Assembly: GCF_004010195.1 (NCBI RefSeq)
Contig: NC_057717.1
Span: 40,850,984 to 40,914,983 of the forward strand
Length of the DNA: 64,000 bases
Reading direction: 5' to 3'
DNA from: Chiloscyllium plagiosum
Taxonomy: Eukaryota
Below the pieces are notes generated by a model, which saw nothing but the letters and a program-made list of their open reading frames with translations, did no database searches and was not told where the DNA came from. Both the position numbers and the translations under genes were made by a program. Position 1 is the stretch's first letter, and each line of letters starts with the position of its first letter. Positions 1-64,000 of the stretch are shown here, one piece after another.

Positions 1-202
1 GAATAATTACTCAGGGTATGCTACAGGTAATCACAAATGTTTCACAGATCAAAACACATCAACAATAGTAAGCATCGTTTCAGCAATAGTTGGAGTTGCC
101 ATTTTGAAGGTGGTGGCTTCACCCTGTGAAGGAGTAATCTGAAGATTGGCTGTTTGTATCAGAAAGGGGCATTTTTCATTGACTTTGATTTTTGTTTCAT
201 AG

Positions 203-510
203 AAGATACCGAGTGCCACCTAACACCTTTAAAATCCTCCCACCTCCAGTAGAACAAGTCTTACTGGAGGCGACGGTGACGTTAACCTGCGTTGTGTCCA
301 ATCTTCCTTCTGGAATCAACGTGACCTGTAAACAAGAAGAGAAGCCTCTGAAATCAGAGATTACTGACCAGCCTGGACAGAATCCCGACAGTGTGATCAG
401 CAAATTAGACATTTCTACTGAAGCCTGGCTGAATGGCGTTACTTTTGGATGTGTGGTGTACCATCAGAATCTACCGACTCCGCTGAGAGACTCCATCCAC
501 AAGGAGAAAG
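203..510 (+). pseudogene. IGHM: Immunoglobulin mu heavy chain CH3 exon (shark IgM cluster), apparently frameshifted near its 5' end
   Basis: Acceptor ttttgtttcatAG at 201-202 and donor G|GTGAGC at 511. The translation [24 protein letters not shown]...EAWL...[19 protein letters not shown] matches shark IgM CH3. Phase-1 reading from the acceptor gives [15 protein letters not shown]-stop (TAG 250-252), one base out of frame with the Ig domain. The C-strand Trp is Cys (TGT 327-329). Confidence 0.85.
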
Positions 511-965
511 GTGAGCGGTGAGATTAAAACACAAAGCATCCCATGAGTAATCCAGATCCAGTTACAGCAATGGCAGGCTTTGATTGGTAATGAACAAACA
601 CCATTGGGGGCATTAATGATGCATCTTAAAGCAGGATAGCTAGGTAGCTGATTAAGAAAAAGATGGACCAAAGGATATTGTATTCTGATTAAGTCAGATA
701 GGGTGGGAGGAAGCCTGGGTTGTGACGTTACAATCAGCAATGACAGTTGGGCAGAATGCCCTTGTTGTGGGCTGGAAACATGGAGGCAACTTTCACATTA
801 AACTTTACTCCTTTTACTGAACAGAATGTGTATCATACTGCTCCTTTAGAAAACGAAAGTGAATAAATCCCAAATTAAAAATGGCGTATTTTAATATTTA
901 GTGAAATTGTGATATTGATTCAGGACTTTTTTGGTTGATTTATATTTGACTCAAATATTCTGCAG

Positions 966-1357
966 TGATTAATCCGCTGGAGCCATCAGTGTCGGTCCTC
1001 TTGCCACCAACAGAAGAAATCTCCGCTCAGAGGTTTCTCTCCCTCACCTGTTTAGTGAGAGGTTTCTCCCCCCGAGAGATCTTCGTCAAGTGGACAAACA
1101 ATGACAAGCCAGTGAATCCCAGTAACTACAAGAACACCGAGGTGATGGCGGAGAGCGACAACACCTTTTTCTTCATGTACAGCCTGTTATCCATTACAGC
1201 GGAGGAGTGGGTCAGCGGTGCCTCTTACTCCTGGGTGGTGGGACATGAAGCGAGTCCATTGAAGATCATCAACAGAACAGTCGATAAATCCAGCGGTAAA
1301 CCGAGTTTCGTAAACATTTCACTTGCACTGATGGACACTGTTAATTCATGTCAATAA
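966..1357 (+). CDS. IGHM: IgM CH4 exon plus secretory tailpiece
   Basis: Acceptor ttctgcAG 964-965, phase 1. The translation [34 protein letters not shown]...[31 protein letters not shown] is the shark IgM CH4 and tail, with the NIS glycan site and penultimate Cys. Internal membrane-form donor G|GTAAA at 1296. The second domain Cys is Trp (TGG 1232-1234). Confidence 0.95.
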
Positions 1358-1358
1358 A
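1353..1358 (+). terminator. Secretory-form poly(A) signal overlapping the stop codon
   Basis: cAATAAA contains the TAA stop (1355-1357). A GU/U-rich element (gtgtttttttt) follows at about 1400-1410. Confidence 0.6.
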
Positions 1359-2279
1359 AATCTCAAAGTTGCATTTAATAATTCAACAGAAGCAATGAAG
1401 TGTTTTTTTTCCTCCAGTTGTGAGTTAAATACTGAATTAGTTGTTTCTCACTCTGACTTCCATTCCATCTGTGTAGTTAAAGTGGATTATTAACAGGTCT
1501 AGGACGAGTGTCTTGTGCAGTTAATGTTCTCTGCTCAGATACACACTGGGTCAGAGACAGAGTAAAGCTCACTCATTGCAGGATTCCGCCATGTACCTTA
1601 ACCATCCGAAATCCATCTGTGACAAAATCTGACAATGTTCATTTTATATCAAGGGTAGAGCATGAGTTTTGAACTTGGTGTTCTTGATTCCCCTGATTGA
1701 ACATTCTTACAAAATTCATGTCAGTTTTAAACTGCCACATTCCACCAATTGGAAATGTAAATTTAAGACATTTTAAAATTAAATTTGATTGCAACATACC
1801 AATCATTAAGAGCGCCGAGCAGTTTGAATGTAACCTTTGTTTCTGGGGAACTGCCAGGGATCTTGCGCCAGCGCATGAGTTGACAGGATGTATCTTCACT
1901 TTCACACCAAAGAGAATCGATAGATAAGTTGTCATGGAACAGAGGGGAGGGGAACGATGAATGGTCTGTCCTCTTGCTCCCTGTGCAGAGTTTTCATGGT
2001 AGATGTCCTCTAATGTAACCCAGTTACGAACAGGATCAGTCAGCTTCTTGCTTACTGTCCAAAGATTTAACATTTCCATGCAAAATAATACCTTTGAACC
2101 ACGTTGAACACGCTGGCTCTGTTAACAAATGATTAACATTGATTCCCATAATCCAAAACTGATGTTTGCATCGTCCCGGTTTGAATTCCATCGTTTTGTC
2201 TCAGTTTTCTGGAGCACATGGGATCAATTCTGGTATTCGAATACCTGATATCATTTTGTTTCACATAAGAACACAAGTA

Positions 2280-2380
2280 GACATTTCCTAATAAACATAT
2301 TCAGAAATGTTATCTCTGGGGCAGTGGGGACTTGAACTCACGCATTTTCTCTCAGAGACAGAAATTCTATCACTGCAATA
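2280..2380 (-). mobile_element. tRNA-derived SINE head fragment
   Basis: The minus strand reads gcagtgatag...GAGTTCAAGTCCC (B-box-like), followed by a SINE-like body. Confidence 0.5.
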
Positions 2381-2539
2381 GAAGAGTTGCTCATAAAACG
2401 CTTATCTCTCCACGATGATGGGAAATGTTTCCTACAACACCAAGGTCAAATCTAATTATGAGCAATCCATTAAAATTAAAACAATAAATTAGAATAATAA
2501 AAATTGCAGTCTGGTATAAGAACAGTTACAGAGAGATGA

Positions 2540-3700
2540 TCACAAATACACAAATAATGACACATATACGGGCTCTCACCTAAAGACACATATTTATGTG
2601 CACACTCAAATGTGCATATAGATAAGATGTCACACACGCATACTCGCACAGAGCCACACATGCAAGTGGTACTTGAACACTCATACAAAGCTCATACAAA
2701 AACTCACATACACCGAAAGAAAATCATTTGCACAAATGAACAGGGGTACTCACACATAACCATGAGAAACATCGACACACGGTAACACACAAATGGGCAT
2801 GAATACATATACATTCATACAGCACAATGCGTACAGACATACACGCATGAACACACAGATACAAATTCCGAAAAATGACCTCCCACATGTCGACTCACAC
2901 AGGCACGTAAGTGCACAGAGATAAACATTAATATCATTATTTTCCCATTTTCAGAATCACAAACAGACGATGACAGAGGCAGCTTAATTAGTTATTTTTA
3001 AACCACATTGATCAGCAAGTATACAATATCACACGCACACACAAATTCAGAGTCTCACATGCAGACACACAAGTGCATAGATGAACAAATAGAGGGGTGT
3101 TTATTAAATAAGGATAATGGGCACAAGGATCAGCAAGCATCCACAAACAATAGCACAAACAAGCTGATCAGGAGATGGTTTGGGAAAGATTGCCACACAA
3201 GCAGACATCATCATTTAAATATAAACATCCATCAAAACATAACATTGCATGCTAACATTTAGTAAGCATAAACATGAAAATAACCTAGTTTAGGTAGGAT
3301 CTGACACAGACACATAATCACACATTTTAGATAGCACTAATTAAAAGTGAACACTCACAAAGACATTACAAGATAAGCATAGGCAGCAATGAAGTGGCAT
3401 ATTAGCATGATGATGCTTACACAATGTGAAAAGACCAAAATGTAGGTGCACAAACACATGAGCACACCAGCAGTAAAGGAACAGGAATATGTTTATTCAC
3501 GCACAGACTCCAACATGGGCAAGAGTGAAGTAAGAGACTCTCATAACCACATGCACAAACATTAAAGGAAAACCAAACACACACCAAGCAGGAGATCAAA
3601 TAAATTAAGGGACACATGTACAAAAACTTATTCTGAAATATACAGATCCTACAAACAAATATATGAAGCAATGTCCTGACTGTGATGTCACTTATATTCA
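2540..3700. repeat. Degenerate (CA)/(ACAC)-rich low-complexity tract in the CH4-TM1 intron
   Basis: Dense cacaca/acacat motifs. Confidence 0.6.
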
Positions 3701-4127
3701 TGATTTGCCAAAAAATTGGTCACCAATACATAAAGATGAGAATCATATTTGAACTTTTATTCAGTGATGGCCAGACTTTTTAACTAAACTGCTGTCACAG
3801 CCTATATTTAAAATATAATGATATAATTAAAATAATCATTCGTCATAAGCATTCTTCAAATAATAATATCCTTAATAATAGGTTAAAATAAAAATAATTT
3901 AAAACATTCTAACATGGACAATGAAGAAAGAACATGTGCGGTTAGTATTTGTAATTTCTTGCTGAGATTCAATAACGCACTAATAGATACAGATAAGAGT
4001 CACACTTGAGAAATACCTGACTGCTTTATGAAGATGTAATGGTCTCTAATTACATGCCTTGGATGCAGATAGATCGATCTGGATCAATAAACAATCTAAA
4101 TGGGTTCTCTCGGCTTTATATTCATAG

Positions 4128-4255
4128 ATTCAATAGATCGCACTTGGATTGAAGACTATGAGGATTATAACAGCAACATTTGGATAACTGCTTCCACGTT
4201 CATCACCTTGTTCTTCCTGAGTATTTTCTACATCGCTGCCGTCACTCTGGTGAAG
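4128..4255 (+). CDS. IGHM: IgM transmembrane exon TM1
   Basis: Acceptor ttcatAG 4126-4127, phase 1 joining CH4. Reads DSIDRTWIEDYEDYNSNIWITASTFITLFFLSIFYIAAVTLVK. Donor AAG|GTGAG at 4256. Confidence 0.95.
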
Positions 4256-4394
4256 GTGAGAATAATCACATCTTTCTCACGCCAAGCAGCCCAATAGGTT
4301 TTGTGAAATCTCTAAGTGTGCCATTCAAAAAACATTAAATCTGAAAGTCCCTGATCATAAATATCTGCGTCATTGTCTTATCTCACTTTTCCAG

Positions 4395-4403
4395 GTTAAG
4401 TAA
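4395..4403 (+). CDS. IGHM: IgM transmembrane exon TM2 (VK-stop)
   Basis: tctcacttttccAG|GTT AAG TAA completes the conserved KVK cytoplasmic tail. Confidence 0.9.
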   Translation, partial: VK

Positions 4404-4832
4404 ATGAGTTGTGGACCCCTTTGATTTACCTGATCTGCTTATCAAGGTCTCTGAATTGCCAATCTACAATCTGTCCTATTGCTGACTCTAACAGTGAGAT
4501 TACTTCAGTTTATCAGCGTGTAACTGAGACAATTATTGATGGATTTTAGTTTTTGCATTGATATCTTTGAGATGGTTGTGGTTGGAAGAATTTGTAGCTT
4601 CCCAGTTGTTTGAAGCCGATTTGTTTTGTTTTTATTTGTTGCTTACTCAGAATGGTTGCCTACCCTTTCTGATGAGCCTTTGTATTCCCTTTCTTGTGAC
4701 TGTTACTGATGTACAGAAAATTCCCAGCTCACAGCGCATGTGTTCTCATCTCAATGTGGCATCCAGTCATTATATTCACTTCTGTTAGCTTTTACATCAA
4801 CTTTTTGGATAAAAATGCTTTCTGAAATGGTT

Positions 4833-4838
4833 AATAAA
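4833..4838 (+). terminator. Candidate membrane-form poly(A) signal
   Basis: AATAAA about 430 nt after the TM2 stop, with T-rich sequence downstream. Confidence 0.5.
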
Positions 4839-5439
4839 TCTTGAATGAATATTTACTAACCTTGAGTTTGCTTAATTCTTTCTTCAAGGCCAGTCAATAA
4901 TAATACATTTTCCCACATCCTACTCCTTTCCCAGCCAAGTAACTCACTTGTTCTGTTTGGTTGTGTTTCATCCAGTCATTTAGTTTAATACTGCGCTGCC
5001 TTGCAGCCCACTAATCTAAATACATCTTTCACACGATATGCCTGATGGAATACTCCAGAGGCAGAATGATTAGAGAACATTTCCTCTTATGCACAAAGGG
5101 TCACGACCTCGGGTCACCTAATGATACAAATTGGGAGCTTTGCTCCACCAGAAGCCGAAAAAAGGCAGGCAAAGGAGTTTGAAAGTTTACACCGTCTAAA
5201 CTACAAGTACTTCCAATGTCAGGGCAGCCTGGGTTAGTAATGCAGACATCACCACCTAGAGCGCCCAACGAAACATTCATCAGCCAAAAATGTCAACATT
5301 CAGTCAGGTATTCAGACACAACACGTGCACAATCCAAGGGCGGATTCTCAGAACTGCAGTTTTTCTCACACATCAATCTCATGAAGCACAATTCCTGGGA
5401 TCTACTTGACACACCACACCTGTCAAATCCTAGGTAATG

Positions 5440-6092
5440 AGACTGAGATCTATCTGATACAGGGATATTACTGAACAGCAACCCTCAAAAATAATAAATT
5501 AGAGGTCGATGTTGTTCAGGCAAGCCAGAGCTCATGAGTAGTTGAAATATTCAGCCATTGAGATCCATATGACGCAAGACGGAATTGAGAACCAATCACA
5601 GCAACTGGTTACAGAGTCAGGAAACTATTAGCAGAGGAGAACAGTCCCAATTTTTCAAAGTTGGTGAGGTGTATCATCCCGGGAATAGTGTTGTGAATCA
5701 GTCACGCACCCAATCTCATAACTTCGCATTTTTTTTCAAAAGCGTGGCACCTGAAACTAGATGCAACATTCCAGATGAGACAAGAGACTGTTTTATTTCA
5801 GTTTAACATAATTACTTTGTCTTTGTTCTCTACATCGTTATTGATGAAGTTGGGATTATTTGCTCTTCTGTCCATGTGCCATGATACATTCCCGGATTTG
5901 TGCACATATACCCGGAGGATCCTCTGTTCGTTCACCCCTTTGGGTTTTTACCCTTGTATGTTCCCCTGAGTTCATCACTAAACACAGAAGCACGTCACAC
6001 CTCCCTAAGACTGAGATCTATCTGACACACCGATTTTAATGAATAACAATCCTCAAAAATGAAAAACCACAGGTTGATTTTGATCAGGGAAG
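5440..6092. repeat. Pair of ~85-bp diverged direct repeats (5440-5524 and 6008-6092)
   Basis: Both begin agactgagatctatctga and continue ...cctcaaaaat...aggt.gat...tcagg.aag. Confidence 0.7.
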
Positions 6093-6619
6093 GCAGAGAT
6101 TAGAAGTTCTGGAAACCCTGCTGCTTTCTATGTCCTGTCCCACAACCCCTCTGTCAAACTTGATGCTCTTCGCTGTTCTTCCAATATCCTAACATTTTAC
6201 CTTAAATTCCTATTAATATTTTTCTGTAATTTTGCAATATAGACCAAAGCACAGGTTGAAACAACAAGGACTCCAAACACTGAACTCTGGGAACGTACAC
6301 GATATGGCAATCTACATTCTGAAACGGCAAACACCCGTTAACAAATGGTTGACAAGTACAAAACAGCGGATGAGATTAACTTGAACTCATCAAAATAAAA
6401 GGAAAATACTCTGGAGGTACAGCGGTGTTGGAAAGACCTGGGCAGACAGAATGGAGTTTGTTCTTAAAAATTCTTGTTCATATCCGGAATTTTCCTTCCA
6501 CACAATGTAACTTTTTATTTCCCAACACCAAGTCACCCATAGTATCTTTATTTTCAGCTACTAACCATCACCAGTAAATTGAATAATTTATTTTCAAAGC
6601 CCAACCTACCATCAAAGGT

Positions 6620-7545
6620 ACGGCAGAAGTAGGAAGAGCTAGAAGGAGATTGGAGTCAATTTTTCTTGTGGTGAAACATTACCGCTGTTCTAACACAAGA
6701 TATTTCTGAGGAATGTTCTAGTGAAGTTATGTTGATGGAACTCATAAATAAGAAAAGCATGATTAAACTTTGATGCAATTGTAGTAGTCCTCCCAGTAGT
6801 CAGAGTGAAATTGAGTACAACTATGTAGAGAGATCTTATTTATCCATAAGAATAATAGGATTGTAATAATCGCAAAGTTTAACCTTCCAAACATATAGTG
6901 GAACAGCCATGTTCTTAAAAGCTTGGATGTTGAGGGATTTCGTAAGTGCTAAAGTCAATTTTCTTCATTCATATGCAGATGTAACTACCACAGAAGGAGC
7001 AAACCTGGCCTACTCTTGTGATATAAGGCAGGGCAAGTGACCAAATGGTTAGTATGCGGGCTTTTTGGGGCCGGGGTCATAATTCGATTAGTTGTAAAAT
7101 ATCAATGGAAAGGATTGGCATTATATATAAGTTAAAGTTCTTAATTGGACTAGGGCAAATTTTGATAGTATGAGACAAAAACTTTCAAGCGTTGATTGGA
7201 GTAGACTGTTTGCAGCTCAAGGGACGGCCGGCAAGAGTGAAGCTTTCAGATGTGAGATAACGAGAGTTCAGAGGCGTGATGTTCCTGTTACTGTGAAGGG
7301 ATGGCTGGTAAGAGGAGGGACCACTGGAGGAATAAAAATATTGAGGCTCTGGTTCAGATTAAGAATGAATCGTATATTAGATATAGAGAAATGATATCAA
7401 GTGAATCTCGAAGAGTACAAGAGGTGCAGGGACATTCTAAATAGGGAAATGAGGAGGGCAAGAAAGGAAAATGAGATAGCCTTGGGAGATAATGTTCATG
7501 ATAATCCAAAGAGATTCGACTTGTACATTAAGAGTAAAGGGGTAG
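6620..7545 (+). mobile_element. Degenerate CR1-type LINE ORF2 fragment (endonuclease/linker region)
   Basis: Decayed frames LSSVDWSRLF and LNREMRRARKENEIALGDNVHDNPKRFDLYIKSK, typical of CR1 ORF2. Confidence 0.8.
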
Positions 7546-8000
7546 ATCATAGAGTCATAGAGATGTACAACTTGGAAACAGATCTTTCAATCTCACTTGC
7601 CCATGCTGACCAGATATCCTAAACTAATCTAGTCATTTTTGCCAGTACTTCGCCCATATCCCTCTAAACCCTCCTATTCGTATACACACTCAGATGCCTT
7701 TTAAATTTTGAAATTGCACCAGCCTCCACCACTTCCTCTGGCAGTTCATTCCATACACACCATCCTCTGCATGAAAAAGTTATTCCTTCCGTACATTCAA
7801 ATTTTATCCGTCTCACTCTAAACCTATACTCACGAGTATACGTTTAGATGAGACTCCACCCACCCCAGGAAAGAAACCTTGTCTATTCACCGTATCCATG
7901 CCTCTGATGATTTTATAAACCTTTATAAAGTCACGCCTCAGCCTCCAACGCTCCAGGGAAATCAGCCCCAGCTCATTCAGCCTCTCCCTATATAACTCTA
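7546..8000 (-). mobile_element. CR1 LINE 3' end inserted in the opposite orientation
   Basis: catagagtcatagagatgtac... 3' microsatellite tail, followed by reverse-complement RT C-terminal sequence. Same family as 27217-27914. Confidence 0.8.
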
Positions 8001-8033
8001 CATGGCTGTGAATATGTATAAGCCGAGAAGGAT

Positions 8034-8533
8034 NNNNNNNNNNNNNNNNNNNNNNNNNNNNNNNNNNNNNNNNNNNNNNNNNNNNNNNNNNNNNNNNNNN
8101 NNNNNNNNNNNNNNNNNNNNNNNNNNNNNNNNNNNNNNNNNNNNNNNNNNNNNNNNNNNNNNNNNNNNNNNNNNNNNNNNNNNNNNNNNNNNNNNNNNNN
8201 NNNNNNNNNNNNNNNNNNNNNNNNNNNNNNNNNNNNNNNNNNNNNNNNNNNNNNNNNNNNNNNNNNNNNNNNNNNNNNNNNNNNNNNNNNNNNNNNNNNN
8301 NNNNNNNNNNNNNNNNNNNNNNNNNNNNNNNNNNNNNNNNNNNNNNNNNNNNNNNNNNNNNNNNNNNNNNNNNNNNNNNNNNNNNNNNNNNNNNNNNNNN
8401 NNNNNNNNNNNNNNNNNNNNNNNNNNNNNNNNNNNNNNNNNNNNNNNNNNNNNNNNNNNNNNNNNNNNNNNNNNNNNNNNNNNNNNNNNNNNNNNNNNNN
8501 NNNNNNNNNNNNNNNNNNNNNNNNNNNNNNNNN
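8034..8533. other. Assembly gap (N run)
   Basis: 500 N. Confidence 1.
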
Positions 8534-9006
8534 AATCCCTACAGTGCAGACAATGACCGTTTGGCCCATTGAATCTGTACCGCACCACCGAAGAGCAACA
8601 CAATCCCCTACCCTTTCTTTCCAAAACCGCATTGAGTATTCACCGACGAAAATAGAAATTAGCAGGACAGCTCTGCAGTCTGACAGCGTCAGTGGGGAGA
8701 AAGCAGTGTCAAAGCTTCAGTAGAGAGCTGTCCAGAAGAAGGCTCACTCAACCCCAAACATTAACTCCGAATCTTCTTGTACTGTAATTCTTAATTTTGT
8801 CTCTGATTTACAGCACTTAAATTTATTTTGGGGTTTATTTAGCATTAATCTAACATGCATGCACTTAGACTGGGTGACGAAGCTGGAGTAGCTGGAAGGA
8901 ACCCGTGCGCGAGAACGTGCAACCTCCACACAGTTAGTCTCTCAAGGCTGAATTCGAAACCCGGTTCCTGGCACTGAAATACAACAGTGCTAACCACAGA
9001 GTTGCC
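8534..9006 (-). mobile_element. Fragmented HE1-like SINE (tail 8534-8640, head 8935-9006) with an intervening Penelope-like fragment (~8650-8820)
   Basis: Tail aatccctacagtg...; head ...gaattcgaaacccggttcctggcactg...gctaaccac. Between them is a decayed cagaagaaggctcactcaaccccaaacattaac hammerhead-like remnant. Confidence 0.55.
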
Positions 9007-9693
9007 CCAAAAGGCAAACGGCTTCCCCGATGGGGAAATAAACCTCTGACTCGCGCGGGAACGGGCAGAAGTACGACCCAGGACTTCTGTGCAGAAAGAT
9101 TTCCCTCAGCCTCTGTGTTGGTACTGAACAATAACAACCGCGAAATTATCCTAACTTCTCGTTTAAGTCACTTACCCGAGAGTCCTGTATAATTTGGCAT
9201 CACAAATTCACATCTGAACAGTCCTTAAATTTAGGGGGGGCTTCTGACACTTGATGTTAGTTCCAGATACCAAACACACCAGAGCTGAAAACGTTACTCA
9301 AACCTTACTGCCTCTTAACTCAAATCTATGCTCCCAGGTGATTGATATATTCATCAACAAGAAACGTTTCTTTCAATCTACCTCATTATTTTGTACAACT
9401 CAATCTTGTATCCTTTCAATCCCCTCTGCGCGAAGAAAAACAATCCCAGCCTGCCTAAACGCTCTTCATAACTGAAGCTCTTCAAAAATACATTATCCTG
9501 ATAAATCTCTTCTGCACGGTTCCCATTGCAATCACATTCCTGCTGTGATGTGAATTGTAGAACTGCTCACAATACTCTAGCCAGAGGCGAACGAACAAAT
9601 GATGTAAAAAAAACGCAGAAAGCCACAGGAAACTTTCCAGTAAAATTGACTTTGGTCAATACTGCCCTATGTCCTTTTAATAAAATCATATAA

Positions 9694-10050
9694 TCCCTAC
9701 AGTGTGGACATAGAATGCGTGGCCCAGCAGGTCCACACCGATCCTCCGAAGAGTAAACCTCCCTACGCAATCCCCTTCACTATTATCCGAAAATTACCTA
9801 TAATTAATGCACCAAAGGTTTAAAAATACCGAAAAGGATTGATACTTTAACATGGCCATTTCAGCTAACCTGTTAAAAATCACACAACACCAGGTTATAG
9901 TCCAACTGCCTTAATTGGAAGCACTAGATTTCGGAGTGCCGCTCCTACAACCACCTGGTGTTGTGTGATTTTTAACTTTGTACACTCCACTCCAACACCT
10001 GCATCTCCAAATCAGCACCAAACCTGCACATCTTTGGATTTTCCTGAACC
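9694..10050 (-). mobile_element. HE1-like SINE fragment interrupted by a Penelope-derived insert
   Basis: tccctacagtgtgga...catggcca...aacctg [insert] aacctgcacatctttgga. Confidence 0.7.
9872..10013. mobile_element. Penelope-like pLTR-derived insert with a 24-bp perfect inverted repeat
   Basis: gttaaaaatcacacaacaccaggt (9872-9895) and its exact reverse complement (9953-9976). Same family as 17712, 31730 and 45645. Confidence 0.7.
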
Positions 10051-13000
10051 TAATGCCCAAGAATCTCTGGTCCAGTCAGTGAAAATCGCTACATGAGCTA
10101 TGATCTCACAAACGTGGCATCGACATGCATTGGCTGGTTTGAATGATAGATGGTGACATTGAGGAACGTTCACCGAGCAACAGTGTCTGCAGCGGCACAG
10201 ACTGAACGGTGTCAATGTCAAAGTGAATGTTCGCTTGTGCAGTGCCTCAGGGAATTGTGAAACATTATGTCAAGGAAAGTTAAAGATTGTGGAGCAAGAA
10301 CAAAAATCCAACAATGGTGGGATTTTCGAATCCTGATGTATGACGCACAGAAACTGTAACCTTTGAAGGAACAAAATCATCACCTTAGATAATATTTCCA
10401 TTTGAAAATAATTAATGTCTTCTGCGTTTGGTTAACACGTGTCACATGGAGTAAAATGGGGAAAAAAACATTACTTGCTGTGACTTGGATTATAAAAGTG
10501 TTGCTGCGGACGCAAGCCAAAATACTGACCATTGATTACTGAACACGATCATGGTGTCACGCAAACCTACACGCTTTAAAAACATTAATTATTACAGTTG
10601 CAGATGATATGTCAGAAACAGCGTCAGGAACAATTGAGGAACACTTTACAAAACTGTACTGAGATGTGGGGACACAAAAGGGTGTGAATCTTAAACTTCG
10701 ATGTCCCCACATGCTGTGGAGTTTCCATCATTGAGTATGTTAAAGACTGAGGTTGATAGATTTCTAAAAAAACACCAAAGGCTCAGACAAAAGCGCAGGA
10801 TATTTTTGATATGCATGTATGAATGGAAATGTAGTTTAATATCAGTTATTTCGCCAGTCCCCTGAACAAGCCAATACCCATTGCTGCAGACGCTCATATA
10901 ATCCCAGTTTACAGGCCACTCAGAGAAACTGAGTGGCACAGTCGCGAAGACCCAAACGGAAATGGAGATGTAAATGAGTGCGCAGAACCACTCTGAGGCT
11001 CCAGTGATGTAATCGGTGAGCAAGCGGTCCATCTGTGAATGTACAGAGGGAGCGTGAAATGCCGAGGCTGGGAGCTGCAACCTTTCCTGGAGCAGCTTCT
11101 ATTGACATGGAGCAGGGAGTATTTGGACATCAGTCTAGGAGTTCTAACCATGCCTGGAGCAGTTTCAGTGGACACGGAGCATGGAGAATTTGGTCATCAA
11201 GCTGGACATAATGTTACTCAGCTATTTTAAGTTGAATCACGACACATGTTACTGGAATGGGGGGTGGGATTCATTCCAAGGACATGCCCTAATTATAAAG
11301 AAAACTTGTGGAAAAACCCAACTTATGGTGGACGATCTCAGCAGAGAGAAACAGAAGCAAACTTTTTGATCTCCGACCTTCTTCTCTGGCTGAACGTGGA
11401 CAGGGATGAATTGCATAAAAGGCTTATGAATTCGTTTCATGTTTTTCACTTTCCTGATTTGACTTCCTTATTTGCAGGTACGAGAAGTTTTTCTCACTAA
11501 CAATTCCATAGCATTGGTCTGTATCAGAATGTTTGCAATGCTGGGATGTCTGAATCATATCCACCTTCAATCTATTGGCCAAATACAAGTGTTGTCGTCT
11601 GCGAAGATTTACTGCAGGTAATATATCGATCGATTATGTCGTAATAAATTTGTTGATAGAGTAGTTTTTCATCAAGGAGTTTATGTGGAAATAAACGCAC
11701 TAAAGTGATCACTACTATTCCACAAGTAGATAAAAAGAACTGATTTCTTCATGAGAAGCATCTTGCACGGTAAATAGTGTATCCTTTTACCGAGCTGGTT
11801 TTCTCAATATCTGTCAAAAAATCATTTTCTGAGCACTTGAGAGCCATAACATTTGAACGGACTTTATCATGTTTGGGATTATTTGTGATGCTTAGTAAAA
11901 TAACGATCAATGTCTCCTAATAATATATATTACGGAAAACATCAGGGTAAATAAGGCTACGCTGTCAGCGGAGGAGAAGATGAAATAGTCTTGCACGCTG
12001 CTCATGGGCACCTTAACATTTTCAAACCGACCAATCCAATCACTGTGGCTACCGGGAATGGAAAGAAAACAAATAAATAGAGACCAGCTTCAAATTTCCG
12101 AAACTTGAAACATACTTTTGAATGGCAAATCAAAGGGGAATGAAAGGGGAACTATCCGACTGTGCAGAGGCAGTCAAGGCATCTTCCCCTTTTTTCAGAG
12201 GCAGGGATATTGACACTGATGTTCTGGGTCACGAATGTATCCAAGACATTAAAATGATTCCAATCAGAGCTGTTCTGCCCTTTGCTGTTATCACTGTCAG
12301 GAACAAGAAATTCTGATTACTTGACCGAGGATCAAATCCCAGTTGCGACGTTGCAAGAGTCTTATCTTAACCACAAGATCAGCAGTGCTGCCTCGCGATT
12401 GTTGGACTGTTTCATAATGCCGCAGATTTTGGCTTTTTTTAATCAGGAGATAACTTTGATCGAGTCACCGAGTTATTCCAGCATAGAAAGAGGACGACTG
12501 TCCAAGTTTCTAGAAGTTGGCATGCAGCCTTGTCTGCTCCGAAGTTTCAAGTGCTCATCTCAACGCTATTATCCTGTCATGTTTAACTTACAAACTGCAC
12601 AACAAATCTCGAATAAAGTTTGAAATGGAAAACCTGTGTTAACGCCCCCTCATTGATTAAAACCTTATTTTAACTAGCAGAGGGAAATACACAGTCAAAA
12701 CCGGCCAAGAGTGACCGTGGCTTGAGAAGAAACCTCACAGAAAATAGTATTTCGGCTAACTGGCTTACTTTGTCCCTTTCCAGAGTTCAACACCTGATGC
12801 CAGTTACAACAAAAAGAGGAAGCATTTGGTCGTTCTCCCGTCTGTGTTCCTCCAACATCTATTTACTGAGCTATGGAGGCAGGACAGCATGCTCCGAGAG
12901 AAGGGTTCTCATAAATTAGAAACTGCAGTGTAATAGATATTTGGATAACCTAAGTATTATGAACCAATGTAACAAGACCATGACAGACCCGAGGGGATCA

Positions 13001-13199
13001 CATGCAGAAGGAGGAATAATGCAGTGCTGAATCAGACAGTATCCAGGGAGACAGAAATATAGATCTTCCCTGGTAGTCTGTTCATTCGCATTCAGTTCTG
13101 TCACAGCCACGGCCTACACATCATGAACATTTATACTAATCAATATGAAATAGTGTCTTCCCTTTCGAAGTAGTATTACGTCGTTGACATAAACACAGA

Positions 13200-13980
13200 A
13201 ATTCAGGATCAGAAAATGGGTCGTTTCTGCGAGAACAAATGCGGAATGGGCTCACAGGTGCGTGCTAGTGGAACAGCGTGACGCTTGGTTCAGAGGCTGT
13301 TTCTCAGGGAAGCGAATGTGGATTTTTTATAGGCAGTTGCCAGGAGAAGAGGGTGGGAATGGGTTCACAGACCGTGACTAGGGGAACAGACCGTGGATGG
13401 GATCAAGTTCTACTGTTCAGACAACAGAGTGAGGATGGGTTTATAGGCAGTTACTATGACACAAAGAGTGGCAATGGGCGTAGAAGCTATTGCAAGGGCA
13501 ACAGAGTGGTGTTGGATTCACAGGCAGTTGTTAGGAAAACAGAGTGGCGGACTGGTTGTGGACATCACTCAGAACAGAGTGGGGATGGCGTCACCGGCTG
13601 TTGCTAGGGAACAGAATGTGGAGGTGCCAGGTCTTTCTGGAGGAACAGAGCGGAGAAGGGATGAAAGGATGTTACTCGAAGATTAGCATTGGAATTTGTT
13701 CACAGGCCATTGCTCGTTTAATAGGATGATAATGGGTTCACGCGCTGTTGCGGGGGAATAGACCGGCCATGGTTAAATTGTTCATTGCTCAGGAAATTGA
13801 GTGGGGCTGGAGGCACAGGCTTTTGTTAAGGGAACTGAACGGGGGTGCGTTCACAGTACATTGTAAGGAGTACAGCGAGGGGATGAGTTCACAATATGTT
13901 GGGTGTGGGTCTTCAGGCAGTTGCCAGGAGAACAGGGTGAGGTTGAGTGCAGAGACCTTTCCTTCAAGAACAAACTGAGG
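13200..13980 (+). repeat. Degenerate ~38-bp G-rich minisatellite, about 20 units
   Basis: Approximate consensus GGGAACAGAGTGGGGATGGGTTCACAGGCTGTTGCTA recurs every 36-39 bp. Confidence 0.8.
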
Positions 13981-14002
13981 ATGAATGCACAGGTTTCAAT
14001 TG

Positions 14003-14300
14003 ATTAGATTCCTGACAGTGTGGAAAAAGGCCCTTCGGCCTAACAAGTCCACACCAATCTTCCGAAGAGTAATCGAAGTAGACCTGTTTCCCTCTGACTA
14101 AAGCACCTAACACTATGGGCAATTTGCCATGGGCAATCCACCCTTACCTACCAATCTTTGGATTGTTGGAGTACTCCGGAGAAAACCCATGCATACACGG
14201 GGTCAATGCGCAAACTCCACACAGACAATCACCAGAGGCTGGAATTGGTCCAATGCCTCTAATGCTGTGAGGTACCAGAGCTAACCACTGCGCCACCGTG
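14003..14300 (-). mobile_element. HE1-like tRNA-derived SINE, near full length
   Basis: The minus strand begins cacggtggcgcagtggttagc (A box), has a central tgtctgtgtggagtttgc core, and ends ...cacactgtcaggaatctaat. Confidence 0.85.
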
Positions 14301-14959
14301 TTTTTCATGTGGAAGTGCAAATCATTTGCACCAAATAGCAAATTGCCACAGAAGCAAATGATGACATATCAGGTAGCCAGGGCAACAAGGTAATCAACGG
14401 TGGATATCAATAATCCAGCGGAGATCAGTTTGGGGATAGGCAGACACACAAATAAAGCAAGTCTCATAACTATGCTTTATACAACGACGTAGGCAGTGGT
14501 AGCAAACTTTAAACTCTTTGCGTGGAATTAGAATCAATGGAAGAGAGAGTGAAGAGGGAACCGTTTGTAAAACCCGTTAGAGAAATAAAAAAATCCCTTT
14601 AAGAATTCAGCAGGTCTCACACTATTTGTGGACCGACAAATGTTGAGATCTTCAATACTCAAATATTCTGCGGATGTCACATGTGCAACAGAGCTCTTGC
14701 AGTCAACCTTGTCTTGTGTTTTTGCGAGTGATTTTCAGACGAACATATAGTACAATTGACAAGGGATTCAAACTATTACAGAATCCCTACAGTGTAGGAA
14801 CAGGCCACTTGATCCAACAAGTCCACACTGATGTTCAAAGAGTTATTCGCCCAGCTCTTTTCACATTCATAATTACTCAACAGTTACCCCTAATAATGCC
14901 CCCAACAGACACGCAAGTGGCAGGATGACGGAAAGGGTCTTGGACTGTGGGGCGTTGGG

Positions 14960-16190
14960 GGAATTAGAATTCAACATGCCTCACAAATCTTATTGAATTC
15001 CATGACGATGTGACAACACACTTTAATGGAGGGAGAGCAGCAGCTGTGTTGTGCATGGATTTCAATAAGGCTTCTGGTGTATTTTGCCATGGTAGGTGGA
15101 CTCAGAAAGTGAGGAGTCATGGGATGCAGGGAAACTTTGCTATCTGCAGACAGAATTGCCTGGTCCATAAAAGACAGAGAGTGATAGTGGAACCTAATAT
15201 TAGCGGTGTTCTGCAAGGATCTATTATGGGATCTGCAGACTTTGTAATTTTTATGAATGATTTGGCTGAGGTTGTGGAAGTTTGCGTTCGTTGGTTTCCA
15301 ATGACAAGAAGTTTGGTGGCATTGTGGATAGTGTTGGTGAAGGTTTCAATGCGACATTGACAGGATGCAGAACTGGACTGATATGTGGGAGATGGAGTTC
15401 AAACGAGTACTGTTAACAGTGAACCATTATAAAATAAGTGAATTCGAATACAGAATGCAGTCATAAAGGGTAGTTTCTCGGCAGTGTGGAGCAACAGAGG
15501 GATCCTGGGGTTGACGTCCACAGTTCTGTCAATGTTGTCAACCAAGATGATCGGGTTTTTTCAGAGGACGTATGGTGTGTTGGCTTTCATTAGCGGGGGG
15601 TTGAATATACGAGCTGCGACATTATGCTGCAGCTCTTCAAAGTCCTGGTGAGACCATGCTTGGATTATTGTGTTCAATTCTGCTTGCATCATCAAAGGAA
15701 TAATGTGGAAGCTTTAGAGAGGGTGCAGAAGAGATTTGCCAGTATGAGAACTGGACTGGAAGGCAAATGTTCTGAAGAAAGTGTATGGGATCTGTGGCTT
15801 TCCTCATTGGAGAATAGATGGAGGAGAGGTGACTTGATAGAGGTATACGGGATGGTGAGAGACTTAGATAGAGTGGATAGCCAGACACTTTTTTCCCAGG
15901 GCAGAAATGGCTATTACGACCCGGCATAGTATTAAAGTAATTAGAGGAAGATTGGGGCGATGCCAGAGGTCGGTTGTTTGGAGAGGGAGAGTTGGGTTCA
16001 TGGAATGCAACGGCAGTGGTGGCGGTCGAGACAGATACATTCGGGATATTTCAACGACTCTTGTTTCAGCACATGGAAGATAGTGAAATGAAGGGTATGT
16101 AGGTTAGTTTGATCTTATATTCGGATAAAAGGTCGCCACAACATTAAGGCCCGAGGGGCTTGTACTCTGCTTTACTGTTCTACGTTTCAT
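14960..16190 (+). mobile_element. CR1 LINE RT/3' fragment
   Basis: CMDFNKA, SGVLQGSIMG and LVRPCLDYCVQFC...LERVQKRF motifs, plus a CR1 3' UTR ending. Confidence 0.85.
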
Positions 16191-16739
16191 GTATCCTGAC
16201 CGCTACCATCCGTATTCGAACGACGATAGGACACAGCGCGGGCCATAGATGCACATTGCGATCCCAAAAGGATTTCCTTCCTGCTCCATGATTTATTCAA
16301 ACTCCACTGTATATCCGTCAACAGGCCGTGGATTTAATTGGGACTTTTGTTTAAAGAATATCACCTCCTCTCTTTAAGGATTTATTTTTTGCAGCTGTCA
16401 CATTCTAGAAGGAAGTGATTGGAATTGGGCCGTGATAGGATGTTGCACACACCAGGTTTCTTCTCCAAACCCTCGACAAGCTCCTGCCTTCAATTCAGAG
16501 CCCAACTACCAAGACACATTTTATTCCTCGATCGCTCACTCATTCTAAAACACACTCTCACTCTTTGTCTACATCTTTTGTGTTTTGTAACTCCTTTGAC
16601 CAACAAACAATTATCTTCTGCTGTCAAATATTTCCATCCCCTCTGACTTCAAACTACCACGACTCGCATTGCTGTGTGTGGGACGGTTTTATTGTTTCGA
16701 AAACTAATAAAAGAAAACTGGACAGGGTTCAAAATAGGG

Positions 16740-16773
<34 letters not shown>

Positions 16774-17711
16774 CCCTTTAGACTCTCAGCGAATTGAAAT
16801 AGGCAAACTATGTTTAACTTATCCAATCATCATATTCAATTATCCTGGCCGATACATAGCTCACAAATCAAATGAAATTACAACAAATATTTTGAGAGAT
16901 TTCCTTATAAATATTGAAATGTCCTTCTCGGGGAGTCCTTTGTGTGAGACAGTCACTGGAGATTGATATATCTGTGTCAACTCCCAAGCCTGCATTGACA
17001 GGTGTCAAAACTCTTTTTAAAATGAATGGGCCACGATCATGCTGGAGTCTGTTAAGATAAGGACCCAAAACCCAAGATCCAACAGAGGAGATTAAATCTT
17101 GGAATACATAAACACACAACTCACATGGGCCCCCACGTGTTGCAGCCTCTTGACCAGGCCTCAAGCCTCAGAACATTTATCGCCTGTAAAGATTTTTCTT
17201 CTCCAAGGTTTTCCTCGTTCTTACCATTTTGGATGTTCACGTGGCAGCTTACCAAACAGAGGTTTGCTCCAGATAAAAGAGAGAAATAATTAGTTGAAAA
17301 GGAACCGAGAGCATTTTGACGGAAAATTACACAGTAAGATCATGAGTTTAAACTCACCCACCTAACCCATCAGCAATGCATTGCATGGCATCACAGAAAC
17401 ATTTACAGATAAACAAAACATAAGGGAACATTTAACCAGAGGCTTGAAATATCTTCAATCTCTTCGTATCGACAGAGGGAGAACAGAGGTCGAGATAAAG
17501 TTGACACTTTCTTCTTCAGATTTATTCTCAGTAAAGTATTGTTGACTCCACCTCTGCAATCTCAGACACTTCGTCATGTATGTGAGTCTGTTCCCTGTGG
17601 AGGCCTCTATGCTATTGTGATGATATTTCCCAGGACAGGAGATTTTTTGGATCCCGTTGGCCTTTGAGATGTCAATTCGCAAGACACGGATTTAAACAGG
17701 GATGGACAACG

Positions 17712-18200
17712 GTAAAGATCACACAACACCAGGTAATAGTTCAACAGATTTATTTGGAAGCACTAGCTTTCTGAGCGCCGCTCCTTCATCAGCTAACTCT
17801 TGATCAGGATTTGAAGACATTGAATTTATAACAAAAGGCTACAGTGTCATGCAACTGAAATGATATATTGAACAAACCTAGATCGCTGATAAGTCTTCCA
17901 TGTTTTAGTATAAGTCGCAGGTTTCGGTTCAATAGCAGCTAAATCCTAAAACTGATTTTAAGTAACATTCCTGAGACAACTCACTGTTATATAAAAAGGA
18001 TGACATATCAGCAAGGACAATACATTAAAGTTGTAATGTTAGTGTATGTGTGTCAACCAATTTGAGTCAGAATGGTTCTATTTCCCAAGTAAGAATTTAA
18101 AATATCTTATATGGATTGTCTGTCTGCATTGATTGCCTTTCGATTCCATGATTTTTCACACAAAATGAGATGTGTCTGCAAATATTATTCTGTACATGAA
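17712..18200 (-). mobile_element. Penelope-like repeat with hammerhead core (17761-17792)
   Basis: Minus strand CTGATGA-A-GGAGC ggc GCTCA-GAAA-GC-TA-GTG. Confidence 0.65.
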
Positions 18201-18529
18201 TATCCAACCAATAGGCTTAGATGTGTGCATGAGTGCACGAGAGAGAAGATGTGAGTGTGAGTCTGTGAGTGTGTGAGTATGAGTTACCTGAACTTGTGTG
18301 TGTTTGCATGTGTGCAAGCTTGGCACTGTTTGTGCGTGAGTATCACATTTTGTTAACTCGACTGCGAGAGTGTGCGTGGTGTGAGTGTTGCGGGTACATT
18401 GTGTGTCAGAAGAGAGACGGTGTGTATGACAGAGGTTACGCGTGAATGTGTGAATGCATGAGAGTATGTGTGCTTGTACGTGTGTGAGAGAGAGTATATC
18501 GTGTAGTCGTCTCAGGAATAAACAATGAA

Positions 18530-19510
18530 AGTTTAAAGACTAAATGAATGAAAGAAAGAATGAAAGTAAGAATGAATGAATTAACAGAAGAGTGAAAGAA
18601 GGGGAAAGAAAGGAAGAAAGAAGGGAAGCAAGAAAGAAAGTAAGAAAAAAGGAAGAAAGAAAGAAGGAAACNNNNNNNNNNNNNNNNNNNNNNNNNNNNN
18701 NNNNNNNNNNNNNNNNNNNNNNNNNNNNNNNNNNNNNNNNNNNNNNNNNNNNNNNNNNNNNNNNNNNNNNNNNNNNNNNNNNNNNNNNNNNNNNNNNNNN
18801 NNNNNNNNNNNNNNNNNNNNNNNNNNNNNNNNNNNNNNNNNNNNNNNNNNNNNNNNNNNNNNNNNNNNNNNNNNNNNNNNNNNNNNNNNNNNNNNNNNNN
18901 NNNNNNNNNNNNNNNNNNNNNNNNNNNNNNNNNNNNNNNNNNNNNNNNNNNNNNNNNNNNNNNNNNNNNNNNNNNNNNNNNNNNNNNNNNNNNNNNNNNN
19001 NNNNNNNNNNNNNNNNNNNNNNNNNNNNNNNNNNNNNNNNNNNNNNNNNNNNNNNNNNNNNNNNNNNNNNNNNNNNNNNNNNNNNNNNNNNNNNNNNNNN
19101 NNNNNNNNNNNNNNNNNNNNNNNNNNNNNNNNNNNNNNNNNNNNNNNNNNNNNNNNNNNNNNNNNNNNNNNNNNNNNNNNNNNNNNNNNNNNNNNNNNNN
19201 NNNNNNNNNNNNNNNNNNNNNNNNNNNNNNNNNNNNNNNNNNNNNNNNNNNNNNNNNNNNNNNNNNNNNNNNNNNNNNNNNNNNNNNNNNNNNNNNNNNN
19301 NNNNNNNNNNNNNNNNNNNNNNNNNNNNNNNNNNNNNNNNNNNNNNNNNNNNNNNNNNNNNNNNNNNNNNNNNNNNNNNNNAGAAAAGAAGAATGAAATT
19401 AAGGAAGAAAGAAAAAATAAATAATAAGAGAACGAAAGAGAAGGAATGACATAAATGCAGAAAGAAGGAGTAAATAAGAAAGAAAGAGCAAAAAAGCGAA
19501 AGAAATCATG
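18530..19510 (+). repeat. (GAAA)n-like purine microsatellite spanning assembly gap 18672-19381
   Basis: gaaa repeats on both sides of the N run. Confidence 0.9.
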
Positions 19511-19959
19511 ACAGAATATATAACCATAATGTAGATAGGGTAACACTGTCATCAACGATGGATATCAATAATCCAGCGGACGTAATGTTTTGGATAGACA
19601 GACACAAAAGCAAAGCTAGTGTCATAACTATGCTTTATAGAAAGACAAAGACAGGGGTGACAACCTTCAAAATCTTAGCATGGAATCAGAATTAATGAAA
19701 GAGATAGTGAAAAGAGAACTGTTCGTAAACCTCCAAACCGTGGTTTTGGTGTTAGGGCAGTGTCGGAGAAGACAAAATGAAAATCCCTTTAAGAACTCAG
19801 CAGGTCTGACACTGTGTGTGGACGGACAAAGTTTGAGATCTTCAAAATTCAAATCTACTAGGGGAACCATATGTGCAACAGAACTTTATCAGACAAACCT
19901 GTCTTATGTTTTTTGTGTGTGCTTTTCAGAAAATTGCCGAGGGATACAAACTTTTATAG

Positions 19960-20272
19960 AATCTCTACAGTATGGAAATAGGCCAATTGACACAACAAGT
20001 CCAACACTGACAGTCCAAAGAGTAACCCCCCCAGCTATTTTCACATACCTAATCACTCGACATTGACCCATGACTAATGCCCATACCGTAAACATCGCTG
20101 AACACTCGGCAACTTCGCATGGCCATTCACCTAACCTGCATGTCATTGGTTCCGGAAGGAAACCGAAGTGCACAGATGAAACCAAACAGACACGAGGAGC
20201 GTACATAAATCTCACAGAGACAATCGCCTGAAGTTGAAAGCGAACCCAGTTTTCTGGCACTGTAAAACAGCA
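19960..20272 (-). mobile_element. HE1-like SINE
   Basis: aatctctacagtatgga...catggccattcacctaacctgca...gaacccagttttctggcactg. The paralogue at 14775-14900 is truncated. Confidence 0.7.
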
Positions 20273-20879
20273 TACAAGCTATCTTTGATCCATCATTGTA
20301 TAATGAAATGGCTTAAATGAGTAATGTTGGAGGGAGAAAAATAAATGACCCTACGTAAAACCGTGATATCGAGGAATTTAAACGTAATATGAATTTTGAC
20401 TATGACCATTCCAAACACAAACAAAAATCCAACACTGAAACAAAGCCAAATGCACTGGCATGAGGAGGGAACTGACGATAATTAGATAAACTGACTGCAA
20501 GGTCCACTGCAATGAACAGTATAAAACAGGTCAAGTATTCATTTAAAGTGATCAACGAAAGGACAGTTCATTGAAAACCATTGTAGGAAACTCCAGAATG
20601 ACAGTTTTCCTATGAATTGCACTGCTGTCGATACCCAGAAGATTATCGATCGCTGCTGCATAGTGTAATCTATTAGCCTAGTTTTGTGCCCGCACCAAAT
20701 GTCCGATTAAGATCGTATCATGGCAAGTTCAAACATGCTGTGGGAAATCTGGGAGGCAAGTGACTACATGCTCAGGCTGCAAGGCATGATGTGGACTAGG
20801 TATATTTCCGCGGACAGAATCTGCACTCTCGTAGTCATATTATGCTAATCGCTGATCTAAACCCCTGGAAAAGACACAG

Positions 20880-22490
20880 AGGGATTTAGCTGCTTTTGGA
20901 GTCGTTAGAATCAGGGAGGGTCCCAGAGGACTGGAACATGGCAGCCATTTTCAAAAAAGGAGTGAGGCAAAAGACAGAAAACGTCAGACTGCTTCGCCTA
21001 ATGTATGACCTCGCTAAGATCCTTGGAATCCTTTGTAAAGGATGAAATTTCTGTATACTTGGATGTGTTACGATAAAATAAACAAAGTCTGCATGGTTTC
21101 GTCAAGGGGAAGTAATGCGTGACAAATCGAATACGGTTCTTTGAAAAATTAAGAAGCATGTTAGAACAAGGAGAGCCAATAGCTGTTATCTACCTGGACA
21201 TCAACATGGTCTTTGAAAGGTGTTGTATAGGAGGCTACTGAGTGAGATAAGAGCCCATGGTGTTAGAGACAAAGCACTGGCATTGTAGAATCTCAGCTAT
21301 CCGGCTCAAAGCAGAGAATGGAGATGAACGTGTCCTTATCAGGACGGCAGCCAGTGACAAGTGATGCTCTGCAAAGCTCAGTGTTGGCAAGATAGCTTAT
21401 CACTTTATACGTTAACCATCGAGATGAAGGAACTGAAAACATTCTGACTTGCAGAAGATACAAATCTAGGTTGGGGCACGGATAGCCTTGAGGAGGCGGG
21501 GAGGCCTTTAGGAGAGTGGGCAAAGAAGTGGAGTACAACGTTAGAAAGTGAGGTCCTGCATTTCGGTAGGAAGAATAGACACATGAAGAATGTTCTAAAT
21601 AGGGAGAAAGTTCCGAAGTCTGAAGTGTAAAAAAACATTGGGCGTTCCAGGTCTGAACTGACTCAAGTCAAACTTGCAGTTTGAATCAGTTGTTCGGAAG
21701 GCAAATGCAATTTTGCCATTTATTTTGTTAAGACTTGAATATAAAAAAAGAAACATGATCCCGAATGATGGGCTTTTGATCAAAATATTGATTGTCCTGC
21801 TTTTGAATGCTACCGGACCCTACTGTGCTTTTCCAGCACCACATCCTCGACTTTGATCTCTGCCATCTGCAATCCTCATTTTCTCCATTTAAAAGGAAGG
21901 TTGTACTTCAGAGGCTCTCTAAGGAAATTTTCAGACATTACTTGGAGTAATGTGCACAGATTTGAGAGCCATAATTCAGAAGGGAGTACTGGCCCTGGAA
22001 CATGTTCAGAGGGTGTTCACAAGAATAGCGCGAGGAATGAAAACCTTTACACATGTATAACACTTGAGGCCTATCGTTTTATACCACTTGGAGCTGAGAA
22101 ACATCGGATTTGGGTGACCAAATTGAAACATATCGAATACCAAATGACGTGTACAGAACAGAGGTTTGGGAAATGTTTCCAAAGGTAGGAGAGACAGCAA
22201 TGCGAGGACATAGCATTTGAGTAAAGGGTAGACATTTGGAGAGGAGGTAATGAAAAAGATGTTCAGTCAGAGAGTAGAGAATCTATGGATTTCGTTGCCA
22301 CAGAGGGCTGTAGAGGCTATGTCAATGAGTATGTTTAAGACTGAGATATATAGTTTATTCAGTATCAATGAGACCAAGGTTTAGGGGGACAACGCAGGAG
22401 AAGGGTCTTGAGAAACTTATCACGAATAATTGAATTAGTATTCAGGCTCGATGGGCTGAATGGCCAAATTTTGGGCTCCTATATGTAACA
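20880..22490 (+). mobile_element. Decayed CR1 LINE ORF2 3' half
   Basis: ccagaggactgg (PEDW), catggtttcgtcaaggg (HGF.KG), LEHVQRVFTR-like region and a 3' UTR gatgggctgaatggcc. Confidence 0.8.
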
Positions 22491-23799
22491 GTCGTAAATG
22501 TTGCTTCCACTTCAGAGATTCCCTCATCTCCCGAATAATCATCTGCCTTCCCCAAAAACATTGGCTCTCAAATTCTGTACGGTTAATATTAGTGGTGGTA
22601 TAATTGGATTGTTTTGTTAATGATTACCAGCGCATTCATCCGGTGACAGTCGAAACAGCACTTCTAACCTCCTATCTTAAGGAGGCCTATACTTGTATTG
22701 GGAGCAATTCAAATGTGGCTGAGAGGGATGAAAGGATTACCAAATGAGGAAAAATTAGGTTTTCATTTATTGGCGTTTAGGTAAGTGTATGTACATCTCA
22801 TAAAAACAGGATTCATAATTAGATGGGACTCGATATGTTAGCCGCTGAGAGGAATGCTTTCTCTTGTGCGGGAATCTTAAACAAGTAAACTCTGTTTTCG
22901 AATTGAGCATGGGTTTCTGACAGAGATGAGAAACATTTAACTAAAAGGATTTTATGTGATACAAGGCTGGGATACTGAAAATATTCAAGGCTCAGGAACA
23001 GATTTTTCATTAAAAGGGATAGTTAATGAATTTAGTAATAAAGGTATCAGATGATGATGCATGGTCGATAGCCCGAGTGATCCAATAACTCTCCCATTAC
23101 TCTTGTACTGACATCGTTACAACAAATACACACTGATTTCCAGTATCGTCTGAAAATTTATTATTCATGTCCCTATATTTCATCTGTATCACGGATATGA
23201 TTCAGGACCGAAGAACCCAGGAATGAGCCCAGTCTAACGTCACTCGATACAATAATCATGTCACTTTGAAAAAAAAATTAATTGACATCGAGTGAATTTT
23301 AGATGGAAGTTGAAATGTCAGGGCGGAGTTTAAGAGCTTTACTTGTATGGCCAGTGAACCCTGTCGGATTTTGTAGACCATTTTGTAAATTTTCTACTTG
23401 AGAATAAGATCGTGAATGAAGGGCCATGATCACAAATAGTTCCTCATAAATACAGTTGGGAAACAAAGATAAATGCCATTATTTTGTATGGCTGGTGTTT
23501 GGAGCTCATCATAACCAGAAATGTTTCAAATATTAACCTGAGATAATTTCAAAAGCAACTAACACAATTAAGGTTCGGGAAAAGCAAATGGAATGAGATG
23601 GGAAAAGGCGGAGTTGATGACAACGGAAAGTGGGAGATAAGCTGAAGACAGGGTGTGAGTGTAAATGTGTAAAGGGCTGAGCGCAGATACGCACAGAGAA
23701 CAAGCACTGTTTCGAAAACGGGACAGATGAGATGAACAACAGAGAGAACGATTCACATTAGTTATCCACCTCATTATACCACAAACTGTTCATTTTGTT

Positions 23800-24295
23800 A
23801 AGAAGCAGCAGCAGGCAGAGCGGATACGTCGACCAGTTGGCTGACGGGAAGGTAAATCATTTTTAAACCAAAATCGGCCCTTGTGCGTCAAGACCATCCA
23901 TGTTTGTTTCAGCACCTGCAAGAGCGGGAGCACCGTTCATGGAGCTGACGTGGAGATGACTGACTAATTTAAAAAAAAACTTACCACAATATTAGGCGGA
24001 GTGCATGCAAAGCAGGAATGGACCCGGGACTCCTGAGTAAGAGAATTGATTTTTTGGAAGTTTGCGTTATCTAAAACACTACTTTGGTTGTGTCTCCCTC
24101 CCATCCTCATCCTGAAACAAAAGAAAACTTTGTGCATCGGATTGGTAAGCATTTTTTAATCTTTATTTTTCTGCAGTCCCTTTGGAATTTAGAATATGGG
24201 AATGACGGTTAGGGCATTTGAATGTTCTTCTTGCAGAACATAGGAAGTAAAGGTCACCACGAGTGTCCTTGCTGACTTCGTCTGCAGGATGGGTC
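23800..24295 (+). mobile_element. CR1 LINE 5' UTR and start of ORF1 (zinc-finger N-terminus), truncated
   Basis: atgggaatgacggttagggcatttgaatgttcttcttgcaga... reads MGMTVRAFECSSCRT*EVKVTTSVLADFVCRM, like the CxxC...CxxC start of CR1 ORF1. Confidence 0.6.
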
Positions 24296-24319
24296 TAACT
24301 CGAGGTCATCGAAAACAGA

Positions 24320-25260
24320 GAGACAATTCTCAGATAGTACTGAGGTATTGCAGCTCGATCAGAGGATCAGTACTGAGGCTTTGCAGCACTGCCAAATGAT
24401 CAGAAATGTGGTAATTAATTATTATCAGAGAGTCAATTCTCAGGCAATGCCTCTTTCTAACAGTGTTACTTTGAAGAAGTAATATATAATTAAAACCTCA
24501 TCTGTCAGCTATACCAAATATCTGAGACAGTCCGATTGAAGGATTGTCTCATTTTTGAACGTCAATACTGAACCAGTGTCCCTTATTCCGAGCTACTGCA
24601 GCTCTGTGAGGGGCCAGAACTGAGCACGTGCTGCACTTTCCAAATTTCAGTCCTGAGGGGGATATTCATTTCAGATGTTCAGTTCTGAGGCAGTGCCTGT
24701 TAGCCAGAGGAGTAATATTCATTCAGTGTCTGATTGTAACGGGTCACATTCAACGATCTTCCACACACTCAGGGTCAGTTCTGAATAAGTGCACTTTGTG
24801 AGAGTGTCAGCACTGAGGGGGGGATTTTACTGTGAACGTTTCAGCACTAAGAGCGAGCCTCATGATCGGAAAGTCAATAATGAGTGATGCCTGATGTCGG
24901 CAACTCACTTCTGAGGAAATACCCCGTTGCAGGATGGCCTGTCCGCTCTGAGTCCCTCAAAATCAGGGACACAGTACTAAGGGAGGCTCTAATTATTACT
25001 GGGTCATTCGTGAGGGAGTGCCACACAATTGGACAGTCAGCCAGAGAATTTTTGCATGCCAATGGGTCAAGTTCAGATACAGTGCATAATTGTCAGAGGT
25101 ATCTATAATCATTCTGACCCTCTGACAGTGCTGTACTATCTCAGTACTGTCCATCTCATGGTGTGGCACTCCCTCAATTCAGACCATCTCACCATGAAGC
25201 ACTGCCTCAGTGTTGGTCATCTAGCAATGATGATTTTTCTCAGTAATACAGTCTGCCGAA
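24320..25260. repeat. Degenerate ~33-bp tandem repeat (gtcagtactgagggagtgc.gcactgtcagag-like) with an orientation switch near 25100
   Basis: tcagtactgagg motifs on + to about 25095, then ctctgacagtgc...ctcagtactg (reverse complement). Confidence 0.7.
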
Positions 25261-26189
25261 AATGCCCTCTCACAAAGATAAACGTCTGACATTCCTGATT
25301 GTCAATTGGTGTACAGCACCCATGAATGGGAGAATTGGGCCGGGGCATCAGGATATAGGAGATTGATGCACATTGCCAAGATAGTAAGAGCACTGGAGAA
25401 GATCACTATTAAGTGGTAGACAAAGTTCATGGGCATTAATAAACAGGACATTTGCTGCAACGGGTCAGTTAATGGGAAATTTGTTGCATGTCACCAACGA
25501 TTAGAGAATTGTTTCAGAGAAGCATTAAATGGAAGAATTGCTGCACCAGTAATTGAACTAATTATTGGAGTGCACAAGAAATGTGATGAATTCTTTCAGC
25601 AGGAGAATCATTGCAGGGAACTACGAAATGGAAACATTGGGCTATGGTATATCTAAAGGAAAGGATGTGAAGAAGGACATCAGATAATGTGAGAAATGGG
25701 ATAGGGCATCAGTCAATGGGAAAATTATGGCAGAATATCTGTACTGTAATTGTTTGAGTGGGTACATGGAATAATATCTCTCTGTACTCTCTCTTCCTTT
25801 CTCTCTCTGTCCCTCCCTCTCTCTCTGTCCATTCCTCACATTCTCTCTCTCTTTGACTGTCCCCTCTCTGTGAGTCTACATACAGAATCCCACAAGCAGC
25901 AATGTTAAAATGGGCACTCGTTGATAGGAGTTAAATCAAATCCTGACAATCGACTTGAGGCGGGTTGGGACGTGGTCAGACCTGGATGCTTCATCCTTTT
26001 GAAGTGATGAGCACCTCTATATCCCTCAACCACAACCTGAACATTTCGACGCCCACACCTCGCATCCAATACCCTAAGATATGAACGAGTCCAACTCCCT
26101 GTCAATCTGAACAATTCCCTCCTTTCACCCTCATAACCTTATACACAGACCCACAGGAGCCAGGAGGACGGAATGAGTTTTGGACTGTG

Positions 26190-28085
26190 GGATGTTGGAT
26201 GAGTTGGAATTCATCCTGCCTCACGAAGCTTACTGTGTTCCCTGACGATGTGACAAAACACATTAATAATTGTGGAGCAGTGGATGTGAGGTGCATGATT
26301 TCAGCAGGGAATTTGATGAGTGAGTTTTGCCGTGGTAGGCGCATACAAACAGTAAAGAATTATGGGATGCAGGGCAATTTCCTGTCTGGGGGCAGAATTG
26401 CCTGGTCCATAGCCGTCAGAGAGTGGTAGTGGAACCCAAGACGCGCGGCTTTCTGCAAGGCTTTGTTATGGGACCTGAGCTCTTTGTGATTTTTATGATT
26501 GATTTGGATGAGGAAGTGGAAGTTTGTGATAATCGGTTTGCCAATCAAACAAAGCTTAATAGTATTTTGGGTAGTGTTGCTGAAGGTTGCAATGCGATAT
26601 TGACAGGATGCAGAACTGGACTGTTAAGTGGAAGATGGATTTCAACCGGGGAAAGTTAAAAGTGAACCATCATTAAAAAATTGGAATTTGATTACAGAAT
26701 GCAGTTTTAAATGTTGGTTTCTTGACAGTGTGGAGGAACAGAGAGATCTTGGGGCCCACTTCCACAGATCCCTCAAAGGTGTCAACCAGGTTGATAGGGT
26801 TGAGCTGCAAGATTATGCTGCAGCTCTATAAATCCCTGGTGAGACCATGCTTGGAATATTGTGTTCAGTCCTGCTTACATCATTACAGAAAGAACGTGGA
26901 AGCTTTAGAGAGGATGCAGAGAGGATTTGCTGAGTGCGAACTGTACTGGAAGGCACATCTTCTTAAGAATTTTTATGGCATCTAAGGCTTTCCTCATTGG
27001 GTAGTAGATGGATTAGAGGTGACTTCATAGAGATGCATAGGTTGATGATAGACAGAGATAGAGTGGATAGCCAGACACTTTTCCCCAGGGCAGAAATGGC
27101 GATACCAAGCGGGCATAATTTTAAAGTAATTGGCGTAAGACTGGGGGAGATGCCAGAGGTAGGTTGTTTGGAGAGGGAACTTTAGGTACGTGAAATGCAA
27201 CGCCTTTGGTGGTGATCATGGAGTCATAGAGTCATGGAGATGTACAGCATGGAAACAGACACTTCGGTACAAACCATCCATCCTGACCATATATACCAAC
27301 CCAATCTAGTCCCACCTGCCATCACCCGGGCCATATCCCTCCAAGCCCTTCCTACACAGATAAGCATCCAAATGTCTTTGAAATGTTGCAATTGTATTAG
27401 CCTCCACCACTTCCTCTGGCAGCTCATTCCATACACGTACCACCCTCTGTGTGAAAAAGCTGCCCTTCTTTTATATCATTCCCCTCTCAAACTAAACCCT
27501 CTAGTTCGGGACTAACTGACCCCAGGGAAAATAGGTTGCATATTTACCCTATCCATGCCCCTCATAATTTTGTAAAACCCAGGTAAGGTCACTCCTCGGC
27601 CTCCAACACTCCAGGGAAAACAGCCCCAGCCTTTTCAGCCTCTTGCTATAGCTCAAACTCTCCAAACCTAGGAAAATCCCTATATATCTTTTCTCAATCC
27701 TTTCAAGTTTCACAACATTTTTCCGATAGGATGAAGACCAGAATTGCACGCAGTATTCCAACAGTGGCCGTAGCGAATGTCCTGTCCAACAGCAATATGA
27801 CCAATGAAGGAAAGTATACCAAGCGTCTTCTTCACGAACCTATCTACCTGCGGCTCCACTTGCAAGGAGTTATGAAGCTGCACTCCAAGGTCTGTTTGTT
27901 CAGCAACACTCCCTAAATCGAGACAGATACATCCGGGACATTTAAGCGACTGTTGTGTAGGCACATGGAAGATAGTAAAATGAAGGTTATGTAGATTAGT
28001 TAGATTTTAGATTAGGATAAAATGTCGGCAAAACATTAAAGACCGAGTGGATTGTACTTTGCTGTGCTGTTCTAAATTCTATGTA
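26190..28085 (+). mobile_element. CR1 LINE RT/3' fragment (paralogue of 14960-16190) split by a nested insertion
   Basis: LVRPCLEYCVQSC...LERMQR. Resumes at 27915 with tcgagacagatacat. Confidence 0.85.
27217..27914 (-). mobile_element. Nested CR1 3' fragment
   Basis: Minus strand EYCVQFWSSSYRKNVVKLERIEKR...LGLFSLE. Tail catggagtcatagagtcatggag. Absent from copy 1. Confidence 0.85.
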
Positions 28086-28719
28086 TGGAGATAACCACCG
28101 TCCGCATTCCAACGATGACAGGTCGTAGCGTGGACCATTGATGCACAGTGCGATTCCACAGGATAGTCCCTTCGTGCAGCATGATGTAATCAAACTCCAC
28201 TTTATATCCAACATGAGGCTTTGGTTTTAATTCGAATTTATTTGAAGAATATCACCTCGTCTCTTCAATGATCTGTTTTTGATGATGTAACTTTGTCAAA
28301 GGAAGTGATTGGAATTGGGCCGAGATCGGATATTTCACATCCCAGTTCTCTCCCCAGACCCTACACCAGCTCCTGTCTCCATTTCCCTGCCCAGCTACAA
28401 AGAACCATTTTCTACTTCGATCGCGCTGCATTCCAAAACACACTCTCTCTTTTTGTCTGCATCTTTTGTGTTTTTAACCAGATTCTCCAATAAACAGTAA
28501 GCTTCTGCTGTCAAATATGTTTATCACCACCCACTTCAAATAACCACGAGTGACATTGCAGTGTTTGAAATAGATTTAGTGGTTCAAAAACCAATGAAAG
28601 AGAGCTCGAGAGCATTCCAGAGAAGGGACAGAGAAAGATAGAGGAATGGAGGGAGATGAATAGGGGTGGGGGTAGGGGTGGGGGGTGGAGAGAGAGGGGG
28701 AGAGCGAAAGATAGAGATA

Positions 28720-30715
28720 GATTCGTGAACCGTGGATGACAGGAGAAATTGTATGACTATCCAAAAGGAAAAGGGAAACGTACATAAGGTCGAAGCAGCT
28801 AAGAAGAGAACGGGCCCTGTGAGAATATCGGAAGAATAAGACAAGTCTTAAAGGATGATTAAAGAGGGCTAAAAGGGGTCATGAAATAGCTTTAGCGAGC
28901 AAAATTAAGGAGAATCCCAAAGCATTTTATTTTTTATAAAAGAAGCAATAGGGTAACTAGAGAAAGGATTGGTGCATTAAAAAGATGACGAAGGAAGGCT
29001 GTGTGTGGAAGCTGAGAGAATGGGTGAGCTTCTGAATGATTACTTTGCATCAATGTTCACTGAGGAGAGGAATAGGATGAATGTTGAGATTAGAGATAGA
29101 AGTTTGATTAGTCTCGATCACGTTGACATAAGTAGGGAAGATGTGTTGGGTCGGCTAGAGGTGATGAAAGTGGACAAATCCCCAGGACTCGATGGGATGT
29201 ATCGCAGGTTGCTGAGGGAGGCGAGAGATGAGATAGCTGGGTCCCTGAAATATCTTTGTGGCATCCTTAAATGCAGGCTAGGTGCCGGAGGATTGGAGGG
29301 TTGCTCATGTTGTCTCCCTGTACACGAAGGGTGGTAGGGATATTCCGGGTAACTACAGACCAGTGAGCCTGGCGTCCATGGTGGGAACGTTTCTGGAGAA
29401 GATACTGAGGGATAGGATCTTTATCAGTGATAGGCAACATGGTTTTGTGCGGGGAAGATCATGCCTTACCAACTTAACAGAGTTCTTCGAGGAATTGAGA
29501 AAGTTGATAGATGAACAAAGGGCTGTTGATGTCATATACATGGACTTTAGTACGGCGTTTGATAAGGTTCCCCATGCGATAGACGAATGGAGAAATTGAA
29601 GTCATATTATATGCAGGGTGTTCCAGCTATGTAGATAAAGAAATGGTTGAGTAAGCGGAGACAGAGAGTCGTAGTTGAAGGGATCTTCTCGAAACGGAGA
29701 AAGGTGACCAGTGGTGTTCCACGGGTTACAAACAACACTGTTGTTTGTAATATGCATAAATGATCTGGAAGCGGGCACTGTTGGTATGATGAGGATGTTT
29801 GCAGATGACACGAAAATTGGTGGAGGAGCAGAAAGCATAAGAGATCGTCAAAGAACACGGGAGGGTATAGACAGACATCAGAGTTGGGTGGAAATGTGGC
29901 AGATGGTTTTCAATCCAGACAAATGAGAGGTGATGCATTTAGGCAAGACTAATTCTAGAGTGAACTACACAATGAACGGAAGAGCCTTGCGAAACGTTAA
30001 TGAGCAGAAAGATCTGTGAGTGCAGGTCCATTGTACCCTGAAGGGTGCTGCACAGGTGGATTGAGTGGTCAAGAAGGCATACAGTATGCTTGCCTTCATT
30101 GGACGTGATATTGAGTATAAGAGCTGGCAAGTCATGTTAACATTGTACACAACGTTGGTTCGGCCGCATTTTGAATACTGTGTACAGTTCTGGTCGCCAC
30201 ATTTCCAAAAGGATGTGGAGTCTTTGGAGAGTGTGCAGAGACAGTTTTCGAGAATGTTTTCTGGTATGGAATCTGCTAGCTATAAAGAAAGGTTCAGTAG
30301 GGTAGGTTTATTTTCATTAGGAAAAAGAGATTGAGGGAGAACATGATTGAGGTTTATAAAATCATGAAGGGTATAGACAGGGTGGATAGAGACAACCTTT
30401 TTCCCAGGGTGAAGGATTCAATTATGAGAGGTCACGCTTTCAAGGTGAGAGGTGGGAAGTTTAACGGGGATACACAAGGCAAGTACTTTACACATAGGAT
30501 GGTGGGCGTTTGGAACGCGTTTCCAGCAAAAGTGGTAGAGGCAGGCACGGTAGATTCATTTAACATGCATCTGGATAAGTGCATGTGTCGGTGGGGAGTA
30601 GAGGGGTACAGATGCTTAGGAATTGACAGACAGGTTTAGGAAGTACATTTGGATCAGCTCAGGCTTGGAGGGCTGAAGGGCAGTTCCAGGGCTGTAAATT
30701 TCTTTGTTCTTTGTT
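28720..30715 (+). mobile_element. CR1 LINE ORF2 3' portion (RT domain), 5'-truncated, comparatively well preserved
   Basis: KSPGLDG, PEDWRVAHV, PGNYRPVSL, QHGFVRGRSCLTNL, VDVIYMDFSTAFDKVPH, FADDTKI and LVRPHFEYCVQFWSP. Ends ttctttgttctttgttc. Confidence 0.95.
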
Positions 30716-31729
30716 CCTTGAGAAGGGAGATGGACAGAGAGAGCGAGAGAGAGAGAGAGAAAGAGAGAGACAGAGAGGTGCAAAGGACCCCCTCCAGACA
30801 TTCACGGAATTGAAATGGGTAACCTGTGTCTAACTTATCCAATCATCATGTTCCACCACCCTAGCTGATAAACAACTCACAAATTATATGAGATTAGAAC
30901 AAATCTTTGGAGAGTTTTATTATTAAAGGTTTGAATGCCCCCCTCGGCGACTCCTGTGGTAGGACACTCACTGGAGGTTGATGTATTTTGTCAAATCCCA
31001 AGTATCCCGTTGATTGGGGTCAAACCTAATATAAATGCGACCGGGCCACAATCAGTCAGGAGTCAGTTAAAGTAAGGCCCCGAAACGCAGAATCTCACAG
31101 AGGAGATTAAACCTTGGGATAAATAAACACACAACTCGCATGAGCTCACATGTGGTGCAGCGTGTTGACAAGGCCTCAAGGCTCAAGACCTTTCTCCCCC
31201 TCTGAAGATTGTTCTTGTCCAAGGCTTTCCTCGCTCATATCATTTTGGATGTTCCCGTTGCAGCTTCCCCTACACATGTTGCTCTGGATAAATTAGAGAA
31301 AAGAATAGTTGAAAAGGGGACCGAGAGCATGTTGAAGGAAAATTAGACAACGAAATAATGCATTTAAATTCACCCACCTCCCCATCAACAATGTCGTGTA
31401 TGACATCACAACAACATTGAAATATAATGAAAACATAAGAGATCACTTAACCAGAGGCTTGAAAAATGTTGAACCTCTAAATATAGACAGAGTTAGAACA
31501 GAGTTTGAGATAAACTTGACAGTTTCTTTTCCAGGTTTATTCTCAATGAAGCGTAATTGATTCCACCTCTGCAATCTCAGTCACTGCCTTTCAGTTTGAT
31601 CCCTTTTGAGACGTTTATGCTCGTGTGATGATATTTCTTGGGACAGGAGACTTTTTGGATTCTCCTGGTCATTGAGATGTTAATTCCCAAGATATTGTGT
31701 CGCCTGAGTTGAACTGGGGTGAACAATCT

Positions 31730-32180
31730 TAACATTACACAGCACCAGGTAATAGTTCAATAGGTTTGTTTGGAAGCACTAGCTTTCAGACCGCTGCTCC
31801 TTCATCAGCTAACATGTTGATCAGGATGATAAGACATCGCATTTGGAACAACAGATTACAGTGTCATACAACTGAAATGATATACTGAACAACCCCATGC
31901 TGCTGATATGTGTTCCATCTTTTCGAATAGGTTGCAGGTTTCAGTTCAATAATATCTAAATCCCCAAAATTATTTTAAGTCATACTTTCGAGAGAATACA
32001 TTAAAGGTGTAAGATTAGTGTCTGTGTGTCACTCAATCTTGAGACAGTATGGTTCTATTTCCAAATTAAGTATTCATAATATCTTACATTGATGGTCTGT
32101 CTGCATTGACTGCCTCTCTATTCGGTGTTTTTGACCAAAATGAGATGTGTCTGTACGCATTATTCTGCACATGGACGTTC
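31730..32180 (-). mobile_element. Penelope-like repeat with hammerhead core (31777-31808), paralogue of 17712-18200
   Basis: Minus strand CTGATGA-A-GGAGC agc GGTCT-GAAA-GC-TA-GTG. Confidence 0.65.
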
Positions 32181-32389
32181 AATCAAGAGAGTTCGATGTA
32201 TGCCTGTGAGTGGGGGAGTGTGAGTTACGTGTTTGTTTGCAGGTGTGCATGCTTGGCAGAGCATGTGCATGTGTATCACACTGTGTGAACCCGTTTGCGA
32301 GAGTGTACGTGGTGTATAATGTCACTGGATACTATGTCTTTGAGGGAGATCGTGTGTGTGTGAAAGAGAGTATATAGTGTAGAGGTCTC

Positions 32390-32396
32390 GGAAATA

Positions 32397-32432
<36 letters not shown>

Positions 32433-33180
32433 AGAGAAAGAAAGAAGAGAAAGAAAGAAGAGAAAGAAAGAAGNNNNNNNNNNNNNNNNNNNNNNNNNNN
32501 NNNNNNNNNNNNNNNNNNNNNNNNNNNNNNNNNNNNNNNNNNNNNNNNNNNNNNNNNNNNNNNNNNNNNNNNNNNNNNNNNNNNNNNNNNNNNNNNNNNN
32601 NNNNNNNNNNNNNNNNNNNNNNNNNNNNNNNNNNNNNNNNNNNNNNNNNNNNNNNNNNNNNNNNNNNNNNNNNNNNNNNNNNNNNNNNNNNNNNNNNNNN
32701 NNNNNNNNNNNNNNNNNNNNNNNNNNNNNNNNNNNNNNNNNNNNNNNNNNNNNNNNNNNNNNNNNNNNNNNNNNNNNNNNNNNNNNNNNNNNNNNNNNNN
32801 NNNNNNNNNNNNNNNNNNNNNNNNNNNNNNNNNNNNNNNNNNNNNNNNNNNNNNNNNNNNNNNNNNNNNNNNNNNNNNNNNNNNNNNNNNNNNNNNNNNN
32901 NNNNNNNNNNNNNNNNNNNNNNNNNNNNNNNNNNNNNAAGAAAGGAAGGAAGAAAGAAAGGAGGAAGAAATGAACAAAAGGAATAAAGAAAGCAAGAAAG
33001 AATGAAAGAAGGACAGCAAGCAAGAATGAAAAAGGCAGACTGTGAACAGACAGAAACTGAGGAAGTTGCAAAGATGGGAGACGCATGGATAGAGAGACAG
33101 ACGAGGAGAGAAACGAGATAGAGGGGGACACAGGGAGAGAGAGGGCGAGAAGGAGAGAAAGACAGAAAGAAAGAAAGAAA
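32390..33180 (+). repeat. (GAAA)n/(GA)n microsatellite spanning assembly gap 32474-32937
   Basis: Near-perfect gaaa repeats flank the N run. Confidence 0.9.
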
Positions 33181-33984
33181 TGTATAATCAGAGGGTATAC
33201 AAATCACATTTTGACACTGAGCCACTTGCGGTAATGTTGGCCACACTGCACGAATTTTACACACAACGAGATCCCAAAGCAGAACTGTGATTGTAGACGG
33301 ATTGTGTATATCGCTGATGCTCGTTAATGGTTCAGTCCTGGCTGCAGGATGAAAACGAGTTGCCAATCCTGCTATCTGGCAAATTCAAAACACTTAACCT
33401 TTTCTCCTATATGCATCTCCCTCTATCTCCCTATCTCCATTTAAACTCTTTGTATCTTTCTCTGTCAGATTGAATTTAGCACATTTGAATCTTTATCACG
33501 CCTTTCTAAAATAATATGGCGTTGATAGTTGACAGTATTTTGCTTTATAAACTGGGATACTATTTTCCAGCAACGCATGTATCAGCAATACCGCAGGCCA
33601 TTGATGCATATTCAAATCCCCAATGTCGTCCCTTCCTGCTCCAAAATGTGAAGAAATCAAACATCGTGATTGGCCAAAAAGGCTGTGGGTTTCCTTGGAT
33701 TCCGATTTTTTCGAAAAGAAATCATCAGCTGCGTTCCAGGATTTCATTTTGGATAATGTACTTTTGAACTTAAGTTTAGTTATTGAAGCTGAGCTGCGAT
33801 TCGGTATTAGAGACTCCCAGTTTTCAATCCCAGCACTCCGCATATCCGAGCTCCCTTGATTAATCCACCTGAAAACACATATTTTATCGCTCGATTGCTC
33901 TCTCCATCCTACGCACACACACAATCTCTGTATCTGCATCTTTGCTTCTTTCAAAAAGCACATTGTGCTGCTTTCTATTTCTGT

Positions 33985-34410
33985 CACGTCGGTTGGAGGA
34001 AGAGCGCTTCATCTTCCGCCTAGGAACCCTCCAACCACAAGGGATGAACTCAGATTTCTCCAGTTTCCTCATTTCCCCTCCCCCACCTTGTCTCAGTCAA
34101 ATCCCTCGAACTCAGGACCGCATTCCTAACCTGCAATCTTCTTCCTGACCTCTCCGCCCCCACCCCACTCCGGCCTATCACCCTCACCTTGACCTCCTTC
34201 CACCTATCGCATTTCCAACGCCCCTCCCCAAATCCCTCCTCCCTACCTTTTATCTTAGCCTGCTGGACACACTTTCCTCATTCCTGAAGAAGGTCTTATG
34301 CCCGAAACGTCGATTCTCCTGTTCCTTGGATGCTACGTGACCTGCTGCGCTTTTCCAGCAACACATTTTCAGCTCTGATCTCCAGCATCTGCAGTTCTCA
34401 CTTTCTCCTC
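33985..34410 (+). mobile_element. Penelope-like element 3' end: GIY-YIG endonuclease C-terminus plus pLTR
   Basis: RRLEEERFIFRLGTLQPQGMNSDFSSF matches the PLE C-terminal E..(W/F)I..L.TL.P.G(L/M)N motif. A hammerhead core follows. Confidence 0.85.
34282..34313 (+). ncRNA. Minimal type I hammerhead ribozyme motif
   Basis: TC-CTGAAGA-A-GGTC TTAT GCCC-GAAA-C-GTC-GA. Core nucleotides intact, ACGT palindrome in place of stem III, predicted cleavage after C34311. Confidence 0.7.
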
Positions 34411-36649
34411 TATGTCTGTCTCCCCAAACTATAGTAATTTCCGGTCACATTGTTGTGTGTGGGACGTTATTATTGGCTTGAAATCATGAGAAAATGTAGC
34501 TGGAGATCATTCAGGAGCAGAGGTGGGGAGAAAGAAACAGAAAGAATTCCTCCAAGGTACTCATGGAAAAGAATGAAAATGGCGAACCTGATTCTTATTG
34601 TTACAACTGTCAAATTGTATCACACTGGTCTTCGCACATCACTCATTACTCTGACGTGTGAACGAGTCCATACAGAACCTTTCTCTTTTCAAAGTTCACC
34701 TTCCTTCTTGTGGCGTCTTGTTGGTCCGACAGTCACTGGGACGACGTTGACATGTTGGTGTCAAATCCATGGGCACTGGTTACTTTAATCTCAGCATTCA
34801 AACCTGTTTTATAAATGACAGGGCTGCAACCCAGCAGGATTAAGTAAACCAAAGGCCCCTAAAAACCATTGTGTCCCAGAGGACATCAAACCTCCGGTAA
34901 TAAACAGACACAAACTTCATAGATTGCAGTTTGTAGAACAGGCCTCAGGCCTGACAATCATGTCGCCTCTCCAGAAAGCTCTTTTTCTAACGTTCCCTGT
35001 GGCCTAAACTCACCCTTTTTACCTTTCTAAATGGTCGCTTGGGAAAAAAAAACAGATAGCACTCGGTTGAAAGGCAAAGCCTGAAAAGTCTGTGGACTGA
35101 TAGCACAGCAGGGTGCCATGTTTTCCTCGTTGTTACACAGACAATCTCTTCGCAGCATGCAACCACAATCATATCGGGCGATGAGTTGAGAATTCATACC
35201 AAACCCGGTGGAAAACTTTAAAGTCACGCCTTTGCAGTCACTGCCTGCTCCGATGATTTTGGTGCAACTGTTACAATGCTGCATTCCACATGCAGCAATG
35301 GATCAGCAGCCATATCACCGGATTGCATTTACTTCCCTCTGTGATGCTGGTTAATTTTAAGTATGTCTTGTGTCACTGGAATTTGACAACACACGATTCG
35401 CAATCTCAAAACTCCCTCACTCATCTCTTTCCTCTCCTCTCTCACTTATTCAAATATTTGTCTCACTATCAGATTTCAATATTTGGCATAATCCGTAACA
35501 CATATTAAGACTCGGGTGCGGAAATCAATACAACTCACTTGAGTCCTGCGCGTGGTGTGACCTGTCGAACGGGCAGAAGGTGAAAGTCGCCACTCCCCAC
35601 CCAATCCCGCCCACGGGCATTGTTCGTTTTCAAGGATTTTACAGCCCCAGAAACTTTGGATATTCATTTTTCAACTTTCCAAATAAAAGTTCTTCAGGAC
35701 AAAGGACATAAGATTATTTAAAAAGGGGTGTGAGAGTATTTTGCTGCAGAAATACACACCGAGGTCGCAGGCTTAAAAGGATGCACCCGTCACTATTCAA
35801 GTGACCACATATCAACAGAGAAATATAGATCAAATCATAAACATGCAAAATCAGGATGTTTGAAATATTGATGAGCACTGGAATCTCAGCACAATCATGC
35901 TCACACACAGACATACAACACACCCACACACAAACACACAAAAACAAATACACAAACACATACACACCCTTTCATAGGAGAGGCAGAATAGAGATTGAGA
36001 ATGAATCTGAAAGTTTCCTGCCAGATTAAATCTCATTGAGCGGTTTGCCGACACTGTTTCTGACATATTGCATTATATCTTAAGGCTACTGTATGATTCA
36101 GATGTTAGTTTTCGTGATATAAGGTATGTTGAATCTTTCTGGCCATTGTGAGATGTTAATTTTCGATGAGCAAATCTTGACCATTCTTACATTTTGAAAA
36201 ATCGTTTTGAATGCTTTTTTTTTCATTTCTGTCAGTGCTGTTGAAGCAGATTTGGCATTGGTCGCAGACGAGCATCTATATCTCTGACGGTATACACACC
36301 CTGATAGACAGCGCTGGCAAGGTAATGGGGATATTTGTCGAGTATCTTTCAGGATGTCAGTGTGCTTCCCAGAATCGATATCTCTCTCTTCTCTCCCTGT
36401 TTCTGCCTCTCTGTCCTGCATTAGATGCAGCTTTTCGTAGCCCACTCTTCAAAGCATGATTTCGTTTCCCCTTCTCTAATATATCAGTAGTGTCTGAAAA
36501 ATTGGATGCCATCAGGCGAGCACATTTCTCTTTGGACCGTCCTAATTCACCTCCAGGACAGAGCTGTGGAGAACATGTAGGCAATTTATGTAGTTTTTTT
36601 CGAGGCACAAATCAGTGATGTTCTGAGTTCAAACATTGAGCTGCAGTGT

Positions 36650-39600
36650 GTCTGTCTGCATGTGTGTCATACTCAATCACTCAACCGGAATCTCACATTT
36701 TCTCCATAATGCACCGTCATAGTACTTGGTCACTCACTGACAAGCACTATCCAATATAGAAGCAGGAACATTGAACTTCACATTTTCTCATGCACACTCT
36801 CACCCATTCTCCCTGCCACACTGTGTCAAGCAATTTCAGTTTTCACACATGCTTTCAAGCACACTCTCAAACACTCACTCTCTTTCAGACCCTCTCTGAC
36901 ACACGTGCACAGGCTCTCTCAATCTCACACGCGCACACACACTGCCACACTCTCAGGCACTCGCATGCTCCCCTTTTCAAACTTCTGCACTCTCTTTAAT
37001 GAACTGTCTTTTGCATAAAATGTCATGTGCAATCTAGCCCATGCGCACTCTTATCCATGTGCACTCTCCTGTGTTCACGCTCCCCCTCACACACAGGCTA
37101 TCTCTCTTGCGTAACCTTGCACTGTCTTTCACACTATTTTGCACATGCTCGTGCACATGGTTTAACACACAATCTCGCGTGTGAGAGTGTCTGATCAAGA
37201 CAGTGTATTGATGTGTGTACCAAACGGCAACAGAGAGATTAAGAATGCGAGTGCCCCTCCAAGAGAATGTGCACAGAAGAGAGTGCGTGACAAACTGACA
37301 TTGTCTCATCTGCACACTTTCTGGTGCACTCTATCGTGGACAGCCTGAACTGGGCAGACTCTCGCACGCACACGCATCGCTTATCAGTACTGTCTCAGGC
37401 ACCCGGTGCCTCAGGCACTCTCTGTCTCGTAAAATCTTTCTCTCACATACAGTCATATGCTTGTAAACAATTGTTTGTGCTCTCAGACACTCTCACACCT
37501 TCTTACAGACACCCATGCCTGAACACATTATTGAACACACGTTCTCTCACATCCTCTCCCTCTCTTGCCGACACTACTGTACACACACACACACACCCTT
37601 GCACACACAAACATTACACAACAGACCTACGTTTTCACGTGCATTAAGTTGGACACACTCTGATTAAATTTCACGCTCTTTCATACAGACTTTCACTCTC
37701 TTGCACATACACCCACCATCTGAAACATAAAGCCTAATGCACAAACACACATGCATGCACTGTTGCACACAATTGGGGACGTGTTCGCTCCGGTGTGCAT
37801 TCCCCCTTGCACTCTCTCACGCACCCTTCAATACTGTCTTGCAACTCTCACTCTCTTGCACAAATGTTTACACATAATCACACACGCAATCGATTGCACA
37901 AACCCACGCATGCTCACATATGCTCTCCTGTGCACTCTCTCCTGCACATACACTTATGCGCCTCCTCTCATGCACACCCTCCAATGCGATTTCACTCTCT
38001 CATGCAAACACACATGCTCTCGTGTACACGTGCATTCTCTCTCACGCATGCCATATGTATATCACACGATCTTGTGCACACGAACACTTGCACTCACACA
38101 CATGCGCCGTAAAACAAATGTAAACGCTCTCCTCCACACGTCGCCACTCTCACATTCTCTCTTACAGACATGGTTAAATGCATTCACTTCTGTGCACCTT
38201 TGAGCTATGCAATCACATAAAACAAATGGAGCAGATCTAAGATCTGCAGTTCTACCACATTCAGTCATTAATGGTTTTCGACGACTGAACAACTCAGTGG
38301 AGGATGATGCTCCACGATTATCTCCACTCTCAATGATGGAGGAGCCTAGCACGTAAGTGCAAATGATTAGTCTGATTCATTCGCAGCAGTATTTAGTCGG
38401 AACTGCCATGTGCATGATTCATCTCGGGCTCCTCCAGTGGTCCCCAGTATCACAGGTGTCAGTGTCCAGCCAATTTGTTTCACTCCACGTGAAAGCAAGA
38501 AACAGCTGAAACAAGCAGATACGACCAAGGCAATGGGCCCTGATAACACACCGGTAATAGTACTTAAGACATGTGCTCCAGAACATTCTGCTTCCCCAGC
38601 CAAACTCTTCTAGTTCTGTGAAAATGCTGGCACTACCCGACGATGTGGAAACTTGCCCAGTTATGCCATATACACAGAAAGTAGGACAAATCTAACTCAG
38701 CTAATTACTGTCCACTCAGTCTCCACTGCATCATCAGTAAAATGATCAGAGGGATTGTCAACAGTGCTATCGAGTGGCACCTGTGCAGCAACATCCTTCT
38801 CAGTGACGCCTACTTTGGGTTTCGCCAGGGCCACTGAGCTCCTGATCTCATTACAGTCTTGGTTCAAACAGCTGACTTATAGTGGTCACGCAGGAGTGAC
38901 AGCCCTTGATAATATGGCCGAATGTGACTGAGTTTGGCATCCAGGAACCCTGGCAAAACTGGAATCACTGGATATCAGGATAAAGCACTCTGCTGGTTAT
39001 ATTCATACCAAGTATCATGGAAGATCTTGGCTGCTTTCTCTCTGTCATAAAGTCAGAAGCGTTGATTTTCGCTGATGATTGCACAGTGTTTAGCATGATT
39101 CACGAGACTTCAGATAATGCAGCAGTCCGTGCTCAAAATCAATAATTTATGCACAGGATCCATGGTTGGACCAACAAGTGGCAAGAATGATTTGTACCAA
39201 ATAAATGCCAGACAATGGTCATCACCAACAAGAGACACTCTAACCCTCGTGCCTGGACACCCAACGGTATGATCATCACTGAGTCCATCAGTGTCATCAT
39301 CCTTGGGGTTACCATTGATGACAAACGCAATTCGACTCACGTATTATTGTTTATTGCCTCTGTCACTTGCACTTTTCGTCTCACGTGCACTTTGTCTGAT
39401 GCTCGCACTCGCTCTCTTGTATGCACTGTCTCTTTCATGTGTGTCCTATTTTGAGCGTACTCCCCATCGCATGCATTCTCTTGCAAAAGCTCTCTCTCTT
39501 TCACACTGTGTTTTGTCTGGTATGCGCATTCTCACCCATGTGCACTCACTCTCGTATGCACTCTGTCCTTCACGTGCATGGTGTCTCTCACACTCTCTCT

Positions 39601-40130
39601 CATGCACCATCTCTCGTACACAAACTCTCTCCCATCTGCAGTCTCCATCGCACATACTCTCTTGTGTGTTCTCCCTCTTTAACTGAGTTGGGTTTGATAA
39701 TTCTGTGTAACTATTTGATTATTTTGTATTTCATTCTCCTCTGTTTTCCCCATTTATTGAGGCCATTGAGACCTTTTTTATATTCCAACTGTATACGGAT
39801 TTTAATGCATATCATTAATCCTCAGTCATGCGTTAGTCGAATGAATTCAATGCACATAGAGTCTCACACTCAAAGTCAGTTCATACATTCAGATACTCTA
39901 ACAAACTTTCAATACTTTTTATAAACCACGTGCGCTCGCATATAATCACAAAGACACATTCTCACTCACAGTTGCTCACACATTCACATGTACCATAGTC
40001 ACACTCATTCACTGACTCACTGTATGACATAATCTATCCTGTGTTCCCTCTTTCTCTCTCACACACACGCATTCTAAGAAACACTCCCTTCCACATACTT
40101 ACGCTGCTTCTCTCACACACAAACAACCAA
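36650..40130. repeat. Degenerate CA/CT-rich low-complexity region interrupted by a LINE
   Basis: cacact/ctctct motifs. The His/Thr/Leu-rich ORFs here are compositional artefacts. Confidence 0.7.
38200..39340 (+). mobile_element. Non-LTR retrotransposon RT fragment (CR1/L2 group, distinct family)
   Basis: TKAMGPDNTP..VLKTCAPE...P.AKLF, NYCPLSL, FGFRQGH and ttcgctgatgat (FADD) at about 39068, then ILGVTIDDK. Confidence 0.8.
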
Positions 40131-42169
40131 ATATGAAGGATGAATCATTCTGTCCAATACCTTTGTTTAATTATAGATACGTTATACTTTTACAAGAAAA
40201 AAAGACAAACATGTGTCGCAGTGGGTTGGTGTAGCACTTTACTAATTTCTGATTTCAGAATACAATCATCCTGACACCAGTTTAAAATTCTGAGGAAAAT
40301 TCTGAACACTTCCTCACACTGACAAATTCTTGTCACTTTGCCTCATTGCAGTTTGGAAATTTAGAGAGACCTCTGCTGGAAGCATGTACTTATCTTAGGA
40401 TACTCACCTCTGACAGATTCTGGGATTTGCATCTTAATCAATTGAAACTTGCAGATCCTTTATAATACAGTTCTCCATACCCTGCTACAGCAATTTTTAC
40501 AATGCAGCCAGGCATGAATGATTGAAGATGGAACACGAGTCAGTACATCGGCCAATGCCTTTTTTTTTTCAGTGCAGCTATGTCATGTTACACAGCACTG
40601 ATATTGATTTCATAAATCAGGAAAGTCTGAAAAGAGTGGGGACTTGAGAGTGCATGTCATTGTGTCACTATCAATGCCATGTCTATTCTCCCCCTCTTAT
40701 ACATTGTACCTTCAGTGACTCCAGTCTGCCATCAAGCTTCATGGCACTTTATCCGTTATCCGAGCTAACAACACTGGGGGTGGGGGGGGGGGTGGTGGCG
40801 GGGGGGAGGAGGATGAAGGATTCCAACTGAAAAAACTGCCTAATCTAAATCCCGCAGAGGAATTGATGAATGGAATTGGATACAAAGTAAAGCTGTCTCT
40901 TCAGTATGCATTTCAGGAAGTCAAGTACGGAGAGACCCCTCAATCATATCACAACCAAGTATTTGAAGGATAGGCGTCATACAAACAGAGATGGAGCGTT
41001 TAACCTAAGCTGAACTCTCTCCATCTCTCACCCCTAAATATAGATGCAGGCATGCAAATTCTCAATATTCAATTTTCAAGTGTTACAAAAAAGGGTCCAT
41101 TTATCACTGGCTGAACATTCTCGAAAAGAATTGAACTTCGTCACCAATTTATGTTCTTACTTTGACTCTGCCTGTTCTGATTCCTTGCCAGTTTCTTGTT
41201 TCTTATCATCGAAATGAATGGTCGTCCAAACCCCACTTGCCATGTCAAGTTCTCTAAGATGGAAACTGATTCCAATATCGTTATACCAGAGCCTCTCAGT
41301 GCCGGCAGGAGCGAGTCTCTGTCATGTACAATCTCACTATTTCTCTTATGCCAATTCTCCTTCTCTGCTGACGACGGTGCATCCATTCCAACCGTGCTGT
41401 CTCTGAGCCGGTGACAGTCACACTGCTCGGGTCGACCATCTGCTCTGATCCAGTTCTGAATAGACCTATGGCCTTTCGACTCCACCACCGAAGATGAAGT
41501 GGAGTTGTCGATTCACGTGACCACAGAATCCTGCAGCACTAGGCCCTAGGTTGTCCAACAATAAAACATAAATTTTAACGAGTTAACGAGCGAGAACGAC
41601 AATGTCAAGTTGTGTGAGTCTGGCCACATGCACCACATGAGCCCTTGCGTGGCTGTGCTTAGTGCTCAGGTATTGACTGCTGCCACCAACTTGGGATTTA
41701 AAATTGATTGCGTTCACTGTCATTGTGGTTCAGTGAATATTGCTGTGTTTATTTCAGCACGTCAGAAATATTGTGTTGGTTTTGAAGAAGTGTATTTTGA
41801 AGCTGATTTATTTATCGTGAGCTGGTTTTGTACATTTTATGTTGGTTTGCTGCGATCATGCTCACAACATCACCATTACCTTCCAATGTCCTGATTTAAA
41901 TCCATACTTGCATAAGTACTTAAAATTTTGCATTTTTATCATCTGTGTTGATCTTGTCCCGTTTATCAGAATGTAAATTTGTCACAGTCCTGGGAGAAGT
42001 GCAGAATGCATTTATCAGGCAATTTGTTTATCAGTGTGAATTATGATTTGGAAGATGAAGAAACTGATTCAAGATAATTTGCGTGCAGGCAGCAAAGTCT
42101 CTAGAGTTAAACATAAGCTTGCGAGGTAAATTGGAAACATAGGCGGAGTGGCCAGCCTGTGGTGAACAT

Positions 42170-43360
42170 ACAACACACAAGAATGCTGTTCAACCCATCT
42201 CATCACTACCAGTCAAAAACAACAATGTCTATGTTACTCTCTTGTCCAGGACTTGATACACAGCCTTTGTATCTCAAAAACAAAGGACATGTTTAAGATT
42301 AAGACGATTATTGACTCCCACAGCAATTTGCAGTGATTTCCAATCCCACTGGTCGCTGGTTGAAAGAAACTTTCCTGACATGACTTCTAAACCTCCAGTC
42401 TCCGACATTAAATTAATCGACCCTTTCACCAAGAGGAAGAGTTCTTGACTTTTTACCGTATCTGTGCTGCTCAATCATGACCATATCAATCGCCTCTACT
42501 CCACGAGAAATAACACTATTGTTTATATCCTAATAAGTTGAACAGTCAAGTCCTGGCTAAATGCGACAAAAAATCTTCATTACACTTTCCACTGCAATTA
42601 CATGCTTCATTTAATACTGCTTGCAGAACAGGGGCCAATGTTCTGCTTTATGTAATCAGCATATACCATCTGATTCTAAAATATATTCCTCAGCCAATTA
42701 CTGCATATTGATTGCATTTCTCCAGTAAGCCTTCTGCATTATTTTTGCTTCATCTTCTGATATCGTAATAGACAGGGATGAATGCAAAATGAGATTTCTC
42801 TGTTACTTTTTGCTTCAAAGATCAACCGTCGAGTAAGTCGTTTATCTGCTCGTTTGCCTGTCGAAGTACATCACTTTTCATTTCACTGGGTCAAATTCTA
42901 TTTGCCATTGTGTAGACCACATGATCAACCTGTCTATATTTTCCTTCGATCTGTCAGTTTGCCGAAGTATTCAAAAGGTATTCACTGTGGAACCCATTGG
43001 ACAAATAATTCGAATTTTAAAGGCATGACTTGAGCGTCACCTTCTGTCTTGTGCCACTCAGCCAGTTCTTGGTCTCATTCGAAAAACTTGCTTGGATTCC
43101 ACAGCAAAGAGCTTCTCGGTCAACACCCCATTAGTAACACTATTAAAAACACGGTTAATGACCACGTTATATACGTCAAATACGCAGCTTTCATCTGCAA
43201 CCCGAGGTCACCACTTCGAAAAATGCAATCTAGTTGGCTATTTATGAAGTCAAATACCGAAACCAGACTGACTGGCCTTGCTTAATCACTGCCTCTGCAA
43301 GTGCAGATTATTCTCGCCCATAGAATTGCTTCCAATTGATTCCCGTCTGAATATGTTTAG
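42170..43360 (-). mobile_element. Old CR1-type LINE fragment
   Basis: Reverse-complement RT and 3' motifs (caatgggttccacag, aatggcaaatagaattt), highly decayed. Confidence 0.55.
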
Positions 43361-44389
43361 ACTGAGTGAACTGTATTTTATTTTTTCAAGCATACAACGA
43401 GGAAAAGATAAAATTTTAAAGCTGTTTGATGTATTCGAAATATCAATTCAGTTTTAACTTATTCAGAAATGTCCCATTCAAACAATGTGTTCAGTACCTT
43501 ATTCTGTATTCCAAGATGGAGCCGGGATAAGACGCTATTTCATTGTATCTAGTTGCAATTGTCAATTTCAGATCAATCTGAATCTCAATCCTCCTTTAAA
43601 ATGAGACGTCAACTGCATCATTATCTGCTCAGAACTGAAGTTCCTTGAGCTGGGAGCACTTAGGGAAGCTGGATTATTTTTTGTTAACATTCGTGCCCAG
43701 ATCTTTTTCATGCTGAAATAACAAAACATTATCCATGCCAAGTGTTGGAGCGATATCAAAAACCGCAAAAGTGAAAGCTACTGAACAGTAAGCAGTATTT
43801 TCCACAAACACTTGCATTTTTCAAGATCATACCAGGGTATTGTTTTGTATTTTGTTCTGGAGTAGTTCACTCCAGTGTTTTGTTTCTGCAAGAAAGAAAA
43901 TGATATACATCTCTACTTTTTTCAATATCACAATGAAGTGGACAGAATAGGAATTGTAGATTAACTAATTTCGAAATTGAGATAGATATTGCAGGATATG
44001 TGACGTTTTGCTGTTGCGACAGTGTGCTGTTAGACACCTCAACGAACAGTGGGGATATATCTATAGTATTTGCTTTCAGCTGAAGGTTCTTCAAACTGGA
44101 ATTGATATGCGGAAAGGTGATCAATGTTTGAGTCGGAGAGCACTTTGGGTTTCCCGACCATAACTCGCGACATTTTGATGACCAATGCTCAAGGAAATTG
44201 CAGCTCTTTTGTGAGGTGCTGAATTAAAGATCCAATTACATGCTAATTAGTCAAGAATTTGGGAATGTTCATTGAGAGCAGTTACTTGAGGACGAATCGA
44301 CAAATGTAGGGGAGCCATTTGAAGACTAATTGATGAACTTCAACGGCATGGATTTACCTGCACAACTGAACAATAGGAAAAGGGGAAAA

Positions 44390-44838
44390 CATGGACTGCA
44401 GGTGATGTAAACCAGAGTCTAGGTTGGACTGGTGGTGGAAAAGCGCAGCAGGTCAGGCAGCATCCGAGGAGCAGGAAAATCGAGTTTCGGGCAAAAGCCC
44501 TTCATCATGAATAGAGGCAGGGTGCCTGCAGAGTGGAGAGATAAATGAAAGTGGGTGGGGGTGGGGAGTAAGTGGCATAGAATAAAAGCTTCATGGCAGA
44601 GGAGATGACCTGGGGGTTGCAGTGAGCGAGGCACCCATTGAGATTCTTGTAGAGAGAGGAGGAAAACTTCTTCAAGGAGGCATCCTTGCAAGAGGATTCG
44701 CAGTAGGGTTAAAATCAACTAGGTAAAAACAAGGACTGCAGATGCTGGAAACCAGGTCTAGATTAGAGTGATCCTGGAAAAGCACAGCAGGCCAGGCAGC
44801 ATCCATGAAGCAGGAAAATCGACGTTTCAGGCAAAAGG
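44390..44838 (-). mobile_element. Penelope-like element with tandem pseudo-LTR copies (44393-44510 and 44733-44838)
   Basis: ~105-bp direct repeat ggactgcag...ggaaaagc.cagcagg.caggcagcatcc...gcaggaaaatcga.gtttc.ggcaaaag. Same family as 34270-34410 and 63571-63690. Confidence 0.8.
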
Positions 44839-44839
44839 T

Positions 44840-45640
44840 TGAAATTGGACAGAAAATGTCTGTAATAAACAGAGTGAAGAGGAATCGCAATGCCTTTTAA
44901 ACATACATTAGAAGAAAAAAGTTGTCTAGGGAAAGAGGAGGCTGACTCATGGACACAAGAGAGAAATCATGCATGGAGCCACAGGAAGTAAGATAGATAT
45001 TTTTGAGCACTTTGTACCAGCATTCACAGATGATAATAGCATGACTAATGTCGAGGACAGGAATGCACCTGTGCATAACCAAGAGAATGTCAATATACAG
45101 AAGGAGAACGTTTTTGGAATCCGATTTTGCATTGAGATAGAGAGGACCCCATGGCCAAATGGGATCTATCCCAGGTCACGGCGAGAGTCAAGGGAAGAAA
45201 TATCTGGTGCATCAGCAGATGTCTTCATGTCCTACACACGAGGATCCAGCACACAGGAGATTCGCCAACGATTTTCTTTTTATTAAGAATGAAAACAGGG
45301 ATAACCCAGTAAAGGACAGGCAGTTAGCCTGACCTCAGTGATTGGGAAGCTCTTGGAGCAGAAAATGGGCGACAAATGTGTTCAGATTTAGAAGAAAATT
45401 AACTATATTTTTACAGGCAGCATAGTTCTTTCGGGAAACGTGATGTCTCACCTACCTGATTGATAATTTTTGAAGAGTTGACCAATTGATTGATGAGAGA
45501 CTTGCTGTGGATGTATTTGAAACGGACTTCAGTAAGCCGGTTGATAAAGTCCCACATGGCAGATTGGTAAAAATAAATAAAATTGCATGTTATTCGATGT
45601 GTAATGGCTTGATGGAGTGAAAACCGATTTGTTCATAGAA
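44840..45640 (+). mobile_element. CR1 LINE ORF2 fragment
   Basis: RTPWPNGIYPRSRRESREEI; gttagcctgacctcagtg (VSLTSV); gacttcagtaagccggttgataaagtcccacat (DFSK..DKVPH). Confidence 0.8.
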
Positions 45641-45644
45641 ATTT

Positions 45645-45775
45645 TAAAAAACGTGATTATAGTCCAACAGGTTTACTTGGAAGCACTAGATTGCGGAGGG
45701 CTGCTGTTTCATCAATTAGCTGTGGAAAGGATGCATAAAAGCTGTTGGACTATAATCTGGTGTTGTGTGACTTTC
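45645..45775. mobile_element. Penelope-like pLTR-derived insert with a 16-bp perfect inverted repeat
   Basis: gattatagtccaacag (45655-45670) and ctgttggactataatc (45742-45757), with a decayed hammerhead remnant between. Confidence 0.65.
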
Positions 45776-46289
45776 CAAATATTCTGGAAATAGTGAACAG
45801 ACTTAATTTTCTCACATTCACCACGTTGCTCACGCAAACCTTCTTTCTGTGTCAATCCACAAGCCCCATTATTTGTAATTCAAGTATCCTCTCAGTCCTG
45901 GAGCACTGTATCATATTTTGCAAGATTACGATTCAGAAAAAAAATGTGCATAATGTCGCGAAGATGTTTACTCAGAAAATTTCATGATTAGAATTTGTAG
46001 GCTTTTGGTTGGTCAATTGATTTCTTTTCTCTCCGCAACATTAAAGTAAAAGCCCGTGCGATAACAGTATTTGTGACAGAATGAAAAATTATTATATAAA
46101 TTATCATATGAATATAGATAATCTTGTTGATTAATGTGTAGAATATGATTTCTAAAAGAATAGATTGCTTCATGCATTATGCAATGAATGGTTACGATTT
46201 GTGATTAACTGGTGCGAGATAGGTGGACACAGGTTTTTCAATATACTGTAAAATTGTAATGAGAAGATGATTAAAAGACAAAGTTTCAC

Positions 46290-49200
46290 ACACACCCCGT
46301 GAACTCCATAGTAAACTCCATCACTGTCATGCCCTCTGCCCCATATTCTGTCACACCAACACAATTAGCAGCCCACATTTCCCCGACCTACGCACTCACT
46401 CCGTTGTACTTTCCCTAACCATTAATGTCAGTTGTTGCACACTCATCCACCGTCATGCTCTCTCACAGACACTCCCAAAGCAATAGTTACTTCCCCTTGC
46501 TTTCATATACAGTCAGGCATACTCCCCCGGACACTCCCCCATCATCCATCTCGCTCCCACGCACGCTGCAACACCGTCAGTGTCATTACACTACACACTC
46601 TCAAAACCATCATGCACACTCCCAACACGATCCCCCAAAATAATCTCTGCTCCCCTGTGCACTCTCCCACCTTCATATTCAAGCGCTGTACGCTCCTCCA
46701 CATCATCACACAGATTCCCTTCACACTCCCATATGTCGCCCTCCACTCCCCCACACAATCCCTGTCGGTCGCAATCACTCTCCAGCACGCTCCCACGCCG
46801 TTACAGTCACTGCTCCGCACACGACACCAGCGTCACTCCCAATTCCCGCACGCTGACCCACCATAATGCTGAATACCCTGCACACTCCGACAGAGCAACC
46901 ATCACCACTTGCCAGTTACCTATCTTCAATTTTATTCAACTGCACGCACACCCATCGTCACACTCAGTACCCCAAACATTCCCCCACTGTAAAGTTCACT
47001 CCTTTGCATACTCCCACAAAATCACACTCACTGCCCCTCACAATCATTAATCATCACGCTCAGTCAACGGCACAGGTACTCATCATTATGTTCACTCTCC
47101 GTACACTGCATCACTATTGAGGACCATCCCCCATTTACTACCAAATCCTCTTGCACAATGCATCCAATTTTGCCCCACTGTCATGCTCACTCTCTGCTGT
47201 GTCATTCATTACCACGCTCACCTCCCCAACATTACTCTCAGTCTGCCGCACATGCCTCACCCTCACTCTAACTCTCCACACACTCCTCCNNNNNNNNNNN
47301 NNNNNNNNNNNNNNNNNNNNNNNNNNNNNNNNNNNNNNNNNNNNNNNNNNNNNNNNNNNNNNNNNNNNNNNNNNNNNNNNNNNNNNNNNNNNNNNNNNNN
47401 NNNNNNNNNNNNNNNNNNNNNNNNNNNNNNNNNNNNNNNNNNNNNNNNNNNNNNNNNNNNNNNNNNNNNNNNNNNNNNNNNNNNNNNNNNNNNNNNNNNN
47501 NNNNNNNNNNNNNNNNNNNNNNNNNNNNNNNNNNNNNNNNNNNNNNNNNNNNNNNNNNNNNNNNNNNNNNNNNNNNNNNNNNNNNNNNNNNNNNNNNNNN
47601 NNNNNNNNNNNNNNNNNNNNNNNNNNNNNNNNNNNNNNNNNNNNNNNNNNNNNNNNNNNNNNNNNNNNNNNNNNNNNNNNNNNNNNNNNNNNNNNNNNNN
47701 NNNNNNNNNNNNNNNNNNNNNNNNNNNNNNNNNNNNNNNNNNNNNNNNNNNNNNNNNNNNNNNNNNNNNNNNNNNNNNNNNNNNNNNNNNNNNNNNNNNN
47801 NNNNNNNNNNNNNNNNNNNNNNNNNNNNNNNNNNNNNNNNNNNNNNNNNNNNNNNNNNNNNNNNNNNNNNNNNNNNNNNNNNNNNNNNNNNNNNNNNNNN
47901 NNNNNNNNNNNNNNNNNNNNNNNNNNNNNNNNNNNNNNNNNNNNNNNNNNNNNNNNNNNNNNNNNNNNNNNNNNNNNNNNNNNNNNNNNNNNNNNNNNNN
48001 NNNNNNNNNNNNNNNNNNNNNNNNNNNNNNNNNNNNNNNNNNNNNNNNNNNNNNNNNNNNNNNNNNNNNNNNNNNNNNNNNNNNNNNNNNNNNNNNNNNN
48101 NNNNNNNNNNNNNNNNNNNNNNNNNNNNNNNNNNNNNNNNNNNNNNNNNNNNNNNNNNNNTCATACACTCCTGCACACTCGACCAACGTCATCTCACTTC
48201 CTTGCACACTCCCCTAGCATCATGCTCACTCCCATGTGCACTCCTATTCCATCCCGCTCACCCTCTCACGCGATTCCCCACCATAGCACTCAATCAACCG
48301 CTCACTCTTGTAGTGGCACATTTTCTGCTCTGCAAACTCACCCCACTGTCACGCTGACTCCCTCACACTCCACCACCATCCTGCACATTTTGCCGCACAC
48401 TTCCCCAATTTCACGGTCATTCCCTCACATTCTATCCCACACATTCCCCAGATACTTCTCCCAGCGTCACACTCATTGTCCCTCACACGCCAATAACACC
48501 CCGTGTGCTCGGCAGCACAATCTACCGCTGTCACTCTCATTCCCTCATACACGCCCCGGAAACTCCAACACCGTCACTGCCTCACACACATCCGACACAC
48601 ACCGTGCATCCACTAACAAACACATCCCCAACTTCATTTGCTTTCCGGGACACCCTCATCCAACGTCACGTTCACTCCTGTTCCCACTCCCACACAATCA
48701 CGCTAAGTCATTGGCACACTCCCAAACTGTAAAACTCAAACTCCTGCTCGCGCCACAACCATCACGTACACACTCCGTTCAATTGTCACCAACATTCACA
48801 ATGCCACCTGCACACACCAACAATCATGCTGATTCCCTGCACACTTCTCTACTGTCAAACTTACTGCCCCGTTAGCTCCCTCACATCTATACCTACTCCC
48901 CGATTCACTCTACACCAAATTCGCACAAGCCTGCTTACCTTCCCACATTACACACATCTCCCAAATTTACCCACACCATCCTGTTCACTCCCTCGCATTG
49001 AAGAGAACTATCACGCTCAATCCCCTGTACTCTCCTGCCGAATTCTGCACTCAAGCCTGCTCCCTCCGCAACTGTCATGCTCACTCTGCTGAACAATCCT
49101 GCACGGGCATGCTGACTCGGGGCTCACTCCACACCATCATTGCCAAGGTCCCAATCACTTACCCAGTGTTACACTCACTACCCAAAGTCACTCACAAAAT

Positions 49201-52200
49201 TGCACTCAATACCCAACATACTCCCCACATTACCGGGCTCACTCACATGCACTCAATCGCACGCACTTCTCAAATGTACCGATTACTCGCACGCTCACTG
49301 TCGCAACCTGAAACTCACCCCCCCAAACACATCCCACATTGTTACGCTCACTCTCCCTCACACTCCACCACTGTCACACTTCGTGTGCTGTGCACTCCTC
49401 CACTGTCACCTTCACTCCCTTACATACTGCTCTGCACATTCCCCCATCGTCAGTGTCACTGTCTCTCACAACCCCCTCACGCAGCCTCTTAGATTTCCCC
49501 ACTACCCTGCAGACTCCCCCGCCCACTTTCCAACTGCTAACATCACTCAAATGCATACTCCTTCGTCAAATCATTCACTTACCGCACACTCCAACACCGT
49601 CACACTTACTCCACTGCACATGCCCCCACCAGCATTTTCACATCCTGGACACTCCCACACCTTCACTCTCACTCATCAACACAATCGCCCACCATCATAC
49701 TCCCTCTGCTGCACACTCACTCACCATCCCTCACACTCTTCCACACACTCTCCCACAGTCCCCGTAACTCTCTCACACAATCCTGGACCATCGCACTCAC
49801 GCTCCCACATGCGTTCACTCTCCCAAACACTTGCCCCCTGTAATTGTCATTCCCTCACATTCTGTCCCAAGAACATGCTCTCTGCCCCGCACACTTCCCT
49901 GACCGTGACTTTCAACTGCCAATCACAACACAGAATCCTCCCCCACTTTCACGCTCACTCGCCCGCATACAACCCTGCTCACTCTCCCACAATCATGCTC
50001 ACTGCGCCGAACACTCCACTGCCAACCCACTTCCTCTTCTGCACACTCAGCAATTTTCAAACACTTTCCCTCCTAAAGAGCGCAGCACCATGCGAACACA
50101 TACGCACAATCCAACACCATCCTGATCATTCTCCCGCACTCTCCCCGACCATCACGCTCACTCACTCGCACACCCCATCACCATCACATTTACTATCCTG
50201 GACACTCACTCCATTGCCACGCTCCGTCCTGCTCACAACTCACCACGATTCCGCCGACTCTGCCATGCATTCCAGCAGCGTCACTCTGCTTCCCTCACAG
50301 GTTCATCCGCACATTCCCTTCGTCTCCCGCACTCCGACACAAACTCTCCCGTGCATTCCCTAACAGGCTCCCCCAATATAATGTTCTCCTCCCACACACT
50401 GTCACATCAACACACTCTCTCATCCACACAAAACCCCACCGCATGCTCACTTCCCCATACATTCAGAAGTTTTAATATCGACCGAGGCACACTCTCCCAC
50501 TATCACAATAATGCCGCTTGCACAAGCCCACACCATCATTGCCGTCACACGCATACTCCAATAGTGTCTCACTCAATACCCCGTACACACAAAAACCATC
50601 ACATTTACTCTCCCGCACGTTATTCCACCGTCAAACTCTCTCCACCATACATTCTGACACCGCCCAGTTCACTTCCCTGCACACTCGCACACCATCACGC
50701 TCACTCATCCACATAAACCCCACGGTCACGCTCACTTGCATAGACACACCCCCATGATCACACACACTCCCCTACTCTCTCCATCACCCATGCAAACTGC
50801 GCTGGTCACTCATCCACAATCACACACACTCGTCTGCCTACTCACCCACAATTACACACACTCCACAAAGAGGCCTTGATGCCAGGTTCAGTTCCCTGCT
50901 CACTTACACTTGATAGTGCACACTCCTAACTCAGGAGCTGCCGATTTCACGCACACATCCCTACATTCCCGCTCACTCCACCTCTGCCCTCTCTGCCCAC
51001 ATCCCGCTCACTGTCCCGCACACCCTCCCAAAATTATGCTGTCACTGCCAGGTACTCCCATACCGTCGTGCTCATGTTCCCACACACCTGCCTACCATCC
51101 AGCTCAGTGCCCTGCACACCTTGCCTCAGTTATGCACAGTCACGAACACACTCAACAAATTTATTTTCATTGCCCCTCATAATCACCAGTATTGTTTTCT
51201 ATACTCTGTGCACAACCGCGCAATAACTCCCATCGTCACGCCCACTCTCCCAGACGCTTCCACATTGACACGAAATCCACTGCACACTCCCTCCCACACA
51301 CCCATAGAATCAAACAATTTTTTTTTCAGTATTCTCACTGGGAAAATAAGACGGTCGTGGAATACCGGCTATTAGACCAAATGAGATTGAGGTTAACAAG
51401 GAGTATGTATTAGCAATTCGTGAAAGAGTGAAAGTCCATACGTCACCTGGGCCAAATGGGATTTACGTCGGATTCTCTAGGAACAGAGGCAGAGGATTGT
51501 GGAACCTTTGGCTTTATTCTTTGTGTCGTCATTGTCTTCAGGAATAATGACAGAAGACTGGAGAAAAGCAAATGTTGATCCTTGTTTGAGAGAGTCGGAG
51601 CAACCCTGGTAATTGTAGACCAGTGGACCTTACTTCGGTTCTGTGTAATGTGTCGGAAAATGTTACAAGAGATTGGATTTACATAATCGAGGAAGGAATA
51701 AGAATGATTAGTGATCATCAACACTGTTTCGTCAAGGGTATTTCATGGCTCACAAACATTATTCAGATCTATGAGAAAGCGACTAAACAGGTGGATGAGT
51801 GTAAAGTGATTGCTGTGATGCATATGGATTTCAGTGAGGCGTTTGATAAGGTTTCCACGGTAGGCTGTTGCATAAAATTCCAAGTTAACGGATTGAGAAT
51901 GACTCAGCGGTTAAAATCAGAAATTGGTTAGCTGACAGAGTATAGAGTGTGGTGGTTGATGAGAAATGCTTTTCATGGCGTTTGAATACGAGTCGTATGC
52001 CGCAAGGCTCTGTTTTGTGATGTCTGCTGTTTGTCCTTTGAAACATGTGGGCAGAGAAGGATGAGTGAGTAAAATTGCGAATGACACTGCCTTCGTCAGA
52101 GTTGTGGATAGTGCTGAAAGATGTTATAAGTAATAGACGGACATAAATAAACTGCTGAGGTGGGCTGAGAAGTGGTAAATGGAGGTTAATTCCGAAAAGT

Positions 52201-55200
52201 GTGAGGCGATTCACTTTATAAGGAGTTACAAGAATGCAGAACACAGAGTAGTGTTGATGATTAGAGACCTCAGAACATCGATCCCTGCAAGTTCAACCCA
52301 GATTGATAACTTTGTTAAGAAGCCATATGGTGTGTTGGCTTTTATTTGTAGAGAGATTGCCTTTCAGTGTCATGAAGTCATGTTGCAGATGTATAAAACT
52401 CTGGTGTAGCTGCAGATTTTTATTGTGGAAAGATCTGGACACCGCATTATGGGAAGTATGTGGAAGATTTGGAAAGGGTTCAGAGCAGATTTACTGGAAT
52501 ATTGCCAGGTATACAGGAAAGGTCATACGAGGAAAGTCTGAGGGACTTGACACTGTTTTCGTTAGAGTGAAGAAAGTTGAGAGGTGGATAAATGAGACAT
52601 ATAAGACAGGATGGGCGGTGTGAACATTTTTACTCGGATGTTGATAGCTAGCACGAGGGCACATAGCTTTAAAATGAAGGGTGATTGATGGAGCATAGAT
52701 ATCAGAGGTACATCCTTTATTCAGAGAGTAGTAGGGGGAGAGAAACAGCCTGCCTGCAACAATAGAAGAAGACGCCAAATTTAAGAGCAGTTAAATGATC
52801 TTTGCACAAATATATGGATAAACATGGAATATTGTCGTTTGGATAGGCTTCAGATCAGTTTCACATTTGGTGTAACATCGAAAGACAACTAACCTGACCT
52901 GTGCTGTATTCTTCTGTGGACTATACCACCCACGCAGCCTCGCACTCCATCCCATCGAATTTAATCCCCTGTACACTCCCACACTTAAAGTCCCAATCCC
53001 CCACATACTCTCCCACTGTCACACTCATTCGGCTGCATACTACTACATCATCACACTCACCTCCTTACACTCTCGACCAACGTCACTTTAATTCAATTAC
53101 ACGCACTGACACTGTTATGCACACTGGCCTGCGCACACCCCCACTGTCACATGCTCTCTCACACTCACTCCCCTGCACATTCCATTGTTATCACATTGAC
53201 TCCGCTGTATATTCTTGCCCCATCGGGCTCACTCTCCTGCACTCTTCGAAACCATCCTGCATAGTCGCCAGACTCTGCCACTGTCACTATCGCTCCCGAA
53301 CACTCCGCCAGCACCACGTTCACTCTCTCTGCACAGTCTCCCCCTTTTACACAGTGTTCTCCGCACACTACCCCGCTATGACGCTCTCCTGCGCACACGC
53401 CGCCACCAGCACCCTGACTTCACTGCTGTCTTAGCCAATGTGAAGCTCATGCCCCACGCTCTTCCTCACTGCCACTTTCGCTGCACTGAATACTGCCCCG
53501 ATGTCGCGCACACTCACCCAGACAAACTTGCCCCCAGTGCTCACTCCCCCGCATGCTCCCTCTCTGTTACACAGGCTATCCCACACAATTCCCCACCATC
53601 ACCTGTACTCTACATGTATGTCCCCCACCATCACACTCACTCACCTGCACTCACCTGAATTTCGCGACTCCTTTGCTGCACACCGTTGCACCATCAGAGA
53701 CACTCCCATGCACACTTCCACGCTGTCATGCACAATTGCTGTACACTGCACCATCCTCACCCTCACTCCCGACCACACACCCCTCATTGTAAGTTCACTC
53801 TCCCTGCACATTAAGCTGCCAACACACTATTGCAATGTGCATGACAGCACGGTCACAATCTGTCCCCAGCACGAACGCCCACCTTCATGGTAACGAACCA
53901 TTACACTTCTGTACCATCACACTCACTCCCCCCCACACTCAAAAACCAACAATTCAACTCAACAGAAACACCCCTAACGTGATGCTGATTCCCCGGACAT
54001 TACCCCACCGTCATTCTTACTCCACCACACATTCACTCTCCGTCACGTTGACTCTCGCATACACTTGCCCACTGTCTTGCTCATTTTACTGAATACTCAC
54101 CCACTGTCACACTCACTCCCCTGCACACGAGCCCATCGTCGCGCTCTCTTCTGCATACACTGACCTCCATCACACTCAACCCACTGCACACGTCTTGAGC
54201 CTCACACTTTCTGCTTCTGCACACTGTCCACCATCACATTCATCCATCACCGACTCCCCTGCCTGCATGCCTACTGCTCAGCACACTCTAACACCGCCAT
54301 GCTCACTCGCTCACTCACTACCCCATGAACATGCACACTCCCCCAGTTTCTCCACCACCATTGCACAAACTCACATGCTCCCTCTCCCACAGTCATGGTC
54401 ACTGCCCCGCGATCACGCACACTCTCCCTTTGATTTCTCCACCATCATGCTCACTCCCCGGTATCCTCACCCACCTTCATGCACGCACCTGTGCTCACTC
54501 TCCCGGAGTACATTAATTCTCCCAGTCACTTCCAGACTCTCAATCATAATCCCCCTCACACACCCCTAACCGTCAGTTTCACTCCCCCACTATCACACAC
54601 TCCCTACACACTCCCATCCATCACACTGACTGTCTGGCACACTGCCTCAACATCACCCTGGCTCCAACACATACTTCCACACCATCAGGTTCACTCCACT
54701 GCATGCTTTCACACTGTCAGGCACAGTCGCCGCAGACGTCGCTTCATCACGCTCACTCGCCCGCACATTCTCCCATCGACACGCTCACTCGCCCTCACAC
54801 TACCACTCCATCACGCTCACTATCCCTCACACCTCACCACCGTCACGCTCACTCCCGCAGATATTACCCCACCAGCACACTCACATGCTTGCACTCTCCC
54901 CTACCAACACACTCATTTCACTTCTCTCGCCCCACTGTATGCTGCTGCATTCTTCACCCCCGTCACACTCACTCTCCATGTACACAACCATCCAATACGA
55001 TCACGCCCCTGCATACTTTCATACCGTCATGCCCAATCGCTGCTGTTTTCATTTGTGTCACTCTTACTATCCGTGCACTCCACCACCATCGCACTCACTC
55101 TCCGCACAAGCTAACCCACTAACACACTCAGCCCCCGCGCACTACTCCACCGTCACACTCACTTCGTCATAAAATTCCCAACTGTCGCAGACACTCCCTA

Positions 55201-55335
55201 TCACAAGTCCCGTCCGTCACCCTCACTCCACCGAACACAACCTCAACCAGATGCTCACTTCCCCACACACTCCCATACCATCAAACGCACTCCCCTGTAC
55301 ACTCCTCTACCATCATGTTCACTCCCCCACACTGT
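46290..55335. repeat. Large degenerate ~35-bp C/A-rich satellite, interrupted by gap 47290-48160 and a CR1 insertion
   Basis: Recurrent unit approximately cactcactcccctgcacactcccccaccatcatgct. Strong depletion of G on the + strand. Confidence 0.85.
51305..52915 (+). mobile_element. CR1 LINE ORF2 3' half inserted in the satellite
   Basis: QHCFVKGISWLTNI and AVMHMDFSEAFDKV, WAEKW*MEVN, and a CR1 3' UTR. Confidence 0.9.
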
Positions 55336-55338
55336 ACT

Positions 55339-55344
55339 TTTATT
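55339..55344 (-). terminator. Candidate poly(A) signal of the GPCR gene
   Basis: TTTATT on + (AATAAA on -), about 210 nt past the stop and directly before GT-rich satellite sequence. Confidence 0.5.
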
Positions 55345-55551
55345 GCTTACAAATTGAAGTGACGATACAGTTAGTGGGATGGTACTTTTCTCACTGATCC
55401 CTGAGTTGTGAGAAGTTTAGAAATGTGTGCCTATAATTCCCTGTGGGATAAGATTCGACAAAACAGCACGATCCTCATTATGTATCCACAGTGATAGGCT
55501 GTTCCATTGCTGAAACAATGAACTGAATCTAGAAAGCCCTTAATGTATTGA

Positions 55552-56459
55552 TTATTGAGTGAATGTAATTGATTTTTGAATTTGGACAAAGGGATATTTC
55601 AACACATTCGTCAGCTGCTTTCTGAACATCTTCTGGGTTACAGCATAAATCACAGTATTTGTGCAGCAACTGAGGAGCTGCAGTATGGAGCCCAGTTCCT
55701 TCACAAAGGAATGGAGAAACCGAGACTTAAACCCAATGAGATACATCCGGTACCATATAGAATATACCATTAACGTTGACCACAACAGAATGAAATTGGC
55801 CGAGATCACAAACAGTAAAATGACAGATTTTTGTCGATTTCTCATTTCTGTGTCACACTGAGCGTTCGCATTATTGTGAGCCTGGAGTCTCCTGCGGGCT
55901 CTGCTGGTCACCAAAATGTGTCTTACAGTGAAAACGTTGAGCAGCAAAATCAAGTCAAATGGGAGAGCCGGGGTTAGAATTTGGTGGAAGAACTCGATGG
56001 CGATCCAGACTCGAGAGTAACGAATATCCTTTGTTACATTACAAAACCAAGGGGCATTCTCCAGCCAATACCGAGCTGTGAACATAAAATACCAGAAAAT
56101 GTTCTTTACACAGCTCAGCACAGTTACTGTTCCGAGGACCACAACTGCCGTTTTCTCACTGCAATATTTAGTTTTCAGCTTCTGGCAACAAATGACCAAA
56201 AATCGATCAAATGTGAAAGTGACGGTGAACCAGACAGAACAGTCAATGGCTGCATAAAGCAGGACAGCGTGGATATCACATACGTGGATGGAATACATGA
56301 AATAGAACTGTTCATAATAAACAACAGGAATGTGTCTCAATATCAAGTCGAGGATCATGACTAATAGATCTGCCACTGCCATGGCGCCCAGGTAATGGCT
56401 GACACGGGGAGACAATCCAAAATCTTTAGAAAGTAGGATGTAGATCGTCACTACGTTAA
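55552..56459 (-). CDS. Class A orphan GPCR of the GPR139/GPR142-like family; main coding exon (end of TM1 to C-terminus)
   Basis: Open frame with VNVVTIYIL (TM1), YLGAMAVADLL (TM2), DCSVWFTVTFTFDRF (TM3, DRF), CCQKLKTKYC, PFxLILLLN (TM5), FILLW (TM6) and SCCTNTVIY (TM7). Acceptor gtttgttttccgttcacacAG at 56461-56460, phase 1. The ORF-track start at 56478 is intronic. Confidence 0.88.
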
Positions 56460-56999
56460 CTGTGTGAACGGAAAACAAACAAATTATACATCAGCCTGGA
56501 GGCAAATTATCCGTTGACCCAGTGACATTTTCACAGGTGTCACTGTGTTCAGAGAATTATCAAAATAATTGGAACTAAAATAACAAATTGAAAGTTCTGA
56601 CTTCATGACAAAGTCGTGTCATAAAACACATGAAATCCCCTCCCCTCCCCAAGCACACGTATATACATGCTTAATAACAGATGCTTTCGTGAACATTCCC
56701 ACACACTCGGTCACTTGAGAGTTTAAATACGGAGGGTGAAAACTTTGCTATCCTGAAGGTTTCTCACCTAGTTCCTAAAGGACAACCGGAGATTGGAAAT
56801 TTCTGCCTTTTAGTCGAAATTGTGAGCGAACCTCTGTCGTGAAGAAATGTAAACGCAGCGAAAATGTATTCACTCCTTTAAATGCTCGAGGGGACTTCGA
56901 ACTGTACCCGCTTCTACTTGCAAAGGGATATCTCACCTCGGGAAATTAACTTTTGTTCAAATCACTGACGTACGATCGTTCATAAATAATGTTAGTGAA

Positions 57000-57270
57000 A
57001 GAATGTTCCGGGGAATGTCAGTTATAAAATAATTAAGCAAATGTTGATGGTAGAAATTTCCAGAGAATGTCAGTTATAGAATGTTCCGGGAAAATCATTT
57101 ATAGATTGTTTCAGAAAATGTCGGTTGAAGAATGTACTGGAGAAAGTCTGTAATAAAATGTTCTAGTGTGTCTCAATTGTGGAATACTCCGGGGAATGTC
57201 AGATATAGAATGCCTGTTACAAAATGTTCAGAAGAATGTCAGTTGTAGAATTCTGGAGAATGTCAGGTCC
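57000..57270. repeat. ~26-bp tandem repeat, about 10 units, in the GPCR intron
   Basis: gaatgttccggggaatgtcagttata repeated with variation. Confidence 0.85.
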
Positions 57271-57299
57271 AGAAAGTGACAGTATCATGAAGATCCACA

Positions 57300-58520
57300 T
57301 CACAAAGTGCCTTCTTCCAATTACTTTTGGTGAGAGCCACTCAAACTAATTGTGGGAATCTCTCCCAAAACTCAACTGGCACTTAGCTACAAAAGCAATA
57401 TGGTGAAGACAATACCTCGATCATTTGATGGAAAATCCTCTTTTACTAACATACAGATGTCATCCCTTATTTCGAGATCTCCCCGAACTCCATTTAATTT
57501 TTGAATAACATTCCAAAATATAACATGTTCTAAATGTTCAGTTTCCAATATCAGTCACCCTCTAGTCATGTTTCTCAAATGCCATTACATCATTTGAATT
57601 TTCCCTCAAATTATGCAGTGAATGCTGTCATCTATTTTGCGAATACATTTTGATAGAGGACCTTTCATTCAACTTAATAACTCATTATTTCCTCTCCCAT
57701 TGTTCCCTTTATTCCTCATCATGACCAATCAGGAAAAAGGCAGAAATTCGCATGCTCACATAATCAGAACTGATAGACAATGTTTTATGAAACCCCTTCA
57801 CGATCCCTGAGTAGATCCTGTCCCACCGATAGGACAGACGGACTGGATACACCGTGGAATGCATTCAGGGACTGAGTTACGCTGGAATTTCAGAACATTG
57901 ATTCCAGACTAGGGAAACCTGATAGTCACAGTTCAGGGATGTTTTAGGAAATGTCCTGAAGAAGGACATCCACTGCCCTCCACACGCTCTTTGTTGATCA
58001 ATCAGTTCCCGTCGATGCGAAAAACAAATCAGAGGAAGCGCGGAGGGTTGCAATGATGTAGAGCGTACTATTGGTCAGGTACGTCAATGTTGATCACCAA
58101 GAGTGTCTCCAAAAGCATACCACTGACTGAGCAGAACGCAGACTGAAACGCACAGCAGCTAGACGGTGGAAAGTGATAGATGAACAACAGGGAAACAATC
58201 TCAAAAAACTAATTGTCTCAGATAGATCTGCCCCAAACAATTTGCAGGAGCAGCCAGCACAGTCCTGGCGGTGGGAAAATCTCAGCCTCATATGGAAGAT
58301 ACCACCCACTGTGTTATTTGGCACAAATTCCTGCGAAGATGGTCATACTTCCAGAGGACCGAGTAATTGGAAACTGGCCATCCATGAGGCACTGTAGTCA
58401 ATCAGCAACTGCAATACCCATGGCCTTACCTCCACCATAAAGTCAGAGGTGGGCTGTTCACAGATGGTTCCAACATGTTCTATCACCACTCACAACCACA
58501 CCGACATTGAAACAGACCAT
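57300..58520. mobile_element. Decayed LINE fragments (CR1 endonuclease start on -, ~57300-57830; second LINE family on +, ~57850-58520)
   Basis: Minus strand DVMA..ETWL-like remnant. 58430-58520 resembles 39045-39130. Confidence 0.45.
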
Positions 58521-60329
58521 TCAGCACATCGAGAGTTTTAAACAGCAACGGAATGAGGCCATTCAGCCATTCAAGTATTCGAGGCAGTTACTCAGCAATT
58601 GGAGCGGTTCTTTTAATCCCTCACGTATATCACATTGGAAATGAGATGAACTATTTAGACTTTCAAACCTGTGATATACGAGGACTGTTTACAGAGTAGG
58701 AAGACTGGATAAAATAGGGATAAACAAGTCTCTATGAGTTTGACAGACATTAACAGTGACACAGTGATCAGTGCTGAGTCCACTACTATTTGCAAACTTC
58801 CCAATGATGTTGATAAATGGAAGAAATGTGTTCTAATTAAATCCATCAGAGACGCTCAGTTAGCCTGGAAACGAAGTTGTCAACAGGACACAGAGATTCT
58901 GTAATTCGATAAGCAATGGACAGCAATTTGGCAGATGGGATATAACGCAGTTCATTATGAATCTGTGAATTTTTCAGCACAAAAAACGCTGAATCTAATA
59001 TCAACGGAAACATCATGGGAATTCATAATACAGTGTTTATTATACGAAGGTTCAAACTGACCGGTTCCAACGTCAGAAGCGTTGTTCAATCTGACCGGCT
59101 CAATTGCTCTTAGTACACATGGGATATATTTATATGGTTTTCTTGGTGGTGGGGACATGTAAGGGGCAGTGTGTATTGGCCCGTTTATTAAGGCCCTGAT
59201 GCGAGATGCCATTCTTTATTTCGTCGTGGTGAGCTGGAGACGATGGGAAAGTTTGAATGTTCTGAATGAAAAGGCTGAGGCTGCGGACAGGACAGTGGGT
59301 ATTCAGCAACATGTTATACTGTGCATGGTCACACTGCAACGTCAATGGAGTGAGCCGGAAGTTGAAATCACAAGAATCAGAACATAAAACAAAGACATTG
59401 CCGGATTAGTTGTAAAGGTTTGTTATATTACATTCTCAATTCACCGCACATAAAAAACCCAAACACCATAAACCCCAAGGAGACATCCATTTAGCATGGA
59501 CACTGTGCAGACCATGTTCTGCTCTGTCCAATCAAGCTTATTGCCCAGAGTCGAACCATGTATTGACCAAAGCATTGCATTGCTCTGGAAAACGTGACAA
59601 GGTATCTCGACAGCACGGGAGCTGTGTCGACCGCAGCACTGGAATATTTTTCCATACCGCTCTGAGTGAAGCACTCGCCAAAAGATGGAGATGAATTTTG
59701 TTAAACTTTCCTCTTTAATGTGTGTTAATGTCCTCTTCAAAATTATACTGAGAATGAATTGTAAAGCCCGAGGCTAGCAGTGGGTATGTTAATCTCCATG
59801 TGTTCGTATTGCACGGACGACATTTCAAGGAATGGGACAAAACTGCACTGAGTCTCCAAAGTCATTGTTTGGTGATGGGAAAAGCCGTGAAATATCTAAA
59901 AAATGGCAGCAGATTCGTAATGTTCTAGCCAGAGTATCTCTGCTTCACCCGTTTTTTTTAACTTGCTTTTTTTTTGTCTTTCAGAAGTTTTTTTTAACAA
60001 TCTTTAACTTCTTGAATTTACGCTGAGAGGAATGAAGGTGGCAAGTCTTGGAGGGGAATCCCAGATTCGAGTCTAACGCGGGAGACAATGGACCCAGCTT
60101 TGAGGCCCACTTTGTTCTGGAGACTGGGCTAAGTCCCGGCTGAAAACTGGGCCTGGTGCAGTCTGGAAACTCGATGCTTGCACAGACCGGTTGTATGGAT
60201 AGTATTTCCAGTCAAGCTATTTATTCTTGCACTGGACTTCCATTTTTCTTTCTTTCATTTTAGTATCAAGTGCTTAAGTATCTGTACCTCGTTTATATAC
60301 TCGCTTTTGCGTGGAAACAAACGTATGGT

Positions 60330-60590
60330 CAAACAACTCCACACAGACACTGCAAAGAATAACTCTCAAAGACCCATTCCCCGACCTTATTAATCAACAT
60401 TTACCCGGATTAATGCACATCCCCTAGACATTAATGAAAAGTGTGAGCAAATTAGTATGACCAATTCGCCGACTATGCACATCTTTGGATTGTGAGAGAA
60501 ACTAGAGCACGTGCACTAAACCCACGAAGACATCAAAACCGTTTCCTAGGCGCTGTGCGACAGCAGTTCTAAGAACTGAGTTCCATGCTG
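60330..60590 (-). mobile_element. HE1-like SINE fragment
   Basis: tatgaccaattcgcc...tgcacatctttggattgtg...gcgctgtgcgacagcag. Confidence 0.6.
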
Positions 60591-61049
60591 ACTGATCCTT
60601 GGACCTAACATGGTGCTGTAAGTGCTGATATTAGAATACTTTCACTGCACTCATCAGATATCACAGGCAAACATACTAATTGACTTCAAATTTGAGAGAC
60701 TCATTGCATTTGATGCTTTTTCCAAACAAAGCTTCTGCTTATGCTGTGGCACGGAATAGCCATCAGAGGTTGGTACTACATAAATTTAAATTGAAGTCAG
60801 TGCAACACGCGAAGGGCGTAAGAAAGTGAAAACGGACTTTTTCATACCCTTTTCAATGAAGTCACTCCCACAACGACAGAATCCCGAATGCTCAGAGATG
60901 CAGATGCAAATTAAAACAATAAAGCACACACACAAAGACACAGGCAAATACAGAAACAGACACATCTCCACATCGCAACATTTAGACCCAAGCAAACATT
61001 CGCACGCTCAAGCTAACAGACTCATTAAATATGACCATGGATAATCTGA

Positions 61050-62320
61050 AATACACCTCTATATTATTTCCTCTTGGGAAATACGACAGGACAGGTGGCT
61101 GAGCCCCGAGAGAGAAAGAACGATGGGAACAGTGACCGTAATTCTATTAGTTTGCGAATAGTTCTGAAAATGAATAGTCCTGATGGAAAACTAAACGTTA
61201 TAAATTGGGACATGGATAATTTTGACAGTATTAGGAGGAACATTCAAAAGATGTTTGGGGGTAACTGTTTCTGGGTAAATGGATGGCTGACAAATAGCAG
61301 TCTTTCAAAGCTGAGACGATGAGCGTTCGGGACATGTTGCTCTGAATGTGAAGGGCAATGCTCGCAGAAGGCATGAACAGCACAAGATGGGGGATACTGA
61401 GATTCTGGTCAAGAGAAACTATAGGATTTATATGTCTGGTCCGGGCAGATGGAATTAGTTGAATCACTTGAAGAGCAGATGTCGGAGTACACTCATGAGG
61501 AACATCAGGAGAGCAAAAACGGGTGTACAGATGTTGATCTTTTAACAAGGGAAAAGAGTCCTTTCCCTTTTGTAGAATGTCGTAAAAGATACACATTCCG
61601 AAAAATCTGTGAGTGGAGGAGTTTTAGTGTCAGTTTGATTATAGGTAACAGGCATGGTATCAGGTGGAAGACTTTAGAGCTGTTTAAAAATAAACTTGTA
61701 GTTTGAAAGGGGAGTGTGCAATTCTCCCAGCTCAGAGTACTCTGGTTTGGTTTGGTTTATGGTGACTTGGAACATAAGAACATAATAGAACATGAGAAAA
61801 GGAGCAGGCATATGCTGTACAGCCGGTCGAACCTACTCTGTCATTCAAGAATACAATGACTGATCTATTTTGGACTCAGGTCCAATTACTCGCAGTCTTG
61901 CCGTATCCGGGAATAACTTTATTTTTCAAAAAACATCGACCTAAGCCTTAAAAACATTTACTGAAGTGGCGTCAACTCAACGTCAAGAGCACCCAGGTAG
62001 TTGCACAGTAGCATGCTACAAAGATTTTTCCCATTCAAATAATAATCATTTCTACAATTTCTCCTACCAAAATGTACGACTTCCCGTTGGTTAACATTGT
62101 ATTCCATCTGTAAGACTTCTGCCCACTCATTCAGTGTATCTATGTCCCTCTGCAAATTATGATAGTCATGTGCACACTTTGCTGTGCCACCTATCACAGT
62201 GCCATCTGCAAACATTGAAACTGCATACATGGTACCCAATTCGAAATGATCTATGTAAATACTCAATAAATGAGGTCCCAACTCCGATCATTGAGGCACA
62301 CCACTCGTCACTGATTGCAT
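61050..62320. mobile_element. CR1 fragments (+ 61050-61560; - 61770-62320)
   Basis: GNSDRNSISLRI...INW on +. On -, GPHLLSIYID...MFADGTVIGG...LQRDIDTLNEWAEVLQMEYNV with an aacataagaacata tail. Confidence 0.75.
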
Positions 62321-62829
62321 CATTCAGTTGTATAATCTGTTTGGTATTTTGACAGTATAAGTTATTTTCTATTCTGTTCGAATTTTGTTTCATTTGTTAA
62401 TGTTGTCTATAAATTGTATATTATTTAAGTCTATGTAGAATATCCACGTTAAATCTGCTTAAAACAACTGGCCATATTATGGTTCAGGCTACTTTCTTGA
62501 AATGTTTTTTTTTTGGGTGGGGGGGGGGGGCTCAACTAGTACCTGAAAGGTAGACGTTCTTTGCAGGTTTTGTTCGATACTTGTAAATTAGGATTATACT
62601 GATAGACTCGAAGATGTCGAGTCACGGTTCATTAGATCAGTATATTGAGAAGCATGGAATAGTGTAAATTAAGTTGACTTCGGATTGAGTCCACCAGTCG
62701 GCGCAACATCGAGGGCATGTACTGCACCTAAATGTTTAGCATAGCTATTAGTGTATTTTGTTCTGGGTCGTGAATTCGATTCGTTTAAACAATGCTTGGT
62801 ATAGCACTGGTCCTTTCATTCACCAATAA

Positions 62830-63550
62830 TTTACTGGAGATAGAAGAAGTTACCTTGGGATTATAAAAGAATGTAATTAAGACCAAGCAGCTGGAGATAG
62901 CAGACAAGCTGGAGTTGGAGCTGCCTCCTCCCGTGAGGAAAGGAGAGATAATTACAGCGATACCTCAACATTTAAATTTGCTGGAACCGCTGTCAGAATC
63001 TTTAGTGACAGCTAAAATTCAGTTGAACATCTCGCAACTTGAGTTTGAGAGAAACGACATAGAATTGCGTAAAAAAGAAGGGAGAAAAGAAAATGAGAGA
63101 AAGATAGTGAAGAGAAAGAAATATAAGTGTAGAGAAAGTGAGAGAGGGGACAGGAAGAAAGATGGAGGTTGAACTTCAGAAAGTGGCACTAAGAAAGGAG
63201 TTCAAACATTTACTTTCTGAAGCAGTGAGGACTCACATGAATTGCAGAGAGTTAAAACGGCAAGGTTAGCAGCTGGAATGGCTGACGTTTATGATTTCGT
63301 CCATAAATCAAAGTTTGGCTTTCAAAATCAATTTCAAACCGTGTGGGATAGGAATTTGTGAAAAGGAAAGGGAATGGTAAATCTTGTTGAAGATCAAAAT
63401 AATAATCTACGACAGGGTAAAAATGAATCCATTGAAGTTGAACGAGAATTTAAAAAAAAAACTCTTGCGTTTTCTCTGCAAAACAAATGTAGGCCTCAAG
63501 AAATCACAGTGTTGGTGGTGATATGTGGAAATAACATGGGAAGTACTGGT
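62830..63550 (+). mobile_element. Decayed Gypsy (Gmr1-like) LTR retrotransposon gag remnant
   Basis: KQLEIADKLELELP..VRKGEIITAI, a coiled coil, QRVKTARLAAGMADVYDFVHKSK and a broken zinc knuckle RFLCKTNVGLKKSQCWW. Confidence 0.6.
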
Positions 63551-63570
63551 CGAATTATGCTTGATGGAGG

Positions 63571-63692
63571 AAGTGAGGACTGCAGATGCTGGAGATCAGA
63601 GTCGAAGACAGTGGTGCTGGAAAAGCATAGCAGGTTGGGCACCATCCAACGAACAGGAGAACCGACGTTTTTGGCATACTCTCTTCAGGATT
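63571..63692 (-). mobile_element. Penelope-like pLTR fragment with a broken hammerhead
   Basis: aagtgaggactgcagatgctggagatcaga...; minus strand CTGAAGA-gagtatgcc-AAAA-ACGTC (GAAA lost). Confidence 0.7.
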
Positions 63693-64000
63693 GTTTAACT
63701 GAGAATGGAAGGAGAGTCTACAAGTATATTAATCGCCAAAGAGAACTGAGTTTTTGAATTCGCCCCCTTAAATATCAAGCAACGATGTATATGTGGAAAC
63801 ATTGCAGAATAATTAGCTTTATCAGGTTGATTGTCACATGTACTCATATGAGGACAGTGAAAATTTATAAGTAGTAACGCATCACGCAACCTGAGGTAGG
63901 AAGGTTCACCACCCCAACCCCGCCTCTCCCCACAGAACAGCATCGTTTCACAACGTAGAAAAAATAGTTAAATCTAAAACACTGTTGTCCTTCCCACAAT

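What the first reader, a model, noticed from the sequence alone, without database searches (positions are those of the whole stretch)
34282..34313. Near-intact minimal hammerhead ribozyme in a Penelope-like 3' end
Seen: directly after a GIY-YIG C-terminal motif, CTGAAGA-A-GGTC/TTAT/GCCC-GAAA-C-GTC. It has every catalytic-core base, a GUC cleavage triplet, the ACGT palindrome, one stem II mismatch and only a short stem I. Established: Penelope pLTRs carry minimal type I hammerheads acting as dimers, and an extra base after A9 is tolerated in natural hammerheads. Inference: with about eight related motifs from two families in 64 kb, this genome holds a very large and probably poorly annotated ribozyme-retroelement system that could cleave host or read-through transcripts. 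This is the best candidate for the hidden system in the window, although PLE hammerheads as a class are known.
Basis: partly seen in the sequence, partly recalled or inferred. Interest (0 to 1): 0.7.

Follow-up and report, generated by a model that had tools for sequence, protein, structure and literature searches.

The report
Decayed Penelope hammerhead; family likely cuts
This is a real but mutated, likely inactive copy of a known kind of tiny self-cutting RNA motif carried by a Penelope-type jumping gene with over 87,000 intact copies in this shark-type genome, and U6 RNA copies joined exactly at the predicted cut in sister copies show indirectly that the family likely does cut in living cells.

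Summary
The motif is there as described (C3 = 34284, C17 = 34311). It is the minimal, dimer-type hammerhead of a solo, 5'-truncated Penelope-like element (33986-34408, 12-bp target duplication). The class is published. This copy is not a good candidate: its stem II change is a rare decay variant (113 copies against 87,506 exact intact motifs), costs about 7 kcal/mol, and it has no same-strand partner or overlapping gene that I found. Copies decay neutrally (catalytic G12 lost in 22 of 91); the core is conserved only between master lineages. Host-transcript cutting is untested. The family is the interesting part. Short copies begin at the ribozyme's first base with an excess G, so the motif likely opens a capped transcript that is mostly copied uncut. 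Yet all 8 U6-to-element junctions found (7 loci, sister subfamilies) fall exactly at the cut bond, none at the much commoner start site: indirect evidence of in vivo cleavage. The scan noted both features before on other DNA of this genome; I re-tested them here and they held. I found neither in print.

The parts
33974..33985 (+). Left target-site duplication (12 bp, one mismatch to the right copy)
   Evidence: Sequence; no empty site was seen in DNA contigs, so the TSD is read from the flanks only
33986..34408 (+). 5'-truncated Penelope-like element copy (3' end of ORF plus pLTR and tail), 93-97% identical to its 39 best relatives
33990..34129 (+). Remnant of the GIY-YIG endonuclease C-terminus, frameshifted near 34079; family stop codon at 34127-34129
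   Evidence: relatives with RVT_1 and GIY-YIG; indel near 34079
34248..34255 (+). TATA-like box 25-32 nt before the inferred start (inferred promoter element)
   Evidence: Sequence; similar TTTAT-box in long copies of several subfamilies
34280..34283 (+). Inferred transcription start (A34280) and 5' arm of stem I
   Evidence: 5' ends pile at 34276-34286; G excess at -1
34284..34311 (+). Minimal hammerhead core: CUGAAGA, extra A, stem II with one mismatch at 34294, GAAA, ACGU palindrome, C17
34312..34315 (+). 3' arm of stem I; G34312 is the first base after the predicted cut, the position where U6 is joined in sister copies
34375..34408 (+). Optional ~35-nt PLE 'tail' between the two preferred 3' ends
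   Evidence: Two clusters of 3' ends, 34367-34379 and 34403-34409 (the query ended at 34409)
34409..34420 (+). Right target-site duplication
   Evidence: Sequence
63566..63690 (-). Decayed family-A pLTR end with broken hammerhead
44430..44512 (-). Decayed family-A pLTR end with broken hammerhead; a second partial copy lies at 44732-44837 on the same strand
21759..21886 (+). Decayed family-A pLTR end; nearest same-strand relative, 12.5 kb away
17691..17800 (-). Family-B hammerhead-bearing repeat end; relatives at 31709-31813 (-), 9874-9949 (-), 45659-45714 (-)

Best explanation
This is a mutated, likely inactive minimal hammerhead at the 3' end of a dead, 5'-truncated Penelope-like retroelement copy, from a family whose ribozyme likely forms the first 32 bases of a capped transcript and likely cuts only some of those transcripts. 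Shown: element identity, boundaries, tail, copy number, neutral decay of copies, covariation between families. Inferred mechanism: (1) the pLTR promoter starts RNA at A34280, the first base of stem I; (2) the monomer has no stem III and is predicted to be off, so two copies would pair through the ACGU palindrome, perhaps with help of the element's protein as published for the anole element; (3) reverse transcription starts about 95 or 130 nt downstream at the tail and mostly copies uncut RNA, giving long copies such as this one (which runs across the cut bond) and many 100-130-bp stubs ending at the cap with an extra G; (4) a minority of RNAs is cut after C17, losing the cap and leaving a 5'-OH at G1.1 that an RtcB-type ligase would join to a cyclic-phosphate end, normally the element's own (linear or circular re-joining) and occasionally U6; (5) once inserted, copies lose the ribozyme by neutral mutation, chiefly at three CpGs; this one lost stem II.
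For: Relatives encode RT plus C-terminal GIY-YIG with a C-x4-C-xx-C linker (GIY-YIG scores 20.6-21.5 bits, just under the 22.6 cut-off). 87,506 exact intact motifs vs 113 with the window's exact variant; 628 of 649 RNA reads at 34294 carry the family base. Stem II hairpin -7.9 kcal/mol in natural relative L006 vs -1.1 here; target double hammerhead -9.5 vs +4.9. No core position carries a subfamily allele, while N7, loop 2 and several flank positions do; three families show compensatory changes in stems I, II and the stem III palindrome (ACGU/AGCU). 5' ends: 52 of 139 at 34276-34286, 6 of 139 at 34310-34315. G 5,010 vs A 2,335 at -1; expected G share 0.41, observed 0.68. U6 junctions: 8 of 9 pattern hits carry U6 sequence and all 8 join at G1.1 out of 30 allowed positions (7 loci, 7 different downstream sequences); the pattern covering 34270-34300 gave 2 hits, neither U6. 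L381 runs from G1.1 through the tail into an ORF start at +136 and has a second join at G1.1. U6 ligation needs a 5'-OH acceptor (PMC6789731).
Against: No cleavage assay. No U6 junction was found in the window's exact subfamily; the closest (L386) is a sister type. Only 5 of the 8 U6 pieces pass Rfam; 3 are 25-35-nt 3' ends matched by alignment. No clear TSD was found around the U6 chimeras. Ordinary 5' ends show no clear peak at the cut: 746 hits vs 254 upstream and 795 downstream, confounded by fold-back microhomology. The double hammerhead is not the minimum-energy dimer even for L006 (-9.5 vs -24.1). RNA reads showed no pile of ends. The start site and cap are inferred from DNA only. No complete pLTR-ORF-pLTR copy was recovered.
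Confidence: 0.75

Rival explanations
1. The family's motif is kept as a promoter, protein-binding or folding element and rarely or never cuts; U6 joins at G1.1 arise from a host nuclease or a reverse-transcriptase pause and template switch at that position.
For: Most copies come from uncut RNA. For the anole element, catalytic mutants did not affect insertion in vitro and no RNA reads ended at the cut (PMC11167929). Minimal hammerheads cut poorly in vitro (PMC4209133). The motif overlaps the inferred start site.
Against: 8 of 8 junctions at the one bond predicted beforehand, without microhomology to the template base before it, and none at the far commoner 5' end at 34280; all catalytic bases fixed and stems covarying across three families.
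Confidence: 0.15
2. One reading: dispersed copies, this one included, act as a genome-wide system that cleaves host or read-through transcripts, in cis or as trans dimers.
For: 41 of 91 sampled copies keep core, palindrome and four stem II pairs; family sequences are present in RNA reads on both strands; concentration of motifs is high.
Against: This copy's stem II is predicted not to form; no overlapping gene found; 0 of 105 copies have a close same-strand partner and 46 of 105 have an inverted partner that would bury the motif in a hairpin; copies show no selection on the core.
Confidence: 0.07
3. Long copies such as this one were copied from a circular, cut-and-religated monomer, so running across the cut bond reflects ligation rather than an uncut template.
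For: Proposed in PMC4209133. Ligation at G1.1 is implied by the U6 chimeras and by ORF pieces joined to G1.1 in L381 and L256. This is compatible with step 4 of the best explanation.
Against: A religated junction is identical to an uncut one, so DNA cannot show it; stubs ending at 34280 with extra G need a linear capped template. No unit-length tandem was recovered here.
Confidence: 0.25

Closest known systems
Minimal hammerheads (min-HHR) in pLTRs of metazoan PLEs (Cervera and De la Pena 2014, PMC4209133; parts 1-2 of 4 read, 2 of its supplementary files searched, file 1 not searchable)
   Same: Type I core, extra base between 9 and 10.1, G10.1-C11.1, palindromic 15.2/16.2 without helix III, mostly solo truncated copies, opposite-strand pairs 100-700 bp apart.
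   Different: Stem II is 4 bp; stem I only 3 pairs plus U.U. Count here (87,506 exact) is about ten times the 9,000 given for Xenopus tropicalis and twenty times the 4,000 for coelacanth. No shark term found in the two supplements searched. That paper states there was no in vivo evidence.
PAc, Poseidon element of Anolis (Frangieh et al. 2024, PMC11167929; parts 1-2 of 4 read)
   Same: Internal start of reverse transcription at two sites bounding the tail; uncut RNA as the main template; protein-assisted cleavage.
   Different: In PAc the ORF starts inside the hammerhead; here an ORF start lies about 136 nt after the cut (L381). They saw no RNA ends at the cut; the U6 junctions here are a DNA record at that bond.
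Neptune/Nematis clades of EN+ PLEs (Craig et al. 2021, bioRxiv 10.1101/2021.04.23.441226; passages read)
   Same: RT, C-terminal GIY-YIG, CX2-5CxxC linker, pLTR, inverted 5' copy, 30-40-bp tail.
   Different: Clade not tested by a tree; assignment rests on the linker motif.
U6/LINE-1 chimeras formed by RtcB ligation (Moldovan et al. 2019, PMC6789731; abstract, introduction opening and part 1 of 2 of the Discussion read)
   Same: U6 3' end with its U tract joined to a 5'-truncated retroelement.
   Different: L1 junctions are variable and the nuclease is unknown; here the junction is fixed at a ribozyme cut site.
Non-LTR retrozymes (PMC7229834, passages; bioRxiv 10.64898/2026.07.22.740005, part 1 of 5 and passages)
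   Same: Type I hammerheads related to PLE pLTRs; reported in one chondrichthyan.
   Different: Those are tandem non-coding repeats; this copy is solo and carries ORF sequence.

Membership tests
PLE minimal hammerhead | All conserved core bases (C3 U4 G5 A6 G8 A9 G12 A13 A14 A15.1 U16.1 H17) | tested here: met
PLE minimal hammerhead | Extra base between 9 and 10.1, G10.1-C11.1 pair, palindromic 15.2/16.2 in place of helix III | tested here: met
   A34291, G34292-C34303, ACGT 34307-34310; covariation with families B and C
PLE minimal hammerhead | Stable stem II (this copy) | tested here: not met
   -1.1 kcal/mol with a different pairing vs -7.9 in L006; met by the family (41 of 91 fully intact)
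PLE minimal hammerhead | Located in the pLTR of a PLE | tested here: met
PLE minimal hammerhead | Self-cleavage as a dimer | not testable with these tools
   Indirect only: U6 junctions at the cut in sister subfamilies; dimer fold feasible but not minimum energy
EN+ Penelope-like element | Single ORF with RT and C-terminal GIY-YIG | tested here: met
   In relatives L070, L072, L077 (GIY-YIG just below curated cut-off); only the last ~45 codons remain in the window
EN+ Penelope-like element | 5' truncation, optional 30-40-bp tail, inverted partner copies, short TSD | tested here: met
Neptune/Nematis clade | CX2-5CxxC linker between RT and EN | tested here: met
   CNRRRCNTC in P0001 and P0002 (definition)
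Neptune/Nematis clade | RT phylogeny | not tested
   No reference set at hand
Non-LTR retrozyme | Tandem non-coding units each with a hammerhead | tested here: not met
   Solo copy with ORF remnant; 0 of 105 sampled copies with a same-strand motif within 600 bp
Rfam hammerhead families | Covariance model match | tested here: not met
   No hammerhead hit at E <= 5 in the window

The most novel reading that the evidence does not exclude
In this genome the minimal hammerhead is the first 32 bases of the capped Penelope transcript and does cut in the germ line, acting as a decap-and-ligate switch: the cut leaves a 5'-OH that a host RtcB-type ligase joins to cyclic-phosphate ends, as recorded by U6 and element fragments fused exactly at G1.1. 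That would be in vivo evidence for a ribozyme class whose activity in animals was stated to be unshown.
Probability: 0.65. Interest if true: 0.75.

Novelty: new member of a known kind. Interest (0 to 1): 0.52.

Why it matters
The copy itself is ordinary. The family makes an open question testable: whether the weak minimal hammerheads of animal PLEs cut in vivo and what for. It gives exact predictions (cap at A34280, cyclic phosphate at C34311, 5'-OH at G34312, ligation products) in a genome with at least 87,506 intact motifs, about 25 per Mb. It also bears on how PLEs form stubs, inverted ends and possibly circles.

Tried and rejected
Rfam scan of the window: no hammerhead. Loose core pattern: not above chance. 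Pfam on the window's own ORF remnant: nothing. Three rounds of walking to a complete pLTR-ORF-pLTR copy failed; architecture was pieced from L381 and L079, which are 76% alike over 362 bp. Copy-level selection on the core: rejected (core non-CpG 3.4% vs non-diagnostic flank 5.3% divergence; G12 24% vs all CpG 19.6%). Peak of ordinary 5' ends at the cut: inconclusive; true unique-flank ends were 4 of 20 at the cut, 3 of 30 upstream and 1 of 30 downstream after I removed by eye 2 and 1 loci that keep part of the ribozyme. RNA: no holder on record as RNA was listed; run X20 (2% read, another species label than could be tied to this genome, poly(A) single-cell) gave 2,165 family reads on both strands and no end pile-up; X21 gave 0 reads, no test. 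Empty site in DNA contigs: not seen. A first strict U6 pattern gave 1 hit; a T-run pattern gave 1 U6 in 30 loci read of 54. The Lunse et al. 2016 paper on PLE hammerhead dimers is not held; I saw only its citation and a review's summary, so it may already list shark motifs. An intron in the pLTR was considered; no GT-AG joint was among those listed. Annotation status and intron strand bias could not be tested. Not-in-print searches; none listed a paper on U6-PLE junctions or on a PLE start at the hammerhead, but only listings were seen for most, and bioRxiv supplements are closed.

Full report
Observation. The quoted sequence is at 34282-34313. In hammerhead numbering C3 is 34284, an extra A follows A9, stem II is 34292-34303 with a T.C mismatch at 34294/34301, G12-A15.1 is 34304-34307, A15.1-U16.1 form the palindrome ACGT and C17 is 34311. 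Stem I has three pairs and a U.U. Rfam does not see it, and the loose core pattern is not enriched in the window (11 vs 7.8), but the intact form has 43,730 + 43,776 = 87,506 exact matches in the 3.56-Gb genome with 0 for the reversed control. The window holds 5 family-A and 4 family-B motifs with at least part of a core; by my reading none is fully intact.

What the copy is. It lies in a 423-bp insertion, 33986-34408, flanked by a 12-bp duplication with one mismatch. Its 39 best relatives are 93-97% identical, and most of the 29 read extend further 5'. [quoted passage not shown] (passages). The window keeps only the endonuclease's end, frameshifted; the motif is about 235 nt further on. 3' ends fall in two clusters about 35 nt apart, the PLE tail. 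L381 shows what follows the tail in a longer template: an ORF start 136 nt after the cut position, 76% alike to the 5' part of L079, a long member of the window's subfamily. Host context: an IgM secretory last exon at 950-1357 and a membrane exon near 4.2 kb (+), a GPCR at 55552-56490 (-); the secretory IgM exon and repeat content point to a cartilaginous fish (inference). I found no gene over the copy, having scanned 30 of the 96 ORFs against Pfam.

This copy is likely dead. The window's exact variant occurs 113 times; 1 of 91 unbiased copies has T at 34294. The change lifts the stem II hairpin from -7.9 to -1.1 kcal/mol and the target double hammerhead from -9.5 to +4.9 (comparison with natural copy L006). 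The nearest same-strand relative is decayed and 12.5 kb away.

Selection. I fetched 50 stretches of 20 kb at round coordinates (1 Mb, 42,616 N). They hold 105 family-A motifs. Among 91 spanning 34282-34345, non-CpG core positions diverge 3.4%, non-diagnostic flanks 5.3%, and G12, in a CpG, 24% (all CpG 19.6%); 41 of 91 keep core, palindrome and four stem II pairs. So inserted copies decay roughly neutrally. Subfamily alleles occur at N7, loop 2 and flanks but at no core base, and a descriptor (47 hits, controls 0) finds at least three families whose stems I and II and stem III palindrome differ by compensatory changes. Selection therefore acts on master elements. Of 105 copies, 46 have an inverted partner within 600 bp, 0 a same-strand motif within 600 bp and 31 within 4 kb.

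Where copies begin. Prompted by earlier scan notes, I mapped 5' ends: 43 of 139 extend beyond 34235, 52 end at 34276-34286 and 6 at 34310-34315. Genome-wide, the base before A34280 in one subfamily pattern is G 5,010 times and A 2,335 times, against an expected G share of 0.41; T and C were not counted. A TATA-like box lies 25-32 nt upstream. I infer a capped transcript starting at stem I, with the G a copy of the cap; that cap copying adds a 5' G in retrocopies is recalled, not from a call. TATA and Inr-like motifs in pLTRs are noted for rotifer elements (PMC3846280, passages); Drosophila Penelope has a TATA-less internal promoter (PMC2377424, passages). Copying of uncut RNA from internal start sites matches PAc in vitro (PMC11167929).

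Does the family cut? Ordinary 5' ends are inconclusive: 746 pattern hits start at the cut, 254 two bases upstream, 795 two bases downstream; most are fold-back junctions with microhomology, and unique-flank ends were 4 of 20, 3 of 30 and 1 of 30 after manual removal of 3 control loci. U6 chimeras, a lead from notes e1-8159350 and e1-8160647, are more telling. A pattern allowing a U6-like end to join anywhere from about 34300 to 34329 gave 9 hits; 8 carry U6 sequence (5 pass Rfam, 3 are 25-35-nt ends) and all 8 join at G1.1; they are 7 loci with 7 different downstream sequences, one locus having two arms. The pattern for about 34270-34300, which includes the main pile of 5' ends, gave 2 hits, neither U6. 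Under a uniform model 7 of 7 at one of 30 places has probability 5e-11; the model is crude. Of the 30 best U6 copies read (of 126 candidates), 3 loci were family-A chimeras, all at G1.1. U6 ends in a cyclic phosphate and RtcB joins it only to a 5'-OH (PMC6789731), which a hammerhead cut makes and a cap does not. L381 has a second join at G1.1 behind an ORF fragment, and L256 one too. Limits: none of the chimeras is from the window's exact subfamily, exact-match patterns miss decayed cases, no clear TSDs were found, and template switching onto a cut end would look the same (it would still need the cut).

Host cleavage. Family sequence is in poly(A) reads on both strands, with 93% of reads running on into unlike sequence, as expected of passive read-through; no end pile-up was listed, but that library cannot be expected to show cut ends. 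There is no evidence here for cleavage of host RNA.

Comparison and verdict. Minimal hammerheads in PLE pLTRs, with these same features, are published (PMC4209133); counts there are 4,000-9,000 for the richest vertebrates, and axolotl has up to 120,000 retrozyme copies (PMC7229834, passages). Lunse et al. 2016 could not be read. PMC4350176 and PMC6155905 (passages) added nothing specific. My searches listed no paper on U6 joined at PLE ribozyme cuts. The scan itself has noted these features before on other DNA of this genome; those notes are not independent support. Verdict: real, a decayed new member of a known kind; first reading partly supported; interest 0.52, carried by the family-level record of cleavage rather than by this copy.

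Noticed in passing
window 950-1357 (+) and about 4120-4260 (+): Last secretory exon of an IgM heavy chain with tailpiece (best PDB matches are IgM constant regions) and a membrane exon about 2.8 kb further on.
   Followed up: partly
window 55552-56490 (-): Single-frame 312-aa rhodopsin-family GPCR (7tm_1, E 1e-16).
   Followed up: no
L381 (G000:C1:38726740-38729779, - strand): U6 3' end, then element RNA from the cut site through tail and ~400 nt of ORF, then a second join exactly at the cut site: a possible ligated concatemer or small circle.
   Followed up: partly
L388/L389 (G000:C31 near 9507336-9507643): Head-to-head insertion with a U6-to-cut-site junction on both arms.
   Followed up: partly
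L154 near 2787 and L214 pair near 16315 (sample coordinates): A third hammerhead family with U as extra base, a long stem II loop and a GUU triplet.
   Followed up: no
L357, L363, L367, L369, L370, L374, L376-L380: Many U6 copies are joined at their 3' end to the start of a tRNA-like or SINE-like repeat; L358 and L366 to PLE ORF sequence.
   Followed up: no
L127-L139 (G000:C15 near 4.03 Mb); also C10 near 5.888 Mb and C1 near 58.55 Mb: 72-bp tandem arrays derived from the proline-rich part of the element's ORF.
   Followed up: no
window 46000-56000: Strong C-over-G skew with several long frames that gave no Pfam match.
   Followed up: no
window 14373-18382, 19531-20082, 26145-32315: Two long diverged repeats (73-77% alike) that each carry a family-B hammerhead near one end.
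   Followed up: no
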